From an uncultured Candidatus Saccharibacteria bacterium (GTDB lineage Bacteria > Patescibacteriota > Minisyncoccia > Phycocordibacterales > UBA918), in contig CAYXYJ010000001.1 in the NCBI GenBank assembly GCA_964469295.1, forward strand, positions 34,334 through 98,333: a stretch of DNA of 64,000 nucleotides. The letters run 5' to 3'. The notes under the pieces were generated by a model. That model saw only the letters and a list, made by a program, of their open reading frames with translations. It did no database searches and was not told the origin of the DNA. This document shows, one piece after another, positions 1 through 64,000 of the stretch (positions are counted from its first letter, which is position 1; each line of letters begins with the position of its first letter). The position numbers and the translations under genes were made by a program.

Positions 1-637
1 GTATAATAGCAACGAGTACCGTACCAGTCACTACAGAACGAACCGATTTAGTGATTCGATCAAGAATAATCTGATCTTCGGTGTCTTTAAGAGGACTGAC
101 GGAAATCAGCCACGCAACTAAGCGATCACCATCACGAAATAGATAAAATGATCCAAACATCGCTATAAGAAACGTAAAAACAACAGAAATAGTGCCGGTA
201 AAGATGGTACCTAGACTACCAGCAAACCAAGACATACTTTGCCGAAGTTGTTCAGAAACATTTATATCAAAACCGGGGATGTAGGTTTGAATAGTCGTTT
301 CAATGCCTTGCAACAACGTATCAACTTCCAGTTGCCCAGAGTTATCAAACGATCGATAAAAAGAAACAATTTCGTGTACGAGCAACGATGACATTAGCGA
401 CACTGGGGTAACAATGGCCAGAAACACCACAATAGTGGCCAAGAATGCAGCCAAGCTTTTTTTGCCACGAGCAATATACTGCAATATAAACTTATACAAG
501 GGGTAACAAATAACGACAATAATTGCAGATAAGGACAGCGCGCTTACAAATGGCGCAAACATTTGCCATGTAAAAAAACTTACAGCACCAAGCGTAATAA
601 AGAAGAACAAATATTCAATGAACTGACTATTGACCAT
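1..637 (-). CDS. AI-2E family transporter (PerM/YhhT-like), N-terminal part; gene continues past the window start
   Basis: Minus-strand ORF from ATG (revcomp of 635-637) to the window edge. It translates MVNSQFIEYLFFFITLGAVSFFTWQMFAPFVSALSLSAIIVVICYPLY...LFRDGDRLVAWLISVSP. Several hydrophobic helices and the FRDGDRL-type motif are typical of the AI-2E/UPF0118 permease family. It is absent from the ORF track only because it is truncated. Confidence 0.55.
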   Translation of the reverse strand, partial: MVNSQFIEYLFFFITLGAVSFFTWQMFAPFVSALSLSAIIVVICYPLYKFILQYIARGKKSLAAFLATIVVFLAIVTPVSLMSSLLVHEIVSFYRSFDNSGQLEVDTLLQGIETTIQTYIPGFDINVSEQLRQSMSWFAGSLGTIFTGTISVVFTFLIAMFGSFYLFRDGDRLVAWLISVSPLKDTEDQIILDRITKSVRSVVTGTVLVAII

Positions 638-799
638 AGTTTCTATATGTATTACCACTATACCAATAAATAATATATGCGCCTAGTCAGTATTTGACCA
701 AAACACGGTATAAGTTAGTAAAATCAAATTGGGTGTGTTACCAGGACTTTGAAATTGGTTAACTGCACAAATAACATTCACAGGTTGCTTCAATGATCA

Positions 800-1351
800 T
801 TATTGCGCCGTCAGCAGTGACTCCACCAGGGTTTTCATAGCGTCTTTGGTAAGCGGTTGGCGTTCATGAGTGACGAGCGCCCCTTCGCTGTCATACACTA
901 GTGTTTCGGGCATGGCATAACCGCCAACTTGTCCATAAAAATTATCCGTCGTATCAATGACTATAGTGAGGTGTGGCAATGGTGGCATGGTACTGAGAAA
1001 TCGTTCCGCTACATCTTTGGTTTCCTTACGATTGAGTGCAATAAAGGTAATACCGCGATTTTGATATTCACCAGCGATTTCATTTAGAGCAATGAGTTCA
1101 TCTCGTGATAACGGGCTCCAACTAGCCCAAGAGTTAATGTAGAGAATTTGATTGGTGTACGATTCGAGCGACACTTCTTCGCCTTGCATACCAATATATC
1201 GAACCAGTTCAGGGTTGCCAAATAATGCATCTTCAAGTGCTGACGGGGGTTGGTTATTTGTATACACACGATATGTCGCATAGCCCACCGCGCCAGCAAC
1301 AATAAGAATGCCAGACAGAACCAGGATTGCCTGTTTGCGCTCACGTACCAT
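800..1351 (-). CDS. TlpA/ResA-like thioredoxin-fold protein lacking both active-site cysteines (WASWSPLS instead of WASWCGPC)
   Basis: 183 aa with an N-terminal TM/signal (ILVLSGILIVAGAVGYA). The redoxin-like core NSWASWSPLSRDELIALNEIAGEYQNRGITFIALN...MPETLVYDSEGALV aligns with the TlpA/ResA pattern. The CXXC motif is replaced by SPLS. Confidence 0.6.
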   Translation of the reverse strand: MVRERKQAILVLSGILIVAGAVGYATYRVYTNNQPPSALEDALFGNPELVRYIGMQGEEVSLESYTNQILYINSWASWSPLSRDELIALNEIAGEYQNRGITFIALNRKETKDVAERFLSTMPPLPHLTIVIDTTDNFYGQVGGYAMPETLVYDSEGALVTHERQPLTKDAMKTLVESLLTAQ

Positions 1352-1354
1352 ACA

Positions 1355-1840
1355 CTAGCCTTTTATATACAGCTCAAAGTCATCAGGAGTTTCTCCTGGC
1401 TCAGCCTCTATAAGATTAAGTTCTATTGGTTGTCCGTTAAAGGTAGCTTGTAGCGTGGCTTGATTGCTGGCAGTAGCAGATACCATAAACCGCTGTATGG
1501 TTACGACTTGGGCGCATGTATCGGCGTCATTTTTTACCCCAAAAGCAAACGTAACTTGTTCCGGGTGTGATTCCGCAACGCGAGAATCGTACGTCAACAA
1601 ATCACATGGCGTTGGCATTGGAACTTCACCAACGATGGTATGTACACCATCAATATAAAAGTGTTTGGCATCAATACGCGTAATACCATACGTATCAACA
1701 TTTTGTGTGTCAGTGTCTGCGGTGTCTTCAGGTGACGGCGCGGTCGCTTCTTTAGCTAAAAATGTATAGGTAAACATTCCAGCAACAATGGCTCCTAATA
1801 GAATAACGACGAGTATAATAGTACGTGATTGCATATACAT
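1355..1840 (-). CDS. small secreted/membrane-anchored hypothetical protein
   Basis: 161 aa with an N-terminal hydrophobic segment IILVVILLGAIVAGMFTYTFL. Its start is 3 nt from the preceding gene's stop. I recognise no motif. Confidence 0.4.
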   Translation of the reverse strand: MYMQSRTIILVVILLGAIVAGMFTYTFLAKEATAPSPEDTADTDTQNVDTYGITRIDAKHFYIDGVHTIVGEVPMPTPCDLLTYDSRVAESHPEQVTFAFGVKNDADTCAQVVTIQRFMVSATASNQATLQATFNGQPIELNLIEAEPGETPDDFELYIKG

Positions 1841-1873
1841 GATATTACTCGAATAAACTTCCTAATTATTATA

Positions 1874-3535
1874 TCACTGTTTTTCCACTGCGTCCCGACC
1901 AACGTATATAACAATGTCAATCGGGAGTGCAGTGTCCGATTCTACCGATGATAGCGGTGCGCCACTGAAAAATTTACTTAATTCTAGAGCAGTTGATAAT
2001 GCCGACGGTCGAAATACAATAACCGTTCGGTTTTCAACGGTAGATTCGTCTACTGTAAGTGATTCAATGGCATATCCTGCCTCAATTAACCGTAGCTTTT
2101 GTACTGCAGCAGTACCAGGTATACCGCTTCGATTAGTAATAGCAATAGTACTACTAGTGATATTTGACACAACTATGTTTTGATTGTTTTCTGCTAACTT
2201 TTCGAAATACACGTCTTCTGATGAGAGTGTCTTGGCCGATCCGTCATGCATGACACTCACTTCATACGATACCGTATCAATAGTCATGCGATGAATAATA
2301 ATTACTATCCCAACAATCACCCCAACAAGAATCAGACAGCCCATGAAAAACAATCTATAGGTGTAGAGCGAGCGCACCAGCGAACGTAACCGATGCGTAA
2401 AAATATCATGATTACGCCACGAATTTATCATGTCATCTACCCCAACCCGCACTGGAGCGGTGACGGTTTGGTAGCGACTGATGACGACGGTATTTTTCTG
2501 TGAACTGGCCACTCGTTTTGAGTAGTAATAATCACGATGGTCGCTAGATAACGCGATCATTCTTTTTACATAACGACGGACAAGGATAGACAAAATATAA
2601 AACGCTAACGCAAAACCAACAACAACAACCAGTATAACTTTATAGGGGAAAACCCAAAAATACGTTGTGCTCGTGGCAAACTGTTTTGATTCATCGCCAT
2701 AGCCAACCGTAGCCACTGCTTTATATCGACCTATATCAAATAATGAGGTATTACTCTGCCAATCAAACGAAAATTTTCTTACGCTATTAGGCAATACATT
2801 TCCAAAACGTGTCTGATAATTAATCGGAATTTCTCCCCGAAGATTACCCCACATGTTGTATACATTGATGTTGCCTTGTGGTCGTAAATGAACATTGCCT
2901 TTATTTTCAAAGCGCAAATCAAAAGTGGTACCAGCTTTTTCCATAATAGTATGGGAAGTGGTGAATTCTCGAATGTCACCAGATTCAATAACATCTCCGG
3001 CTACACGAATAAAAAATAACGACGTAACAAATTGTGCCGTCTGCACTGATGATTCGCCCTCCGGTTCGTTAGTTGTGGGTTTCGTTCCCACCAAAACCGC
3101 AGCGTAGTGTCCACCTGGGGTAGCGTCAGCCGGTACAGCGACAGAAATAGGAATGGTCACAGTTTGTTGTTTTGGAACAACAATAGCTTCAGAAGAAATT
3201 TTCATCCATTCACCGAGTGTTGTATTCTTGGTTTCATTTGTATTGATCGGCACAAAATCACCACGCCCGTCTTCTCCCTGCGGTTCAAAGTTGTAAATCT
3301 CGGGATAGACTGTTAAATCGTATAAATTTACATTAACGATTCGTAATTCACTTTGCCATACTTGTCCCGGATTAGCTTTTACTTCAAAAAGCGTCGGGGA
3401 AATACTTAAGGTCTGACTTTCTGGCGATTCTTGTGCGAGAACTAACAGTGGCGTACAACAAAGCACGACAAAAAGCAACAAGATTGTTGCCAGTGTACGT
3501 AGAGAAAAACTAGCGGTCTTTAAGGTTAACATCAT
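1874..3535 (-). CDS. B-family paralog B1: signal peptide + DUF916-like two-domain ectodomain + TM + cytoplasmic loop + TM + C-terminal LytR_C-like domain
   Basis: 553 aa. Signal peptide LLLFVVLCCTPLLVLAQESP. The ectodomain shares the B-family pattern (...NPGQVW...LGEWMKIS...VPADATPGGHYAAVLVG...). TM VILVVVVGFALAFYILSILV is followed by a basic stretch RRYVKR. A second TM is LFFMGCLILVGVIVGIVIII. The C-terminal ~150 aa (NIVVSNITSSTIAITNRSGIPGTAAVQKLRLIEAGYAIESL...IDIVIYVGRDA) resembles the LytR_C (LCP C-terminal) domain pattern. Confidence 0.55.
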   Translation of the reverse strand: MMLTLKTASFSLRTLATILLLFVVLCCTPLLVLAQESPESQTLSISPTLFEVKANPGQVWQSELRIVNVNLYDLTVYPEIYNFEPQGEDGRGDFVPINTNETKNTTLGEWMKISSEAIVVPKQQTVTIPISVAVPADATPGGHYAAVLVGTKPTTNEPEGESSVQTAQFVTSLFFIRVAGDVIESGDIREFTTSHTIMEKAGTTFDLRFENKGNVHLRPQGNINVYNMWGNLRGEIPINYQTRFGNVLPNSVRKFSFDWQSNTSLFDIGRYKAVATVGYGDESKQFATSTTYFWVFPYKVILVVVVGFALAFYILSILVRRYVKRMIALSSDHRDYYYSKRVASSQKNTVVISRYQTVTAPVRVGVDDMINSWRNHDIFTHRLRSLVRSLYTYRLFFMGCLILVGVIVGIVIIIHRMTIDTVSYEVSVMHDGSAKTLSSEDVYFEKLAENNQNIVVSNITSSTIAITNRSGIPGTAAVQKLRLIEAGYAIESLTVDESTVENRTVIVFRPSALSTALELSKFFSGAPLSSVESDTALPIDIVIYVGRDAVEKQ

Positions 3536-4586
3536 GATCGTGATGATTACTTTCTAAACCGGTTCTCACATATACTGGTACCGAATCATCATGATCGGTA
3601 TGATCAATATCGTGATGAGTGCGACGATAATATAACCACGTAAGGACGGCTGATATAAAAAGCAACGCACCAAGTAATGTCACTAAAAAGTATAATGGCA
3701 CAACAGTAAAAAAAGTAGTGTCATACAAAGAGGCTTTTTGCTTTTCACCGTAGGTTAAATTTAAGAAAGCTTTATGACGACCAAAATGATGGGTATTTGG
3801 TAGCGGTTCAGTAAAGGTTTTTTGTTCACTTGGAGCAAGACTTATTTGATCGCTATTGAGTGGTACGGCACCAACTTCTTTTCCACGTACGTCATATAAA
3901 ATTACTTCACCTGAAGGCACTAGAGGAATGTCACCGGTATTTTCAAGTTCATATGTCACACTAGCGTCATTGATATCAGTCACATAACGATCAACAGTAA
4001 AGCGGTGTAACCGCAAATATTCCGATGTTGTATCAGTCACATCGATACGAACAGTCACACCCGGAGCGACGCCAGAGGCAACAATACGTTCAGCTTCGTC
4101 ACGTTTATCACCCTCAGCAAAGCCGATAAACGCGTAATATTCACCCGGCTTCGCGTTTGGGTTGATGGTGACTGATAATGGAATGCGAATCGTTTCGCCG
4201 GGAGCTAATTCTATTCGAGCTCTGGAAATTGCCAACCAACTTGCCACATTAGTGGTTTGGTCGGTCATGACAGGTGCAATAAATTCTTCAATTTTTCCAT
4301 CGATACCGAGAGTAATCGCATTTACTGTTGGAAAAATTTTTACCGGTACTGACCCTTGATTGGTTAATTTAATTTCTTCAACAATAGAACCTCGTGGTTC
4401 AAGTTCGTGTTCGATTACTCGGGGAGTGATTGCGTAAGAACTAGCAAAAAGCAGGTGTGGCAAGAAAAGAAAACTACCTACTATGAAAAGTAGTCTAGTA
4501 GACAGGAAGGGCAATGTAAACAATTTCAGTTTCATAATCACCGGCCGGTTGAGCTGACCTAACCAATACTCGATATAGCATATCAT
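3510..4586 (-). CDS. B-family paralog B2 (DUF916-like surface protein with C-terminal TM anchor and His/Asp-rich tail)
   Basis: ORF of 358 aa. The likely true start is the internal Met at nt 4535 (MKLKLFTLPFLSTRLLFIVGSFLFLPHLLFASSYA is a signal peptide). Two beta-rich domains are followed by TM LYFLVTLLGALLFISAVLTWLYY and a tail RRTHHDIDHTDHDD. It overlaps the 3' end of the 2049-aa gene and overlaps B1 by 26 nt, which suggests translational coupling. Confidence 0.55.
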   Translation of the reverse strand: MICYIEYWLGQLNRPVIMKLKLFTLPFLSTRLLFIVGSFLFLPHLLFASSYAITPRVIEHELEPRGSIVEEIKLTNQGSVPVKIFPTVNAITLGIDGKIEEFIAPVMTDQTTNVASWLAISRARIELAPGETIRIPLSVTINPNAKPGEYYAFIGFAEGDKRDEAERIVASGVAPGVTVRIDVTDTTSEYLRLHRFTVDRYVTDINDASVTYELENTGDIPLVPSGEVILYDVRGKEVGAVPLNSDQISLAPSEQKTFTEPLPNTHHFGRHKAFLNLTYGEKQKASLYDTTFFTVVPLYFLVTLLGALLFISAVLTWLYYRRTHHDIDHTDHDDSVPVYVRTGLESNHHDHDVNLKDR

Positions 4587-7500
4587 GAGATTCGTTCCCC
4601 GGGATAGGGCTATACATAATTTCAGCTAGTGCAGTGTGTAACCCAGCATAACTATCAAGCGGAGAAAACCGGGTTGATCCGTTTAATAAGGTCGCGTCAG
4701 TACTGTGATAGCCGACACAACCCGTCGCACTCGCTGTACAGCCAGTACTCCACCCAACGGGTATTGCATTTGATCCCGTGACAGATGGAATTGATACACC
4801 ATACGAATTTATAAGTTGTTGTCTAGCATACGTATAAATGCGGTACCCATCAGTGGCGTTTGTCGTGATACCAATACGATGCGCGGCGTACACATTTGTA
4901 TTAGGAGCAATCGAACCAAAGGCAATAGCGGTCGGCGTCGTCGACACCGTTGTAGTAACTCCAGCGGTTGACGTACCACTCGGTAAACCACTGACGGTAA
5001 AAGACAACTTTGGAGTTTCTGCCACCAAACTTGGGTACACTTCCCCACTCGCTGCTGGCACAGGTAGGTTTTCATAGACATCGTATAAACGGAAATAGTA
5101 CACTGCACCAGCCCGAGCTGCTGCGTGCTTTAAATAAAAAGCATATTCAGCATTTGCGCCAGCATTGTGTGTATGACCAGCAGCATACACCGCCGAACGA
5201 TTATGTGTCCCACAACCAGAACCAACAGCACTCACACAAGTATCTGCGTCAGATAATACTTTTGTTGTAATGGTAGCATTTTCTTGACCGCCACCATCGG
5301 CATAACACCAGGTCGAAGTGGCCGTGCAGCTGGATGAAGCAACGAGTGTTGTTGGATGGGTAAAGTTAGGATCTTCGTCATATTGCAAACTAAATTTAGT
5401 ATCAATGCCACGAACATGTTTTTGTTCACCAACAGTTACTCGTAACGCAATCACATTTCCATTTTGTACTTCTGTTGGTGCCACTATTTCATTAGCCATA
5501 GCCGTTGCCGGAGTTTCGTTTTGCGCATCATCGTAAAATCGCCAATTTTTTGTTTGCGGGGTAAAACCAGCAGTGCGTATTTGTGGATAATTGAAATACC
5601 CATCAAGAGGCGTTCCATCAGCATGTACCATGCGGAAACAGTAAACACTTTTTTCAGCCGCGCCGTTTTGTTCAACAAACCACTCATATTCAACATCTTC
5701 GCCAGCGTCAACCGGATACGGGTTACTTGGTGACGTACCATCTTCAATCAAACTACCGACTCGATCGGATACCGAAATAAGTAGTTCACCGGGGTTGGGT
5801 GGATTGCTTCCAATTGATACGCCATCAGTCGTGCCGGTCGCCGCATAACCACGCCATAGTTCGCCACTTCCAGCATCACCCAAATTAGTCCACGAACCAA
5901 CCGTCGCACACGAAGTAGTTCGTAACCCGTATTGCAAACGGAAAACATACAGTCCGCTTGGTAAGGTGGCGTTGGCTACTCGCAATGTCATACGTAACCG
6001 TACGTGTTCATTTTCGCCAAGCGGACTGTCGGTAACAGTAATTGGACTATTTTCACCTAAATCGGTGACACCCGGTGGCCATGGATCAGTGGGGGTTACC
6101 GTATTGTTATCAGCATATAAACGATAGTAGTTTTGACGCACTGCTAATCCCGATGTTGGCCATTCGACAATTTCTGAACGAAATACCATGTCCGCCGAAG
6201 CTTCACTTCGCCAAACTTCGTATGTACTTGTTGAAGTGATTCGCGCCCCAGCAAATACCAAGGGGAAATTTGAATTAGCACCAACCACTCGTGAGGTAGC
6301 GAATATCGATGTGTTGTCCGTAGCAGACACTGGATCAATGATGCTTTGCGATAGGACATAGGGTTCACTATTGCTACTAGGGATAGTGAGCTTTTCACGT
6401 GACGTAACCATTGCACCAGCGCTTGTTTGCATGTTTTCAATTACCCAAGCTACAGACGTATGACCACTCGGTGTCGTAGCAGCGCTTTCCAACTGAAACG
6501 AAACAGCGCCAATGCTGGACAACCATACTTCATGACCAAAATTGTTAACGTTAGACAAATTACTTATTCGCTTTTGCGCGTGAATAAATGTCCGCTCAAG
6601 GCTATTGACGGGATTCATTGCTTCGGTTTCGGTAATGGTTGACGAGGCATAGGTGTGTTCAATTCGCTGCACATTCCAGTTAATTCCGCTGTATTCAACA
6701 ACAGCGTAACTTACATCGACAATTGCACCCGTAGAACCACGTAAAAATGTCGGGAGATTATTGTTTGCGTCCCAGTTGGTAGTCACTTGACTGGCATAAA
6801 AGAAATTTCGACCAGTATTGCGATTTTGTATACCGGTAATAAACACCACTACATCAGCATCATCAGTCACACCACTAACCGTTGTGCCCGTCGCGGATGT
6901 GCTGGCACTCGCTAAACTCATTGTGCCAGTACCCAACACTTTCATTTCGTTATCAGTACCGGGGTCGGCAATAAACTCCACAATTTCCCATGTAACACGG
7001 GTATTATTAATCGCCGTTGTCGGCCGAGAAATTGTAAAACTAGTCAATAAGTTGCTTTGACTGATATAGGCAGTAGTATCGTCAGCATTTTGCGCACCAC
7101 CACCAGCGGTTACTTTTCCGGCTCCAGTGAAGTGAGTGTCCGTGATCCGCACAAAGGCAGTTGACGTACTACTTGGTGCCACATAATCGACACCAGCCAC
7201 TAAGGTTGTGCTGGTGCCGGTGACCACGGCCACTCCTTGTTGTACTTTAAAATCTCGTTTTGGTGCCGTTCTTATTTCGGCGTAATTTGTATACTGCGGA
7301 AGCATTTCTCCTCCACCAGTTAACCGAAAACAATATGCCGAATCTACCAACGTTATATTAGTAGAAGTAATACTAAATTCAAATTCAGTGTATTCATTTG
7401 TTGCGAGCACTAGAGCAGTGGTAGTTGATGTGGTATCACGGACTCCGGCATTACTTACCAAAAAATTAACGTTTTCGTCAGTAATTCCCCCATTTCCGTT

Positions 7501-10500
7501 GGCAATATTTGTTGTATTGTTACCATTAGTAATATTTATTGAATCATACATATCCCAATCATCTGTAGCACTTCCTACTGGCGTCCATACAGCGACCATA
7601 TCGCACGTTGTTACTTTCGGTCCAAATTCTAATCGGTACGTTCGTGATACTGATGTGGCATAGCCTTCGTTACTAATACCAATACGTAAACGAATTGGAG
7701 TATTGGCAGAATGATTGGTTAGTGGAGTATTTTCCATACCAAGCGTAGCTGACGTCGCTCCAGTTTCATTCCCGTTATCGTTACGCCAGTGATAATTCGT
7801 CTGGGTAATGATTGAACCGGATAAAGTAGTTGTGCCTGTTAAGGTTATCGATTCTGACGGTGACACAGATCCACTTGATACCACCACATCATTGGTTGGT
7901 GACTGTATACCAATATGAATCGTTTCCCCATTGTGAGCACCGGCTTCCACATCAAAAACCGCATAAATACACATGGTGGTAGTGGTACTAATACCCACCG
8001 AACCCGAAAACGTCGACGTTCCATTGGGCCCAGAAAAACCATCAGCGTCGGTAGTGCCAAATTGTGACTCACTGCCACTATATGATTCACTGGTACAGTC
8101 GTATGGTGCAGTAGTGTCGAGGTCGTAGCGGAGTTTTATGTTCTTTAGGTTGGTGTTGGCGTTGATGGTACCATCTTCGGCGATGGTGATATTCGAAACG
8201 GTTCTTGTGCTTACATTTTCTTTTATGACAAATTTTCCACCAACATAGGCATTGGTTGTTGGAACAATGAGTGACGATACTTGTGTACCGGTAGCCGCCA
8301 CCGATACATCAGCCGCAATCGTCGCACTCGGGTACCGGTCATACACAGGCAATGCTTGACCATTGTCAGTCAAGCGAAAACAATATGTCGTTCCTTCGTG
8401 TGCACTCGTCGATGCAACAATAGAAAATTCTAATTCAACAAAATTTGTGCTGGTTAATGTTAATGATCCAGTTTCTGACGATGTGTCACGGATACCATCA
8501 TTTGGTGTTAAAAACGTAGTGTTTTCGTCAGTCACCCCCCCGTTCCCAACCGCAATATTGGTAGTGTTGTTGCCGTTGGTCACAAACGATGAATTATACA
8601 TATTCCATGCGTCATTGGTCGCATTCACATCAATCCAAGACGCCGCGGCTTCACAAGTTGGAGCGGCTGTAGCATATTCCAAACGAAAACGAGTTGTGGT
8701 GGCAGTAATCGAACCTTCATTTGAAACCTGTACACGTAGCCGTCGTGGCGAGTTTGCCAGTAATGTTGATAAATCAGTATCTTGTACCCCACCAGTGACA
8801 GAAGTCGCGCCGGTTTCATTCCCGTCATCATTTCGCCAATGATAATGAGTTTGTGTAAACTTACTGTTTTTAATTACAGTGCTTGAAGCTATTTGAACCG
8901 CCGTAATCGGCATGACGGTTTGTCCACCAGTCACCACTACATCGTTATTTGGTGATTCTATAGTAATAGACAGCGTATCGCCATCAACGGCTGTCTTTGA
9001 TACATCTACAACTGCATAGACACACATGCTTTGGGTTGGAGAAATACTTACTAATCCCGAAAACGTCGACGTTCCATTGGACCCAGAAAAACCATCAGCG
9101 TCGGTAGTGCCAAATTGTGACTCACTGCCACTATATGATTCACTGGTACAGTCGTATGGTGCAGTAGTGTCGAGGTCGTAGCGGAGTTTTATGTTCTTTA
9201 GGTTGGTGTTGGCGTTGACGGTGCCTCGTTCGGTAACGGTAATTGTTGTGACATTGCGACTCGCTTGACTTTCGCGTATCGCATATTGACCACCAACATA
9301 CACATTGGAAGAGCTTGCGATGACCGTGCTGGTGGCGGTGCCGTTAGCGTACACTTTTACGGCCGGAGCAATATCAGCAATCGTATCACCGAACATATCA
9401 TCCGGCGACGGGTCATACCATGAGATAAAAATACGTTCATCGCTCATGGTGTTCATATCTAATCCACGAAAGTCTCCCGCTGTACTATTTACTGGACCTT
9501 GAGCCGTTGACCATGACGACATTGCGGATGTCGATGTCGACCAGTAGACATTACCGGTAGTAGCAGTGGCAGGCGTAGTGCGAAGTACATAACCAACGTA
9601 AATATTGTTGGTATTCGTATCCATTGATACTGCCACCATCGTTAATCCTCTTGAAGCAATATTTGTAAAAACATCAGCAGTATTTGACCACGCGTTTGAA
9701 GAATATTTTGCTGTTCTAATGTCATGATCAAGAGTGGTGAATTGATCATTATCGGCAGCATATACCAAATACACATCACCAGAGACAGGATCAACCGTTG
9801 CCGCCATACCAGTGTCGTATGTCGCATTTTCTATAGCGTTGGCATCAAATGTTGTCCAAAGTCCAGACCAACTTGCACCGTTCCAAACCCGAGATCTCAT
9901 GTCATCAGCAGACGTATCTCGATTGATAATCATCACTTTACCACCAAGCAACGGTACGAGTAAATTCCAATCATTGGTCACATCCAAAAAGGCACTTCCC
10001 GCTTCAGTCCAATTTGCAGTATTGTTACAGGTTGTAGAACAATGAACCACAAACGCGTCAGATGCGTCAGCGGTGGCAATAAGTACATCACCGGTAGTAC
10101 TTTTCGTCATTGTGATGTTATTGGTTCCAACTGCCAACGTGGGCACTTGTCCAGAATTGGTCGTGGCATTTACTGGTGACGACCCCAACCATAAAGTATC
10201 GCTTGTTGTATCCAAACGATTGTAATACAAACTATCAGCTGCAGCTGACGTTTCCATAGTGGCAATATGGATATAGTTTCCGCTATCACCTGGCGTCCAC
10301 TGATCATACCAAACCACCATACTGCCACAGTCCGTACGAGCGTCCACAGTAACAGCGCTATTCCAACTTGTACCTCCGGTAGTAGTTTTACTATAAACAC
10401 ATGACCCGTTACTATCCCGATAGAATTTATACCCCACGGTATCAGAAACAAACACGGTTTGTGAACCACCAAAAAAATAGGAGTTGGCATCGGTGCTTGT

Positions 10501-10644
10501 TGTGGCATCTATGGTAACTTGCGCGGCTTCAACTATGACTGGACTAAATAAATATTGTAAAAAACCCCACTGCGATAAAAAAATTATCACAATCAAAAAG
10601 CCAGTTAATCCTTTACAGGCAAAAAGCGCTGGACACCTCCACAT
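4495..10644 (-). CDS. giant secreted surface protein (2049 aa): N-terminal BNR/Asp-box-like propeller region, two tandem ~351-aa modules, C-terminal A-type anchoring-like domain
   Basis: Signal peptide FLIVIIFLSQWGFLQYLF. The N-terminal region has Asp-box-like motifs (KTTTGGTSWNS, SNAWSNT, STSAMSSWST). A tandem duplicated module is present (NANTNLKNIKLRYDLDTTAPYDCTSESYSGSESQFGTTDADGFSG... then YHWRNDDGNETGATS...LRLRIGISNEG...YRLEFG...YCFRLT). The C-terminus ...SAQPAGDYETEIVYIALPVY matches the A1/A2 C-termini. Confidence 0.75.
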   Translation of the reverse strand: MWRCPALFACKGLTGFLIVIIFLSQWGFLQYLFSPVIVEAAQVTIDATTSTDANSYFFGGSQTVFVSDTVGYKFYRDSNGSCVYSKTTTGGTSWNSAVTVDARTDCGSMVVWYDQWTPGDSGNYIHIATMETSAAADSLYYNRLDTTSDTLWLGSSPVNATTNSGQVPTLAVGTNNITMTKSTTGDVLIATADASDAFVVHCSTTCNNTANWTEAGSAFLDVTNDWNLLVPLLGGKVMIINRDTSADDMRSRVWNGASWSGLWTTFDANAIENATYDTGMAATVDPVSGDVYLVYAADNDQFTTLDHDIRTAKYSSNAWSNTADVFTNIASRGLTMVAVSMDTNTNNIYVGYVLRTTPATATTGNVYWSTSTSAMSSWSTAQGPVNSTAGDFRGLDMNTMSDERIFISWYDPSPDDMFGDTIADIAPAVKVYANGTATSTVIASSSNVYVGGQYAIRESQASRNVTTITVTERGTVNANTNLKNIKLRYDLDTTAPYDCTSESYSGSESQFGTTDADGFSGSNGTSTFSGLVSISPTQSMCVYAVVDVSKTAVDGDTLSITIESPNNDVVVTGGQTVMPITAVQIASSTVIKNSKFTQTHYHWRNDDGNETGATSVTGGVQDTDLSTLLANSPRRLRVQVSNEGSITATTTRFRLEYATAAPTCEAAASWIDVNATNDAWNMYNSSFVTNGNNTTNIAVGNGGVTDENTTFLTPNDGIRDTSSETGSLTLTSTNFVELEFSIVASTSAHEGTTYCFRLTDNGQALPVYDRYPSATIAADVSVAATGTQVSSLIVPTTNAYVGGKFVIKENVSTRTVSNITIAEDGTINANTNLKNIKLRYDLDTTAPYDCTSESYSGSESQFGTTDADGFSGPNGTSTFSGSVGISTTTTMCIYAVFDVEAGAHNGETIHIGIQSPTNDVVVSSGSVSPSESITLTGTTTLSGSIITQTNYHWRNDNGNETGATSATLGMENTPLTNHSANTPIRLRIGISNEGYATSVSRTYRLEFGPKVTTCDMVAVWTPVGSATDDWDMYDSINITNGNNTTNIANGNGGITDENVNFLVSNAGVRDTTSTTTALVLATNEYTEFEFSITSTNITLVDSAYCFRLTGGGEMLPQYTNYAEIRTAPKRDFKVQQGVAVVTGTSTTLVAGVDYVAPSSTSTAFVRITDTHFTGAGKVTAGGGAQNADDTTAYISQSNLLTSFTISRPTTAINNTRVTWEIVEFIADPGTDNEMKVLGTGTMSLASASTSATGTTVSGVTDDADVVVFITGIQNRNTGRNFFYASQVTTNWDANNNLPTFLRGSTGAIVDVSYAVVEYSGINWNVQRIEHTYASSTITETEAMNPVNSLERTFIHAQKRISNLSNVNNFGHEVWLSSIGAVSFQLESAATTPSGHTSVAWVIENMQTSAGAMVTSREKLTIPSSNSEPYVLSQSIIDPVSATDNTSIFATSRVVGANSNFPLVFAGARITSTSTYEVWRSEASADMVFRSEIVEWPTSGLAVRQNYYRLYADNNTVTPTDPWPPGVTDLGENSPITVTDSPLGENEHVRLRMTLRVANATLPSGLYVFRLQYGLRTTSCATVGSWTNLGDAGSGELWRGYAATGTTDGVSIGSNPPNPGELLISVSDRVGSLIEDGTSPSNPYPVDAGEDVEYEWFVEQNGAAEKSVYCFRMVHADGTPLDGYFNYPQIRTAGFTPQTKNWRFYDDAQNETPATAMANEIVAPTEVQNGNVIALRVTVGEQKHVRGIDTKFSLQYDEDPNFTHPTTLVASSSCTATSTWCYADGGGQENATITTKVLSDADTCVSAVGSGCGTHNRSAVYAAGHTHNAGANAEYAFYLKHAAARAGAVYYFRLYDVYENLPVPAASGEVYPSLVAETPKLSFTVSGLPSGTSTAGVTTTVSTTPTAIAFGSIAPNTNVYAAHRIGITTNATDGYRIYTYARQQLINSYGVSIPSVTGSNAIPVGWSTGCTASATGCVGYHSTDATLLNGSTRFSPLDSYAGLHTALAEIMYSPIPGNESHDMLYRVLVRSAQPAGDYETEIVYIALPVY
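8003..8166. repeat. 164-bp near-identical direct repeat, copy 2 (inside the 2049-aa gene)
   Basis: Compared by eye with 9056..9219. It is identical except for one G/A difference (gggccc vs ggaccc, giving FSGPNG vs FSGSNG). The spacing is 1053 nt, equal to 351 codons. Confidence 0.8.
9056..9219. repeat. 164-bp near-identical direct repeat, copy 1 (inside the 2049-aa gene)
   Basis: Partner of 8003..8166. The flanking module homology is only ~60% at the amino-acid level, so this core looks recently homogenised. Confidence 0.8.
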
Positions 10645-10782
10645 GACAATATTTTGTCACAGAATGACTGATTTTCATATGTATAGACTGTAGATTTGCT
10701 GAATTAACAACCATCGTCACGCTAAACAAATTTAATCACATATCAAACCAGTAAATGATTAGATACTGAAAAATTAATTATA

Positions 10783-12411
10783 TTAAAAATCAGCCACATC
10801 AGCATTGATGACAAAATCATCAAAAGCTGGAACAAGGACATCCGGAATCGCCACCGATGTTGTCGCTATGGAAGTAGAGGTCGCTAAATCTCCCACTACT
10901 TCTAATATGGCCGGCGCCTGCATATCAATTGTCATTGTTGTGGTTCCGGTAACAATGGTTGGTGTAGCTCCAGCGTTAATGCCTAAATTATTTGTTGATG
11001 AAGCTACATCATCAAGGTTTTCGGTGGCATCATCACGGTTGGTGGGTTTTGGTTGTATCAAAGCTCTTGTTTCCCCGGTCGTATCTGGTTCTGGGATATC
11101 AGTGGGAAATGGCGCCGGTATTGACGCAAACGAGGTGATTTCACCAGTAATCAAATCGTATCCACGAGTAACCACATCACCATTATCCATGGCGGCATCA
11201 TAGACTAACACCATTCGTGGATTTGAAATTGCGCCACCGTTACTGTCAGATATAGTAGTGTATACGCCGGTCGCAATGTCATACACTTCAATTACCTTTT
11301 CTTCACCATTCATATGGTGCCACATCACGAGACCGTTTCGAATTACCGGTGCCAGATTGTGGGTACTTCCAGAAGTGAGTTCGAGTGTTTTTCCGTTATT
11401 ATATAACATAATTTGCCACGCATTATCTGCCCAATGTTGCCACACAATATCTATGCCAAAACGGTGGGGTTCCATATTGTTAGTAGTAGTATCAGTAATT
11501 TGAGTTTCAGTACGGGTATTTATATCGTACACCACGATTTGATATCTTTCGTCGACTAATCGATGCCACACAATTGAATTAGATATTTGATCGTAATATG
11601 GCGACGCGTCATCAACTGTATTAAAAGTAATTTGTGATAGCTGTCCGTCCTTTTGAATGTAAATTTCCAAATCACCATCAACATCCGGTAATGACAAAAT
11701 CGCATCCTCTTTTACCTGAGTTTTGTCTGATTTTTGACAATAATATGACCCATCTTCAACGGCGACACATTCGTCAGTTAAAAACGTTAATGCCCGATCA
11801 TTTTCTGCGATAACCGTGTTAGAAGACGAGGCAGATAAATCTCCCTCCAGATTTTCTGATGTTGTTGAGGTGCCCGTAGTGTCCACAACATTGTCAGCCA
11901 GTTCTGAGTCAACAGTTTCATCACTATTGGTATCTTGATTTTCCGATAGTGATTCAACATCAAAGACAGCACCACTAGTACCGGTGGCTGACTCGTCAGA
12001 TAGCACCTCTTCGGTTGTTATGGGTTCAGTGTCAGTAACTGGTTGATTCACTTCATCGACGACAATTGGTGAAGTTTCTTGAGCCAACACGTCTGTCGTC
12101 GACGGCGGTGTGTTTGTATCAGTATCTTCACCAGATTCGTTGGTGTTAATGGCTTCACCAGTAGCATTTGTCGATACACCATCATCGGCGCTAGAAACAT
12201 GGTTATGCTCCAGTGTATTATCAGTCACTACCGGTAATACTGGTGCTAAATTTTCAGTATCAACTATTTCATTAGCAAATACACGATCAACTGATTGTAA
12301 TGTAAAAGACACAAAAAGAGCCAGTACGATATACGCACTAAAGCGACTCGCATACACCCACCGATATAATGGTGATCCCCTCTCTGAATATTGCGTGATT
12401 TTCTTTTTCAT
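10783..12411 (-). CDS. membrane-anchored protein with acidic low-complexity region and C-terminal beta-propeller-like repeats
   Basis: 542 aa. N-terminal anchor FSAYIVLALFVSFTLQSV. It has a long D/E/T/S-rich stretch. The C-terminal half carries repeated Y-D-[IL]-x-T-G/IxxYD units (YDINTRTETQITD, YDIATGVYTTISD, GYDLITGEITSF) reminiscent of TolB/PD40-type propeller blades. Confidence 0.45.
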   Translation of the reverse strand: MKKKITQYSERGSPLYRWVYASRFSAYIVLALFVSFTLQSVDRVFANEIVDTENLAPVLPVVTDNTLEHNHVSSADDGVSTNATGEAINTNESGEDTDTNTPPSTTDVLAQETSPIVVDEVNQPVTDTEPITTEEVLSDESATGTSGAVFDVESLSENQDTNSDETVDSELADNVVDTTGTSTTSENLEGDLSASSSNTVIAENDRALTFLTDECVAVEDGSYYCQKSDKTQVKEDAILSLPDVDGDLEIYIQKDGQLSQITFNTVDDASPYYDQISNSIVWHRLVDERYQIVVYDINTRTETQITDTTTNNMEPHRFGIDIVWQHWADNAWQIMLYNNGKTLELTSGSTHNLAPVIRNGLVMWHHMNGEEKVIEVYDIATGVYTTISDSNGGAISNPRMVLVYDAAMDNGDVVTRGYDLITGEITSFASIPAPFPTDIPEPDTTGETRALIQPKPTNRDDATENLDDVASSTNNLGINAGATPTIVTGTTTMTIDMQAPAILEVVGDLATSTSIATTSVAIPDVLVPAFDDFVINADVADF

Positions 12412-12513
12412 ACTGTCAGTTTTTTACATCGCGACTTTAAAAAACCCCGCATTAGAATAATAATAGCAGTGTTCTGTCAATATTTTTTTACTGTTATCAA
12501 CACGTTTTTGCTT

Positions 12514-13251
12514 TTAATACGCTAGTTTTGTTAACAAAATCGAAAAATCTCTGAAATTCATGACTCCGTCATCATTAAAATCGTACACGGTTGAATGTTT
12601 TGTCCAAGCTGCCAAAAAAGCGCTCACATCAGCCAGTGAGACCTTGCCATCAGTAGTAATATCAAATTGGGTATTTACGGCCGTAATAATTGTATCGTTT
12701 TGATCATTGGTGTGTTTTACTTCAGCCGTTAAAAGACCAACATCTTTGTCAGCCAATTCTGTTCCTCGACCATCACCGGCTAATAATGATACCTTTTTAA
12801 TGGTAAAAACAGCTGAATCAAGTGAATCTGATACCACTTTCAGTGAAGCGATTTTATGCTTTCCGACAAATCCTTTACGGTACGTACCTCCTTCAAAATA
12901 AGCAACATGATCAGTCACAACTGGATCTTTTGTCCATAAGGTAATGACTGATTCACCTTTATCGATAGATTGTACGACTACCGAATTGGGGATGTTGATT
13001 TCTAAATTAACAGCATTTACCGGTTCTTTGGCGAATACATAAATATTCACCGTATATGACTGACCAACAAGTTGTTTGGTGCTGGGCACCTCAATAATAA
13101 CTCGAGTTTCAGCGTTACTTTGCAATACAGCTGCCAAACCTGAAGCAGCCAAAATGAAGAGAAGCCAAGAAAAGGTAAACCGTACGGTTGCTGTACGATT
13201 AGGATAAAAATTTTGAAAATACCGCTTTATCCAAGTGACCGCACGGTTCAT
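12514..13251 (-). CDS. cohesin-like domain protein with C-terminal dockerin
   Basis: 245 aa. After an N-terminal TM there is a cohesin-like beta domain (VIIEVPSTKQLVGQSYTVNIYVFAKEPVNAVNLEINIPNSVVVQSIDKGESVITLW...). The C-terminal part is a tandem EF-hand-like dockerin (DITTDGKVSLADVSAFLAAW...DFNDDGVMNFRDFSILLTKL). Confidence 0.6.
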   Translation of the reverse strand: MNRAVTWIKRYFQNFYPNRTATVRFTFSWLLFILAASGLAAVLQSNAETRVIIEVPSTKQLVGQSYTVNIYVFAKEPVNAVNLEINIPNSVVVQSIDKGESVITLWTKDPVVTDHVAYFEGGTYRKGFVGKHKIASLKVVSDSLDSAVFTIKKVSLLAGDGRGTELADKDVGLLTAEVKHTNDQNDTIITAVNTQFDITTDGKVSLADVSAFLAAWTKHSTVYDFNDDGVMNFRDFSILLTKLAY

Positions 13252-13934
13252 ATTGAAGTTAAATCTGCGCGTAAGTTTTCATTTTGCTTTGTCAAAAAGG
13301 TCATTTGATCACGAATATCCTGTACTTCAGTTAATGTAGCCTTGATTTCTGGTGACGTCGCCACTTTCCCTGACAGTAACGCTTCAATAATTCTGCCTTG
13401 ATGCAGAACGAGTGCATTGAAATGTTCTGCCAACAACATTTCATTATCAGCAATTTGCTGCCACTTTGTTACCTGCATTTCATGTTCAGTTTGACGTCCT
13501 GGAACAATACCTTCATAGAGAGCAACGTATTCTTGATACACCGACACTTCGCGCAACAACCGAGCGGCCATGACCGCTTTGCGGTCAGCGAAAAACCGAC
13601 CACATTTATAAAACAATGAATCAACCCGTTCTAAATCAGCTCTTGATAGACCATTAGATAATTGACCCAATAATTCATCGAATTGCTTTCGTTCTTCAAT
13701 AGCGCAATCGACAATGATTTTTTCAGTCACCGTATCAGCACCATTTTGTTTGGTTAAATCGGCCACTGTTGTAACCTCTCGTTCTTGATTAAGCAAGGCT
13801 AACTCTAGGGTGATTTGCGTTCTCTCAAGGGCTTCGGCCACTTCCCTGTCGGCATACCACATCATTAGAGCAAATACCATAATAACGGCTACGGCACCAA
13901 TAACATAATTTTTATGATTTTTGATTGTCTGCAT
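13248..13934 (-). CDS. membrane-anchored coiled-coil protein
   Basis: 228 aa. TM VIGAVAVIMVFALMMWYA is followed by a heptad-rich Q/E/L region. A 4-nt ATGA overlap with the downstream gene suggests translational coupling. Confidence 0.4.
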   Translation of the reverse strand: MQTIKNHKNYVIGAVAVIMVFALMMWYADREVAEALERTQITLELALLNQEREVTTVADLTKQNGADTVTEKIIVDCAIEERKQFDELLGQLSNGLSRADLERVDSLFYKCGRFFADRKAVMAARLLREVSVYQEYVALYEGIVPGRQTEHEMQVTKWQQIADNEMLLAEHFNALVLHQGRIIEALLSGKVATSPEIKATLTEVQDIRDQMTFLTKQNENLRADLTSI

Positions 13935-13935
13935 A

Positions 13936-15669
13936 TTATTCTACAAGATCAGTAACATCTTTCACTTCTTTATTTACACGTTGTTTTAGTGTGTTTAAAC
14001 CATCAGTCACTAATGTGATAATTTTTTCTTCACTGGTAGTTAATTTGTTAGTTTTTCTTGACTCAGATAATTCAACGACATACTCGTGTAAAGTTTTTTG
14101 TAATCTAGTAAATTCCGCACTAAGTACCGAAGACACTTCAACAGCTTCTTTATCAACATACTGACGCAAGCGTCGTACTCGATACCAGGTATACATGGTC
14201 ACGATAACCAACAATGCCAATAAGGCGATGAGTGGGATAAATACCGTTAAGAACGAAATAACATATGAACCAACTCGTAGTATACCACTTTGTTCGACTA
14301 ATAGTTTTACTGGCGCAGATACAACACTTTGTGCCCCATATTGATCTTTGGCTGAAACCGTAAGTGTATACACACCAGTAGCAAAAGCGTTATCAGGAAT
14401 AAATCTAAATTGACCGGATTCATCAGCAGTCACGGTATAGTTTTTTGGTTCAACACCAGTTTCAAAAACAGTAATAGTCACTTCAGCTCCACCGCGAGTT
14501 TTACCGGTTATGGCGGGAATAATACCGGGCGGAATACGGACGGGTACATCCAGTAGCACCGGAGCATCAAATGCCTCAATCGTAATTGACAGGTTGGCAA
14601 AAGCGCTATTGCCAGCTTCGTCAATCGCTTCAATTACAAGGTTATGGGCTCCTGGTGCCAGATCAGTTACCGTTAGAGAATTTTTGTTGTCGGGATTAGT
14701 AAACTCTTTTATTTCTCCACCATCAACTTGCACTTTGAATGTTTTAATTGGCGCACCATTATTGCTCGTCGTGGTTGCAATAATTGTTTGGCTTGGATTG
14801 GCTAAGTTATTGTCAGGAGCAAGACTAACCGAAAAATTTTCCGGCGCACTGCCATCCACGGCCAAACGATAATGCGTCACCTTACCCCAACCGTCAGCAT
14901 TTTTAAATTGAATATGAAGATACGAAATACCCTCATCCAAATCACGAAGTGTCAGTGATGAGATTGGCGTGTCGTATACTTTGGTGGGAATAGCGGTCGG
15001 GTTACTATCTAAACTGGTACGCACCGCCGTCACTCCGGCTGGTACTGTCCACGTTAACTCAGCGGTGGTACTTTTTGACCAACCATCAGCCGGATGAGTG
15101 ACTGAAGTAACTTTGGGAGCGGTCGGTGTATTCGCTGATGGCACAAATTCCACGACAACTTCTGGCGCGGGGGCCGAACTGGCAGCGGTGACGGTGTAGG
15201 TTCCGCTATTCATATTTGTTAGCACATTTGTACCACGACCATCAGCAGCAAGCACTGAACCACCTGACATCGTAATCCGCGCTGTTCCTGCTACTAACGT
15301 ACGGAACGTTACTGTCATAATGGTACCAGCGGCACCAGTATATCCGCTTGGCGAACCACCACTAAAAGTGATAGTGCCAGCACTATTAGAAAACGTGGGT
15401 TCAGTAGTCCATAGTGAAAAAATAGAACTCCCGCGAGAAACTGCTACAACCGATAATTGGGACGGATCAAATGATACGGTGCCGTCAGCAGCGTTAATTG
15501 ATTTTCCACTCGTATTAACTAAGACCGACACGGTAAATGTGTTACCAATCGTATAGACTCCGGTACTAGGTGACACCGACACTGACGCAGCGTTCACTGA
15601 TACACCAACCCCCAAACCAGCAAATATCACCACGAAAAATACTATTGTTTTATACAAAGAACGAATCAT
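13936..15669 (-). CDS. membrane-anchored cohesin-like scaffold protein with Ig/FN3-like domains
   Basis: 577 aa. The N-terminal domain AASVSVSPSTGVYTIGNTFTVSVLVNTSGKSINAADGTVSFDPSQLSVVAVSRGSSIFSLWTTEPTFSNSAGTITFSGGSP... matches the cohesin pattern. The C-terminus has a TM (FLTVFIPLIALLALLVIVTMYTWY) and a coiled-coil tail. It is a paralog of 50054..51616 (shared SLWTTEPTFSNSAGTITF). Confidence 0.6.
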   Translation of the reverse strand: MIRSLYKTIVFFVVIFAGLGVGVSVNAASVSVSPSTGVYTIGNTFTVSVLVNTSGKSINAADGTVSFDPSQLSVVAVSRGSSIFSLWTTEPTFSNSAGTITFSGGSPSGYTGAAGTIMTVTFRTLVAGTARITMSGGSVLAADGRGTNVLTNMNSGTYTVTAASSAPAPEVVVEFVPSANTPTAPKVTSVTHPADGWSKSTTAELTWTVPAGVTAVRTSLDSNPTAIPTKVYDTPISSLTLRDLDEGISYLHIQFKNADGWGKVTHYRLAVDGSAPENFSVSLAPDNNLANPSQTIIATTTSNNGAPIKTFKVQVDGGEIKEFTNPDNKNSLTVTDLAPGAHNLVIEAIDEAGNSAFANLSITIEAFDAPVLLDVPVRIPPGIIPAITGKTRGGAEVTITVFETGVEPKNYTVTADESGQFRFIPDNAFATGVYTLTVSAKDQYGAQSVVSAPVKLLVEQSGILRVGSYVISFLTVFIPLIALLALLVIVTMYTWYRVRRLRQYVDKEAVEVSSVLSAEFTRLQKTLHEYVVELSESRKTNKLTTSEEKIITLVTDGLNTLKQRVNKEVKDVTDLVE

Positions 15670-16694
15670 ATAATTTCATTTATCTCGTCGGTGATAGTTG
15701 TCGTCGCTTGTTTTTTCAATCTTCGACGTCGCCAGAAAATCACACTAATAATAATTAGAATAACAACAAACAAACCACCAGCTCCAATAATCAAAAAGTT
15801 GGTTGCGTTTTTATACCATGGCATAGAAAGGCCTTGTGGGGCTAACGTGGCCACATATTCATTTCCAGCTTTATCAATAGCTCGAACTCGAATGATACTT
15901 CGTAATGTCTGATCTTTAAGCACGTATGGACTACGCACTTCAGCCCATGGAGCAGTCGCCGCTCCAAATGAAAACCAATTAGCTTCTTCAGTGGATTCTT
16001 CTAGCACCTCGTAGTGACTAATGCCAGTTTGTTTGTCGGTAGTGTTAAAAACAATGAAATATTTATTATCAAACGCATAATTGTCTTGCTCAAGTGAAAT
16101 ATCAAATGGTTCTGGAGTGATGGTATCTTCGGCTACAGTATCGCGCCAACCATCAATAATATCCGAGCCAACGAAACTATTAAGTGTTAGCGTGGTGCCA
16201 AGTGTAGTCATAGTTGCCGCTGTACCAAAACCATCGTTTAAATATGCCGTTGTTTCTGGGGCAAAATTAACAGCAGCCATACCAGCCGATTCACCGCCGC
16301 CGATTTGCAATCCGGGTGAGCGAAATACGATTTCAGCCACCACATTAGTCAAACGAGGGTCACCTTCTATTCGTCTGCAATAACCATTGGGAATACCGCC
16401 AGCAAAAGTGATGGTACGATGTTCTTTATCAATCTTTGGATTTTCAACCCACACTGGGAAAATTGACCGACCAATTGACACATCAACGGGAACGATACTT
16501 GCATCATAGGTTACCACACCGTCAATCGCATTAATACATTCACCTTCAGCTTCATTAGTGTCCACTCGTAACGCTATCGTTACCGCATCACCACGATTTA
16601 ATGTGGCGGTTGGCGGATCCATATATAATGTCGCGGCCATTACTGGTGCACAAGACACAGACCAAAGAACTGCTCCAATTAAAAATTTCCACAT
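15666..16694 (-). CDS. cohesin-like domain protein with C-terminal TM anchor
   Basis: 342 aa. Signal peptide WSVSCAPVMAATLY. The domain ...DAVTIALRVDTNEAEGECINAIDGVVTYDASIVPVDVSIGRSIFPVWVENP...ITFAGGIPNGY fits the cohesin pattern. C-terminal TM LIIGAGGLFVVILIIISVIFW is followed by RRRRLKK. A 4-nt overlap with the upstream gene is present. Confidence 0.5.
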   Translation of the reverse strand: MWKFLIGAVLWSVSCAPVMAATLYMDPPTATLNRGDAVTIALRVDTNEAEGECINAIDGVVTYDASIVPVDVSIGRSIFPVWVENPKIDKEHRTITFAGGIPNGYCRRIEGDPRLTNVVAEIVFRSPGLQIGGGESAGMAAVNFAPETTAYLNDGFGTAATMTTLGTTLTLNSFVGSDIIDGWRDTVAEDTITPEPFDISLEQDNYAFDNKYFIVFNTTDKQTGISHYEVLEESTEEANWFSFGAATAPWAEVRSPYVLKDQTLRSIIRVRAIDKAGNEYVATLAPQGLSMPWYKNATNFLIIGAGGLFVVILIIISVIFWRRRRLKKQATTTITDEINEII

Positions 16695-16749
16695 ATCCGT
16701 TAATGTTAGTATACGTCATCATTTACCGCAAAAAGTGAATTTTACACAA

Positions 16750-16784
16750 AGCAAAAACCCTACTCGTGGTGGGAGATAGGGTTA
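16750..16784 (-). terminator. rho-independent terminator downstream of A1
   Basis: The minus-strand transcript reads AACCCTAtCTCccaccacGAGTAGGGTTTTTGCTTTG. That is an ~8-bp stem with one bulge and a 7-nt loop, followed by a U5 tract. Confidence 0.5.
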
Positions 16785-16818
16785 TTTGCATATTACTCCA
16801 AGCTTGGACCAATATTCT

Positions 16819-18024
16819 TTAGAACACTGGTGTTGCTACGTATGTCAGCGTAGCGGTATAGTCGTCTCCGGCTTCTTGTAGATCTGAGATTTCAACTTTG
16901 TATCCAACGCGCGTTCGACCGATATTTGCAGTCGTTCCGTCTGATGGACCATCATGTCTGAATACCTCAACCGGTGTAGTTGAAGCAGAAACAAATAATT
17001 GTCCTGTTCCTCCCACATCAAACGGATCATCAAGATTTTCCGTTAACGTCTCATCTTCAGTTGTCAGACCCCAATGTCCCCAAGTGTCTTCATCACTAAT
17101 AGATTCTGAAGGTTGTACCCACGTCACAGGTGTCGTGGTATATGCTCCATCAATAAATCCATCAATATCAGCACCCGTTGATGACAATAATTGTTGGTCT
17201 ACAGCCACCGTAACAACGAATCCATAGCTGGCGTTAGTTGCTACTGATAGCTGTTGAGCTGCGGTTGAAGCAGTCCCAGCTTCCAAGACTCCAAATGGAA
17301 TCGCCGTAGCGGTGGTATCGCCGGTGATTAATTCGCTATTTACATAGCCACCCGCGTTTACTCCATCAACGGTAAAAGTGAAACTGGTATCAACTGAAGC
17401 GGTGACAACGACTGGTGACACGATCGCGACTCGAGTAGCTCCAGTATCTGTTGCTCCGGCTTCAATGTTAATCTCATATGAACCAACCGTAGGATTAGTA
17501 ATCTGATTTACACCAGAAGCACCAAAAGTGGCATTTGTTCCAATTTCAATGGTTGTTGTCCCATTAACTGGCAGTGAGCCCCCATCACCAGGACAGAAGG
17601 TCAGAATGATTTCATCAGACAAAGCTGAAAAACCAACTTGTTCTGATCCGGTACAGTCAGCAGCCACATCAAGATCGGTAGCGTCATCAGCAATATCAAC
17701 ATCTTCATAGTCCACCGCACCAAGTACGAATGGTCCATCGGAAAAGTCGATAGTGATAGAATCCCCTTCTGCCACTCCTGTTGGAGTAACAAATGTGATC
17801 GTGTGATTGGCACCAACTGATGGTGCTGAATCTGATAATGTATCACTTACTAATTTGACATTTGCGGCTTCCGCAAAGCGAAATGTAGGCACTCCGAGTG
17901 TCCACATAAGGACAGTGAAAGTAACTACAAAAGCCACAGCTTGGAGTAGACCGAACGTGGTTTTCGTTCTACTCATGTAACTACTACGTTGTATTAGCCT
18001 GACACTGCCGTATCTGAAAAACAT
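16819..18024 (-). CDS. A-family secreted surface protein A1 (S-layer-like/WxL-like candidate) with conserved C-terminal motif ...AGDDYTATLTYVATPVF
   Basis: 401 aa with a signal anchor (LLQAVAFVVTFTVLMWTLGVPTF). It is acidic and T/G/A/V/S-rich. It shares long blocks with 56947..58074 (GTNATFG..G.N.ITNPT.GSYE, TSFTFTV, WGHWGLT, C-terminal LQEAGDDY..(L)TY(V/I)ATP.F). It has its own terminator and a 445-nt upstream leader. Confidence 0.7.
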   Translation of the reverse strand: MFFRYGSVRLIQRSSYMSRTKTTFGLLQAVAFVVTFTVLMWTLGVPTFRFAEAANVKLVSDTLSDSAPSVGANHTITFVTPTGVAEGDSITIDFSDGPFVLGAVDYEDVDIADDATDLDVAADCTGSEQVGFSALSDEIILTFCPGDGGSLPVNGTTTIEIGTNATFGASGVNQITNPTVGSYEINIEAGATDTGATRVAIVSPVVVTASVDTSFTFTVDGVNAGGYVNSELITGDTTATAIPFGVLEAGTASTAAQQLSVATNASYGFVVTVAVDQQLLSSTGADIDGFIDGAYTTTPVTWVQPSESISDEDTWGHWGLTTEDETLTENLDDPFDVGGTGQLFVSASTTPVEVFRHDGPSDGTTANIGRTRVGYKVEISDLQEAGDDYTATLTYVATPVF

Positions 18025-18296
18025 TTACAGCAACGCACAGCGCGACCCTGCATCGTTCGTGAGTGTGGTCTCCACCCCACTTCCCAACTATTGAATGAAA
18101 GGCATATCAAGTCTGTAACACCGGCTGAGTGCCCTCTTACGCGACGAGAGCAGCGTCACTAAAATTTGACACCTCCAAACTTGATACAAATTTATTGTAC
18201 ATGGTAATGATTGCTAAGTCTGTCGGTTATACACAAAAGATTGCAGCCATTATCACTCGCTCACAGAAAAATAATATTCTGTTGATATGTTGGCAC

Positions 18297-18364
18297 CTAT
18301 CCCTTCACTACATATTCGTAATGTAGTCGCTTGGCAGGGAATGGAGAATATGTAGTGAAGGGAT
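18297..18364. promoter_or_regulatory. 22-bp perfect inverted repeat (cctatcccttcactacatattc / gaatatgtagtgaagggatagg) with a 24-nt loop in the long A1 upstream region
   Basis: Seen directly in the sequence. No U-tract follows on either strand, so it is unlikely to be a simple intrinsic terminator. It may be a leader-RNA structure or a protein-binding palindrome. Confidence 0.45.
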
Positions 18365-18468
18365 AGGAACCGATATGGTACATCAATCAAAGTGAAAATA
18401 AATATATCCTGCAATGAAGATATTCAACTTAGAATACTGAATCAATCGACGATAAATAATAGTAAAAT

Positions 18469-19593
18469 TTATCCAGTCCAGTTAAAAAGCAAAATTGAAA
18501 AATCTTCCAACCCAACTTTTCCATTACCATTTATATCTGCCGGCGGATTAGAATCCCCACCATTTGTTTGCCACCAAAATATTAAAATTGAAAAGTCGGT
18601 CAGGTTAATTTTTCCGTCACGACTTAAATCGCTTGGAGTAGCCGGCGCTCCATCCACACCGACAAACAGTTGCACAATCGAACTATACCCACTTTGCGTT
18701 AACAACGGCGCCGTTCCGGTCACTGATCGAGCTTTTAACGCATACTGGGCGTTAGCTAATCCTGTTGTATTAAGGGTGTAAGAAAATTTTCCACTCGCGT
18801 CACTGGTTGCTCGTTCTATCCTCGCACTACTACCAATTTGTAATTCAATTTGTGCATTCGGGATACCTTGACCGGCGATAGTCACCGGGCTTCCCGCTGC
18901 AATTTTTGCTGGTGTTACTGCTATCGTCGGCGGCAAAATCAGGCCAGACAAATTTGTGATGGCCCCTTGTGTAACGTCAAACGTATTATTTAAGGTAATT
19001 GATCGACGCCCCGCTGAATCGTTTGCCCACACTCCTAATGTTGCCGTTCCCGGCGAAACTTCCGTGGCAAATTCAAAACGACCGTTACTTCCCGCCCGGA
19101 CAGAGCCGACTGAACGCGAATCGATTAGAAAGTTAATTTGTTGACCAGGGTATCCCAATCCAGTTACACTAACTGATGTATCACCTAAATCTTTAGTGCT
19201 TCCACCGCGCCCACCACTTCCACCGCCACTACTTCCACCACCACCAGAACCAGCTGGTTCGACAGTACAGGTGGCCGAACAAAAGTCACCACTATCATTA
19301 TTAGTATCATCGCACTCTTCTCCATAAAGAGTTTGCAAAATACCATCTCCGCAATAGGGTCCAAAATCGCAGGTAGCTGTACATTGTCGGCCAGCAATGG
19401 TTGTACTGTAGAGACCCGTTTCTCCTAATACATCACATTCTTCGCCAGCATCAACCAATTCATTACCACAAATACTTAAATTAATGACCGTATCAATATT
19501 CTGAGTTGATGTGGCAATCAATTGAGCATTCACGGTTGTAGCTGACAAAGCGAGCGCGAGTAATGCACTTATGGTCAGCAAATACACACGCAT
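18469..19593 (-). CDS. secreted protein with Myxococcus-type cysteine-rich repeats, Gly/Ser linker, Ig-like region and C-terminal dockerin
   Basis: 374 aa with a signal peptide. The Cys-rich repeats are CGNELVDAGEECD... and CGDGILQTLYGEECDDTNNDSGDFCSATC. A linker GSGGGGSSGGGSGGRGGS follows. The C-terminal dockerin is SDLSRDGKINLTDFSILIFWW...DINGNGKVGLEDFSILLFNWTG. Confidence 0.6.
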   Translation of the reverse strand: MRVYLLTISALLALALSATTVNAQLIATSTQNIDTVINLSICGNELVDAGEECDVLGETGLYSTTIAGRQCTATCDFGPYCGDGILQTLYGEECDDTNNDSGDFCSATCTVEPAGSGGGGSSGGGSGGRGGSTKDLGDTSVSVTGLGYPGQQINFLIDSRSVGSVRAGSNGRFEFATEVSPGTATLGVWANDSAGRRSITLNNTFDVTQGAITNLSGLILPPTIAVTPAKIAAGSPVTIAGQGIPNAQIELQIGSSARIERATSDASGKFSYTLNTTGLANAQYALKARSVTGTAPLLTQSGYSSIVQLFVGVDGAPATPSDLSRDGKINLTDFSILIFWWQTNGGDSNPPADINGNGKVGLEDFSILLFNWTG

Positions 19594-19594
19594 A

Positions 19595-20551
19595 TTATTT
19601 TTGTCTTGACCGTCGAGAACGACGATTATGAATAATAAAGAGCGTTGTTACGATTAATGCAAACACTGGCAGTGTTACAGAAATTTTATGGGCCAAAGAT
19701 AAACCAATAAACCCAAAACCAGCCGTTTGTAATGTGCCATACGGCAAGATACTAAGATTTAATTCACCTTCTTGTTTTACATCTTCACCATTATAGATTA
19801 CATAGCGAGCAATATAGCTACCGCTAGGTAAATTAGTAGGAATTTCCGCTACCACTTCTTCAGTTGCATATGGAGCAATCTTTTTGATACGGCCGAGGTG
19901 ACTGGTATCTTGTAACAAAACAGCACCAGAACGGTCATAAATTTTAAACTGTACGCGTGAAGGCGCAATATCAACGTTACCAGTATTTTCTAATAACATT
20001 GAGAACTGAATTTTTCCTGGGAAGTATAGCCAACCAAATTTATGCCCTTCATTTAAATCACTTACTGTAATTTTACGAACACGAAAATCCTCAATCACTT
20101 TATCAATAACAGACAAATCAATATCAACTTGTGCTCCTAAAGAAATACTAACCACACCTTCAGACACCTGATCGTTTGCCGGCATAGTTCTGATACGAAT
20201 TTTGCCACTGTAATCACCGAATTCAGCGTCACTCGGCACTTTTACTCGTACCGTCATTGGCACCTTCTGTTCACCACGTGGCATTGGAATAGATGTTCCT
20301 TCCACAATTTCAATCCAATCCAAAATCTCAGGAGCATCAACTACCACTTCAGCAGCCAATGCTTCATTTGGGTCACCACGTACTAAAAGAATTTGCTGTT
20401 CGTAAACACTGTTACGAGTCAAACTCGTATTACGCACATACGGCGGTGTAATACCAAAACTAGCAAATGACGTAGCGGGAAAAAGTATTAGTGTAACAAG
20501 CACCAAAAAAAACAATGAACGTATATAACGGGCTCTAAAACGTATCAACAT
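19595..20551 (-). CDS. B-family paralog B3 (DUF916-like surface protein with C-terminal TM anchor)
   Basis: 318 aa. Signal peptide LFFLVLVTLILFPATSFASFG. Two beta domains are followed by C-terminal TM TLPVFALIVTTLFIIH and tail NRRSRRSRQK. Its stop is 2 nt from the next gene's start. Confidence 0.55.
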   Translation of the reverse strand: MLIRFRARYIRSLFFLVLVTLILFPATSFASFGITPPYVRNTSLTRNSVYEQQILLVRGDPNEALAAEVVVDAPEILDWIEIVEGTSIPMPRGEQKVPMTVRVKVPSDAEFGDYSGKIRIRTMPANDQVSEGVVSISLGAQVDIDLSVIDKVIEDFRVRKITVSDLNEGHKFGWLYFPGKIQFSMLLENTGNVDIAPSRVQFKIYDRSGAVLLQDTSHLGRIKKIAPYATEEVVAEIPTNLPSGSYIARYVIYNGEDVKQEGELNLSILPYGTLQTAGFGFIGLSLAHKISVTLPVFALIVTTLFIIHNRRSRRSRQK

Positions 20552-20580
20552 GCGTTCCCACTATTATCGAAAATAAATGT

Positions 20581-20620
20581 CTAAAAAGCAATAACCACTG
20601 TTAGGATAACAGTGGTTAAC
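20581..20620 (-). terminator. rho-independent terminator downstream of the 624-aa gene
   Basis: Minus-strand RNA reads UUAACCACUGUUA-ucc-UAACAGUGGUUA followed by UUGCUUUUU. That is a 12-bp perfect stem (20592..20603 / 20607..20618) plus a U-tract. Confidence 0.6.
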
Positions 20621-20690
20621 TTGCTTTTCAATTTAATTTTATTCTACCTGTACCCTCATTAAATCATGCAGTATCTTTATGAAGTTTGAT

Positions 20691-22565
20691 TTACCAGTTG
20701 GCAGGTGCAGAAATCGCTCCCGTGAAGGTGTTGCGTCCAGTATATGAACCAGCAAGGCTAATGGTTCCTGGAACAGCAATACCCCAATATGTTACACCCG
20801 ATGTTGGTGTGGTTGTACTTGTTGGTTTAAGAATGCGAATGTCCAAAGTTGCTGGTGTTGAGGTAGGCTGTAATTGTGTCCCCGAAGCAAAGGCTACTGC
20901 TGATGTAGCATATCGCTGTTGATCTTGTGGAATAGTTGATGAAGCAGAAACTGGACATGGATTAAGTGGCGAGTATGTTGTACACATTGAGTCGCCTCCC
21001 AGTAATTGATTAAGCCCAGTGTTACCAACAGCGCGCATGGTTGTGGTTGCGGTTAGGTTGTTCATTTGGTTACCCGGCTCAAGTTGGTCGTACGCAATTA
21101 ACTGAGTCACTAAATCAATTGCTACTAATGACAATAGTTCGACAGGACTGGTAGAAGTTGACATCGAACCAGTAGCGTTATTATTATCAACTCCAGCAAT
21201 ACCAGCTACCCAATGTTGCGCACTAAACGGTGTACCCGAAACTGTTGGATCAGCGATAAACCATAATGGGAAAGTACAGTTATAAATGATTGTGTCATCA
21301 GTAGCACCAGTACAAGACGTTGTTGACGCCGTACATGAAAGGTTCCAGTTAGAAGCTCCAACACCGCTTGGGTAACAGTTGTTGGCGTTATAACTACCAG
21401 CAGTACCATTACATGTTGAGGTACCAATATTACTTCGAAATACTGAAGCAACGTACCCAGTGATTTCATCAGCCGCTCCTCCACCAACCGCATCACAACT
21501 GTTAGCATCAGCAACAGTAAACTGCAATGAGAAACCGGTTGTTTGTCCGGCAGGGGTAGTTAAAATAATATCATTACCACCGTTAAGACTAATGGTACCT
21601 CCAGCCACTGTTGGCGCTACATTACTAACAGTAAACGTAACATTTCCACCTTGCGCACCACCAGTTGCTTCATGACCATGTTGGTCGTATAAATACGCAT
21701 AGGCATTATAAGTGGTGTCTTGCACAATTGCCGGTAACGTATAGGTAGCCGAAGCATTAGCGAGCACACCAATAGTCGTGGTAGCCAAAACATCAAGTGG
21801 GTTACAAGTATTGGTGGTTGTACTGTATGTAGGGTTACTACAGACGACTAAGAAAATATTGTCTTCAGCATCAACAACGTCAGGGTCAGTAGAGGTTGAT
21901 CCAAAGACCAGGATACCTCCTGGATTTACTGGACCATTGTTGCCAAACGTTGTAAATACTGGTCGACGGTTAACGTTAAATGGTGACGTGTTAGTTGCTG
22001 CTGTTCCTTGTGAATAAGACGTACTGCAGCGTGGGTTTACTGGATCATCGTCACACACCCAAGCATACCAAGCATTTGATTCGGCAAATGGAGCTACTTC
22101 AGTCGTGGTGGTCGCCGCTCTTGCTTGTGTACCACTGATGGTACTGGTTGACACGGCATACCGTGTACCAGCACTACAGATTGGCGCTGCCGTTCCAAGC
22201 GTTGAAGTGGACATTTGCGCCGTTGGTGTCGCTGAAGTGCTGCAGATAATAAGAAAGTAAGGCGCGCCGTTAGCATCAGTGGCGGTTCCTACCCAAGAAA
22301 TCGTATCACCAGAATTTGTCGGTGTGGACGTTGACGATTCATATTGTTCACGCCCCTCTTGACCGACCACCCATACTGGCGGGGTGTTCAATACTGTCAA
22401 TGTGGTGGTAGCAGTACTGGTCGCTTCGGCTTTTTGCAATTCAGTTTTACCGATGTTAAAGATAAAGATAAAGGCAAAAATTAATACCCCTGTTAAAGCT
22501 GTTAATATGGTAATTTTTCCCGCTTGTTTCATGTAGTGCGGGGCTACGTATTTGTTGTACAACAT
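20691..22565 (-). CDS. Thr/Ser/Cys-rich membrane-anchored surface protein
   Basis: 624 aa. N-terminal anchor ITILTALTGVLIFAFIFIF. The rest is very T/S/A/N-rich with many Cys and no recognisable catalytic motif. It is not a type IV pilin (no G-FTLIE). Confidence 0.45.
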   Translation of the reverse strand: MLYNKYVAPHYMKQAGKITILTALTGVLIFAFIFIFNIGKTELQKAEATSTATTTLTVLNTPPVWVVGQEGREQYESSTSTPTNSGDTISWVGTATDANGAPYFLIICSTSATPTAQMSTSTLGTAAPICSAGTRYAVSTSTISGTQARAATTTTEVAPFAESNAWYAWVCDDDPVNPRCSTSYSQGTAATNTSPFNVNRRPVFTTFGNNGPVNPGGILVFGSTSTDPDVVDAEDNIFLVVCSNPTYSTTTNTCNPLDVLATTTIGVLANASATYTLPAIVQDTTYNAYAYLYDQHGHEATGGAQGGNVTFTVSNVAPTVAGGTISLNGGNDIILTTPAGQTTGFSLQFTVADANSCDAVGGGAADEITGYVASVFRSNIGTSTCNGTAGSYNANNCYPSGVGASNWNLSCTASTTSCTGATDDTIIYNCTFPLWFIADPTVSGTPFSAQHWVAGIAGVDNNNATGSMSTSTSPVELLSLVAIDLVTQLIAYDQLEPGNQMNNLTATTTMRAVGNTGLNQLLGGDSMCTTYSPLNPCPVSASSTIPQDQQRYATSAVAFASGTQLQPTSTPATLDIRILKPTSTTTPTSGVTYWGIAVPGTISLAGSYTGRNTFTGAISAPANW

Positions 22566-22575
22566 AACTACTTAC

Positions 22576-22621
22576 TTGTATATTGTATCGGAATATACAC
22601 CAGTTATGCACCAGTTATGCA
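22576..22621 (-). promoter_or_regulatory. operator-like inverted repeat TGTATATT-N7-AATATACA plus tandem 11-mer (ccagttatgca x2) just upstream of the 624-aa gene start
   Basis: Seen directly in the sequence: inverted repeat at 22576..22598 and tandem repeat at 22599..22620. It lies 10-55 nt upstream of the start codon at 22565. Confidence 0.35.
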
Positions 22622-22641
22622 CAACTTTTATTCTTTCATTA

Positions 22642-23856
22642 TTATTCGTAGCGAATGGCGTCAAGTGGATTTAGTGATGACGCTCGACGCGCTGGAAAAA
22701 TACCTGTGAGATAGCCAACCGCGGCCGAAAACACCGCAATAAAAACCAAAAAACCAACCGGAAAAGAAAACAATTGTACTGCCTGTCCACCAAACTGCCC
22801 AGCTACAATATTTAGAAAAATATTAACGGTGAGTCCTAATCCGACACCCATTACAATACCGCTAATACCACCCAAAAACCCTACCACGACCGATTCAGAC
22901 ACGAATAAATATTTTACATCGTTTGGTGACGCGCCAATAGTACGCATGATGCCGATTTCTTTGGTGCGTTCAAGGAGTGTCACTGTCATAGTGTTAAACA
23001 TGCCAATAGCTGATACCACGAGTGCAATCCCACCAAACGTCGCGAGGACAATTTGAATACCTTGAAAGATTTTAGAAGCTTGTTCAACTGTTTTTGACAA
23101 AGCAGTCACACGATACCCTTCTTCAATAAGTTGCTTTTCGACGATTGGTAGATTTTCATTTGTATCAACCCGCACCTGAATACGTTCATATTCGTCAATG
23201 CCAACGTAGTTACGTAACTCCGGCAACATCATCATTGCATTAAGTAACCCCTCTTCTTTGGTAATCCCTCGTACCGTGTATTCTTTGTCAATAACGATTT
23301 CTGTATTGGCAGCAGTACCGTCATTGGCGGGAATCAGGATACGAAACGTGACTTTTTGTCCAACAAATTCTTTTGGATCATCTACACCGAATAATTTAAG
23401 TACCGCCGGCGATAACATCACACTGCTGGTATCTCCAGCATCTTCGTCATCAAACACTTCGCCAGCATTGGCAGATACTCCAGCATATCGCAAATACGGT
23501 GGTTCTACTCCTTGAATAAACACGTTCCCGGTGAGACCTTTATAGGTAACCAGCGCCGGGAACCGAGCCAGTGGTGCAGCATCAAGCACTTCAGGTAGCT
23601 CTTCAAAATTCGCTACAGTGTCATTTGTTAATTTGAGATTTTGTGCGCCCGTGGCTGACACACCAAGGGATAAAAGGGTTTCTCCAAATACAATCTGTTC
23701 AAGAATAATTTGTTGTAAACCAAACCCTAGCCCCACCAATACCACGACCGCTCCAGTACCGACACCCATACCTAAAATGGTCAACCACGTTCGCAAAGGA
23801 TTGGTTTTGAACATACGTGTCGAGAGTTGGGCAAGATCTTGAAGCCGCATAGACAA
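22642..23856 (-). CDS. ABC transporter permease, FtsX/MacB-LolCE family
   Basis: 404 aa. N-terminal TM (TWLTILGMGVGTGAVVVLVGLGFG), a large extracytoplasmic domain, and three C-terminal TMs with a conserved FtsX-type tail (LERTKEIGIMRTIGASPNDV...GIFPARRASSLNPLDAIRYE). Confidence 0.8.
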   Translation of the reverse strand: MSMRLQDLAQLSTRMFKTNPLRTWLTILGMGVGTGAVVVLVGLGFGLQQIILEQIVFGETLLSLGVSATGAQNLKLTNDTVANFEELPEVLDAAPLARFPALVTYKGLTGNVFIQGVEPPYLRYAGVSANAGEVFDDEDAGDTSSVMLSPAVLKLFGVDDPKEFVGQKVTFRILIPANDGTAANTEIVIDKEYTVRGITKEEGLLNAMMMLPELRNYVGIDEYERIQVRVDTNENLPIVEKQLIEEGYRVTALSKTVEQASKIFQGIQIVLATFGGIALVVSAIGMFNTMTVTLLERTKEIGIMRTIGASPNDVKYLFVSESVVVGFLGGISGIVMGVGLGLTVNIFLNIVAGQFGGQAVQLFSFPVGFLVFIAVFSAAVGYLTGIFPARRASSLNPLDAIRYE

Positions 23857-23882
23857 TTACATTATGACACACTGGTTGCGCA

Positions 23883-25205
23883 TTAATTTTTGTAACTCAC
23901 ATCTACTCCTTGGGCAATGAGTTTTTCAAAGTACCGAGTAATATCGTCAGCTTCTTTTTCAGACAAGGCTAATCCATGAGTCCGCACCCCTTGCATAAGT
24001 CGAGCATTAAAATCAACTTCTTCAGCCACACCAGTCACTCGGTCAGCAATCAATTCAACCAAATTTGCATTTTGGTCTTTTGATAATTTCATATTCCACG
24101 TATGGAGCAAATGGTCACGCAATCGTTCAGCAAGTGTATGCTGACTGAAAAATACCCCGGCGTTGTCTTTTTTTGCTCGAAACCGCCGAATATCATCAGC
24201 TTGGTGAATCATCTTTTCACTACGTTTCGCCATTTCTTTGGCAACTTTCTCTTCTATTTGTACTCCCCCTCTCTCTAGTGGCAACACGAGTGATTTGATA
24301 AAAGCATCCCGATCAATTTTTCCTTTTATAAAAAAGCCAATGGCACGCTCGAGGCGTTGTAATTGATCAAACGTGTAATCTTGAGTTAAATAGTTGACCA
24401 TGCTTTTGATACGTAACGTATCAACCGAATCATAGGGAAATAAACGAGCTAATTGTTCTAACTCAGTCACAATTGTTTCACCTTCACGCACTGGTTTGAT
24501 TTGTTTTCGTTGTGGATTAACGACTTCACGGACAATAAAGCCATCCTTGAGGTAATACACTCGGTGAGCGTACGACAAGTGAGCCGCGTTGTGCGATACC
24601 ATAATAATGGTCCGTCGATCAAACGTATTAATTTCGTCAATTTTGTCCATTACTTGTTGTGTCGAAATAGAATCAAGGTTACCGGTTGGTTCATCCGCAA
24701 GTAAAATTTTTGGATCATTCACCATACTTCTTGCTACCGATACACGCTGCTGTTGACCGCCAGACAACATTGAAGGAATTTTATGTGACACATGCCCTAC
24801 CCCAAATCGATCAAGCAGTGACTGGGCGCGACGATTACGGGCTTGTTTGTCAGCGTTACAAAAAATCATTGGGAGTGCTACATTATCAAGCACCGAAAGA
24901 GACCCAATGAGGTTAAAGGATTGAAAAATAATCCCCATTACATACCGCTGAAAATATACTCGTTCTGATGGCGGATACGAATAAATATCGTCACCGCGAA
25001 TGAGGAGGGTTCCATCGCCAGGAGGTAACGAACCTTGAATGGAATACATGAGGGTTGATTTACCCGAACCAGAAGCACCGAACAAAATAATATATTCGCC
25101 TTCGTAAATGTCGGTATTTACATTTTGGAGCGCTCGAAACTCGTTGCTTTTACCTTTGTTATATATTATCGAAAGATCCCGACAAACGATGAGCGGTTTT
25201 GCCAT
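23883..25205 (-). CDS. ABC transporter ATP-binding protein (MacB/LolD-type NBD) with ~210-aa C-terminal extension of unknown function
   Basis: Walker A GASGSGKST, signature LSGGQQQRVSVARS, Walker B ILLADEPTGNLD and H-loop MVSHN. An additional 210 aa follow the NBD, which is unusual. Confidence 0.8.
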   Translation of the reverse strand: MAKPLIVCRDLSIIYNKGKSNEFRALQNVNTDIYEGEYIILFGASGSGKSTLMYSIQGSLPPGDGTLLIRGDDIYSYPPSERVYFQRYVMGIIFQSFNLIGSLSVLDNVALPMIFCNADKQARNRRAQSLLDRFGVGHVSHKIPSMLSGGQQQRVSVARSMVNDPKILLADEPTGNLDSISTQQVMDKIDEINTFDRRTIIMVSHNAAHLSYAHRVYYLKDGFIVREVVNPQRKQIKPVREGETIVTELEQLARLFPYDSVDTLRIKSMVNYLTQDYTFDQLQRLERAIGFFIKGKIDRDAFIKSLVLPLERGGVQIEEKVAKEMAKRSEKMIHQADDIRRFRAKKDNAGVFFSQHTLAERLRDHLLHTWNMKLSKDQNANLVELIADRVTGVAEEVDFNARLMQGVRTHGLALSEKEADDITRYFEKLIAQGVDVSYKN

Positions 25206-25268
25206 ACGTGTGTATTATGACATACGGTAAGTAACATAAAGGTCTTTTGTATCCCCATTTATCAAGTT

Positions 25269-26750
25269 CTAGTTAGTTATATTCTTAACCCAACCAAAAG
25301 TCGACTCGAAGTTTTCGAGAATCAAATCAATAATATTTTTCTCTTGTATGGGCGTAAACAAGACAAAATTTTCTGATTGAATAGCATTTCCAGCCTCATC
25401 AGTGCAATTTAACCAAAATTGGTACACTGTCGCCGGGGCAAAATCAACGATTACTTCGACGTGATTGGTTTTATATTCAGTCACTTCTTTTTCCAATACC
25501 ACCGGATCAACGCCCGCAGCCACTCCTTCACGATACGTCATAATGCACGAAGCCGGTTCATCGGTATTCCACTCCACGATCGTTTGAATTCTGGATTCAC
25601 CGCCTGGGAAAATTGTTGATTCGTTTGTAACATTTGAAATAATTGGCGCGGCGGTGTCACGGACAGTAATAAATTGAATTGGTTGACTGCGAACCCGATC
25701 ACCACCAGAATTTTCGGCAATCACAAACGCTACATAGCGAGTACCAAGCGTGAGATCAGACAAACGCATTTGGTGTGTCGTGGCTAATGTTGGTCGCCCA
25801 ACGGAATTTTGGGTACCGGTCGTCAGATCTTGAAACTCAATCAGAGCCTTGGCCGGAACAGTAGTTTCCCAGGCCAAAGTAGCCGCATTCTCTTCTACTT
25901 TTACAATACGTAAGTTACGAATATCTGGTAGTGCCGCTTTGGTCTTAAAGGTATAGGTACGACTCTCGCCAGTGATTTGGTATTCATCAGTGGAACGAAC
26001 TTGAAAACTATAGTCAGTATATGGTTCGAGTCCAATCAAGCGCACTTCATGATCGGTCGTTGCACCATTGGTTGACGCCTGAGAAAATTCAAATGTTGAT
26101 CCGTCAAAACCATTGGTTTTAGCAAAGCGCACTTCAGAATCCGCCGAACGATCAGTTACCCAGGTGACGAGGGCCGTTGTAGTTTCAGGTACAACCGTCG
26201 GTGGTCCAATGATGGTTAAATCTTCGGTAATACCTTGAATGGCCTTAACAACTTCATTGAGAATTTCTTGTAATTGTTGTGGGTCTTGGATTTCTTGAAT
26301 TTGTTCAATAATTTCCTCAGGGGTTTTGGGCACTTCGCCTGGACCGACACCGGTACCATCATCAGCCGAATCACTTTCCGTTTCAATGCGATAATCAGCG
26401 GAAATCCCTTGGTTCCCTTCTTCATCAGCAGAAATCACTCGAAAATAATAGGTTTTCCCTGGCTCCAAATTATCCAGTGTGACTGAATGAGTGGTCCGGT
26501 CAGCCACCGGTACTCGCACCATACCGTAATTTGGCTGCAAACTATAATTTACGGCTGAATCAGCTTTTTCGTTGGTCTGCCACGTGATAGTAGTCGAGGT
26601 ATCAGTGGAAGAAGCGATTTGCACATTGCTAATCTCTGGCGCCGTCGTGTCGTCTGATTGCGCGAGCACCAAGAAATGACTTGGATACACCATTGTAACC
26701 ATTAGCATCACACCGATAAACCTCTTTAACATACTTGATACAGTATACAT
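25269..26750 (-). CDS. secreted protein with three fibronectin-III-like domains
   Basis: 493 aa with a signal peptide. FN3 patterns are present (TAPEISNVQIASSTDTSTTITWQTNEKADSAVNYSL...GKTYYFRVISADEEGNQG; ...YSFQVRSTDEY; ...RYVAFVIAENSGGD). It ends 5 nt after the giant gene's stop. Confidence 0.6.
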   Translation of the reverse strand: MYTVSSMLKRFIGVMLMVTMVYPSHFLVLAQSDDTTAPEISNVQIASSTDTSTTITWQTNEKADSAVNYSLQPNYGMVRVPVADRTTHSVTLDNLEPGKTYYFRVISADEEGNQGISADYRIETESDSADDGTGVGPGEVPKTPEEIIEQIQEIQDPQQLQEILNEVVKAIQGITEDLTIIGPPTVVPETTTALVTWVTDRSADSEVRFAKTNGFDGSTFEFSQASTNGATTDHEVRLIGLEPYTDYSFQVRSTDEYQITGESRTYTFKTKAALPDIRNLRIVKVEENAATLAWETTVPAKALIEFQDLTTGTQNSVGRPTLATTHQMRLSDLTLGTRYVAFVIAENSGGDRVRSQPIQFITVRDTAAPIISNVTNESTIFPGGESRIQTIVEWNTDEPASCIMTYREGVAAGVDPVVLEKEVTEYKTNHVEVIVDFAPATVYQFWLNCTDEAGNAIQSENFVLFTPIQEKNIIDLILENFESTFGWVKNITN

Positions 26751-26755
26751 GACAG

Positions 26756-29700
26756 TTATGGTGAAACTGGAGTAAAAACGTTGATACCTTGGTGTGGCGC
26801 ACTATTAACACCAAGAGGTACCGAGATTCCCCAATACAATTGTGTCGAGACGAGAGGGCTTTCAGTTACTGGTTTGTCCAGATTAACTGCCAATTCAACG
26901 GGTGTCGTACTTGACAGAAGTGAACAGGTAGCACAAGCACTATATGAGAACGTTGAAGTTGCCAGTTTTTGTTGTGAGGCTGGAATCACTGATGAATGTC
27001 CGTCAGAGAGATCGGTTCCGAGAATTTCGAGATCAAAGGCAACATTACCAGTATTTGAGACTGTCGTAGTTGGATTATAGGTTCCAGTGTTATCATCAGG
27101 CGCTAATGACCCATAATTAATCGCACTATCAACAGTTAGAGCACGCAACGTGAGCAACTCGACACCGAGCGCTGAGGCAAAATCATACCCACCACCCGTA
27201 TCATTGACTTCCATATAGGCCATCCATTCTTCCCCTTCATATGCACCGGCATCAGTTGGATCGGCATGGAAGTAAATATCAGATGAACACACCAATGAAC
27301 AAGTGTTACCGCTACATGCCGTTAAGTGACAACTATTATTGGTGGTTGAAATGTAACAATTGTTTGTGTTTGCCGAACAAGCCGCACCGGCACCACTGCG
27401 ATACATGGTTGAGGTACCACTGACAATATCAGCGTACCCATTAAAGTCAGTAACTGTACTTGAAGCAACGATCGTTGTGGTTGCGTTTGGTGTCAGCACA
27501 ATCGGCTGTCCATTATTTAGCGTCACTGGACCAAATACCGGATCGAATTGCAACCCTAATTCAGGAACCGCTTCATAATAGTCTAATGGAGTACCATTAT
27601 TGGTCACACGGAAACAATAGCTATCGGACGCCGCTACAGTCGGAGTGATGACATACTCTAGTTCAGTATATGTATGTTGAGGAACATCCATTGCGCTGGT
27701 ACTCGTGGCTGGACTTTCCACGATTCGACCAGTGGTATAGCCGCCACTCATATTTGCCAGTAAGTCAGTAGTATTGTCGTCACCAGTAATATATGACGAT
27801 GATTGCATACATACGGGTGAAGATCCGCATGAAGCCTGGTTTGGTACTGGCGCAAACGAACCTTGAGCCACTGACTCGCAACTTGGAGCCGACGCTTTCG
27901 CTGCGTAATCTAGGCGGAATTGTTGACTGGTAATATCAAGACCAGTGTTTTCAATACCAATACGTAAGCGACGAGTTTCACCCGGAATGGCTCCACCCAT
28001 AGCATTTTGAGCCGCTGCCCACGTAGAGCCACCAGCCGTTTGCTTGGCTCCAAAGTACACTGTTGGTCGCCGTGGACTAAGACCGCGGACAGTGTAACTA
28101 TCCCAAGAACCGTTTTGGAACCAGAAAGTAAAGCCCATACCGCCAGAAGTGTAACTACTGTTAATAACAGTCGTACTCGCCACCAATGATCCGGCGGTGT
28201 TATACAAGTAGGCACTGATGCGGTTGTTGGTAAACCAATCGACTTCAACTTCGTACCAACCCGTAGCGTACGTGACGGTGGTCGATGCCAAAATAGTTCC
28301 AGACACATCGTTATCATCAACGTCTTTTGATATCACCATACGATCTGTACCGAATTGTTCCAAACAAATTGCGTAATTATTATTTGCATTTTGTACAGCA
28401 AACAATGTACACGCTTCATCACCGGAACCAGCACTAATATCAATATATTGCATCCAACGGATTGTTTGATCTTGCGCTGTTTGCGAACCAGTGCGGTAAA
28501 TACCATCAGTGGTACGGCCACTCTTATTTGATGCTTCAAGCGCATAGGTACCACCGTATACTGGAGCAGTATCCGTTTGGAAGAGACTGGTGTCACCACT
28601 ATATTCAGTAATATTGTTGTCTTCAAACGTATCGACAAAGGTAAAGGTATTACCTGCATTACTGGTTGATGAAGCCGTTCCATTACCATAATACATAAAT
28701 ACAGTCGCTGCACCGGTGGCTGGAACACTTGGTACTTGCACCCACACTACGGCTTCGGTACTCGCCACATAGCGTTCGATCCAATACGGTAACGATGTCA
28801 ACCCATTATTACCAGTGAATCGTAGATCATCGAAGTCCGATTGCATACTGTTATCGTACGTCACTAACAACTTTACAGAGGTTGTCGCATACGAGTTGCC
28901 AGTAGCATTATGTACGCGAACACGTTGACGATAATCCCAGTCTCCGTCAAACCATTCGCTATCTGGGGCTCCTTCTCCACCGTTGTCCATACGCCACCGA
29001 GCATCAGATTGGGTGGTCAACAGACAAGCACTGTCATTAAATCGAATTGATCCACAAGCATCAAGACCGTCAATGTCAAATCCTTCAGTTCCAAGTGAGC
29101 CGTAGGCATCAGTAAACCGCCACGCGTTTGTTGTCGTACCAACCAACTCCACACCGTATCCAGATACGGCACCCGCATGCATTCCAATCGCGTTATAAAT
29201 TTCCGATGCGTTGGCGTCTACCACACTACTGGTGACAGTAATCAAAGATCCAGTATCAACCACTAATCGTAAATTATTATTACTGAATTGTGATAGATTG
29301 ACATTTCCTGATAACGCAATACCTTCTGACCACATATCAGTCACTGAGGCATACCGCATTGACAATGAACCACCCATAGCGCTAAAAGCATAGGTGCCAC
29401 CATTAAGCGCTGCTATCGATGTGGTTGCGCCAACGCCACCAATAATATCCAGGGTACCAGACATCAATGTACTTGAAGCTGACGGGGCAAAACGTACCGT
29501 TACCGAACGTTGGGCTGGACCAGTGAGTGTTGTTCCATCAAAATCAATTGAATAACTCCAATATTCAGACGTCGTAGCAATGGTAAAGTCACCATAAATA
29601 TTAAGTACCCCATCAACCGCTCCGTGATCTTGTGAATACAACGAAGCAGTCAATCCAGTCGTAGTCGTGGCAGCTGAACTGTTCCACATACGAACGTGCG

Positions 29701-32700
29701 CCGAATTAATGGTTACTGTTGCATACACATCGCCACCAGCAGTCTTGGTATTAATGGTAAATGGATTAGTTCCAGTGAGTTGCAACGTACTATTTGTCCA
29801 ATTTGTCGCACTACCACCAACAAGGTTAGTAAAGACTCCACCAACAACGAGGACGGTACTCGAGGCTTTCGTGAACGATGACGCTGACGAGAGCGTAACA
29901 TTATTAGTAGCGGTCGCATTTCCAAGCCAGGTCCAACCACCAGACGCACTACCAAAATTAACATTGTACAGTGTACTGCTACCAACAGCGATGGTTTTAC
30001 CTGTCGTCACCGCATTAAATAACACGGTGCCTGATGAATGAGTAAAGTTGGTACCGGTTATACTCATTGATCCACCAATCGACAACGTTCCAGTCGCTGC
30101 AACTAACGTACCAGAGGCAACGACCAAATCATCACGAAGAGTTAGTGAATTATCCAACATGGTGAGGGTACCGTTACCGGTCTTGCGGAGGGCAAATAAA
30201 TCGGAATTATTCGCTCGCAACACTAACGATCCTGAACCGGTCATAATGATATCTGAGGTGTTATGAGTGACGGTCCCGCTTGCCACTTCAAATGAACCGC
30301 CAACGGTCAAAGAACCGCTTGGAAGCGTTACCGCCCCACCAGCGATATATACCGAACCAGTGGTTGTGGCGTTAGTATCAGTCATTGACCACGATCCTCC
30401 ATTTCCGGTGAATCGGACTGGTGGCACGACACCGTCATCAAAGCGTACAACATTACCCGTTGAAGTGCTGGTAAAGATTAAAGCGGTGCTTGGCATAGTA
30501 AAGCTGCCGCCAGTCGCATTAAACGAAGCGCCTATTGTTGTAGTGCCGCTACCAAAAGTAACTGAACCAGCAGACTGTGAGTATGATCGTTGTGTAGTAA
30601 AAGTGTTATCTGTTACGGTATACGATCCCGAACCAGTAAATCCAACGTTGTAGAAATGATTACTGTTCACATCAATCGTGCGACCAGATACCGACGACGT
30701 AAAGGTGGTTGTCGATTGCCCCGCTTCAAAGACGGCTCCCGTTCCAAATAGGAAGTCCCCGGCCACGCTATGAGTTTCACCGTTTGCGGCTCTGAATCGT
30801 GCATTCGTAAGCGCTTCCATGGTGCCATCGACAGCATCACCAGCGCCACCACCGGCGAGCGTGACATTACCATTTGGGGCAAAGGTTTTACCGCTCCAAA
30901 TAATGAGTTTGCGATTAGCTCCAATATCGAGCGTATCATTTCCGGAATCAACCGCCGTAAATGGAATATCGGCATCATCAGAGCTATCCCATACGGCCAT
31001 ATCAGCAATTGTTATCGGATCAGTATTTTCGTGACGAACGATAATTCGGTTTTCATACAAATGCATGTTGCTAATTGATGAAATTGGCGATTTAGTAACA
31101 TGGGCGGCTTTTTGGGTTTTGCCATCAATGTACACAATCAAACTATCGAGAGTGTTAAAGGCCACATTACTGATACTATATGCACCAGTAGATGCATTAC
31201 AGGTAGTACTGTAACTTGTAAGACCAGCCACTCGTAATGTTACGGCATTGGTTACCCCGTCACAGACCATTGATACCGTACTCCCTTCGTCACTATACAC
31301 ATTACCAGACACAGTAATGAGTGCTTGCGAATCATCCCACACCAAGTATCCTGGGTCACCGGTTGGATCCACGTCATAATTTTCACCAGCAATATTTCCG
31401 ACGTGGTTAGTAAAGCGCCAAGAAGTTACCGCCGTACCCGTAGCCGTAACGTTACTCGCGCCAGTAACACCAATATCCGCCGCAAATACATTATTTGTAA
31501 AGTTTCTAGCTTCGTTCGCATTGAGGACTGTACCACCAACAGTAATACCAGTACCACCGTTGACTTGTACCAGGTGATCGGTTCGTGAAAAATCAACGAC
31601 TGTCGGGGTACCAGAAAATTCAAGTCCACTACTCTTTAGATTGCGTAACACCACGCGATTCCAACTCGTTGACGCCGTACCACCAATCATCAAGTTATAT
31701 GAACCACTACCTTGATTTTGAATCGTCGTCGATGCACTCGTGCTACCAATGACAGACAACGATCCACCAGTCCACGTACCACGAGCATTATCAGCAAAAG
31801 CTACCGTTACCGCCCGACCATTTCCACCCAAAAGAGGTGTCCCATCAAAGTCCGTGGCGTAACTCCAATAATCATTAGCAGTTGTTTCGTTGAAATTACC
31901 ATAAATGTGCAACAATCCATTGGTGCTATTGTGATCCTGTGAATACAATCCACCGTCAATAATATAACTCGAGGCATCAGAGTTCCACATTCGTACACGA
32001 GTGCTCGATGCAACTGATAACGTTCCGTAACTATCGGCGGTTGTTGACGCGTTGATGCTCATACTGCCACCACCAAACAAATGGAGTCGGGAGCCAGTCC
32101 AAGTCGTTGATGTTCCACCGATACTGTTAATGAAAGAACCTCCAATCGCCAACGACTGACTCGATGCAACAGTGAAATTGGTATGATTAGAGAGAAGCCA
32201 TGAAGCGGTCGCAGTGGCATGTTCGGTCACAGTAAAGTTACCAGTACCGTTGATTGTCACCGAACTAAATGGTGAAGCTCCGGCAGCGATAGTTTCCGTA
32301 CCACTACCAGTGAAAGCGACCGTACCACTATTCCCCACAAAATTTCCGTTATTATCGTAACTACCAACAATAGTGAGGGTGGAGCTATTACTGGCTAACA
32401 CTGTTCCGCCGGTATTAATCAACAAATCGTTTCCAACCGTCACCGCCGGATCGTTGGTGTTGAGGTTGAAGGTAGTACTCGCTGTGCCACCAATTACCAA
32501 ATTATTAAGTGTAGCGAGACCACTGCCAATTGCCGTCATCGTTGAACTACCAGCGGCCGCATTTATTACCAAATCATAATACGTGGTACCGAGTACCGTT
32601 GCCGAGTTACCACTGTAACGCACTCGACTGGTTCCTTCTATAAAAGTACCAGTTTCAGTAAAGACCGTACCAGTGCCTGCCAAATCCCACGTCGATGACC

Positions 32701-35700
32701 CCGCCGCAAAGAAATGAGAAGATTGGATGAAGAGTAGCCCTAATACGGTAGTAGTCGTGGCGGTTGCTGGTGTGGTTGTACCCACTATTGATCCGTTTCC
32801 TAAGGTGAGATTGTTGACCGTCCACGCAGTATTACCACCAAAGGTATTTGATTGTTGTAATGTCAGCGTGCCACCACCCAATGACAACACACCGTTACCA
32901 GTAATTGAACCATTGGTTAAAGTGATATTACTCGTACCGGTAACAGTTCCCGCATTAACATTCATTGCGCCATTAACAACGAGCGGTGCCGTAATATTCC
33001 ACGCCCCACCCGCACCAACAAATTGCAGGTTATTGAACGTAACGGTATTTGGAGCAGTAATGCTCTTACCGGTGGTAGTGGCTGTAAAGACAAACGTTGA
33101 TGAAGCCGGGGTAAGGATCGACGTTGTGGCCATCACCAATCGGCCGGCCAATGAATGAGTTTCTGTACTAGTTGCCAAGAACGTGGCGTCAGCACCAATT
33201 TGTAGGGTCCCTTCAGCACTTGAGGTTCCGGCGTTACCAAGCAATGATACATTGCCACCCGGCGCGAAAGTCGATGAAGCAAACACCGACAACCCTGACC
33301 CTGACAACACTGACAGCGAAGACGTCGTCGCGATGAAGCGAATATCCGTATCATTATCGTAGTCATACAATACCAAATCAGCAATCGTTAACGGTGCGAC
33401 ATCTTGGTGTCTTGTCGTCAAATAATTTGCATAAATATTCATATTGGTGATATTGGCAGTCGGCGTTTTGGTCACACTCACCCCTTGCGCACCACCGTTG
33501 GTATTGAGGTACACCGTAATCTTTGGATCGCCAATGTATGTCACATTACTAAATGTGTACGCACCAGTGGCCGCATTACAACTCGTTGACGCCGTGTATG
33601 AACCGCTATTTACCACTAATCGAACATTTGGTGTGGAACCGTTACAGGTTGGAGCACCGATTGGTGAACTACCGTTAGCACCATAGACAAAGCCAGACAC
33701 GGTGATGGTATTCGAACTGTCGTCAAAACGAATTGACCCCGGATTACCATCATTAGTATCAAACGATTCGCCGTATAAATTCCCCACCCCGTCACGGAAC
33801 CAAATAAATGATGAGGTAGTGCCAACCAGCGTAACGTTTGACGCTAGACCGGTTGAGGTGGCAAAACCGATACGGTATAACTGGGCTGACGCATTTTTTG
33901 TCACGGTGCTACTACTAACAGTGATAGCAGTTGAACCAGACGCGACGGTAAAGAATCCATCTCTAAAGATACTGAGAGTCGATGACGCATATAAACCAAG
34001 TCCAGCGTTGTTCGTACCAGACACCCTAAATTGTTCGGCGGTAACAGTTGTATTTGAAGCATTTAATGTATAAGTACCTGCCAATGCATCAATAGTAGAC
34101 GATGCCCCAGCCACACCAACAAAATTGAGTGATGAGTTTACAAATCCAATATAGCCACTCGTTGCTACTCGTATATCCACTTGTCGAGCACTACTCGTGC
34201 CCAATGCTGTGCCGTCAAAGTCCGTGGCGTAACTCCAATATTCAGTACCAGTTGAACGAATATAATTACCATAAATATTCAAATCACCATCAACGCCGGC
34301 ATGATCTTGTGAATAAATTGAACTGGTATCAAGTGTACTGTACGTAGAGGCACTACTATTCCACATAGCCACATCGGTATCACCAACCACTTGTAACGTG
34401 CCGTACACATCACCACCATGAGATTTATTATTCATTGTATGGTCCGTACCAGACAACCGCAAAATCGAACCCGTCCAGGTTGTCGCTGTTCCCGAAGCGG
34501 CGTTGGTAAACGTCCCGGTTGATTCAAGAATGCGACCATTCTGTAGCGTAAACTGCGACGCTGCTGACAACAAGATAGCCGTCGTGGCGGTGGCGTTTTC
34601 GGTTACGGTGAAGTCACCTGATGCACTATTAAATTCCAATGTCGCAAAGGTGGAACTACCCGCGGCAATTGTTTCAGCTCCCGCAGTTGAATTAAAGCGA
34701 ACCGTTCCCCCGTTAGCAATAAATTTGGCGTTATTATCAAATGAGCCACCAACGCTCAGGATTCCCGTTGGGAAAGTAGCATCACCAGAAGTATCCAGGA
34801 TAAAGTTGCCGAGGATTGATACATTTGTATCTGTGAAAATTCTTGATCGCACCAATTCTACGCCGCCAATTGTATAAAAATTAGTGGTAGTACTGGTATT
34901 TTTGTATTCAGCATCCTGCCAAGCCGTACTACGAATAACGTTTGAAATACGAATTTCATCAAGCCGGCCATCAAATTCAATATTACGGTTATCACGCAGG
35001 TCTCCAATTGTTGAGTAAGAGTTCCAGGTGGCTGCACCATCGTTGCTAAATGAAAGCACAGGATTAGCGTTGACTCGTACTGTTGAGGCACCACCGTCAA
35101 TGGCCGTCGCTGACACGAAATTCCATTGTCCGGTCGAAATACCCGCGCCTGATGTTGTGTTACAAGTTGAATTTGATGTAAAAGCACAGAATTTCAATTC
35201 CGAGGTAGCTCCCGTCCCTCCAGCCGTTAACCAGGTGTAATTCGTATCGTGGGCTGAGAAAATGGTAAACCCATACGTTGCCGTGTCGCCAGAACCAGTT
35301 AAATCATCCGGATTAAACCAAGCAGATATAGTGATATTTGCCGAGCCGTAACCAACATTTGGAATAGTAATATCGTCACCGCTGTAATCTTGGGCATTAT
35401 ATATTTTGCCGGTTGTAACGACTTGTGGGTTATTTGCGCTATCTTTTGTTCCATCTCGTGATGTCGTTGCACTGTTTTTGATGCTACTGGTAGTAAGGTC
35501 ATTCATGTGCGCTACAATAACGTACCCATTATTCCACACTGCTAATGAGCCATACGTCGCATTGTTGGCATAACCACTCGCCGCAGCGTTGCCGTAATAT
35601 ATATAGAATGTTGCATCAGTAGTAGAAGAAAGTGCGTTAGCTCTAAAATATAATTCTCCGACTTGCGTACCAGTGTTGATTGACACCAATTCAATTGGTA

Positions 35701-38700
35701 CTTCGGTCATACCATCACTTTGAGTAACGCGAATATCACCACCATCAGCTTTAGTATTACTAAAGAAACTACTTGGCAAATCATGCAAATCAACATAAAC
35801 AGGGAAATTCGTAAGACCAGCACTGATTTGATTGGCTTTGACGACAATTGGTAAACGATAATTCCAACTATCGTTATACCAAGAACCCGCTACGCCACCA
35901 CGAGTACGCACATGATTAAAGGCTGAACCATTGGCACGAACCGTATTCGCATCCTGTACCAGAAATACTACCTCACCATTATTGTGAGCAAAGGCGCCGG
36001 TACCACTTACATTAAAATCACCGCCGACTGTTAGGGTACCTGTCGGCATCGTCACCGTACCTGATTGGATGCGGAAATGTCTTGTGGTAGTAGCAGCTGA
36101 TTCACTAAAGCTCCAGGCGCCACTACCAGCAAATACCACGTCATAAAATGTATTGAGGAACGCCGTTGCCCGTTGTGTGATTGTTCGTCCACCGGATGTA
36201 CTGGTAAATCGTACTTCACCATTATTGTGAGCAAACGTACCACCAGTATTCAAGAATGAACCAGCGATGGTTGTTGTGCCTGTCGGTAAGGTGACGGTTC
36301 CGGTAGCAATCGTCAAATTGCCGGTTAACGCTAGTGTCGATGTTGAAAATGACCAATTGCCCCCCACGCCAGTAAAAGCGAGGTTATTAAATGATGAAGC
36401 ACCTCGGTAAATAACCCCGGTTGATGTTCCCACAAAAGTAACGGTACCGGTTTGAGGAATAAACGAATTGTTATTCACCCATGCTTTATAAACATTGATA
36501 TTATACCCACTACCAGAGCTATTTAGGGTATCGTCAGCACCAATCGTAACGGTATCAGCACCAACGTTACCAGACAGCGTAATAGTTTTAGCGGTGCCAT
36601 CAACCACCACATACCCGGCGTTAGTACTTGTAGTAGCAGACTTAGCATCACCCCAGGTATGAGCACCACTTCCAGTAAATGACGTTGTAGCCAGACCGGT
36701 CATTGTACCACTACTTCCCAAACTCAGATTACCCATAATGGCTATAGTTTGAGTATTTCGCGCCAATGTTCCGTAATTAATTGCCAATGATCCCTTCACT
36801 GATAATGGCTTGCTGAGTGTCCAAATTGCTGCCCCAGACGTTTCACCAAAGGTAACGTTAGCAAACTCAATACTCGTCGTTGCTGATTCAATTTGTGGAC
36901 TGGTACTCGTTGCAGTGAAAATAATAGTTGATGCATCAGTAGTAAAGGTGCCGAGCTGCTTCCAGTCACCACGGACACGCAATGTGTTCATGGTTGGCAA
37001 AAATGTTCCGTTATTTTGGAAATGAATGACCGAACCATTAGCCCCAGGCTGGTAGGTACTACCAGAAAGTACACGCAAACCAGCATCACCACAAGTGGAT
37101 TCATTACATAGATTTAATATGTTGCCGCCAGCTACATCGTAAAAGATGTCTTCATTATCAGAGTTTTTGTAGACTTCCAAATCATTATTCGCAATAATTG
37201 GAGCATCATCAGAGCCAATCGTTACATGTCGGGACGACAATTGCATACCGGTAATATCACCGTTACCGTCATATTTTGTTACGGCGACCGCTTCGAGCGA
37301 TCCGTCAACACTTTGTCTAAAAATTGTCACTACATCACCGACGGCAACGTTTACGTTTGGAATATTCCACACTCCCGGCGTTGTTGATCCTACCCAACTA
37401 ATAACTACTCGTCCGTTACCACCAGCAGTACCCGCACTTCCTGCAGCGCCTCCAGCGCCACCGTTACCAGCGCCGCCAGCATAATCAGCATCACCAATAT
37501 TGGCTGCTCCAGCGCCACTACCAGCAATCGTACTGGTGGCAGTAGCACTGGCATATATATATGACGAACCACCAGCGCCGCCAGCACCAGAATGTAACGC
37601 ATTCATACCGCGCGCACCGCCACCGCCGCCAAAATATCCAGCGCCACCGCCACCGCCGCCAGCTTCGGCCGTAGCACTATTTCCAGTTCCGCCAGCGCCG
37701 CCACCAAATACTTCGGCAGTACCACCGGCACCACCACTGACTCCGCTGTCACCAGCGCCACCTAATAGGGACGCGCCGGATGTAGCGGCACCACCGGCAG
37801 TACCACCGGCACTTTGTGTACCACCAGTACTGGCCAATAGTGGAATGCGATATCGAGCAATAACCAATCCTGATCCGCCGCCACCGCCATATTGAGTCGC
37901 CGATGTACCGCCAGCGCCGCCGCCGCCGCCGCCAGTGTTAGCCGTAGCCGTTACTCCATTATTATTACCAACGCCACCATTACCGCCACCGTGACTAGCT
38001 GTTCCGGCAGTTTCTGCATTTCTTTTTCCACCACCACCACCGCCGCCAAACCAACCACTCACACCCACACTGGTTCCCCACCAAGCACTGAGATCACGAC
38101 CAACGCCACCATTACCGCCTGAGGTATTAGAACCAGCACTCCCAGCACTTCCAGCGCCACCACCACCACCGCCAGACTGGTCATTCGTCGCATTCGCCGA
38201 GCCACCCGCCCCTCCATCATTACCAAATCCCGCCGTACTCGTACCACCAGCATGCGATACTGCATTAACATTAGTGCTACCACCACCACCACCTGAGGCA
38301 CCAAAGAAACCAGTTGATCCATCATTTGGTCGATCTCCACGTAAACCACCACCACCACCAATAGCTGTATTAGCAGCGAACGACGTCGTACCACCAGTCT
38401 GGCCATTTCCATTGGCGGTATCAGTGTTATCGCCACCAGTTCCGCCCGCGCCAATCGTTACTGCATAAGAACTGGTTCCGAGGACTTGGTTTTCCAATAT
38501 TTTTATCGCGCCAGCGCCGCCACCACCACCGCCGTACCGATAGCCACCACCACCACCACCACCACCCACAAGGAGTAAATCAACAGATCGGGTGCCGCTC
38601 GTCACCTGGAAAGTGTCACTACTCGTAAATACATGGTGTCTAAAGCCGAACATATCAGTTGTCGCACCACCAGTAACACTAAAGACAGTATCGTTAGCGC

Positions 38701-41700
38701 CACCATTGCCACCAACTAATCCACCACCAGCACCGCCAGCGCCAGCACTTGCTAATTGAGTCGCTGTTTCTGGACGCAGATTAAAATTAAATGATCGTCC
38801 GGCGAATGCCGCTGATTGTGTCATACTTGGCACCCCAAGAGAACCGGCACTATTTGTCGGGGTATCATCAAAACATAAAAAGATAGAGTTATCGTTACCG
38901 TTCGTGTTTGTCGAATAAAACGCTGTATTAACGCCACTCGGCATACCACAAGAACCACCTGATGGTCCCCAATCACGGTCATCAAGCGAACCACCAACAA
39001 ACACCAACATTGAATTAGCTACCGTGCTGGAAAGATTTGGACCAGTGTACGTTGTCGCCGCGGTTTGGCTATTGTTTGCACTCACTTGGTCAAATGGATT
39101 ACCTGTTCGCGCTACCCCACGGAAAGCCCAAATACGACCAATGTAACTATCCGTTGCCGGTCCGCCAAATGTTGGCATCAAAGGAGTGGTCGTACCTTGT
39201 CGTAAATACCACACTGACAATTGTCCATTGCCACTTGTCTGTGAAGAAAATTCAGTCCATCCACTACAGTTTGTTACACACGTGTGCGCTGTGGCCGTAC
39301 GTGAATGCAACACCGCAATCAGTACGTCATGTTCAGCAGTTCCTTGTGGAATATTTGGTGAACAATTGGTTGCGCTTACGGCACATTCAATTCCCACTCC
39401 AACATACCCGATACCGCCGCCGCCGGCACCACCACCACCGCCGGCACCCGCAATCACAAGAGGTGTCGAACTACGGTATATCCCAGCGTAACCGCCGCCA
39501 GCGCCAGCGCCAGCAGGTGAAGCAAACAATCCGCCGCCGCCGCCGCCGCCAACTCGAACTGACAAGTTCTCTGCCGGTGTGACTGGTAATGTTGCCTGCA
39601 CAAATCCGCCGCCGCCGCCAAAGGCCCCAGCATTACTCACACCACCACCACCGCCGCCGCCGCCGCCACCCCAGGCTTTCACCGTCACGGCAGTTACACT
39701 CGCTGGCACCGTAAAGGTGGAAGTACCGGTGCTTGAGAAGATAGCTTTTTGTGTTCCTGTCGCTGCGGATATATTGGCAGTTTTACCAGATTGCAATACA
39801 CCATTAATCGCAACTGCAATAGTGCCTTCGGTTAATGGAGTAGATTGATCATACGCAAAGGCTATTCCTGAAATGGAAATACCTTCAGACCATTCCACAT
39901 ACCAATCAAGTAATGCCGGGCAGTCACCACTATCACATATCAGTTCAGCTTCTAATTGTAATTTTTTATATATGACGGGTTCGAGATCAGTGATATCAAC
40001 TGGACCACTCGTAATCCCGGCAGCATTACCAGCAATTTCACTATCTGGTACCAATGCATATGTTCCAGTAGACACTTCGTAATAGACCCGATATTTAATC
40101 AAACTAGCCCCCGGAGTAGTGTCGTTCCAGCCAATTGATTCCCAACGCGGACTACCGCCATCGCTAAAATTAATTGGAGTTGATCGTATGGTACCGTCAA
40201 CGAAATTAGGGGAAATTTGTGCGGCCATGGCAATAGAATCATGGAATGGCGTACCATTAACAGACGGTAGACTGCTTATTACCTCTTGTCCCGTCCACGC
40301 TGTTCCATCCCAGTAGGTAAATAAATATTGGTCAGCCGGGGCAATACTGTCATCTTTCAAAAACATCGCTAAAATCAAACCATTTGCCGTACGAATCGTT
40401 TGTGTTGTCCAGGCTCCGACGTTGAGATTAAGACCGGTGATATTTTGTTCACCAGAATATGATGACGTGGCGTAATATTGGTAACGAGCATTTACGGTGT
40501 CAGAATAAGGAATCATTACATACCCATCACGACTTGGGGTGGTTTCAAATTCACAACTTACTGGTCGACCTGCTTGACTATTACCAGCGGTATCAAGGGT
40601 GGTGTACGTATCCCACGCGGCACCGTCCCATAACGTTGTACTAATTTGTCCATCAATGTCAATGGCACAGAACGCTAATCGGTCAGTACCAACGTCTCTT
40701 TTAATAACGCCATGTTCAAAATCATCTTGCAACGTTTGAGCAAGAGTCCCAGACCAATTTGAACCATCCCAAGTGTTGTAAAGAAAACCGGCATTATTAC
40801 CATTACTTACGACTATTATTGCTTGATTACCTGAAGCTTCGTAGTCAACGGCAATACCTTCGTTAGCCGCCCGGCTCATATCGCCGAAGGTTAAACTATG
40901 TCCCCAACTTGAACCGTTCCACACCAACGCTTCATAATCTGGTGAACCGGTAATTTCGTGCTTAAATACGGCAATAATTTCATCTGAGGTCGGATCAGAC
41001 GCGGTTTGAATAAACTGACAGTTTGTTCCTTTTGTAAGAGAAATCGAAGAAGTGGCGCTCCAACTTGAACCATTCCAAACACTATAAACAGCATTAGTAC
41101 CCTCACAAGCAATCGCGAGTAAATCGCCGGAATTAGTTTCGTAAGCGATACTTTCCCCGCGATATCCGGTATTGGCAATACTCGTCACTAATTCGTTCAT
41201 ATCACCCCATGTCCCCGTCAATCCGTCGTAGATTTGCACATTGACATCCCCGTCGGTACCTAACGTTGCCAGAGCGTATTCATTACGTTTTGGTGCTGCT
41301 TTGAGGTCAGACCATTCAATCAGAGCACCCACTTCAAGGGCTGTTTGTGGATCACTCCAGGCGGCACCGTCCCAAATGCGGTATCGTGGCAAAAATGATG
41401 TGGATTCACCATACGCTACCATCGCTTCGGTAATGGTTGTCGTGATTTGTGCTTGTGTTTCAGTTTTTTCAATATTGCGATTATCATTGGTTAAAAATTG
41501 ATCACCAGTAGTTTGAAACCACGTTGACACACCTAATCCGACACTGACGGTAAAGCTATTTGGAGCACTCCAATCTGAATACGCGTTTTCGTCGTTAATA
41601 TCACGGGCCCGCACTCGCCACCAATAGGTGGTGTTGTTACTAAGAGGAGATTGGAACGTATACGAAATAACTTCATTGGAATTAAATGGTGTGGTGTCTG

Positions 41701-44700
41701 CTGGAGTAATCTCATTAGCAAAACCACTAACGACTCCAGACACATACGTTGTAGAAGAGACAAAATTTGCGGTCGTAGAAATCTGTACCTCATATTCCAT
41801 ACTATCTCCCTGAGGATCAGCAGTTTGGAAACGCAAAATCGGTGTTGCAGAATTTACTTTAGCGTTATCAAACGGGGTAATATGATTTGGCATTGTGATA
41901 CGCTCGCCCCACAATAATGACCAGCTTTCCAGTCGTGGTAAGCTATCATTCCCCGTCATAATCGCCCTAATGCGAATAGTGTGATACACCGTAGTACTGA
42001 GACTAGCGAGACTCACACCAGACGTATCAAACCCAGCCGCATTACCAGGCAAATCAGCATCCGGTATCAATTCCCATTCGTTTCCGGACACCAGATATTC
42101 AATCGAATATTTTATATCTCCTGATGATTCATTGTCGGTAAATTGTAGTAAGCCCCACGCATTGCCGGTATCAACATCAGAAAAATGAATAGCCGTACTT
42201 GTTGTTGTGGCCACCGTAAAGCCAGTAGCAATACGAATATCGTCAGCAACATTAATAGCGGCATCGATTAAATCATCGGTGTCAAATTGTTCTTTGGTAG
42301 TTTGGAACCACGTCGTAATAGCAGTGGCAGTATTGATGGTGACACTTTTTGCCGTTGACCATTCACCATAGGCTCCAGAGCCTTCATCATCACGGGCTCG
42401 CACTCGCCACCAATAGGTGGTGTTGTTACTAAGAGCAGTTTCCGGAATAAAACGGATGATTTGGCCAGGTGTATACAATCCACGTTCAGACGGACTTGAT
42501 AAATTGGTGAATTGAGAGAAATTAGCTCCCGATTCACTGACAACATCTGGCGAACCAAACGTGTAGTCAGTATCCACTTCAATTTCGTACGACAACATAT
42601 CATCCAAAGCGTCAGTAGTAGCAAATTCAAACCACGGTGTTGTTGATGCTGTTTGTTCGTTATCAAATGGCGCAAACAAATCTGTCGATAGAGGCGGTGC
42701 ATTAGTGATCAGTCGAGGGTATCGATTATATACACTTAACAACGCATCATTCTCATACACTAAACGGAAACAATAATTAGTATTAGCAACAGCATTGTTA
42801 TTTTGAAGGACAAAATCCCATTCAGCACTACTTCCGACCACAATTTGGTGTTGATTTTCACGAGTAGGATTTTCCTCTTCATACGTTTCGGCATAGGTTG
42901 AAGACGCAAGTAATGTACTTGGTAAATTGCGACCGTCACTAATCAATTGTTCTTCAGAAATATCGTAAAATCCAGTTGGATTACCTTGGTTAAAATACTC
43001 CGTTCTTAACCAACCATTGGTACGACGAACATTTGAAAAACGTAATTCATCGATATCTCCTTCAAAGCCTTGTGATGGATCACCGCCAAAATTGTGCCAA
43101 TTTGAATTACCGTTTTGAGCCACATCTCCAAATAAACGGGTGGTTGAACCATTAAAATGGACGTCAACTTTGTTGCTACTGTCTCGTGTAACGACAACAT
43201 ATGTCCACGTACCATCTGCCGGGTGATTAATTGCCGTGTCACTGGAACCTCCTGGCAACACCCGCACAAAGGCTCGTCCGTTACTTGGTGTATTCCAAGC
43301 ACCAATTTTTTCATTTGAACCGCCATCAGCACTCGCCAATGCAAAACCATTACCATCAACAATATTTTGGGTTCGCCACCACAAAGAGACGGTGAAGGTT
43401 CCTGAAAAAGTAAGTACATTTTCAAAGAATGCCCCATCGTTTCCATCGTGATTTATAGCTTGACCAACCTTACCACCAACCACATCTCCAGCAGTCATAC
43501 CAGCAGTACCTCGCACCACCGCATCATTACTATACGACGTACTGTCTTTTATTTGTGGACTGGACGCAGCCGGATTATCGTCCATAGCATACCGCAATCG
43601 ATATCCATTAGACCACACATTTTCCGAGCCGTATGTTCCATTTGCAGCATACCCCGAAGCACCGGGATTGTTGTAGTAAATATAAAATTCGCTATCAGTA
43701 GTTGAAGATACCGACGCTTTAAAATGTAGCTCTCCCGTTTTGCTAATCGTATTAATGGCTACTAAATCTCGCGGTACTTCAGTCAAGCCATCAGCAGTCG
43801 TAACGCGAATATCATCACCATCACTTTGAACACTCGCAAAGAAACCGTCAGGTAGATCTGCTAAATCTACATATACCGGGAAATCCGTGAGGTCTTCGCT
43901 TACTAATGTATGATCAACGGTAATTTTTAATCGGCGAGCCCAACCAGAGGCATACCAATCATCACCAACCACCGCATTAGCATAACCACGCCACAACGCA
44001 GTCGTACTGCCGATTTCTCCTACATCTTGCCAATTTAGCGAAGGTGAACACGTCAAACCAGGAGCATATTGCAACTTTAATGTGACGGTGCTGGTTGGTG
44101 TATTAATATTCAATCCCCGCAATGATGTCCGTAAACGAATTGTCTCATTAACACTAATAGCATCTCCCGCACCAAACGATGTATTGATGGGAGTATCAAT
44201 GATACCAACCGGCCACGGATCAGTCGGCGTCAAGAAACTACCATTTACAAACCACTGATATTCATTTTGAATTAACTTTGGTTGACGTACCCAAGTAATA
44301 TTCCAATCATTGAGAGAGGCCGATACTTCAGCGGCGGTCGTAATTGCTGCTTCAAGACAAATTTGTGAATAGGTAGTGGTACTAAGACCAGAAAGATCAA
44401 TCGGAGCAGAGGCCGCTGAAAAACCTGTATCATTTCCGGTGAGTACACCATCAGGAATATAGGCATCACATGTTCCCACGTTTGAATATTTGACTCGCAC
44501 CTTTATCGTAGCGCCAATTGGCTCAGTTGTCGAAAACGACAAGTCGCCCCATTTTGACTGACCAGCAACACTAGAGAAAGCGACTGGGCGCGTAGTCATC
44601 GTACCAGCCGAATAACTAAATCGCCGTGTAGCAATTGAAAATGATTCACTACGCGGATCAGCGTTCGTTTCCGCCGGATTAGCTTGAATCAGTGTATTTG

Positions 44701-47700
44701 GGGACCAATTTGTACCATTAAACGTACTCGCGCGTAATGGATCAACGCCTTGATTTTCCATTCCGACTGCCAATATTGTACCGTCCCCAGTTCGCGCTGT
44801 TTGTAGGTACCAAAATTCCTCCATATCCGACATATCGAGCGGACCCGACCAACTGGTATTAAGATACTGATATTCATCAGTATTGGCATCAGAATAAGCC
44901 ACGATAAAATTACCGTCCCGGCCAGGTATCGTTTCAAATTCACAATCAAATGGACGACTTTGAGTAGATTCTGTTGTGCTTTCAAGTTGGACCTCAGTAC
45001 CCCACACTTCACCATCCCAAATAATTGCGTTGATATCAGAGGCGTCGTCCACCATACAAAAACCAATTCGGTCAGTACCTTGGTCACGCACCAGCTGTCC
45101 ATTTTCAAAATCATTAGTATTCCCAGATACCTGCACCGTAAAGACCGCTGACCAATCAGCTCCATTCCAGGTAGCGTATCGGAACTCATTATCGTTACCA
45201 TCAGATGATACGACCATGGCCTGATCACCAGATTCTTCATAGACCACACTCATACCCTCAGTGGCAACGTTGGTCCCGGCTACCCGTCCAAGAGCAATAC
45301 TATCAATCCACGCAGTACCGTCCCAAACATGGGCTTCGTAATTATCAGCCGCATTTTTTGTCACCAGAATCAATTCATCGGACGTCGGATCAGCGGCAAT
45401 CGTGAGCCAATTACAGTTATTGGTTGATGCGACATCAACCGAGCTTGTTGCCGACCAAGTACTGCCATTCCAAATAGTGTACACCGGATCTGCTCCAACA
45501 CTACACGCCACCACCATTGCATCTCCAGATGTGGTCTCGTGGGCAACAGCTAGTCCACGTCTTGCTGGGGTATTTAAATCTGTTACAAACTCGTTTTGAT
45601 GTCCCCACGATGATGTACTGGCACTGTACACAAGAGCATTCACATCACCGTCAGCAGTAATAAACGATGCCACGTATTCATCACGAATATTGCCAGCAGA
45701 TGATTCGGCCCAATAAATTTCCGCTCCAAGATTAGGTCCGTTGGTTTGTGCTCCCCAGGCTGTCCCATCCCATAATCGGTACATCATGACGGTTTCAGTT
45801 TTTTCACCGTATACCAGCATCGCTTCCGTGTTATCGATAACATCAACCACAGCACCACCAGATCCATTACCAACGACACCAACTAAGTTATTACTTAAAA
45901 ATTGCGCGTCGACAGTTTGATACCAATCAGGCAATGTCATCAATGTATTGACAGTAAGACTCTGTGTCGTCGACCAATCGCCAAATTCATTTGAACCAGA
46001 CACGTCCTTAGCCCGTACGCGCCAATAATAAGTGTTGCCACTTACCAAAGCATCAGCCCCTTGTAATTGATACCGAATTTTTTGTCCTTCAATAAATGGA
46101 CTGGTATCGCTTGTTGAAGCAGTATTAGTAAAACCACTGTCAATATTAGAAAATCGCTCTATCGCTCCAACGAAATCACTCGACGTTGAAATTGAAAATT
46201 CGTACACCAAATCAGAACTGCCATCAGGATCGGTTGTACTAAAATCAAAATATGGCGTTGTCGACGCAAAGCGAACATTATCAAATGGAGCATTGTAATA
46301 GGTAGCAGCACCTGGTCGAAAATTGAGCTCCTTCTTTTTCCATAGCATTAACAATGCGTCAGTACGATCATTTACGACAGTAGTATTGGCATCCCGTAAT
46401 GCCTGCACACTCACGATGGTTCCCGGCGTTAAACCAGCTAAATTATAAACCAGTGAACCAGAAGAATCTTGGTGGCCGGAGCTGTTTGTTACATAGTGAG
46501 ATTTCGTTTGAGCGCCCGGCACTGCCACTCCATTTACAAACACACTAATTATAACGTTATTGGTTCCTCCTGCAGTGTAGAGCGCATCGTTATACGTCAA
46601 GAGATAGTCTCCACTTTCGTTAATTGTCACATCACCAGTGTTGGAAGATGTAGAATGAGTAAAGGTGATGTTATCGTACGCTATTTGTGTATCCCATAGT
46701 ATCTTTTGAGCAGGACTTGGGTTCCAGTTAGTACCACCAGAAAGATCACGTCCTCGTAAAGCAATAACGTCATCAGTCGGGAGTTTTTGAATAAAAACTG
46801 ATCCAGTAAATCCATTCGGCACGGTTGTGGTACCCGCCGACGCTTCTTGTTCCATCGTGATAGTCAATATTTGGTTGGTAGTGGTAGCCACAACAATACC
46901 CGACCAGTGGTTTGTGGAATAATAGTCAGCATTGGCCGTAACTATTTGTAATCCCTGAGAAAAAACTCCTCCAGGCACTTGTGCTCCATCAAGAAATACT
47001 CTTCCGAGCACGTTACGGTAGGCAGTCGCTCGTGAATCGAATGGCATATTAACATACACTAAATACATACCGGGGTCTGAAATAGTGATATTCTCAGGAT
47101 TTATGGTGTCAGAGTGAACATAGCCAGAATCTTGGCGGGTTTCTGTCCACAATAACGCCGATGTCGCCGTGTTAAGACTCGTTGATGCTACCGTTCTGGT
47201 CGCTGTGGCCGCAAACACATCAGCGGTTGTCGGCATATGCTCGACATAGAGACTGGCCTGACCGCTAATAGTAATCGGTTGCGCCACATAACTAGTAAGT
47301 GCTTGTGCATATACTTCAATATAATCACCAACATGGAGATTCGTAAGTAAAAAACTACCATGATCAGATGATTCATTTTGCCGATCAGTGGAACTAGCGT
47401 TATAAATTAAACCACTTCGACCAATAGCGTGTGGCACCACGACACCATTCACTCGCACTTCAAATCCAACACGGGCCCATTGGTTATTAATTGTGTCATT
47501 ACGTTCCAGCGGTATAGTGACAGATACTTGATAATCACCATTTTTCTGAACATACAATCGCTGTGGCGATGAACTCGTCGAGTGCGCAAAATAAAATGAA
47601 TCAACGGTACTTGTACTCCATAATAATGCACTTGGTGACACTTCATTAAGATTGGTTCCCAACTGTGAACGAGTGCCAGTTAACCACGCTACCGAAGAAA

Positions 47701-50005
47701 TCGCATCAGAAGCAATTTGCCATTGACGCAACTCCTTAAATCCATCCATGTCAAGTGGCCCAAGCAAATACAAATATGGACTAATATCCGGAGCATCAAA
47801 GACATACGTTAGTTGCTTGGTTTCACCAACTTCCATCGTCACATCTTTCCACGTAATAAGCGTCGCCTCTTCCAGTGTTGTCACTTCTCCACCACTGGTG
47901 TCAGCAAAAACAAATCCCCGAGGAACACGTTCGACAATATCGCCGGTAAATGATCGATTCGCTTTAATATCGAGTGTCACTGTATATGGTGCAGGCGGAT
48001 AAATACGCGTTGGTGCCGTGCGCGTAATATCGTACGGAATGTAGTCACTCACCGTAAACGAATCAGAAATTTTATGAACAACTTCCCCTTCCAGATTTCG
48101 ATTTTCTAGTTGGATGGTATAGACACCCCATTCGTCAGTATCAGTAAAGGTGGCAATATAATCCGGTTCTTCGGTCACATTATTTGGTCCACAGGCACCA
48201 GTTTGTGTCACAGGCACTTCAAAAATTTCATTTTTGGGATCAATAATTTTAAGTGACAAATCTGCATTACAAATTGTGTCACCCTTGGCTGTCAAAGCCG
48301 CAATATCCAGCTCTACAGTTTCGTTCGGAGAATATTGACTTTTGTGTGTGTTAATAGCAAGCACTCCCCAATAAAATTCAAAACTATCAGAATATTCCGT
48401 TTCGTTTTCATTAACAGTAACTCGCAACCGATAAACGCCAGGTACAAATTTTTGTGGTTGACGCATGACTTTTATTGTCCAGGTTGTTTCGTCTTGGTAT
48501 ACAATTGAAAATGGCACGTCAAGAACGTCACCGTTCTTGTCGACTAATTCGATTTTATCTACAGCGTATAAATTTTCTCCAAAAAGATTATTAAAAATCC
48601 GCTTTATAAACGCTTGTTGTGGGTCATAACTCATCGTAAACGATGGCAAATTATTCACCGTCATGTCCGTCCCTTCAATGGAAAGTTCATGAAACTTCGG
48701 TTTCTCCAAATCGCGTTCATAATCAAGACGATCGGTTAAAGCCGGGTCAGCTGGATTTTCATAAAATTGACCGGACGTTACTTCCAACCATACGCCATCA
48801 ACATACACAGCATCGAGATCTGACTTAATACCTTCATACGTCACTTTTACTGCCAATGCCGATAAATCTTTGGTGTACGATGGCACTTCTAGTGAAACAA
48901 GAAAATGATCACCATTGATACTGTTGGAAATTTCTTCGTTAATATCAATAACGGTTCCAGTTTTCCACGCCACTCCATCAAGCGCATATGATACGACGAT
49001 TCTTTGCACCTCACTTGATACTTTGGCACGCGCTGCCAAAGACAATCGTAACTGTACAGTATCAAGAACGGTACCAGGCAAAAATTCTGGCAAAGCAAAA
49101 CCTTTGAAAGTAAGTGTATCTGATTCACATTTAATGATTTCACTACAAGGAGTCACTCCAAATACTTCAGGTAGTTGCGAATTTTGGTCTGTTGTTGACG
49201 AGTTAGTCGACTCATCTATTGGTATTGGTGAGGATTCAGCAATAGAAGAATCTTCAGTGGTAGTTGACGATACAGCAGCGTCAACTGATTCAGTTTCGGT
49301 AGTATCAATTGTCTCAATAACTGCGACAGTTTCTTCTTCGGTAGTAGTAACATCATCAGACGTCATTTCATCTTCAACGGATACCTCATTGTCATATTGC
49401 GCCCAAGGAAAACGATCGGTGGTGGTAGTGTACGTCGGAATACTCAATGGCACAACTACCGATACTGATTCATTAGTGGCTTCTGAATTATTATTTGTTT
49501 CAACTTCAGTAATCGGCTCATTATCGTCTGTTGGAACTACTGTAGTTTCTTCGGCTCCAGCATCGGGCACTGCGCCATCAACACCAGAATCAGTATCTTC
49601 ACTACCGTTGTTGGTTGATTCGTTTGTTTCATCAATAATTGGTTCTTCGACACTATTTACATTCTCACCAGTATCAATAGTATCGTCAACAATATATGTT
49701 ATGTAAGCCGAATTTTCTTTTGAAAAGGATTGGTATAGCCCATCACCAGACACATCTTCAATTAATACCGAACCGAGGCCCTGCCAGGTATCTGAGGTTA
49801 CTTCACTAGGAACTATAATCAATTGTTCAGTGGTATACACCGTTCTATCAATCGTGGCCGCAAACGCCAAAAAGCCACTGATAAAAACAATTACCAGTAG
49901 GACCCTCCAAGTCACACGGTTTAAAAATGGAATGTGGTGTAACACAACTCTAACGTCCAACTCATTGCAGAGATTGGACTGCATATAGTATAACGCGCCG
50001 GTCAC
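26756..50005 (-). CDS. giant (7749-aa) multidomain secreted surface/adhesin-like protein
   Basis: A single uninterrupted 23.25-kb ORF. It has an N-terminal signal/TM (VTWRVLLVIVFISGFLAFAA). It carries three FN3-like modules (..TYYWRVRAKD, ..TTYWWRVRARDDEG, ..TTYWWRVRARDINDEN). Two ~450-aa propeller-like duplications have W[DN]G..W blades. A ~760-aa Gly-rich region is present. Long G/T/S/N-rich beta-helix-like repeats occur (..GTFAHNNGEVRF..). Three DUF2341-like + LamG-like modules are present (DWYASGWARRLKITVDH..., SWNYRLPIVVKANQISAGLTNFPVYVDL..., DWDYRQRVRVHNATG..., each followed by ..GDIDELRFSNVRRT-type jelly-roll). A Cys-rich C-terminus closes the protein. The annotated first codon is GTG; an ATG lies 7 codons downstream (49984). 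Confidence 0.85.
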   Translation of the reverse strand: MTGALYYMQSNLCNELDVRVVLHHIPFLNRVTWRVLLVIVFISGFLAFAATIDRTVYTTEQLIIVPSEVTSDTWQGLGSVLIEDVSGDGLYQSFSKENSAYITYIVDDTIDTGENVNSVEEPIIDETNESTNNGSEDTDSGVDGAVPDAGAEETTVVPTDDNEPITEVETNNNSEATNESVSVVVPLSIPTYTTTTDRFPWAQYDNEVSVEDEMTSDDVTTTEEETVAVIETIDTTETESVDAAVSSTTTEDSSIAESSPIPIDESTNSSTTDQNSQLPEVFGVTPCSEIIKCESDTLTFKGFALPEFLPGTVLDTVQLRLSLAARAKVSSEVQRIVVSYALDGVAWKTGTVIDINEEISNSINGDHFLVSLEVPSYTKDLSALAVKVTYEGIKSDLDAVYVDGVWLEVTSGQFYENPADPALTDRLDYERDLEKPKFHELSIEGTDMTVNNLPSFTMSYDPQQAFIKRIFNNLFGENLYAVDKIELVDKNGDVLDVPFSIVYQDETTWTIKVMRQPQKFVPGVYRLRVTVNENETEYSDSFEFYWGVLAINTHKSQYSPNETVELDIAALTAKGDTICNADLSLKIIDPKNEIFEVPVTQTGACGPNNVTEEPDYIATFTDTDEWGVYTIQLENRNLEGEVVHKISDSFTVSDYIPYDITRTAPTRIYPPAPYTVTLDIKANRSFTGDIVERVPRGFVFADTSGGEVTTLEEATLITWKDVTMEVGETKQLTYVFDAPDISPYLYLLGPLDMDGFKELRQWQIASDAISSVAWLTGTRSQLGTNLNEVSPSALLWSTSTVDSFYFAHSTSSSPQRLYVQKNGDYQVSVTIPLERNDTINNQWARVGFEVRVNGVVVPHAIGRSGLIYNASSTDRQNESSDHGSFLLTNLHVGDYIEVYAQALTSYVAQPITISGQASLYVEHMPTTADVFAATATRTVASTSLNTATSALLWTETRQDSGYVHSDTINPENITISDPGMYLVYVNMPFDSRATAYRNVLGRVFLDGAQVPGGVFSQGLQIVTANADYYSTNHWSGIVVATTTNQILTITMEQEASAGTTTVPNGFTGSVFIQKLPTDDVIALRGRDLSGGTNWNPSPAQKILWDTQIAYDNITFTHSTSSNTGDVTINESGDYLLTYNDALYTAGGTNNVIISVFVNGVAVPGAQTKSHYVTNSSGHQDSSGSLVYNLAGLTPGTIVSVQALRDANTTVVNDRTDALLMLWKKKELNFRPGAATYYNAPFDNVRFASTTPYFDFSTTDPDGSSDLVYEFSISTSSDFVGAIERFSNIDSGFTNTASTSDTSPFIEGQKIRYQLQGADALVSGNTYYWRVRAKDVSGSNEFGDWSTTQSLTVNTLMTLPDWYQTVDAQFLSNNLVGVVGNGSGGAVVDVIDNTEAMLVYGEKTETVMMYRLWDGTAWGAQTNGPNLGAEIYWAESSAGNIRDEYVASFITADGDVNALVYSASTSSWGHQNEFVTDLNTPARRGLAVAHETTSGDAMVVACSVGADPVYTIWNGSTWSATSSVDVASTNNCNWLTIAADPTSDELILVTKNAADNYEAHVWDGTAWIDSIALGRVAGTNVATEGMSVVYEESGDQAMVVSSDGNDNEFRYATWNGADWSAVFTVQVSGNTNDFENGQLVRDQGTDRIGFCMVDDASDINAIIWDGEVWGTEVQLESTTESTQSRPFDCEFETIPGRDGNFIVAYSDANTDEYQYLNTSWSGPLDMSDMEEFWYLQTARTGDGTILAVGMENQGVDPLRASTFNGTNWSPNTLIQANPAETNADPRSESFSIATRRFSYSAGTMTTRPVAFSSVAGQSKWGDLSFSTTEPIGATIKVRVKYSNVGTCDAYIPDGVLTGNDTGFSAASAPIDLSGLSTTTYSQICLEAAITTAAEVSASLNDWNITWVRQPKLIQNEYQWFVNGSFLTPTDPWPVGIIDTPINTSFGAGDAISVNETIRLRTSLRGLNINTPTSTVTLKLQYAPGLTCSPSLNWQDVGEIGSTTALWRGYANAVVGDDWYASGWARRLKITVDHTLVSEDLTDFPVYVDLADLPDGFFASVQSDGDDIRVTTADGLTEVPRDLVAINTISKTGELHFKASVSSTTDSEFYIYYNNPGASGYAANGTYGSENVWSNGYRLRYAMDDNPAASSPQIKDSTSYSNDAVVRGTAGMTAGDVVGGKVGQAINHDGNDGAFFENVLTFSGTFTVSLWWRTQNIVDGNGFALASADGGSNEKIGAWNTPSNGRAFVRVLPGGSSDTAINHPADGTWTYVVVTRDSSNKVDVHFNGSTTRLFGDVAQNGNSNWHNFGGDPSQGFEGDIDELRFSNVRRTNGWLRTEYFNQGNPTGFYDISEEQLISDGRNLPSTLLASSTYAETYEEENPTRENQHQIVVGSSAEWDFVLQNNNAVANTNYCFRLVYENDALLSVYNRYPRLITNAPPLSTDLFAPFDNEQTASTTPWFEFATTDALDDMLSYEIEVDTDYTFGSPDVVSESGANFSQFTNLSSPSERGLYTPGQIIRFIPETALSNNTTYWWRVRARDDEGSGAYGEWSTAKSVTINTATAITTWFQTTKEQFDTDDLIDAAINVADDIRIATGFTVATTTSTAIHFSDVDTGNAWGLLQFTDNESSGDIKYSIEYLVSGNEWELIPDADLPGNAAGFDTSGVSLASLSTTVYHTIRIRAIMTGNDSLPRLESWSLLWGERITMPNHITPFDNAKVNSATPILRFQTADPQGDSMEYEVQISTTANFVSSTTYVSGVVSGFANEITPADTTPFNSNEVISYTFQSPLSNNTTYWWRVRARDINDENAYSDWSAPNSFTVSVGLGVSTWFQTTGDQFLTNDNRNIEKTETQAQITTTITEAMVAYGESTSFLPRYRIWDGAAWSDPQTALEVGALIEWSDLKAAPKRNEYALATLGTDGDVNVQIYDGLTGTWGDMNELVTSIANTGYRGESIAYETNSGDLLAIACEGTNAVYSVWNGSSWSATSSISLTKGTNCQFIQTASDPTSDEIIAVFKHEITGSPDYEALVWNGSSWGHSLTFGDMSRAANEGIAVDYEASGNQAIIVVSNGNNAGFLYNTWDGSNWSGTLAQTLQDDFEHGVIKRDVGTDRLAFCAIDIDGQISTTLWDGAAWDTYTTLDTAGNSQAGRPVSCEFETTPSRDGYVMIPYSDTVNARYQYYATSSYSGEQNITGLNLNVGAWTTQTIRTANGLILAMFLKDDSIAPADQYLFTYWDGTAWTGQEVISSLPSVNGTPFHDSIAMAAQISPNFVDGTIRSTPINFSDGGSPRWESIGWNDTTPGASLIKYRVYYEVSTGTYALVPDSEIAGNAAGITSGPVDITDLEPVIYKKLQLEAELICDSGDCPALLDWYVEWSEGISISGIAFAYDQSTPLTEGTIAVAINGVLQSGKTANISAATGTQKAIFSSTGTSTFTVPASVTAVTVKAWGGGGGGGGGGVSNAGAFGGGGGFVQATLPVTPAENLSVRVGGGGGGGLFASPAGAGAGGGYAGIYRSSTPLVIAGAGGGGGAGGGGIGYVGVGIECAVSATNCSPNIPQGTAEHDVLIAVLHSRTATAHTCVTNCSGWTEFSSQTSGNGQLSVWYLRQGTTTPLMPTFGGPATDSYIGRIWAFRGVARTGNPFDQVSANNSQTAATTYTGPNLSSTVANSMLVFVGGSLDDRDWGPSGGSCGMPSGVNTAFYSTNTNGNDNSIFLCFDDTPTNSAGSLGVPSMTQSAAFAGRSFNFNLRPETATQLASAGAGGAGGGLVGGNGGANDTVFSVTGGATTDMFGFRHHVFTSSDTFQVTSGTRSVDLLLVGGGGGGGGYRYGGGGGGAGAIKILENQVLGTSSYAVTIGAGGTGGDNTDTANGNGQTGGTTSFAANTAIGGGGGLRGDRPNDGSTGFFGASGGGGGSTNVNAVSHAGGTSTAGFGNDGGAGGSANATNDQSGGGGGGAGSAGSAGSNTSGGNGGVGRDLSAWWGTSVGVSGWFGGGGGGGKRNAETAGTASHGGGNGGVGNNNGVTATANTGGGGGGAGGTSATQYGGGGGSGLVIARYRIPLLASTGGTQSAGGTAGGAATSGASLLGGAGDSGVSGGAGGTAEVFGGGAGGTGNSATAEAGGGGGGAGYFGGGGGARGMNALHSGAGGAGGSSYIYASATATSTIAGSGAGAANIGDADYAGGAGNGGAGGAAGSAGTAGGNGRVVISWVGSTTPGVWNIPNVNVAVGDVVTIFRQSVDGSLEAVAVTKYDGNGDITGMQLSSRHVTIGSDDAPIIANNDLEVYKNSDNEDIFYDVAGGNILNLCNESTCGDAGLRVLSGSTYQPGANGSVIHFQNNGTFLPTMNTLRVRGDWKQLGTFTTDASTIIFTATSTSPQIESATTSIEFANVTFGETSGAAIWTLSKPLSVKGSLAINYGTLARNTQTIAIMGNLSLGSSGTMTGLATTSFTGSGAHTWGDAKSATTSTNAGYVVVDGTAKTITLSGNVGADTVTIGADDTLNSSGSGYNINVYKAWVNNNSFIPQTGTVTFVGTSTGVIYRGASSFNNLAFTGVGGNWSFSTSTLALTGNLTIATGTVTLPTGTTTIAGSFLNTGGTFAHNNGEVRFTSTSGGRTITQRATAFLNTFYDVVFAGSGAWSFSESAATTTRHFRIQSGTVTMPTGTLTVGGDFNVSGTGAFAHNNGEVVFLVQDANTVRANGSAFNHVRTRGGVAGSWYNDSWNYRLPIVVKANQISAGLTNFPVYVDLHDLPSSFFSNTKADGGDIRVTQSDGMTEVPIELVSINTGTQVGELYFRANALSSTTDATFYIYYGNAAASGYANNATYGSLAVWNNGYVIVAHMNDLTTSSIKNSATTSRDGTKDSANNPQVVTTGKIYNAQDYSGDDITIPNVGYGSANITISAWFNPDDLTGSGDTATYGFTIFSAHDTNYTWLTAGGTGATSELKFCAFTSNSTCNTTSGAGISTGQWNFVSATAIDGGASTVRVNANPVLSFSNDGAATWNSYSTIGDLRDNRNIEFDGRLDEIRISNVIRSTAWQDAEYKNTSTTTNFYTIGGVELVRSRIFTDTNVSILGNFILDTSGDATFPTGILSVGGSFDNNAKFIANGGTVRFNSTAGAETIAAGSSTFATLEFNSASGDFTVTENATATTAILLSAASQFTLQNGRILESTGTFTNAASGTATTWTGSILRLSGTDHTMNNKSHGGDVYGTLQVVGDTDVAMWNSSASTYSTLDTSSIYSQDHAGVDGDLNIYGNYIRSTGTEYWSYATDFDGTALGTSSARQVDIRVATSGYIGFVNSSLNFVGVAGASSTIDALAGTYTLNASNTTVTAEQFRVSGTNNAGLGLYASSTLSIFRDGFFTVASGSTAITVSSSTVTKNASAQLYRIGFATSTGLASNVTLVGTTSSFIWFRDGVGNLYGESFDTNDGNPGSIRFDDSSNTITVSGFVYGANGSSPIGAPTCNGSTPNVRLVVNSGSYTASTSCNAATGAYTFSNVTYIGDPKITVYLNTNGGAQGVSVTKTPTANITNMNIYANYLTTRHQDVAPLTIADLVLYDYDNDTDIRFIATTSSLSVLSGSGLSVFASSTFAPGGNVSLLGNAGTSSAEGTLQIGADATFLATSTETHSLAGRLVMATTSILTPASSTFVFTATTTGKSITAPNTVTFNNLQFVGAGGAWNITAPLVVNGAMNVNAGTVTGTSNITLTNGSITGNGVLSLGGGTLTLQQSNTFGGNTAWTVNNLTLGNGSIVGTTTPATATTTTVLGLLFIQSSHFFAAGSSTWDLAGTGTVFTETGTFIEGTSRVRYSGNSATVLGTTYYDLVINAAAGSSTMTAIGSGLATLNNLVIGGTASTTFNLNTNDPAVTVGNDLLINTGGTVLASNSSTLTIVGSYDNNGNFVGNSGTVAFTGSGTETIAAGASPFSSVTINGTGNFTVTEHATATASWLLSNHTNFTVASSQSLAIGGSFINSIGGTSTTWTGSRLHLFGGGSMSINASTTADSYGTLSVASSTRVRMWNSDASSYIIDGGLYSQDHNSTNGLLHIYGNFNETTANDYWSYATDFDGTPLLGGNGRAVTVAFADNARGTWTGGSLSVIGSTSASTTIQNQGSGSYNLMIGGTASTSWNRVVLRNLKSSGLEFSGTPTVVDFSRTDHLVQVNGGTGITVGGTVLNANEARNFTNNVFAADIGVTGASNVTATGTAVTSWRFTNHVGNIAGENYDVDPTGDPGYLVWDDSQALITVSGNVYSDEGSTVSMVCDGVTNAVTLRVAGLTSYSTTCNASTGAYSISNVAFNTLDSLIVYIDGKTQKAAHVTKSPISSISNMHLYENRIIVRHENTDPITIADMAVWDSSDDADIPFTAVDSGNDTLDIGANRKLIIWSGKTFAPNGNVTLAGGGAGDAVDGTMEALTNARFRAANGETHSVAGDFLFGTGAVFEAGQSTTTFTSSVSGRTIDVNSNHFYNVGFTGSGSYTVTDNTFTTQRSYSQSAGSVTFGSGTTTIGASFNATGGSFTMPSTALIFTSTSTGNVVRFDDGVVPPVRFTGNGGSWSMTDTNATTTGSVYIAGGAVTLPSGSLTVGGSFEVASGTVTHNTSDIIMTGSGSLVLRANNSDLFALRKTGNGTLTMLDNSLTLRDDLVVASGTLVAATGTLSIGGSMSITGTNFTHSSGTVLFNAVTTGKTIAVGSSTLYNVNFGSASGGWTWLGNATATNNVTLSSASSFTKASSTVLVVGGVFTNLVGGSATNWTNSTLQLTGTNPFTINTKTAGGDVYATVTINSAHVRMWNSSAATTTTGLTASLYSQDHGAVDGVLNIYGDFTIATTSEYWSYSIDFDGTTLTGPAQRSVTVRFAPSASSTLMSGTLDIIGGVGATTSIAALNGGTYAFSAMGGSLSMRYASVTDMWSEGIALSGNVNLSQFSNNNLRLVVDTGSLITVTSSVVDANASEIYNAIGMHAGAVSGYGVELVGTTTNAWRFTDAYGSLGTEGFDIDGLDACGSIRFNDSACLLTTQSDARWRMDNGGEGAPDSEWFDGDWDYRQRVRVHNATGNSYATTSVKLLVTYDNSMQSDFDDLRFTGNNGLTSLPYWIERYVASTEAVVWVQVPSVPATGAATVFMYYGNGTASSTSNAGNTFTFVDTFEDNNITEYSGDTSLFQTDTAPVYGGTYALEASNKSGRTTDGIYRTGSQTAQDQTIRWMQYIDISAGSGDEACTLFAVQNANNNYAICLEQFGTDRMVISKDVDDNDVSGTILASTTVTYATGWYEVEVDWFTNNRISAYLYNTAGSLVASTTVINSSYTSGGMGFTFWFQNGSWDSYTVRGLSPRRPTVYFGAKQTAGGSTWAAAQNAMGGAIPGETRRLRIGIENTGLDITSQQFRLDYAAKASAPSCESVAQGSFAPVPNQASCGSSPVCMQSSSYITGDDNTTDLLANMSGGYTTGRIVESPATSTSAMDVPQHTYTELEYVITPTVAASDSYCFRVTNNGTPLDYYEAVPELGLQFDPVFGPVTLNNGQPIVLTPNATTTIVASSTVTDFNGYADIVSGTSTMYRSGAGAACSANTNNCYISTTNNSCHLTACSGNTCSLVCSSDIYFHADPTDAGAYEGEEWMAYMEVNDTGGGYDFASALGVELLTLRALTVDSAINYGSLAPDDNTGTYNPTTTVSNTGNVAFDLEILGTDLSDGHSSVIPASQQKLATSTFSYSACATCSLLSSTTPVELAVNLDKPVTESPLVSTQLYWGISVPLGVNSAPHQGINVFTPVSP
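37414..39685 (-). repeat. Gly-rich low-complexity coding region of the giant gene containing in-frame (GCC)n/(CCA)n trinucleotide tracts
   Basis: Protein aa ~3440-4200 is ~45% Gly (GGGGGGGGGVSNAGAFGGGGGF..., GGTGGDNTD-type GGXGXD units). The DNA shows (ccg)7 at ~39530..39549, (gcc)6 at ~37912..37933 and (cca)4(ccg)6 at ~39641..39672. Antisense Pro-rich ORFs (37500..37895, 39579..39848) are shadows of this region. Confidence 0.7.
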
Positions 50006-50018
50006 TCATGACCGGCGC
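49995..50018. promoter_or_regulatory. GC-rich perfect hairpin (gcgccggtca-ctca-tgaccggcgc) overlapping the annotated GTG start of the giant gene
   Basis: A 10-bp perfect stem with a 4-nt loop, seen directly in the sequence. It lies between the upstream cohesin gene stop (50054) and the first ATG of the giant ORF (49984). Confidence 0.5.
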
Positions 50019-50053
50019 GTTTACCCCGTTAATATGTGGATTCCGAAGTCAAA

Positions 50054-51616
50054 CTACTTCAAAATTGATTTTACGTCATTGATTTCTTTTTCAATCAAGG
50101 TCTCAGATACTTCGAGTGCTTGATTTAATCCTTCGACGGCTTCCTTTTCTTTTTTCGATAATCGCGGTCGTTTGGTAATCAAATTAATTTGGTCATAAAT
50201 TTCATCCCGTAAAGCCGAGAATATTTTTTCCATCTGATCTTGAATTTCTCGAGTTTCGCGGCGCAATTTATCTTCTCGTAATTTATTTTGTTTGCGATCA
50301 TACCAAAGGAAAATGAATTGCAATAAAATGATGGTCAACAATAACGTCGTGACAATATTTCGAGTAGTAAAGTAATCCCAGATGGTTGTTTCTACTACTA
50401 CTTCTACCGGCTTAATCCACCCGGCGGTAATTTGCACAGCCACACTCGCTTCACGCACGTTACCAGCTTTATCATACGCTACTACTTTAACAGTGTACGT
50501 ACCATCTTCTAACTCCTTTAGGAGATATCCGACTTTAGCTTCGTCAGGAGTTACTTTTATTGGCTCATTGTCAGCAATGGTCATTTCGTAGTAATCAATG
50601 CCAGAGGTGACATCCACCGCTTCAAAATTAAGTTGCGGGAATCCAGTTGGTGAATTTGACACCCGAACATCAATGGCAAACTCTTCTGGTGGTGTCGTGT
50701 CAATCATGATTTTTCGATTTAACACAGTCCCCCAACCAACTTGATTTTTAAATTTGATGCTTAGGTATTGTACCCCATCAACGACAGTATCTTTGTTGAT
50801 GGCAAACTCTTCGATTGGTGGGTCATACACTGCATCTTCTGTTTTTTCCGGTTGATTATCAGACGATGTCGCAATCATCACCGCAACCACATTCACGTCA
50901 AATGGCAGCTCCCAAGTAAATAATCCATCGGTAATGTTGTACCACAATTCAGCATCAAGGAAGGCTTGTGATCCGACTTCTGGCGCCCGTGGCGGATCGC
51001 CAAATATAATCGCCTCTCGGTCATCTGTTGGTTCTGATTCCGTTGGAGTTGGCGTTTCTGGTTGTGGCGTTGATGTCGGAGTTGGTGTCGTTGCTGCAGC
51101 TACGGTGAAAGAACCATTGGTGCTCTTTTGATAGACATCCGTTCCCCGACCATCGGCTGCCAGCACCGATGCATTAGCCACCGACACCGCACCAGTTCCC
51201 GCTGCTACCGTACGAAATGTCACACTAACCAAGTTTGATTGCGCGGTAAATGGTGAAGGGCTACCACCGCCAAACGTAATTGTTCCGGCACTATTGGAAA
51301 ATGTTGGTTCGGTTGTCCAGAGAGAAAATACCGATCCAGTTTTACTGACACTAACTACTGACAATACCGCCGGATCAAATTTTAATGATGCTTCCACCGC
51401 GTTAACGCTGGTGCCACCTGGGTTAACGCGCACGTTAACGGTAAATGTTTGCCCAGGAGTGTAGTTACCAGTGGCTGGCGCCACCAAAAGATCCGCCGCT
51501 GATGCGATGGTCACCCCACAAAATAACAAACCTACAATACACAACGGTACGACTATTCGATAAATGTTATGAAGGATGTCGTGAACAAAATTGAAGAGCA
51601 TAGGAACTAACTGCAT
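50054..51616 (-). CDS. membrane-anchored cohesin-like scaffold protein (paralog of 13936..15669)
   Basis: 520 aa. N-terminal anchor, then ADLLVAPATGNYTPGQTFTVNVRVNPGGTSVNAVEASLKFDPAVLSVVSVSKTGSVFSLWTTEPTFSNSAGTITFGGGSP... A Pro/Thr linker and Ig-like domains follow. A TM (LLLTIILLQFIFLWY) and a coiled-coil charged tail close the protein. Confidence 0.6.
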   Translation of the reverse strand: MQLVPMLFNFVHDILHNIYRIVVPLCIVGLLFCGVTIASAADLLVAPATGNYTPGQTFTVNVRVNPGGTSVNAVEASLKFDPAVLSVVSVSKTGSVFSLWTTEPTFSNSAGTITFGGGSPSPFTAQSNLVSVTFRTVAAGTGAVSVANASVLAADGRGTDVYQKSTNGSFTVAAATTPTPTSTPQPETPTPTESEPTDDREAIIFGDPPRAPEVGSQAFLDAELWYNITDGLFTWELPFDVNVVAVMIATSSDNQPEKTEDAVYDPPIEEFAINKDTVVDGVQYLSIKFKNQVGWGTVLNRKIMIDTTPPEEFAIDVRVSNSPTGFPQLNFEAVDVTSGIDYYEMTIADNEPIKVTPDEAKVGYLLKELEDGTYTVKVVAYDKAGNVREASVAVQITAGWIKPVEVVVETTIWDYFTTRNIVTTLLLTIILLQFIFLWYDRKQNKLREDKLRRETREIQDQMEKIFSALRDEIYDQINLITKRPRLSKKEKEAVEGLNQALEVSETLIEKEINDVKSILK

Positions 51617-51628
51617 ATTATGAATAAA

Positions 51629-52108
51629 TTATTTTACTGGTCGTCGTCTGTCCGGAGTAATTTTTAATCTGACCTTTTCTTTTTCTTCCGGTTTTAATAA
51701 TGGCAATATCAATATCAAAACGCCATTTTTAATTTTGGCTTCAGCTTTTTCAATTTCAACACTTTCAGGCAAAATAATCCGGCGATAAAAATCTCCCCAC
51801 ACGCACTCTTCAGTAAAAAATGCACCCCGTGGCTTTGTTTTTGGAAACACCAAAAATTCTGGACGCACTCGTCGTCCTTCAATTAAAACAATATCAGCAT
51901 CGCCCTCAATAGAGACGTGTACATCGCTCATATCCGCGCCTGCAGCTTGCGCATAAATAACAATTGTTCGTTCAGTTTGAAAAACGTCAACATCAAGCTG
52001 AGCAATTTTATCAACCGCAGTTTCCTCCTCACTTGATTGAAGGGTTTGGTCCGATCGAACACCCTTTCCTTTTAGTCGTTGTAAAAAAGACATATGTACA
52101 CTATTCAT
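51629..52108 (-). CDS. Hsp20/alpha-crystallin family small heat-shock protein
   Basis: 159 aa. The alpha-crystallin domain pattern is ...ERTIVIYAQAAGADMSDVHVSIEGD...ILPESVEIEKAEAKIKNGVLILILPLLKPEE. Confidence 0.7.
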   Translation of the reverse strand: MNSVHMSFLQRLKGKGVRSDQTLQSSEEETAVDKIAQLDVDVFQTERTIVIYAQAAGADMSDVHVSIEGDADIVLIEGRRVRPEFLVFPKTKPRGAFFTEECVWGDFYRRIILPESVEIEKAEAKIKNGVLILILPLLKPEEKEKVRLKITPDRRRPVK

Positions 52109-52272
52109 TTACTATTATATAAGTCGATTTCTGCAAAAATGCATACTTACCCACATTAACCGCTGACAATACCGAAAATGAATGATCCCTATTTTTTCGA
52201 CATACTTCTCTACTTCCTACCAAGCAACGGTATCACGACGCTAATTATGATAGGATAGAACTTTGTTGACAC

Positions 52273-54201
52273 TTACCCTGTCCAGTTAAATAACAAAATC
52301 GAAAAGTCAGTCAGATTAACTTTTCCGTCTCGACTAATGTCAGCTGGAGGTTCTGAGTTACCGCCGGCGGTATTCCACCAATACAACAAAATCGAAAAGT
52401 CAGTCAGATTAACTTTTCCGTCTCGACTCAAATCAGAGGCGCCACCAGCACTGACCGCAGCTTGCCCCACACCATAGAGTGTATACGTTGAAAACGCACT
52501 CGTGCTGCCACCATCAACCACACCTTTGGCACGCACTTTATACGTACCATTTGAAAAGCCACCAGTATCAACCGACACAGACCACGCTCCGTTACTGCCC
52601 GCGGTGGCTGTCAAAACTTTGCGACTGGCAGTGTTTTTATCTTTTTCATTTTCGAGAGTGATGATCGCATTAGGAAACGAGTACCCCGAAATGGTTAATG
52701 GAGCACCAACATCAACCGGATCAGGGGTAACTTTAATCGATGGCGCCAAATTAATATTTGACAATGCAGACGTTCGAGCACCTGCCACACTAAATGAGGT
52801 GCTAAAGGTAGAGGTTTTGACAGCAGCCGCGTCAGTGGCGTAGATACCAAAAGTATATGCTCCGCGCGCGATTTTATCGACGGTAATTTCATAGCCGCCA
52901 TCAACACCGGCGGTTCCTGATTCAGCAATTTTTCCATCTACCAAAACAGTTACTTTGGCGCGCGGGAAAGTCCTACCGGTAATGACCACTTGTCCATCAC
53001 CACTACGATATGGTCCGTCGGTACTTTCAAAACCGCCTCCGCCACCACTGCTGGATCCACCACCGCCTCCACCACCGCCTCCGCCGCCAGACCCACCTGA
53101 GTTATTTGAAGATGATTCATTAGAACTTCCTGATCCACTACTATTACTGCCTCCAGTATTATTACCCGTACCACTACCGGAATTACCAGTGCCTGACCCA
53201 TCGCCGTTATCACTTCCTTCAGAATTCGTTTCTCCAGTTGGACGCGCGTTCACACTAAAGGTAATTAAATAATCGTCAGTGTTAATGTTAAATTCATCGT
53301 CCATACATCGGACGTACACATTGTTTACTGATTCGGGCACCACTGACATAATGGTTGTATGCACGACTAAGCCTGTATTATCGAATCGGTGTGGCATATC
53401 ATTATACAAAACATCCGGCACAAGACTGTACCGACAGATTGAAAACTCGTTGGTTTCTACTGACACCTCGACATTTACGGTTGTCCCGCTCAACTGTCCA
53501 CTCGGTTGACCATTAAACCGATCTGGAGGGATATCTTCTCGCGTATCTGCTGGACCGACGCCAACCTGTTCGATCATAAACACCACAAATCCAGCATCGG
53601 CTATTTCTGTATGAGCCGCATCATATGCCCGGACCATAATGCTGTGACTGCCAACAGTATCACTATTTTGAATCGGCTTAATATCACCAGGTTCAGTGGT
53701 CGTACCCGTTGAGGTACTGTATACATCGTACGGGACCTGAGTTAAATCAGTATGGTTACCAATTTTAAATTCCAATCGACTGCCAGTCGAAATACCAGCC
53801 GATTGATTTAATTGGTAGCGAATCACTCCATCAGGACCTGGTGTGACGGTAACCAAATCGTCGGATAGAGATAACACGGCTCCCACTTCACGCCGCACAC
53901 CATCAACCGACAATTGCACATTTCTCAGACCAGAAAAAAGACTGCTCGTTGAAATACTAAAATCTGCTGGAAAATCTATATCAATGTAGCCCTCGGCAGG
54001 AATATCAGTATTAATAACAAACGATAACGTGTGGTTGGCGTATAAAGACGGGGCTGACGTAGAAACCACATCACGATACTCGGCAATATTCCGAGCGCTA
54101 CTATGGTGAATAAAAAAACCACCAACAACGATAATCGTTGTTACAGCCAACAACAACGCAAACCTCATTGGTGCCATTTTTTTACTCATCATCCGGTACA
54201 T
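52273..54201 (-). CDS. secreted multi-domain protein with long Gly/Ser/Asn linker and C-terminal dockerin
   Basis: 642 aa with a signal peptide. Ig-like domains are followed by the linker NSGSGTGNNTGGSNSSGSGSSNESSSNNSGGSGGGGGGGGGGGSSSGGGGG. The C-terminal dockerin is SDLSRDGKVNLTDFSILLYWW...DISRDGKVNLTDFSILLFNWTG. Confidence 0.6.
   Translation of the reverse strand: MYRMMSKKMAPMRFALLLAVTTIIVVGGFFIHHSSARNIAEYRDVVSTSAPSLYANHTLSFVINTDIPAEGYIDIDFPADFSISTSSLFSGLRNVQLSVDGVRREVGAVLSLSDDLVTVTPGPDGVIRYQLNQSAGISTGSRLEFKIGNHTDLTQVPYDVYSTSTGTTTEPGDIKPIQNSDTVGSHSIMVRAYDAAHTEIADAGFVVFMIEQVGVGPADTREDIPPDRFNGQPSGQLSGTTVNVEVSVETNEFSICRYSLVPDVLYNDMPHRFDNTGLVVHTTIMSVVPESVNNVYVRCMDDEFNINTDDYLITFSVNARPTGETNSEGSDNGDGSGTGNSGSGTGNNTGGSNSSGSGSSNESSSNNSGGSGGGGGGGGGGGSSSGGGGGFESTDGPYRSGDGQVVITGRTFPRAKVTVLVDGKIAESGTAGVDGGYEITVDKIARGAYTFGIYATDAAAVKTSTFSTSFSVAGARTSALSNINLAPSIKVTPDPVDVGAPLTISGYSFPNAIITLENEKDKNTASRKVLTATAGSNGAWSVSVDTGGFSNGTYKVRAKGVVDGGSTSAFSTYTLYGVGQAAVSAGGASDLSRDGKVNLTDFSILLYWWNTAGGNSEPPADISRDGKVNLTDFSILLFNWTG
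52292..52428. repeat. two perfect 44-nt direct repeats (52292..52335 and 52385..52428) encoding the two Ca-binding halves of the dockerin
   Basis: aacaaaatcgaaaagtcagtcagattaacttttccgtctcgact occurs twice with 93-nt spacing, i.e. the two dockerin segments are identical at the DNA level. Confidence 0.75.
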
Positions 54202-54275
54202 ATATATGTATACCTATTGTACCGTGTCATTTACCAAAAATGCACGGTCACCCACAGGCTCATTTTTCGTTTACA

Positions 54276-55268
54276 TTACAGAAAAAGTGCCACAATATAG
54301 AAATACAGCACGAGCGTCAGCACATCTCGTACCACGGTAGCAACCGGACCACTCGTCAGTGCTGGATCGTACCGCAATCTCGTGGCCACAAACGGGATAA
54401 AAAGAGCCACCAACATTGCCGCTACCAAGGTGACGATAATCGCAGTAAAAATAACCGGCACTAGTTCCGGTGTCTGAAACCACCACGTGGTTACCACACT
54501 CATACACAATCCTAATAGCAACGCCAACGAAACAGAAACCACACACTCACGAGCCAGATATGCTTTAAATCGACCAACCGAGCGCAGACTAGGATCAAGC
54601 GCCAACGCCCGAACAAAAATAATTTCCGTTTGCGACCCCACCGCATCCGCCAAATACACCACCAAAGGAATAAAGGCAATGATAAGCACGTGCGCTGCCA
54701 AGGCGGTTTCAAAGCTTTGTACGATTAATGCCGCCACAAACCCACCTAATAATCCTAATAATAACCACGGTAATCTTTTACGGATGTGTAGGAACGGTGA
54801 CCCAGACAATAACGATGATTTTGGATCATCAAATGGTCCAGCTCCCGATAACTGTAAAAGATCATGAATTCGACCATAATGTAAGACATCACGGATGGTT
54901 TCAGACGTCACCACGCCAAGTAAACGATTTGATACTTTATCAATGACAGGCACTGCTTTTAGATTATGGTCGATAGCGGTCAAAGCGACTCGTTCCATCG
55001 ACACGTCTCCTGACACTGACACCAAGGATTTTTTGGCGGCAACGGCGATAATCGTTTGCGCTGAATAGACAAAAATGTCACGAATAGATACCACTCCTAC
55101 TAACGTACGATTACCATCAACGAGATAGACATACGATATACTCGCAAAATCACGCGCATGCTGATGTAATAATGCCAAAACATCTGCCACCGTCGTCTTG
55201 GACGAAACTGCAGGCACATTCTCTACCATACAATCAATGGCTGTTTTTTGTTGGTACCGGGAAGACAT
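54276..55268 (-). CDS. mgtE: MgtE-type magnesium transporter (CBS pair + MgtE TM domain; N-terminal MgtE_N domain absent)
   Basis: 330 aa. A CBS-like pair (AIDCMVENVPAVSSKTTVADVL...; VALTAIDHNLKAVPVIDKVSNRLLGVVTSETI) is followed by five hydrophobic helices with the conserved DAVG/acidic positions of MgtE (AFIPLVVYLADAVGSQTEII). Confidence 0.65.
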   Translation of the reverse strand: MSSRYQQKTAIDCMVENVPAVSSKTTVADVLALLHQHARDFASISYVYLVDGNRTLVGVVSIRDIFVYSAQTIIAVAAKKSLVSVSGDVSMERVALTAIDHNLKAVPVIDKVSNRLLGVVTSETIRDVLHYGRIHDLLQLSGAGPFDDPKSSLLSGSPFLHIRKRLPWLLLGLLGGFVAALIVQSFETALAAHVLIIAFIPLVVYLADAVGSQTEIIFVRALALDPSLRSVGRFKAYLARECVVSVSLALLLGLCMSVVTTWWFQTPELVPVIFTAIIVTLVAAMLVALFIPFVATRLRYDPALTSGPVATVVRDVLTLVLYFYIVALFL

Positions 55269-55323
55269 AGGAACGTATAATTTTTAGTGACAATAATTTC
55301 CAGACTAATAATCAGTATTACTT

Positions 55324-55734
55324 TTACTTTGTAGCAAAACGCTGTTCCCGCGCCCGGAGGTAATCAAGAAAATAATTTAATATAATTAAAATGAGAATAA
55401 TAAATAATAGTGTGGCAATCACAAAAGTTGAACGGTTGACACCGACAGATTCACCACTCGAGAGACCAATTTCTATTTCTCGATCTCTGATTTTTGATTC
55501 TCGTTGCTGTAATTGTTGCTCGTACTCCGTCAAAGCGCTGGTGAGTTGATTCAACTCAGTCGGCGCCACTCCAACGCTCACTCCCACCGAATTAGCAACA
55601 TAATATCCCGCCCGCGATGACAAATCACTGGTCATGGAATTAAGCAATCCACTATCCATCAATAACACAAACGCCAACACTGCTCCGCTAATGCGTAGCA
55701 AGCTATGATAGGTAGTGTTCGAGAGCGATGACAT
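55324..55734 (-). CDS. small membrane protein with coiled-coil segment
   Basis: 136 aa. N-terminal TM AVLAFVLLMDSGLL, a Q/E-rich coiled coil, and a C-terminal TM IATLLFIILILIILNYFL. Confidence 0.4.
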   Translation of the reverse strand: MSSLSNTTYHSLLRISGAVLAFVLLMDSGLLNSMTSDLSSRAGYYVANSVGVSVGVAPTELNQLTSALTEYEQQLQQRESKIRDREIEIGLSSGESVGVNRSTFVIATLLFIILILIILNYFLDYLRAREQRFATK

Positions 55735-55744
55735 GGTGACAAAT

Positions 55745-56836
55745 CTACGAAAATAGCACCAATAATATGAGGAAGAATACAGCAGTGACTGTCATCATAA
55801 CTAAGAACATCATCAAGAAAGGATTCCCGGAATTTTTGCCGCGACGGACAACGCGACGACCAGCCGTCGCTTGGTAATACGCCAACTGGCGTCGCACGTA
55901 CATTTTTGTGGCCACATAGATGATAAGGAACAATACCGCCAAGACACCCAAGGCTGGACCAATAATATTCATCGGCAAAATCCAAAACGTTACGGTACTT
56001 GTCATGGTTTGTTTAGATCCTTCTTCACCATAGACCGCACTCAACACTGCTTCATATCGACCAAATCGTGTATCACTTCCCACCCACTCCAACACGAATT
56101 CTCGTGATGTTCCCGGAAAAACTCCGGCAGCGTCAGTGTTAAATAAGACCGTTCCAACCTTTTGACCAAACATGTTATTTATTTCCAACGGTCCAGTTGG
56201 GCGAATCAACGTACTTCCATTATTTTGAATATGGACGTTAAATTCAACATTTTGTGAACTATAGATATAATTATTGGTTGATAGTTGTCGAATTTCTGCT
56301 TTTTCAATAACGTCACCAGCAACACGCATCACAACAATGTGGGCGACCTCATAACCAACCGCTGCTCCACTTTCGCGAATTTCCGGCGCGTCCACTGACA
56401 CAAAAATTCCGGCAAAGTGACTTCCTGGCGTAGCGTTTGCTGGAGCATTCACCGTATATTGGATAGGCACTTCTTGACCAGCCGGCACAAAAATTGAATC
56501 CGTTGCAATTGTAATCCACTGACTTAATTCAAAACCGGTTGTTTCAATATTCTCGACAGCAAAAATTGGTACATTACCATCACGAACACCGGTAATATCA
56601 CGTTTACTTAAATAAAACGTTTGATCAATATTGCTTTCGTTCCGAACGGTGACAGTATGCGTTTGACTCGTTCCTAATTCAATTGCCTCATCAAGTGTCG
56701 CTGGCTTTAAGGTAATGCCGGCCCCTCCTTGTGCCATAACTATCGTAGCCGGAGACAATAACAATAAAGAAACAAACATTCCCAGGATAACAAGCAACGA
56801 ACGCATAACAAAAGATACATTAATGGTAAACAACAA
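55745..56836 (-). CDS. B-family paralog B4 (DUF916-like surface protein with C-terminal TM anchor)
   Basis: 363 aa. Signal peptide LLVILGMFVSLLLLSPATIVMAQG. The pattern ...LSQWITIATDSIFVPAGQEVPIQYTVNAPANATPGSHFAGIFVSV... is shared with B1-B3. C-terminal TM ALGVLAVLFLIIYVATKMYV is followed by RRQLAYY, then a second hydrophobic segment. Confidence 0.55.
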   Translation of the reverse strand: MLFTINVSFVMRSLLVILGMFVSLLLLSPATIVMAQGGAGITLKPATLDEAIELGTSQTHTVTVRNESNIDQTFYLSKRDITGVRDGNVPIFAVENIETTGFELSQWITIATDSIFVPAGQEVPIQYTVNAPANATPGSHFAGIFVSVDAPEIRESGAAVGYEVAHIVVMRVAGDVIEKAEIRQLSTNNYIYSSQNVEFNVHIQNNGSTLIRPTGPLEINNMFGQKVGTVLFNTDAAGVFPGTSREFVLEWVGSDTRFGRYEAVLSAVYGEEGSKQTMTSTVTFWILPMNIIGPALGVLAVLFLIIYVATKMYVRRQLAYYQATAGRRVVRRGKNSGNPFLMMFLVMMTVTAVFFLILLVLFS

Positions 56837-56879
56837 CAGTATATCACTTGTCTGTCATCATAGATTACTCCTATAAACA

Positions 56880-56916
56880 GGTACACAAAAAGCCCCTAAA
56901 GGGCTTTTTGTGTACC
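56880..56916 (-). terminator. strong rho-independent (bidirectional-type) terminator downstream of A2
   Basis: A perfect 16-bp inverted repeat ggtacacaaaaagccc / gggctttttgtgtacc with a 5-nt loop (ctaaa). A U-run follows the stem on the minus transcript. Confidence 0.7.
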
Positions 56917-56946
56917 TCTAATATTCAATTTTAGAACAGTGAATCT

Positions 56947-58074
56947 TTAGAAGGTTGGTGTTGCGATGTAGGTCAAAATCGTATTGTAGTCATCACCCGC
57001 TTCCTGGAGTGGCGTGATTTGAATTTGATATGCTACATCAGTTTCACCAATATCAACGGTAGTTCCATCTGATGGTCCGGTATGTGAGAACACTTGACGA
57101 GGTGTGGTACTAGCAGCTACGAAGAGTGCTGAACCAAACTCATCACCATTAAGGTTTGAGTCTTCTGAAGTAAGACCCCAGTGACCCCAAGTGTTTTCGT
57201 TAGCAATGTTATTGGTTGGTGTTACCCACGCGGTTGGCGTGTTGGTGTAAGCACCATCAATAAATCCATCAATATCAGCTCCTGTTGATGACTGTAGGTT
57301 TTGATCCTGTTCAACCGTTACTACGAATCCGTTACGAGCGTTCGTGGTGACGTTAAGTCGTTGACCAAGGGTCTTGATTTCACCAGCAGTTAACACACCG
57401 AATGGGATTGCGGTTGGAGTAGTTGAACCAGTGGTACTCGTACCGTTAACCGCTGTTGATGTTGCCAATCCACTTACAGTGAAAGTGAAACTGGTGTTAA
57501 CAATAGCGGTAACATCTACGTTGTCGAGAATTGCCACACGTGTGCGACCGGTATCAACAGTCCCCGCTGTCACGTAGAATTCGTATGAACCCGCAGTTGG
57601 GTTAGTGACACGGTTAGTACCCGTTGTACCGAAAGTAGCATTCGTACCGACTTCGATGACCACTGTTTGTCCAGCAGTTACCACACCTGTACCTGAAGTA
57701 AGCGTGAGCACTTGTCCTGAAACAGCTGCTCCCCAAGTGGCACCAGACTGTGTTGCTGCCAAAGTTTGGTCAACGCCGTTGATACTGAAGTCAACGTCTC
57801 CGAACGCAACTGATCCCAGGTTGAATCCAGCTGGAAATGTGACAGCAATAGTTTGTCCAGCGCTCACACCACCTGACGATGTCGCCATGGTAAAACGAAT
57901 CGTATGATTCGAAAGAGCTGATACATCAGAGTCTGATAATGTGTTGCTTAACACGGTAAGGTTAGCAGCATTAGCGATATTGTAGAATCCAATGGAAGCT
58001 ACCATAACGGCTGCAGCAACGAGCATCGCGACTACTCGGTGCAAAGCTTCAACAGATGTTGAAATTTTTTGCAT
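56947..58074 (-). CDS. A-family secreted surface protein A2 (paralog of A1; C-terminus ...LQEAGDDYNTILTYIATPTF)
   Basis: 375 aa with a signal anchor (VAMLVAAAVMVASIGF). It shares blocks with A1. It has its own terminator and a ~300-nt upstream region. Confidence 0.7.
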   Translation of the reverse strand: MQKISTSVEALHRVVAMLVAAAVMVASIGFYNIANAANLTVLSNTLSDSDVSALSNHTIRFTMATSSGGVSAGQTIAVTFPAGFNLGSVAFGDVDFSINGVDQTLAATQSGATWGAAVSGQVLTLTSGTGVVTAGQTVVIEVGTNATFGTTGTNRVTNPTAGSYEFYVTAGTVDTGRTRVAILDNVDVTAIVNTSFTFTVSGLATSTAVNGTSTTGSTTPTAIPFGVLTAGEIKTLGQRLNVTTNARNGFVVTVEQDQNLQSSTGADIDGFIDGAYTNTPTAWVTPTNNIANENTWGHWGLTSEDSNLNGDEFGSALFVAASTTPRQVFSHTGPSDGTTVDIGETDVAYQIQITPLQEAGDDYNTILTYIATPTF

Positions 58075-58372
58075 GAATATATTATTTTAAATAACTAATT
58101 ATGTAGTCGCAGGCGACTCTGCGGTACAAGCTCGGTTGTGATTATTGTGGAGAGGTATCTATCCATTTTTGTGAAAAACTCAGCCAATGGACATCTACCT
58201 TCACAACCGATCTACCCCTAGTATAAAAAAGTTTCATTCTTCTGTCTCTCACATTCTGTTGATAACTTTATGAGTGACAGCGATTGTACGATACAATGCG
58301 GTTTATTTTCCTCATTTTTTGATTGTAGCAATGACGTTTATACCAAAATCATTTCAAGAACAACTGTCGTTA

Positions 58373-59641
58373 TTACGGTATTGCGGACACTACGGCAATA
58401 TCAGACCACCGTGTCGTGTATGATGGCGACAAAGCGTCTTTTTTGTTTTCCCACAGAGGCTGTTTGGCAAAGGCGCCAATCCGAATCACATCGGTGTGGT
58501 GTTTATCATTAATTTTTTGCAATACCTGATCAATGGCAAAACGCCTTGTAATTGTTGTGTCTCCATAATCATTTTCCCATAAAGCCGGTGTTACATAGTG
58601 CCGCGGAATCAATCCGCCAACTACACACCCAACTTTGCTATAGACAACTCCTGGTTGGTACATAGTATCGATCATCCGCATCGCTAACTTCATTCCCGTC
58701 ATGACATCTCCTAATGGCGTTGTGGGTATTTCGACCATTGCCGTTCCTTGGCGAGCAAAATCACCGTGGCGACTCGTCAATAGTAAAATTCTTATCATAC
58801 CGACCAATAATGATTGCTGTTGTAAATCATTAAAGACATTACGGACATGATGAGCGAGAGCGTCCTTTATGACCGATAAGTCTGTCGTCTTGGTACCAAA
58901 AGATCTCGTTGACATGATACTTTGTGGTAGGACGGATGTTATTGCTATGTCATACATGGAAATTCCTTGCAATTCATATTGCAAGCGGACGCCCACCACT
59001 CCAAACAACGTCTCCACTCGACGCGGTGGTGTATCAACCAAATCACGAACTGTCGTGATACCTGCTCTATGGTACCGTTCTCTTAATTCACGACCGACAC
59101 CCCAAACATCACCAATCGGCGTACTACCATACGTTGCCACAAAATCACCAAGACATATACCAATACCGCCCGTACGCTTGGCTTGGGCATTCACTAATTT
59201 TGCCAGGGTTTTTGTTTGAGCAGCTGCTACTGACACCGGAATACCAACTCGTTGCTCGACGGCATTTTTAATCCGAGATAATTCCGATTGAATAGTGGCG
59301 ACGTCAGTTCCTGTCACTCTAAAAAACGCCTCATCAATTGAATACTGTTCAACGGTCGCACAGAGCGATCGTAATACCGTAAATACCCGGGCTGAGATAT
59401 CCCGGTACAGCGCGAAATTTGAAGAAAAGCAGGTAACACCGTTGTCTTTTATGATGTCCTTTATTTGAAAGTAAGGGACACCCATGGAAATACCCATGTC
59501 CTTTACTTCTTGTGACCGAGCGACCACACACCCATCGTTACTTGACAGAACCAAGACCGGCCGATTCCGCAAATCTGGTCGAAACAGTCGCTCGCATGAC
59601 ACGAAAAAATTATTACAATCGATCAAGCCAACAAGTTCCAT
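58373..59641 (-). CDS. umuC: Y-family translesion DNA polymerase (UmuC/DinB-like)
   Basis: 422 aa. The N-terminus is MELVGLIDCNNFFVSCERLFRPDLRNRPVLVLSSNDGCVVARSQEVK, which is the classic UmuC/ImpB start. The palm motif is ...YSIDEAFF.... Confidence 0.8.
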   Translation of the reverse strand: MELVGLIDCNNFFVSCERLFRPDLRNRPVLVLSSNDGCVVARSQEVKDMGISMGVPYFQIKDIIKDNGVTCFSSNFALYRDISARVFTVLRSLCATVEQYSIDEAFFRVTGTDVATIQSELSRIKNAVEQRVGIPVSVAAAQTKTLAKLVNAQAKRTGGIGICLGDFVATYGSTPIGDVWGVGRELRERYHRAGITTVRDLVDTPPRRVETLFGVVGVRLQYELQGISMYDIAITSVLPQSIMSTRSFGTKTTDLSVIKDALAHHVRNVFNDLQQQSLLVGMIRILLLTSRHGDFARQGTAMVEIPTTPLGDVMTGMKLAMRMIDTMYQPGVVYSKVGCVVGGLIPRHYVTPALWENDYGDTTITRRFAIDQVLQKINDKHHTDVIRIGAFAKQPLWENKKDALSPSYTTRWSDIAVVSAIP

Positions 59642-59650
59642 ATTTCTTTG

Positions 59651-59659
59651 AGTATAACA
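59651..59659 (-). promoter_or_regulatory. candidate extended -10 (TGTTATACT) for umuC
   Basis: The revcomp of 59651..59659 is TGTTATACT. It lies ~20 nt upstream of the umuC start codon inside the 170-nt gap after the NUDIX gene. Confidence 0.3.
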
Positions 59660-59811
59660 GAATGATTTATAGTATCCTCATTATTGCCTGTTTGTAGTAT
59701 CGAAATATCAACTAATCTTTCATCAATACAGATGATGACAAAAAGCGAAACGAACACATGTAAAGACACCGCCCCGTCGAATGTGGAGCGGTGTCAGAAG
59801 TCACCTAAAAG

Positions 59812-60393
59812 TTACTGGTCACCCTTTGATAGCAGTTCGCGCTCAGCATACTGCAACAGTATCCTGTTGTTTTCTGCCTTAAAACCTGGCATGCGCGCGA
59901 GCGCATGATCAATTGGCAAAAATTCAACCACATCGAATTCCTTGTCCGGCGCTTCTGACAGGTCAATGACAACCGTTGGCTTAAGGCGCAGATACCACCA
60001 CTGATGTATCTGACCTTGATAGTATTCCTTCCCCGCTTTCCCCAAGTCTCGAGACTTGGTCGTTTCAAATGTGTAGCAGGTGAGGGCCGGGTATTGGCCG
60101 ATGATATGATAATCAATCGGTCGCAATCCCGTTTCTTCCTGTAGCTCGCGTTTCATTCCCGCCAATGGTATTTCCGGTGTTCTTTTGACCAACCGACCCC
60201 GATCCCGAGTTTCTTGGCAATCAAGTCCACCTTGCTGCAATTGCCAGATGGACGTACCGTCCCGCCGAAAGACAGCTACCTCGTTGCTGTCAGCAGCAAA
60301 AATCACCGTTCCAACACCCATTCGCATTGAAACGATATGAGATGCGGTGGGTTCTTTCTTTTTTTTCATAGCGTTATCCTCTTTACCATTCAT
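59812..60393 (-). CDS. NUDIX hydrolase
   Basis: 193 aa. The Nudix box reads GGLDCQETRDRGRLVKRTPEIPLAGMKRELQEETGL (E-x7-REUxEExGU present). The likely start is the internal MKKKKEPT. Confidence 0.65.
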   Translation of the reverse strand: MNGKEDNAMKKKKEPTASHIVSMRMGVGTVIFAADSNEVAVFRRDGTSIWQLQQGGLDCQETRDRGRLVKRTPEIPLAGMKRELQEETGLRPIDYHIIGQYPALTCYTFETTKSRDLGKAGKEYYQGQIHQWWYLRLKPTVVIDLSEAPDKEFDVVEFLPIDHALARMPGFKAENNRILLQYAERELLSKGDQ

Positions 60394-60442
60394 CTAGACT
60401 GTACAGTACAGGCAAAACACTATTACTGTCAAACGATATATT

Positions 60443-61654
60443 TTATAAATTATTCCACAAGTCCATGTCTTCTTCTCCATCAATCTTAAATAACGCAATC
60501 CCGCGGACTCCGTACTTTTTGACCAAATCCATTTTATCTTCAATCGCCGCCGCGTCACTGTAGGTAATAAATCGCACTGAGACTGTTTGTCCGGTTTTAT
60601 TGGCATACGCCAGGGCTTTCGCTGCTGCTTCCATACCTTTTGGTGTTCCTTTTGGTGTTTTGGTTTTGGCTAGATGCGCATACAATCCATCCGTTGGGAA
60701 ATAACTCATCACCGCTTCCCCGCCAGCACTCCGACCAATTGGTGTCTTGTAGATTTTTTTTGACAGTTCTTTAATGCGTGGAGGATTTAAAGTCGCCACT
60801 CGCGTATACGCTTGGTACCAGTCTGGCGACACCGTTACGTCCCACGCGCGACCATACGTGGCTGTGCCAATCATCACTTTTTCTTTCGAAAAATCTTCGA
60901 GAGCAAGTTTAACCACTTTTTCCACCCATTCGTTATCAGCGACTGGTGCGTATGGCACTCCGGAACGCTTTTTATTCAACGTCAAATCAGCGCGTTGTTG
61001 GTCGTACGTCATCAACTCGATTCGATCGCAATATTCACCAATCGCCTGATAATCGTTCGCATAGCGCAATGGATTGGGAATAGTGGTGTATAAATCTTTC
61101 GCTGGGGTCCGGGCTTCAATGGCACAGGTCAATACTTTGTCACCAAGAGCCTTATTTAAATCACGTAAAAAAATGGAGAAAAAATCCTTTGTCTCGGCAT
61201 TTTTATCTTCGTAATCAATATTCACGCCATCAAATTTTCCGTTTTTTACTAATTTTACAATCGAGGCAATTTGTTCATTTCTTAACTTTTCATTACTAAG
61301 AACCGGATGAATCTGGTCGCCATCAAACCATGCAATCGTGGGAATAATTTCCACTTTGTTCTTGCGGGCGGTTTTAAAGAACGTCTGCCACTGTTTTTCT
61401 GACAAATTAGCTTTGTCAATGATGCTCCCCGCAGCATCCACTTCGTACACAAATGGATAGACCGTATCAAGTTTTTTAATATTTTTGGTAGCACTTTTGA
61501 GGCCCGCGGTATCACTCCACCACGGTATCCATCCGGCGACTTCACCTTCGTACGCAGCCAACGCAGGCGTTGGCGCCAGTATACCAAGCGTGATACCACA
61601 TACCATCATTCCAGCGGTAATAAACTTTTTGGTTGTCTGTGTGTGTGTAATCAT
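60443..61654 (-). CDS. secreted glycoside hydrolase family 18 (chitinase/SleL-like) protein
   Basis: 403 aa with a signal peptide. The GH18 core contains [10 protein letters not shown], a DxxDxDxE motif with Asn at the second Asp position. Upstream GH18-like strands are [12 protein letters not shown]. Confidence 0.6.
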
Positions 61655-61752
61655 ATTCGTAGAGACGAAGCTACCGGGAAATTCTTACGCGCAATATATA
61701 ATATATGTACTGTATCGTACGTGTTTGTTGCTGAAAAGAGGAAATACTTTTA

Positions 61753-62184
61753 TTAAAACTGTCGCACACTGCCAGTAACCGCTCCCCAAATAAAACACTC
61801 TCGGGTATCTGCAACAAAAATCGGCGCATATCCATCTTGTTCCGAACACAACCACATACCAACATGATCAATGCGTAATCGTTTTACTACCAATCCGCCA
61901 TCTACCGCCGCCACGACAATCATACCGGAACGTGGTTCAATACTGCGATCAATCACGAGCACATCACCAGAAAATATCCCAGCACCTTCCATGGAATCCC
62001 CTTCAACTCGAACAAAGAACGTGCTTTCGGGATGCTTGACGAGTAAATCATGAACATTCAGTGACATTTCTACCATATCGTCGCCCGGAGCCGGAAAGCC
62101 CGCTTGGGGAGCGCTTTGATATAACGGTACACTACCAACAACACTTGACCCGGCAGAAGTCCACTTTTTAGTCACTTGAAGCAT
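61753..62184 (-). CDS. umuD: UmuD-like S24 self-cleaving peptidase (LexA C-terminal domain homolog without DNA-binding domain)
   Basis: 143 aa. ...QAGFPAPGDDMVEMSLNVHDLLVKHPESTFFVRVEGDSMEGAGI...GGLVVKRL. It has the Ala-Gly cleavage site, the Ser nucleophile (GDSM) and the Lys base (VVKRL). It aligns with the E. coli UmuD [36 protein letters not shown] region. Confidence 0.75.
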   Translation of the reverse strand: MLQVTKKWTSAGSSVVGSVPLYQSAPQAGFPAPGDDMVEMSLNVHDLLVKHPESTFFVRVEGDSMEGAGIFSGDVLVIDRSIEPRSGMIVVAAVDGGLVVKRLRIDHVGMWLCSEQDGYAPIFVADTRECFIWGAVTGSVRQF

Positions 62185-62197
62185 AGAAGATTACTTT

Positions 62198-63412
62198 TTA
62201 TAAGATAGTGGCGCCACTGGTAACAACCGTATGGATGTAAAAGAGTATCGACATTCCCAACAATAACGCTACTCCATACCACACATGTCGCATCCGTTGT
62301 TCGCGCCACTCAATAAAAATCGAAGTGAGCAATAAACCGACCACGATACTCCCGATACTCACGTATAACCACCACATAAGTTGCTGTGATGAAGTGAGGA
62401 GACCAACAAGACCCGGATTATCTCGAGGGGCGGCTGTCGCCGCCACTGGTATCGGAGCCAAACCACTAGTGGTGGCAATTGTATCGCTTACAATAGCAAT
62501 ACCCTCATCGGTGACCACTGTATCTGCCACCACCAAGCGTTCGGGCACAATCGGATCCAAAGATTCGGACACTAATGTCGTTGAATCCGTCTCATTATGA
62601 GCCACAGCGGGAGTAGCGGTAGCGACTGTTTCTGTTGACGCAACATCTCCTACATCATTGGCCAACTCTATTTCCGCTCCAGCAATTTCTTCTGCCGGTT
62701 CTGACGAAGAAACATCGGTGGTCATGGCAATAGTTTCAGCATTTTTAGGAGCACTATTGGTCGCAACCACAACATCAGTGGCACTCGTTGACTCTAATCC
62801 ATTAGTCAGACGATTAGGTACCAATCCAGTAGCGACTGGTGAGACGTTCCCGGCCGCTGGGGTACCAAATAATTGCACCACAAACACCGTATCATAGCCC
62901 TCGTAGCGACCGCGGGCGGTACCGACGCCAATTTCAGTAAAATTAGCGTTCACAATATTGGCGCGGTGGGTTGGTGATTTCATCCACGCAGTCACCACTT
63001 CATGTGAATCGGAAAAATGCACTGCCAGATTTTCACCAGCATTAGCAAAAACATATCCCGCTTCCTCAAACCAATACCACGGTGACACTCCCGTTGGGCT
63101 GTAATGAGCAAAGTAACTGTTTTGGGCCATATCCTCAGCCTTTAACCGCGCCGCCACATCCAACACCTCATTACGACGTAACTCTGGAAGTGCTTCATCG
63201 GCGCGTTCTTCGTTCGTAAGCGTTACCACGACCGCCGGTAACACGGCACCAACCAACCAATTAGATGATTGCCATAAAATGGCTTGAAGGTTGGCCGCGA
63301 GAAAAGTGAGCAAAATAAGACTGGCCATTCCCATCAGGGCCGCCCGCTGCAATAAGTGCGGCGTGTAGTCATTATCCTGACTCGGAATAAAGGCGTCTTT
63401 TGTCAATTTCAT
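62198..63412 (-). CDS. membrane-anchored CAP/SCP (PR-1-like, YkwD-type) domain protein
   Basis: 404 aa. N-terminal TM and a CAP domain (LTNEERADEALPELRRNEVLDVAARLKAEDMAQNSYFAHYSP...AGENLAVHF...TAWMKSPTHRANIVNANFTEIGVG). A T/A-rich linker and two C-terminal TM helices follow. Its stop is 13 nt before the umuD start. Confidence 0.65.
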   Translation of the reverse strand: MKLTKDAFIPSQDNDYTPHLLQRAALMGMASLILLTFLAANLQAILWQSSNWLVGAVLPAVVVTLTNEERADEALPELRRNEVLDVAARLKAEDMAQNSYFAHYSPTGVSPWYWFEEAGYVFANAGENLAVHFSDSHEVVTAWMKSPTHRANIVNANFTEIGVGTARGRYEGYDTVFVVQLFGTPAAGNVSPVATGLVPNRLTNGLESTSATDVVVATNSAPKNAETIAMTTDVSSSEPAEEIAGAEIELANDVGDVASTETVATATPAVAHNETDSTTLVSESLDPIVPERLVVADTVVTDEGIAIVSDTIATTSGLAPIPVAATAAPRDNPGLVGLLTSSQQLMWWLYVSIGSIVVGLLLTSIFIEWREQRMRHVWYGVALLLGMSILFYIHTVVTSGATIL

Positions 63413-63523
63413 ACGTTATATGTCTACTAGTATAGCATTTTTACGCTCGGACAAATACTAATACGTTCAATAATCGGCAATCAGACCCGCACGTCAATCA
63501 CTATCATGATATACTCCCCTCAT

Positions 63524-64000
63524 ATGAAACGATTTTTATTGTTGGGTAGTATACTATTCGGATTAATAACGAACGCTTCGCTAGTATCGGCCAACACCTT
63601 GCTTGCCAGTCAGGTAATTCCCTTGAGTGACCAACACACTCTCTATGTGTTAACCTTTACCATACACGAAGAAAAATCTCCCTTGATCATTCCGAGTACT
63701 ATTACGCGCCAGAGCGGAACGGCCAGTACCACCGGTGACATTCTCTACAGCCTACGTACACCCGAAGGTCTCCGAGTGAAAAGCGGACTCACCGCCGCTA
63801 TGATTATTCAAGATGCCACAGCCAGCACCAGTGTCACAGGCTTTACTGTCGCTAACCACCCCACTACGTTCAGTTTACTCGTGCTTCACCAACAGCCAGG
63901 ATCAACTTCACGAGCCAATACACTACAAGTGGACCAACTACCGTTTTACTTGACCTCCCCGAACGGATTGCAACGTTTAGAATTCACTCCTCAAGAATTA
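63524..64000 (+). CDS. secreted hypothetical protein, 5' part (continues beyond the window end)
   Basis: ATG at 63524. It translates MKRFLLLGSILFGLITNASLVSANTLLASQVIPLSDQHTLYVLTFTIHEEKSPLIIPSTITRQSGTASTTGDILYSL..., which looks like a signal peptide. No stop occurs before 64000. It is the only plus-strand gene, so the 111-nt gap 63413..63523 is a divergent promoter region. Confidence 0.5.
   Translation, partial: MKRFLLLGSILFGLITNASLVSANTLLASQVIPLSDQHTLYVLTFTIHEEKSPLIIPSTITRQSGTASTTGDILYSLRTPEGLRVKSGLTAAMIIQDATASTSVTGFTVANHPTTFSLLVLHQQPGSTSRANTLQVDQLPFYLTSPNGLQRLEFTPQEL

Follow-up and report, generated by a model that had tools for sequence, protein, structure and literature searches.

Paired surface genes of a Paceibacteria-class CPR bacterium probably encode a divergent Pam-type pilus with membrane-anchored, WxLIP-related chaperones

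The A/B surface-gene modules found in the 64,000-nt stretch of DNA analysed here (the window) probably encode a divergent Pam-type pilus, whose subunits would be joined by donor-strand exchange with the help of chaperones and without an usher. The organism belongs to the CPR class Paceibacteria. Members of the CPR/Patescibacteria are believed to live attached to the cells of a host, through contact molecules of which little is known. A preliminary description of the window had noted a recurring pair of a secreted A protein and a TM-anchored B protein in a genome that looked CPR-like. Both points held: the pair is real, as paralogy (BLASTP) and the A-B adjacency kept in relatives demonstrate, and a CPR genome is borne out by its relatives, MAGs of Paceibacteria, Kaiserbacteria and Nomurabacteria. 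The ORFs were confirmed at the coordinates in Table 1, all on the minus strand, and all components of the A/B modules have signal peptides.

Table 1. Genes and elements of the A/B modules in the window.
Feature	Position	Strand	Basis
B1, B-type chaperone, 553 aa	1874..3535	-	PF06030 23.1 bits; PF13399 LytR_C 25.6 bits
B2, B-type chaperone, 358 aa, His-rich tail	3510..4586	-	BLASTP; place behind giant
Giant secreted protein, 2049 aa, putative large adhesin subunit	4495..10644	-	BLASTP; NF058581 E 5.7e-5
A1, second pilin paralogue (putative), 401 aa	16819..18024	-	BLASTP vs A2; NF058581 E 4.5e-6
B3, 318 aa, a divergent protein of the B type lying 1.57 kb upstream of A1	19595..20551	-	weak similarity to B1/B2
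Conserved 136-aa protein, directly downstream of B4	55324..55734	-	ORF; possible accessory component
B4, membrane-anchored WxLIP/PapD-like chaperone	55745..56836	-	PF06030 24.6 bits; hhalign 97.1%; AF2 pLDDT 84
18-bp stem-loop behind the stop codon of A2, ahead of the chaperone gene; terminator or attenuator	56879..56917	-	sequence and RNA fold
A2, putative major pilin, 375 aa	56947..58074	-	ORF; 52% identical to A1
A2 linker, residues 182-202, ILDNVDVTAIVNTSFTFTVSG	57469..57531	-	alternating hydrophobic residues; candidate donor strand

The A proteins have the layout of a two-domain pilin. A1 and A2 are clearly related (52% identity, E 1e-107, BLASTP within the window), and more than 2283 homologues were found, all from Patescibacteria where named. 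In A2, a signal peptide of about 36 residues (1-36, cleavage after ANA) is followed by an N-terminal beta-sandwich (37-181), a linker strand (182-202) and a Pam-pilin-like C-terminal domain (CTD, 203-375); the domain order and the conserved linker are evident from the sequence. AF2 modelled the N-terminal domain with confidence (pLDDT about 90 over residues 40-181) as a ten-stranded beta-sandwich, and pLDDT was low for the linker and the CTD in the monomer (40-55, with the linker below 50). As had been described, the composition is acidic (pI 4.1) and T, G and A are abundant; V is abundant as well, and A2 has no cysteines. Two sequence motifs had also been pointed out. The C-terminal motif LQEAGDDY.T.LTY(I/V)ATP.F-COOH is invariant or nearly so in 29 family members and is retained in the giant protein. 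The WGHWG motif is likewise invariant or nearly so in these 29 members, but the giant does not have WGHWGL.

The linker of A2 is a candidate donor strand, a role suggested by analogy with the Pam pilins. It lies just N-terminal to the region matched by the Pam_pilin_C model, and V186, V188, A190, V192, T194, F196, F198 and G202 do not vary among 29 sequences. Of the linear segments of A, the linker and the C-terminal 20 residues are the two best conserved, and the same two segments were left unplaced in the AF2 monomer (pLDDT 24-50). Sequence searches with A2, the A-family profile and the CTD-family profile found no match in a PDB set that did not include the PamA/PamB entries 25PZ and 25QA.

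The Pam pilus of Candidatus Mycosynbacter amalyticus comprises the pilins PamA and PamB, the chaperones PamC and PamD, and PamT, PamE and PamR (Troman et al., bioRxiv 10.64898/2026.03.03.709456). According to the same preprint, PamA and PamB consist of a nine-strand beta-sandwich N-terminal domain, a single linker strand and a truncated Ig CTD, with paired cysteines, and PamC and PamD are FimC/PapD-like with a C-terminal TM helix. NCBIfam holds models for Pam families, NF058581 (CPR_Pam_pilin_C, curated cutoff 55 bits) and NF058579. With NF058581, A1 scored 26.8 bits and A2 gave no match at E <= 1; 17 of the 29 A-family members were matched (best E 4e-6), as were the CTD of the giant (23.2 bits, profile positions 3-148 of 148) and 29 of 34 relatives. 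When ten relatives were scanned singly, three had no match and seven scored 19-35 bits, over positions 2 or 3 to 148 of 148, ending exactly at the protein C-terminus, with E-values down to 1.8e-8. This span over the whole profile, together with E-values of that size, identifies these CTDs, at the sequence level, as distant homologues of the Pam pilin C-domain; they are not members by the NCBI criterion, every Pam-model match lying at 19-35 bits. The PamT model was matched by 4 of the 34 relatives (best E 5.9e-11).

The same CTD is found on much larger proteins. Residues 1879-2049 of the giant are 28-32% identical to the C-terminal halves of the A proteins (E about 2e-6, BLASTP), so that its last ~170 aa (4498..5010) form an A-type, Pam-pilin-like CTD, with an LSFTVSG strand before it. 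The giant is a putative large adhesin subunit. Clustering of CTD proteins at 50% identity gave 599 clusters at E <= 0.001. Among the best 150 of these, the CTD was located at the extreme C-terminus of the representatives, apart from a few cut-off matches, and the representatives ranged from about 80 to 5845 aa, the shortest being fragments. Cluster look-up returned no informative names.

BLASTP identifies B1, B2 and B4 as clear paralogues (B1 versus B4, 31% identity, E 4e-43; B2 versus B1 and B4, E about 1e-20) and B3 as a distant one, weakly similar to B1 and B2 (E 1e-4 to 6e-5). Translation of B4 probably begins with the ATG at position 56806, which gives 353 aa, the length of a 100% identical database protein (P0121). 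Its ORF encodes a signal peptide, two Ig-like beta-sandwiches (about residues 40-286), a TM helix (289-324), a basic loop and a hydrophobic helix (339-362). The single C-terminal TM helix proposed earlier for all B proteins needs correction in two of them: B4 has two C-terminal hydrophobic helices, and B1 carries further membrane-spanning segments as well as a LytR_C domain at its C-terminus (PF13399, 25.6 bits, above the gathering threshold). B3 has a signal peptide, an ectodomain of ~250 aa with matches to Ig-like-domain Pfam families, a TM segment and an RRSRRSRQK tail; it may be either a chaperone or a PamR-like anchor. Neither B3 alone nor B1 alone gave a meaningful match to PDB sequences.

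Profile, hhalign and fold matches agree that the B proteins are homologues of the DUF916/DUF3324-TM proteins (WxLIP, CscA-type), as the preliminary description had suggested. B4 (24.6 bits) and B1 (23.1 bits) are individually below the PF06030 gathering threshold of 27.3 bits; at E <= 0.01, PF06030 was matched by 27 of 28 B-family members (best E 1.4e-8), and many database orthologues carry it. The B family thus has the N-terminal DUF916 / WxLIP_PGBD domain (PF06030) by which a WxLIP is recognised. The PDB sequence of EfmWxLIP1 from E. faecium was found with E 5e-4 by B4 as a single sequence and with 7.6e-8 by the B-family profile, and in hhalign B and the Firmicute WxLIPs aligned along 273 columns, signal peptide through TM helix, at E 6e-11 and a probability of 97.1%. 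PF11797 (DUF3324) did not match B; the phmmer and hhalign alignments still cross the second domain and the TM helix. In the literature searched, no paper joined DUF916 with Patescibacteria, and none described the 9i25 structure. Some Patescibacteria homologues are already labelled 'DUF916 domain-containing protein' by NCBI.

The predicted fold of B4 (AF2, pLDDT 84) consists of two beta-sandwiches and a TM helix. In Foldseek its best matches were the WxLIP structures 9i1y and 9i25 (3e-12, 261-266 columns aligned), followed by the chaperone-usher chaperones CfaA, CsuC, YadV, FimC and Caf1M (1e-10 to 3e-7). RbmA, CEP192 and transglutaminase, which are Ig-like two-domain proteins, also scored. In fold and architecture, B4 is an adjacent two-domain FimC/PapD-like chaperone with a C-terminal TM helix, as expected of a Pam system; the likeness of B to PamC and PamD is one of modelled fold and architecture only.

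Homology to WxLIP raises the question of whether the modules are WxL-type complexes. The WxL or csc clusters of Lactobacillales, Listeria and Bacillus combine WxL proteins with a WxLIP of DUF916-DUF3324-TM layout (Siezen 2006, PMC1534035; PMC10599100; PDB 9i1y, 9i25), and a WxLIP strand was predicted by AlphaFold2 to complete the WxL sandwich (PMC10599100). By this reading, A would end in a strongly diverged WxL domain with non-covalent binding to peptidoglycan, B would complete and stabilise this domain on the wall, and the result would be a short, non-filamentous platform displaying the N-terminal domains of A and the giant. The significant homology of B to WxLIP, including length, domain order and TM anchor, is in its favour, as are the partner gene immediately upstream of B, in the WxL-then-WxLIP order of Firmicute clusters, the small and large multidomain partners with a common CTD, which mirror small and large WxL proteins, and the predicted strand donation. 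Three motif likenesses are colinear (FG; V.VT[DT]N..G[WF].[LV].V.Q; Y.T.LT[WY].[LA]..P), and genuine WxL-cluster proteins with Y in place of the distal W exist, for example a B. cereus protein ending YESKLTYSIVTGP.

We nevertheless consider a WxL-type wall complex unlikely, and the earlier suggestion of a WxL-like A CTD was not upheld. Scanned with PF13731, A1, A2, the giant and 34 relatives all remained without a match at E <= 1, and when hhalign compared the A CTD with aligned WxL domains from seven Firmicute plasmid clusters, the probabilities were 1.6% and 0.8%. What matched instead was the Pam pilin C-domain model, which in turn found no match among the Firmicute WxL proteins searched against NCBIfam. 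The CTD-family profiles had no sequence match to the 'long WxL' chain of 9i25. Two Trp-x-Leu motifs, as in a WxL domain (PF13731), were not found in A, which shows likeness at the level of motifs only (W299-G-L301 and the distal Y...LTY.A.P), and A has in addition the conserved N-terminal domain and linker strand typical of Pam pilins. Hassan et al. 2023 (PMC10599100) define a WxL cluster by one or more WxLIP genes and two or more WxL genes, lying within four genes of each other; no gene with a WxL domain was detected here, the A2/B4 module having one partner and the giant module one partner and two B genes. Unlike WxL/csc loci, the window also showed no LPXTG CscD-like gene and no sortase, and the taxon lies outside Bacillota.

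The comparison with chaperone-usher pili (Pap, Fim, CFA/I, Csu, Caf1) is limited to the fold. B4 shares the two-domain boomerang fold of their chaperones, the conserved C-terminal strand of A ends at the C-terminus as in their subunits, and donor-strand complementation and exchange are proposed here as well. The differences are that the organism has no outer membrane, that no usher was found, that the B chaperone is membrane-tethered and not soluble, and that the A pilin has two domains, with a proposed internal donor strand instead of an N-terminal extension. Pfam gave neither PapD_N/C nor fimbrial matches. Neither an usher nor a PapD match to Pfam was present in 27 window proteins (the 7749-aa ORF was covered by its last 400 residues, against NCBIfam), and the other proteins of the window included no sortase or usher.

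A-B pairing is conserved far beyond chance. The GTDB set consisted of 80 loci, all from MAGs, of which 75 were informative for gene order; in 61 of the 75, A was directly followed by B. Those of the 80 loci that had a taxonomic label were of the Patescibacteria group, several others being labelled just 'bacterium', and the named database protein matches were Patescibacteria as well. A B3-type gene was located 0.8-4 kb upstream of A (A1-type pilins) in 11 of the 75 loci. The order giant, B2-like, B1-like was seen in all six metagenome loci yielded by a single-protein scan of metagenome contigs, and likewise in two genomes (L042 and L057), where a contiguous array giant-B2-B1-A-A-B is present. 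In a distant locus (L097), a pilin is followed by a B-type gene and then a second CTD protein.

This linkage also bears on a third reading, in which A would be an adhesin or S-layer-like coat protein and B an independent membrane-anchored Ig adhesin, co-transcribed with A and not complementing it by a strand. Such unrelated Ig-fold proteins would fit the Foldseek scores of RbmA and the other two-domain Ig-like proteins, and the sub-threshold Pam and DUF916 scores of the window's own proteins. We regard this as very improbable, as the adjacency is tight across very divergent lineages and involves three different CTD-bearing partners, the hhalign match of B to WxLIP is full-length, colinear and inclusive of the TM helix, the Pam C-domain matches are consistent and run end to end, and the conserved linker and C-terminus of A are unplaced in the monomer model.

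The genes of the A2/B4 module are separated by a hairpin. The terminator reported earlier after A2 corresponds to a stem-loop with a perfect 18-bp stem and a U-rich 3' arm; a 97-nt segment containing it folds at -35.6 kcal/mol (z = -5.66), and a consensus terminator scan did not flag it. The 136-aa protein encoded next to B4 is possibly an accessory component. Its middle is rich in Gln, Glu and Arg, a hydrophobic stretch lies close to either end, and no family match was obtained. In two related loci (L002 and L003) the corresponding place is taken by a gene of 143 aa, and in L097 a gene of 274 aa, coding for a protein with a hydrophobic stretch at its N-terminus, lies between pilin and chaperone.

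Together, these observations are best accommodated by a Pam-type pilus, which we judge the most probable of the three readings. A1 and A2 would be exported by Sec, each with an N-terminal Ig-like beta-sandwich, a conserved linker strand of alternating hydrophobic residues and an incomplete Ig-like CTD. B1-B4, as PapD-like two-domain proteins of the WxLIP family (DUF916/DUF3324) tethered to the cytoplasmic membrane through their C-terminal helix, would cap the open pilin domain after export by donating a strand and then pass the subunit to the growing fibre. There, the linker strand of one subunit would complete the CTD of its neighbour, giving a thin linear filament. The giant, with the same CTD behind ~1870 adhesin-like residues, may be built in as a tip or decorating adhesin, and the hairpin after A2 would let pilin be produced in large excess over chaperone. 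The analysis supports the homologies, the order of the domains, the fold of the chaperone, its membrane anchor and the conserved linkage of the genes; strand exchange, the filament and the parts played by the giant, B3 and the 136-aa protein are proposals.

The system shares with Pam its restriction to CPR and its Sec-exported two-domain pilins, with beta-sandwich N-terminal domain, conserved linker and a C-terminal domain that may be Ig-like, the last fitting Pam_pilin_C end to end. Further likenesses are that each genome has several paralogues of both pilin and chaperone, that a PapD-like two-domain chaperone with a C-terminal TM helix is encoded next door, that neither usher nor sortase was found, and that a gene for a CBS-domain Mg2+ transporter lies nearby (MgtE here, CorB-like in Pam). 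It differs from Pam in scores under the NCBIfam cutoff (19-35 versus 55 bits) and in a Paceibacteria/Kaiserbacteria-like host, the prevalence of pam being highest in Saccharimonadia and Microgenomatia (bioRxiv 10.64898/2026.03.03.709456). The modules lie at three places in the window (contiguous in L042 and L057), and the CTD is carried by giants reaching 5845 aa, in place of or besides a small PamT tip. A2 is free of cysteines, which are paired in PamA and PamB. ATP-synthase genes, in whose neighbourhood pam operons occur according to the preprint, were not seen in this window, and, scanned with NCBIfam, other proteins of the window showed no additional part of the Pam system, for instance PamR or PamE.

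The modules had been suggested to be a previously undescribed system. This no longer holds, since CPR pilins with TM-anchored PapD-like chaperones were published in 2026 (Troman et al.). The occurrence in Paceibacteria, the fusion of the CTD to giant proteins and the sequence link between the chaperones and WxLIP are absent from that preprint, which mentions neither WxL nor DUF916 (bioRxiv 10.64898/2026.03.03.709456).

More tentatively, B can be read as a sequence bridge that would place the Firmicute WxL/WxLIP clusters and the CPR Pam pili in one ancient superfamily, in which single-membrane bacteria assemble fibres by donor strands with membrane-anchored chaperones and no usher. WxLIP would then possibly be a pilus-type chaperone and not a peptidoglycan or host binder, WxL domains might be pilin-like acceptors, and the CTD, which hundreds of giant CPR surface proteins carry, could be a universal handle for mounting the host-binding adhesins of CPR cells on such fibres.

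If the pilus interpretation is true, Pam-type pili would reach the very large class Paceibacteria, given the number of A homologues and the 599 CTD clusters, and many giant CPR surface proteins would gain an attachment mechanism through a common pilin-like CTD. Annotation pipelines would have reason to adopt lower thresholds or new models for the A and B families. A significant similarity in sequence would also tie the pilus system to WxLIP proteins from enterococci, listeriae and lactobacilli, a link which suggests that medically relevant WxL loci may use chaperone-like strand complementation.

The components of the A/B modules (see table) are related to one another within the window. By BLASTP among window proteins, the secreted A1 and A2 share 52% identity (E 1e-107), and the last ~170 residues of the 2049-aa giant align with their C-terminal halves at 28-32% identity (E ~2e-6). 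Among the membrane-anchored B proteins, B1 and B4 are 31% identical (E 4e-43), B2 matches both at E ~1e-20, and B3 is weakly similar (E 1e-4 to 6e-5). All A, B and giant components have signal peptides. Every gene-like ORF of at least 150 aa in the 64-kb window is on the minus strand, and GC skew is negative in 32 of 32 two-kb windows (cumulative -2.8, 1..64000); strand bias and skew would fit a single replichore whose genes are strongly co-oriented.

Genes of the A/B modules and of neighbouring surface systems
Feature	Position	Strand	Remark
B1	1874..3535	-	residues 463-548 LytR_C (PF13399), 25.6 bits, above gathering threshold
2049-aa giant	4495..10644	-	A-type C-terminal domain (CTD) at C-terminus
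Cohesin-type/dockerin-type	12514..13251	-	cohesin-type by BLASTP likeness to the PF00963 proteins alone; secreted, dockerin match at C-terminus below gathering score
Cohesin (PF00963)	13936..15669	-	C-terminal hydrophobic stretch
Cohesin-type	15666..16694	-	by BLASTP likeness to the PF00963 proteins alone
A1	16819..18024	-	A2 paralogue
Dockerin type I repeats	18469..19593	-	Pfam, at C-terminus; secreted
624-aa protein	20691..22565	-	
MacB-type ABC exporter	22642..25205	-	MacB_PCD/FtsX permease and ATPase with ~200-aa C-terminal extension
7749-aa ORF	26756..50005	-	
Cohesin (PF00963)	50054..51616	-	C-terminal hydrophobic stretch
Dockerin type I repeats	52273..54201	-	642 aa; Pfam, at C-terminus; secreted
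CBS-MgtE divalent-cation transporter	54276..55268	-	after B4
Conserved 136-aa gene	55324..55734	-	after B4; product hydrophobic near both ends
B4	55745..56836	-	ORF call; start most likely ATG at 56806 (353 aa, as in identical database protein P0121)
Hairpin	56879..56917		perfect, 18 bp, 3' of A2 stop codon
A2	56947..58074	-	375 aa

The pairing of A and B is real, conserved and widespread, and exceeds chance. An A profile retrieved 80 loci from GTDB species representatives, all metagenome-assembled genomes, mostly labelled as Patescibacteria group (Kaiserbacteria, Nomurabacteria, Parcubacteria, Paceibacteria) and some merely as 'bacterium' or 'uncultured bacterium'. Among the 75 with enough flanking DNA, a B-type gene lies immediately 3' of the A gene in 61, bearing out the adjacency that the preliminary description had claimed, and 11 are arranged like A1 in having a B3-type gene 0.8-4 kb upstream of A. 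B2-like and then B1-like genes directly follow the giant-CTD orthologue in six of six metagenome loci. Two other Patescibacteria genomes carry giant, B2, B1, A, A and B as one uninterrupted array (L042, 3..9686; L057, 2..9710), with two A pilins in tandem and a B4-like last gene; the three modules of the window therefore belong to one system. In the much more distant locus L097, the gene order runs from a pilin-like protein through a 274-aa product, hydrophobic in an N-terminal stretch, and a B-type protein to a second protein with the same CTD. Set beside this recurrent linkage, we consider it very unlikely that A and B are unrelated Ig-fold surface proteins, merely co-transcribed.

The B proteins are relatives of Firmicute WxLIPs (DUF916/DUF3324-TM partners of WxL proteins). 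This reading, already put forward as CscA-type kinship, is supported by Pfam, profile, hhalign and fold evidence alike. PF06030 (WxLIP_PGBD, formerly DUF916) falls just under its 27.3-bit threshold for B4 (24.6) and B1 (23.1), is matched at E <= 0.01 by 27 of 28 family members, and is annotated on many database orthologues, one of them named 'DUF916 domain-containing protein [Patescibacteria group bacterium]'. The single B4 sequence matches E. faecium WxLIP structures 9i25_C and 9i1y_A across both domains (E 5e-4), the family profile reaches E 7.6e-8 with an E. faecium WxLIP structure, and hhalign aligned 273 columns colinearly with seven WxLIPs from plasmid-borne Firmicute WxL clusters, signal peptide through TM helix, at a probability of 97.1% (E 6e-11). 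The AF2 model of B4 (pLDDT 84) has two beta-sandwich domains and then a long TM helix as membrane anchor. Its closest PDB folds are WxLIP (3e-12), followed by the periplasmic chaperones CfaA, CsuC, YadV, FimC, Caf1M, CupB2, DraB of chaperone-usher pili (1e-10 to 3e-7), and RbmA is also among the matches; B4 is modelled with the fold of a pilus chaperone. Of the layout first described, the signal peptide and, in the B4 model, the paired beta-sandwiches stand; a single C-terminal TM helix does not hold for B4, which has two C-terminal hydrophobic helices, or for B1, which has extra TM segments. In B1, a WxLIP-like ectodomain is followed by two further hydrophobic segments and then LytR_C, and B1-like proteins of ~546-577 aa are kept downstream of B2-like genes at all giant loci.

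The A proteins consist of two domains and a linker; they are acidic (pI 4.1), and T, G, A and V are abundant. Across 29 family members, little or no variation is seen in the C-terminus L-Q-E-A-G-D-D-Y-x-T-x-L-T-Y-I-A-T-P-x-F and the block E-x-T-W-G-H-W-G, in agreement with the composition and motifs noted earlier, and V-A-I-x-D-N-V-x-V-T-A-I-V-N-T-S-F-x-F-T-V-x-G between the halves is equally conserved. The proposed WxL-like nature of the C-terminus found no such backing: PF13731 (WxL) had no match at E <= 1 in A1, A2, the giant or 34 relatives, and hhalign of the CTD against a 12-sequence WxL-domain alignment gave a non-significant 1.6% (small query alignment) or 0.8% (148-sequence query). 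Despite this, three motifs are paired in a colinear greedy alignment (FG; TNA..G[YF].V with R...GW.L; QPAG.Y.T.I.YI..P with Y...LTW.L...P). Tyr replaces Trp at the distal position in some WxL-cluster proteins (B. cereus ...YESKLTYSIVTGP; L. plantarum ...GTIDYNIS). Pfam gave no family at meaningful E for A1, A2 or the giant. The sole consistent family signal is NCBIfam NF058581 ('CPR_Pam_pilin_C'), matched by A1 (4.5e-6), 17 of 29 A-family members, the giant CTD (profile positions 3-148 of 148) and 29 of 34 relatives, always under the curated cutoff (19-35 versus 55 bits); in seven individually checked relatives the match spans the whole profile and stops at the last residue of the protein. Four relatives match the PamT model (best 5.9e-11), and an NCBIfam scan of Firmicute WxL proteins found neither model. 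By profile comparison, the A and giant CTD distantly but consistently resembles the Pam pilin C-domain.

Pam pili were solved as thin filaments of Ca. Mycosynbacter amalyticus, a parasitic member of the Saccharimonadia, in a preprint of 2026 (Troman et al., 10.64898/2026.03.03.709456) that mentions neither WxL, DUF916 nor Paceibacteria. The pilins PamA and PamB have a nine-strand beta-sandwich N-terminal domain (NTD), joined by one linker strand to a truncated Ig-like CTD, which receives the neighbouring subunit's linker in the filament. PamC and PamD are FimC/PapD-like chaperones with, unlike Gram-negative ones, a C-terminal TM helix; AlphaFold models predict their donor-strand complementation of pilins, no usher or envelope-spanning machine is required, and pam operons have a conserved gene for a CorB-like transporter with a CBS domain beside them (10.64898/2026.03.03.709456). 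In domain order, conserved linker, predicted chaperone fold and gene neighbourhood, the window pairs match this architecture feature by feature; B4 too is followed, two genes downstream, by a CBS-MgtE gene, in an order kept with the 136-aa gene in related loci L002 and L003.

The A/B modules are probably a divergent, chaperone-assisted pilus of the Pam type. By analogy, B would cap the open A CTD by donor-strand complementation after Sec export, and the next subunit's conserved linker would displace the chaperone strand, yielding a linear fibre. The giant would be a tip or decorating adhesin, and B3 or B1 a membrane anchor or terminator, as proposed for PamR. Where a terminator had been claimed between A2 and B4, a strong hairpin follows the A2 stop (97-nt segment, -35.6 kcal/mol, z = -5.7), which may set a high pilin-to-chaperone ratio. 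AlphaFold2 likewise predicts WxLIP-WxL strand complementation, and a non-filamentous wall complex of the WxL type would suit the B-side homology; given the Pam-like A CTD, it seems to us rather unlikely.

A second system for surface assembly, of the cohesin/dockerin type, is encoded between the pilus modules, all on the minus strand, and its arrangement is conserved in L002. The 642-aa dockerin protein starts with an A-type NTD (residues 14-200, including the S.SAPS..ANHT..F strand) without an A-type CTD, so the pilin NTD may also be displayed by the cohesin-dockerin route; in ~26 loci a weak A-HMM match marks its orthologue, 3-5 kb downstream of the A2 orthologue. The 7749-aa ORF and the 624-aa protein form a second small/large pair with a common C-terminal domain (last ~250 residues, 32% identity, E 6e-18), distinct from the A-type CTD. 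NCBIfam gave no family for the 624-aa protein or for the last 400 residues of the 7749-aa ORF, nor Pfam for the 624-aa protein; the 7749-aa ORF has internal repeats in common with the 2049-aa giant. The MacB-type exporter gene lies between surface-protein genes.

The kind of system is known from Pam pili in CPR and from WxL/WxLIP clusters in Firmicutes; the description as previously undescribed therefore falls. Clusters on Firmicute plasmids (L084, L085, L086, L087, L089) have an LPXTG protein, one to three WxL copies and a WxLIP, in this order, directly followed in L084 and L089 by a class A sortase. What appears new is a divergent Paceibacteria branch under current NCBIfam cutoffs, pilin-type CTDs fused to giant proteins, contiguous giant-B-B-A-A-B arrays, and statistically significant sequence homology of CPR chaperone-like proteins to Firmicute WxLIPs. 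This B-side homology hints at kinship between the WxL and Pam systems, any link between A CTD and WxL being hypothetical.

Searching the giant's 189-residue C-terminus against 1.84 billion cluster representatives found 599 clusters with this CTD (E <= 0.001). In the best 150, it lies at the extreme C-terminus of proteins of ~180 to 5845 residues, except where a few matches stop short of the protein end; shorter entries are fragments. Firmicute WxL proteins also come small and large (PMC10599100). This pattern suggests the A-type CTD as a common means by which CPR cells mount a wide variety of large adhesins.

Follow-up and report, generated by a model that had tools for sequence, protein, structure and literature searches.

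Gene content of the split umuD-umuC locus

The window, that is, the whole 64-kb stretch of DNA analyzed, carries on its minus strand five genes for a CAP-domain membrane protein, UmuD, a GH18 glycosidase, a NUDIX hydrolase, and UmuC (Table 1), all at the coordinates given in a preliminary description of this DNA. Error-prone DNA polymerase V (Pol V) is normally encoded by umuD and umuC in one damage-inducible operon; here, as that description had it, the two genes lie apart, with 2,111 nt from the umuD stop to the umuC start.

Table 1. Genes and predicted regulatory features of the umuD-umuC locus in the window
Feature	Coordinates	Strand	Size or position	Basis
Extended -10 promoter element of the CAP-umuD unit, TGCTATACT	63429..63437	-	16 nt before CAP ATG	Sequence
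CAP/SCP (YkwD-like) membrane protein	62198..63412	-	404 aa	Pfam CAP 4.5e-19; NCBIfam YkwD domain 2.5e-33
CAP-umuD junction	62185..62197	-	13 nt	No promoter, terminator, or Shine-Dalgarno motif
umuD, Pol V S24 autopeptidase subunit	61753..62184	-	143 aa	Pfam Peptidase_S24 3.7e-25
umuD-GH18 intergenic region	61655..61752	-		No stable hairpin; RNA fold -9.6 kcal/mol, z = +0.8
GH18 glycosidase, secreted, YdhD/YaaH (peptidoglycan-fragment hydrolase) type	60443..61654	-	403 aa	Pfam GH18 5.6e-28
NUDIX hydrolase	59812..60393	-	193 aa	Pfam NUDIX 4.9e-6
GC-rich hairpin just after NUDIX stop	59765..59795	-	11 bp	Fold -23.6 kcal/mol, z = -3.1; 0/200 shuffles as stable
Extended -10 promoter of umuC, TGTTATACT	59651..59659	-	9 nt before ATG	Sequence
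umuC, Y-family polymerase, Pol V catalytic subunit	58373..59641	-	422 aa	IMS + IMS_C + DUF4113

UmuD scores above the NCBIfam cut-off for the Pol V autoproteolytic subunit (PRK10276, 135.5 bits versus 110), has E. coli UmuD as its best PDB match (8gmt_B, 4.6e-23), and is of normal size without a DNA-binding domain. Ala28-Gly29 aligns with the site at which E. coli UmuD is cleaved (Cys24-Gly25), Gly29 falls on the residue with which the UmuD' crystal chain 1umu begins, and GDSM and VKRL fall on the Ser/Lys dyad, bearing out the Ala-Gly site, GDSM serine, and KRL lysine proposed earlier. For UmuC, the NCBIfam UmuC model is the best match (276 bits, with Pol IV models at ≤137 bits), and D6 and D101/E102 of the E. 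coli protein align with Asp8 and Asp103/Glu104. A single umuD and a single umuC were seen in the available sequence.

The separated genes could in principle be decaying relics of a polymerase that is no longer made. UmuC evolves fastest of the proteins in the block (39 to 51% identity of clade copies to the window copy, versus 53 to 79% for UmuD), and the window UmuC scores under the NCBIfam subfamily cut-off and has TPALW in place of the QPSLF of its relatives at the likely clamp-binding motif. However, the ORFs are intact and full length in every locus spanning the genes, the AG site and GDSM are kept in 77/77 distinct UmuD copies of the clade described below, the N-terminal catalytic Asp motif DCNNFF is kept in 43/43 complete UmuC copies, and at least 35 of those 43 also retain the SPxYTTxW motif of the DUF4113 C terminus. 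Decay is thus already largely refuted and highly improbable, and the conserved residues suggest that both Pol V subunits remain functional.

Read by eye from the sequence, the CAP protein has an N-terminal transmembrane segment, an extracellular CAP domain, a low-complexity linker, and a C-terminal transmembrane pair. The GH18 protein has its best solved-structure matches in 4q6t, YdhD (3cz8), and YaaH (4s3k). It has in common with the Bacillus YdhD/YaaH (SleL)-type enzymes the (D)GxxxDxE catalytic-motif region, including the catalytic Glu, but it has a plain signal peptide and no LysM domains, and its motif reads DGVNIDYE, with Asn in place of the middle Asp of DxxDxDxE. We regard it as a putative cell-envelope gene inserted at this site.

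Conservation of the split order

The order CAP-umuD-(GH18)-(NUDIX)-umuC-p375-p363 recurs in one Patescibacteria clade (Paceibacteria/Kaiserbacteria-like), in L001 to L003 and in most of the L081 to L160 loci that span both genes, and in almost every clade locus the gene immediately upstream of umuD is CAP. Because this order recurs in 3 loci from genome collections and in about 40 additional distinct loci from metagenomes, the split arrangement is more than chance and is evolutionarily stable. The gene neighborhoods of relatives, to which the preliminary description had pointed, show it in 44 distinct clade loci with complete umuC, the set on which our counts of gap contents are based.

In the outgroups L004, L005, L010, and L011, umuD adjoins umuC, as it does in about 70 non-clade loci and in the members that are basal on a rough, unbootstrapped neighbor-joining tree (gap of 9 nt in L099/L100 and 30 nt in L119). 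Since outgroups and basal members have adjacent genes, the split looks derived, although this tree only suggests its polarity (insertion versus repeated loss).

The gap as an insertion hotspot

Among the 44 loci, GH18 is present in the gap in 30 and missing from 14, and NUDIX is present in 16 and missing from 28. The gap can also be empty or hold Fic/RhuM, NYN, zeta toxin, MBL, cupin, GT2, TauE, or histidine phosphatase genes, the NUDIX genes belong to two families, and IS200-like transposases occur in the gap of 4 clade loci. Opposite-strand genes and terminators are found there as well, including opposite-strand ORFs between umuD and GH18 in L001 and L002. The umuD-umuC gap is an insertion hotspot.

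A hotspot alone leaves unexplained the exclusive placement of two unrelated NUDIX families in the gap, which hints at some functional linkage. Clade loci totalling 784 kb contain 22 NUDIX ORFs, every one of them within the umuD-umuC gap, and 1.15 Mb of non-clade umuDC loci contain 2 Nudix-box ORFs, both >8 kb from umuDC. Family A of the relatives matches E. coli RppH (NudH) over its full length (6.6e-21), with the motif WQFxQGG...RExxEE common to both, and reaches 21 to 23 bits against MutT models with cut-offs of 98 to 148; family B is not RppH-like. The window NUDIX finds its best NCBIfam model in RppH (54.9 bits) and its best PDB match in the Ap4A hydrolase 1f3y (E = 0.004), with the reservation that every NCBIfam RppH score of the NUDIX copies, this one included, falls below the curated (equivalog) cut-offs. 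It differs from RppH and Ap4A hydrolases in an atypical Nudix box with a 13-residue insertion and in an N-terminal extension and has 30 to 39% identity to family A, of which it is a divergent, RppH/Ap4A-hydrolase-like member. Linkage of NUDIX to umuDC is real in this clade, but the suggested role in "nucleotide-pool sanitation" is without homology support, the family being RppH/Ap4A-hydrolase-like and not MutT.

Promoters and transcription units

Promoters and terminators were called by consensus, and transcription units and leaderless starts are inferred from these calls. Upstream of the CAP gene, the -10 element lies 6 to 17 nt ahead of the start in 30/42 distinct relatives (within 45 nt in 32/42), with no -35 or other conserved position. 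The CAP stop (62200-62198) is followed 13 nt later by the umuD ATG at 62184, as had been noticed, and this tight junction is true of the window but limited to one subclade, in which it measures 1 to 13 nt. Other subclades have 35 to 106 nt with an own TATACT promoter and sometimes also a terminator, and about a third of the distinct copies of umuD carry a -10 of their own near the ATG. Transcription of umuD from the CAP promoter would thus apply only to the subclade of the window. Read-through from CAP-umuD across the umuD-GH18 intergenic region is possible; the palindrome-like piece GTACGATACAGTAC in that region is not conserved among relatives.

The hairpin after NUDIX has a weak T-tract and was not called by a generic terminator scan, but it is stable and probably terminates or blocks transcription between NUDIX and umuC. 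In 18/49 distinct relatives, a terminator-like hairpin is found no more than 90 nt upstream of umuC, in several cases fused to the -10. TATA(A/C)T ends 6 to 21 nt before the umuC ATG in 40/49 distinct relatives, 28 of these with TG, and the spacing is 6 to 12 nt in 37 of the 49. Because the -10 of the window umuC is so close to the ATG, its mRNA is probably leaderless or near-leaderless. Shine-Dalgarno-like motifs are missing upstream of all 30 genes of the window, in keeping with initiation that is leaderless or Shine-Dalgarno independent.

These features bear on whether CAP-umuD-GH18-NUDIX-umuC is one cotranscribed functional module, with NUDIX ridding the dNTPs used by the error-prone polymerase of damaged nucleotides. 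The five window genes are co-directional, no strong terminator separates umuD, GH18, and NUDIX, and the confinement of both NUDIX families to the gap would be expected of such a module. On the other hand, umuC has its own predicted promoter with a hairpin ahead of it, family A NUDIX genes are on the opposite strand and divergent from umuC in 14 loci, and the opposite-strand ORFs of L001 and L002, the frequent absence of GH18 or NUDIX, the resemblance of family A to RppH and not MutT, and the atypical Nudix box of the window copy all speak against it. We therefore consider a single module very unlikely, and the proposal that the five genes are cotranscribed or coupled is not supported, in view of the umuC promoter, the hairpin, and the variable gap of the relatives.

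Regulation by LexA

No match to any of eight published LexA-box patterns (the Patescibacteria direct-repeat motif not among them) was found in the intergenic regions of 58075-63700, consistent with the previously reported lack of a LexA box before umuD or umuC, and 114 promoter regions from relatives also lacked any known LexA operator. The window likewise contains no full LexA, its sole S24 domain being UmuD, and the 784 kb of clade loci yielded no lexA gene either. When 98 promoters were aligned on the -10, no position beyond the TTG.TATACT element and the ATG exceeded 0.5 bit, and no 4-mer palindromic or direct dyad occurred in more than 9 of the 114 regions, the shuffled maximum, in a test of exact 4-mers that a degenerate operator or one within coding sequence would escape. 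Given this absence of LexA-type operators, umuD and umuC are probably transcribed constitutively, or at least independently of LexA. Non-canonical regulation, as suggested earlier, is thus plausible.

The locus might still be SOS regulated if the CAP and umuC promoters contained a divergent, unrecognised operator bound by a LexA encoded elsewhere in the genome. LexA would then control both units, and the split would amount to a trivial insertion between them. The umuDC genes belong to the core LexA regulon of most phyla (PMC8565304), LexA motifs differ greatly between phyla, and a non-canonical direct-repeat LexA-binding motif has been reported within the same superphylum (the Patescibacteria SOS network of Sanchez-Osuna, Barbe, and Erill 2017, Environ Microbiol 19:3465, as cited in PMC7739468); a test of exact 4-mers could also miss a degenerate site. 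The promoters of this clade, however, show no enrichment of direct or inverted dyads; moreover, known LexA motifs and a lexA gene are absent from the sequences searched, the -10 is the only conserved element, and several loci have a terminator whose stem takes up the whole -35/spacer region as far as the -10, with the ATG 6 to 12 nt further on, leaving little room for an operator. We regard SOS control as an improbable alternative.

Control could also lie at the RNA level, with the RppH-like NUDIX stripping the 5' triphosphate of leaderless umuC and umuD mRNAs, setting their lifetime and so replacing LexA control posttranscriptionally. The full-length match of family A to RppH, the 30- to 90-nt divergent promoter region that NUDIX and umuC have in common in 14 loci, the predicted leaderless state of both mRNAs, and the restriction of NUDIX genes to the gap are in line with this purely inferential reading. 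RppH, however, is normally a general housekeeping enzyme, NUDIX is missing from the gap in 28/44 loci, family B is unlike RppH, and the NCBIfam RppH scores are all under the curated cut-offs, so that we hold RNA-level control by NUDIX to be very doubtful.

A probable lineage-specific rearrangement of umuDC

In the best explanation, to which we assign a probability of roughly 0.7, an ordinary umuDC (Pol V) locus was rearranged in this Patescibacteria lineage specifically and then inherited vertically, with an insertion hotspot, separate transcription units, and LexA-independent transcription. From an ancestral CAP-umuD-umuC-p375 order, the umuD-umuC junction would have turned into an insertion hotspot in which a cell-wall GH18 and an RppH-like NUDIX settled. 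In the window, one unit would comprise CAP-umuD, transcribed from TGCTATACT with no promoter of its own for umuD and perhaps running into GH18 and NUDIX, and a second would consist of umuC alone, transcribed from TGTTATACT downstream of the hairpin, probably as a leaderless mRNA. With constitutive or at least LexA-independent transcription, the main means of damage control would be a posttranslational gating of Pol V, in which RecA* stimulates UmuD to cleave itself to UmuD'.

The E. coli umuDC genes overlap by 1 nt, are cotranscribed, and are repressed by LexA (PMC3901139; PMC13062779). The window encodes the same two proteins, with the Ala/Cys-Gly site and Ser/Lys dyad of UmuD and the Y-family catalytic Asp, Asp-Glu, and DUF4113 C terminus of UmuC, and these presumably work in the same way, through RecA*-stimulated UmuD cleavage followed by UmuD'2C assembly. 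In contrast to E. coli, the genes are 2.1 kb apart with separate predicted promoters and no detectable LexA box, and umuD is joined to an unrelated membrane-protein gene. The split Pol V genes are a real but modest variation on the well-known umuDC system, found clade-wide in tiny uncultured bacteria.

Separate umuD and umuC sites are also found in Acinetobacter baumannii, where individually encoded umuD1389/UmuDAb, umuC2008, and umuC2015 "mix and match" to form active Pol V (PMC13062779) and where SOS control is not by canonical LexA. The lone genes of A. baumannii, however, coexist with intact umuDC operons, and UmuDAb has an N-terminal part used for repression, whereas the window UmuD has the normal 143 aa with no DNA-binding part, and the window umuD and umuC, one each in the available sequence, are no more than about 2 kb apart, and their order is conserved.

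Conservation and suggested polarity of the split umuD/umuC arrangement

The six-frame ORF list returned five consecutive minus-strand ORFs with exactly the coordinates of the preliminary description (see the table below), in which the umuD ATG follows the CAP stop by 13 nt and the umuC ATG follows the umuD stop by 2,111 nt, with two genes between. That description had umuD and umuC separated by GH18 and NUDIX genes downstream of a CAP-domain protein, an arrangement that both the ORF list and our profile searches bear out.

Coordinates and principal evidence for features of the split umuD/umuC locus
Feature	Position (nt)	Strand	Evidence or remark
Predicted CAP promoter, same extended -10 type as that of umuC	63437-63429	minus	Upstream of CAP
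CAP/SCP (YkwD-like) protein	62198-63412	minus	Pfam CAP, 69.9 bits (cut-off 21.1)
UmuD-like S24 peptidase, 143 aa	61753-62184	minus	Pfam Peptidase_S24, 3.7e-25; NCBIfam PRK10276
GH18 enzyme	60443-61654	minus	Pfam, 99 bits (cut-off 29.6)
NUDIX hydrolase	59812-60393	minus	Profile searches
11-bp GC-rich hairpin just past the NUDIX stop	59795-59765	minus	-23.6 kcal/mol, z = -3.1
Predicted umuC extended -10, TGTTATACT	59659-59651	minus	9 nt before ATG
UmuC-like Y-family polymerase, 422 aa	58373-59641	minus	Pfam IMS, IMS_C and DUF4113 (UmuC-type C-terminus)
375-aa ORF (p375)	56947-58074	minus	Downstream of umuC

Among species-representative genomes, the nearest UmuC relatives (45 to 49% identity) come from Candidatus Kaiserbacteria, Patescibacteria group and Candidatus Paceibacteria MAGs, and the order CAP-umuD-...-GH18-...-umuC-p375-p363 (p363 being the ORF after p375) is kept in 3/3 of these (loci L001-L003, in JAYSSH01, JAZKFU01 and JBGSVK01). 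A metagenome scan seeded with the clade UmuD added 80 further loci, with UmuD 53 to 79% identical, and the block recurs in essentially all of them that are long enough to display it. The split order is therefore found clade-wide, and the window is no one-off.

In other lineages umuD stands directly before umuC in ~70 loci, and within the clade the two genes are 9 to 221 nt apart in 5 of the 44 distinct loci with complete umuC. On a rough, unbootstrapped neighbor-joining tree of UmuC, adjacent umuD-umuC is seen in the outgroups and in the clade's basal members (L099/L100 and L119), where CAP upstream and/or p375 downstream is already present. The simplest account of this distribution, offered as a suggestion only, is that the split may be a derived insertion into CAP-umuD-umuC-p375.

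The gap between umuD and umuC

GH18 occupies the gap in 30/44 and NUDIX in 16/44 of the distinct loci with complete umuC, and the content of the stretch, which differs from locus to locus, is drawn singly or in combination from GH18, NUDIX family A or B, Fic/RhuM, a NYN-domain protein, a zeta toxin, an MBL-fold protein, a cupin, a GT2 glycosyltransferase, a TauE exporter and a histidine phosphatase. Genes of mobile or selfish character include IS200-like Y1 transposases, present within the gap at four loci (L103, L121/L125, L137 and L156), Fic/RhuM (L085, L098 and L129) and the zeta toxin (L093). Since such genes sit in the gap of relatives, their presence marks it, on comparative sequence grounds, as a recombination and insertion hotspot. 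Such variable content speaks against reading the five genes as one conserved functional module.

Two genome-collection loci, L001 and L002, have further features here. Directly 3' of the umuD stop lies a structured element of ~125 nt conserved in both (L001 4262-4400; L002 ~7430-7560), which folds at -43 kcal/mol (z = -4.8, 0/200 shuffles) and for which, in L001, Rfam returned only a sub-threshold SurA sRNA match (18.9 bits versus 100). It is followed, before GH18, by two small opposite-strand ORFs without a Pfam match. Tandem 8-nt repeats, (AAAATAGA)n, fill the interval from GH18 to the umuC terminator/promoter (L001 6470-6560; L002 9755-9850).

Both polymerase subunits retain their catalytic motifs

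UmuD scores above the curated family cut-off (NCBIfam PRK10276, 135.5 bits versus 110). Its A28-G29, S64 (GDSM) and K101 (VKRL) align with C24-G25, S60 and K97 of E. coli UmuD; the alignment was independently confirmed against the PDB, where Gly29 falls on the residue with which the UmuD' crystal chain begins. The Ala-Gly site and GDSM serine motif are present in 77/77 distinct clade copies. Unlike LexA and UmuDAb, the protein has no N-terminal DNA-binding domain: its LexA alignment spans only LexA residues 84-197, and the NCBIfam lexA model reaches 60 bits (cut-off 111), in the C-terminal part only. By homology, then, the window protein is a member of the UmuD family.

The best NCBIfam model for the polymerase is UmuC at 276.3 bits, with Pol IV models at or below 137 bits, and although the UmuC score falls short of the subfamily cut-off (431), the model is matched end to end (residues 5-418 of 422). 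Judged from these profiles, the enzyme is a divergent UmuC and not DinB. D8 and D103/E104 align with the catalytic D6 and D101/E102 of E. coli, and the catalytic DCNNFF motif is found in 43/43 complete clade copies. At the position of the beta-clamp motif (QLxLF-like), E. coli has QLNLF, relatives have QPSLF and the window has TPALW. A pseudogene reading of umuD/umuC was rejected in view of the motif conservation.

UmuC is also the fastest-evolving gene of the block, at 39 to 51% identity to the window across the metagenome loci (L081-L160), compared with 53 to 79% for UmuD, 49 to 76% for GH18 and 45 to 85% for p375. In enterobacteria UmuC is better conserved than UmuD; the clade shows the reverse.

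Two NUDIX families recur in the umuD-umuC gap

The NUDIX genes of the gap belong to two unrelated families. Family B (~141 aa) is co-directional, placed after umuD or after GH18, and matches only generic Nudix or ADP-ribose-pyrophosphatase-like models. Family A (~160 aa) runs divergently from umuC, on the opposite strand, in 14 loci, and its members match E. coli RppH over the full length (6.6e-21), scoring ~100 bits on NCBIfam RppH (under the cut-offs of 116 to 259) and 21 to 23 bits on MutT models (cut-offs 98 to 148). The window NUDIX is a divergent member of family A, 30 to 39% identical to the others and, unusually for this family, in the same orientation as umuC. It reaches 54.9 bits on NCBIfam RppH and keeps REx2EE, its Nudix box being lengthened by a 13-residue insertion, and it had no match to MutT equivalog models at E <= 0.01. 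The earlier idea that the NUDIX sanitizes the nucleotide pool thus finds no support in homology, family A being RppH-like and scoring below the MutT cut-offs.

Across 784 kb of clade sequence, 22/22 NUDIX ORFs are in the umuD-umuC gap, and the 1.15 Mb surveyed around umuDC at 77 non-clade loci contains only two Nudix-box ORFs, both >8 kb away. Two Nudix families in one two-gene slot are unlikely to have met there by chance (~0.002, our own order-of-magnitude estimate, which assumes that Nudix make up ~0.5% of genes and that ~13 families have been inserted). The NUDIX may in some way be functionally tied to umuD-umuC, a possibility to which we give the lesser share of belief, and our literature search found no paper tying Nudix to umuC neighborhoods.

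Predicted transcription units and promoters

A promoter hexamer of the form TATA[AC]T ends 6 to 21 nt before the umuC ATG in 40/49 distinct relatives (6 to 12 nt in 37), and in 28 of those 40 it is preceded by the TG that marks an extended -10. Because the -10 stands so near the ATG, this implies that the umuC mRNA would be leaderless or nearly so. Terminator-like hairpins ending in a T-rich tail are found <=90 nt upstream of umuC in 18/49 loci and are often fused to the promoter, the T-tract providing the TTTG of TTTGcTATACT. The similarity between the post-NUDIX hairpin and the p375 leader, with the pattern CCGCTCCACA..ATTCGAC, occurs in L001 and L002 only.

The CAP -10 is placed comparably, 6 to 17 nt before the start in 30/42 relatives and <=45 nt in 32/42. 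In the window's subclade the CAP-umuD junction is 1 to 13 nt long and has no promoter, and co-transcription of the two genes is likely in the window; since other subclades give umuD its own TATACT promoter, sometimes behind a terminator, in a junction of 35 to 106 nt, it would not be universal in the clade. RNA folding found no stable hairpin between umuD and GH18 or between GH18 and NUDIX in the window, so that read-through from umuD into both downstream genes is possible.

No Shine-Dalgarno-like motif (GGAG, GAGG or AGGA) was found <=20 nt upstream of the start in any of the 30 minus-strand window genes (0/30), and genome-wide, translation appears to start independently of Shine-Dalgarno sequences or on leaderless mRNAs; the missing motif before umuD is, by the same count, a genome-wide trait. 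At the head of a unit, TATA[AC]T often stands a short way before the gene's start. Generic scans of 57900-63800 were uninformative for sigma-70 -35/-10 pairs (7 matches versus 11.2 expected), the promoters here being of the extended -10 type, and gave no terminator call within the intergenic regions.

Two other matches to the extended -10 type were seen. One, TGATATACT at 63507-63515, faces away from the CAP promoter and stands 8 nt before a plus-strand gene (MKRFLLLGSILF...) that starts at 63524 and continues past the window end, which implies a putatively leaderless mRNA for this gene as well. The other, TGGTATACT (~61578-61586, minus strand), falls within GH18, 68 nt into its coding sequence where the signal peptide is encoded, and may be a chance match or an internal start.

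Absence of a detectable LexA operator

The preliminary description had reported neither a LexA box before umuD or umuC nor a full LexA in the window, and both observations hold. Eight published LexA-box patterns, a set that does not include the published Patescibacteria LexA motif, gave 0 matches in the intergenic regions of the locus (58075-63700). UmuD is the sole S24 domain in the 64-kb window, and lexA was found neither there nor in 784 kb of clade loci. In an alignment of 98 umuC, umuD and CAP promoters anchored at the -10, the only informative positions were T/TTG.TATACT and the ATG, with the remainder of -45 to -5 at <=0.5 bit. Among 4-mer dyads, whether palindromic or direct, with spacers of 0 to 12, none occurred in >9/114 promoter regions, which equals the shuffled-set maximum.

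Candidates picked by eye were also rejected as operators: the palindrome-like pieces CTGTACTGTACAG (60399-60411, upstream of NUDIX) and GTACGATACAGTAC (61707-61720, upstream of GH18), and the shared TACAGTAC, whose 7 window copies are mostly intragenic and not positionally conserved in relatives.

A shared LexA-type operator at these promoters is unlikely, and on this negative evidence (no match to the eight motifs, no conserved position, no enriched dyad and no lexA at the loci) transcription is probably LexA-independent. The locus differs from the canonical SOS umuDC operon in two respects: adjacency with co-transcription is replaced by 2,111 nt, a separate predicted umuC promoter and a hairpin upstream of it, and a LexA box of any of the eight motifs is missing, although an unrecognized motif type would escape such a search. 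The simplest working model would be an ordinary Pol V with damage control through RecA*-stimulated cleavage of UmuD, by analogy with the E. coli paradigm (PMC3901139). We also consider a more far-reaching reading, to which we assign a probability of only about 15%, in which Pol V has been cut loose from LexA/SOS and is expressed from separate minimal promoters as constitutive leaderless mRNAs. Gating would then be post-transcriptional, by RecA*-driven UmuD cleavage and possibly also by an RppH-like NUDIX, recruited twice from two Nudix families, that controls mRNA 5' ends or nucleotide substrates.

Relation to known systems

The closest precedent for uncoupled umuD and umuC is Acinetobacter baumannii, in which separately encoded umuD and umuC genes yield active Pol V (PMC13062779). 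It differs in that its lone genes occur beside intact operons and one UmuD is also a repressor. The clade described here has a stably split Pol V locus throughout, with independent promoters, probably leaderless mRNAs and no detectable operator, and none of the papers listed by our literature search combines CPR with umuC. Pol V is the SOS mutagenesis enzyme of the textbooks, so error-prone that tight, multilayered control of it is thought essential. In this ultra-small, host-dependent clade both subunits are under purifying selection, yet the operon has been dismantled and no operator is seen. If confirmed, the arrangement would be a natural test of how far the LexA layer is dispensable and would have implications for the supply of mutations in reduced CPR genomes, with the recurrent NUDIX neighbor as a concrete candidate accessory factor. 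For the specialist, it is noteworthy that CPR bacteria have lost both the operon structure and the operator, and the NUDIX linkage is intriguing; at present this ranks as a curiosity of comparative genomics and not as a new mechanism.

Cell-envelope neighbors and a candidate p375 leader

The window GH18 resembles peptidoglycan-fragment glycosidases of the YdhD/YaaH type. Its motif DGVNIDYE, compared with DxxDxDxE, has the catalytic Glu and flanking Asp, with the middle Asp replaced by Asn, and an N-terminal signal-like segment ending ALA-AY can be read off the sequence. Such an enzyme fits the cell-envelope character of its neighbors CAP, p375, p363 and a 7,749-aa ORF. The CAP protein scores 114.7 on the NCBIfam YkwD domain model, below the cut-off of 171. 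No Pfam match was found for p375, which has a signal peptide, a Thr/Gly-rich composition, WGHWGL and a C-terminal LTYIATPTF, and which (within 55745-58074) has a 52% paralog at 16819-18024. A weak WxLIP_PGBD match and a C-terminal TM segment characterize p363, with paralogs at ~2489-3511 and 3621-4523 (region 2489-4586). Together with their paralogs, p375 and p363 look like repeated Csc/WxL-like cell-surface modules.

The umuC-p375 spacer (58075-58372 in the window, minus strand) is 289 to 344 nt long in 35/35 clade loci and contains the invariant blocks GTTATCAACA (58266-58257), GGCTGAG, CTCTCCACA and AGTTATTTAAAA, together with an invariant GAGACA-17-TATACT promoter (58248-58220). The predicted p375 leader's 5' end, CGGTTGTGA (58209-58201), pairs with TCACAACCG (58141-58133) in a 9-bp helix with compensatory changes in 8/9 pairs (RNAalifold). 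The leader had no match in Rfam, nor had the whole window at gathering thresholds, and we regard it as a candidate for a new structured 5' leader, belonging to a surface protein that is probably abundant.

The 7,749-aa ORF is uninterrupted (26756-50005, minus strand), and a 2,049-aa ORF is present at 4495-10644. CPR genomes typically encode giant proteins, presumably of the cell surface.
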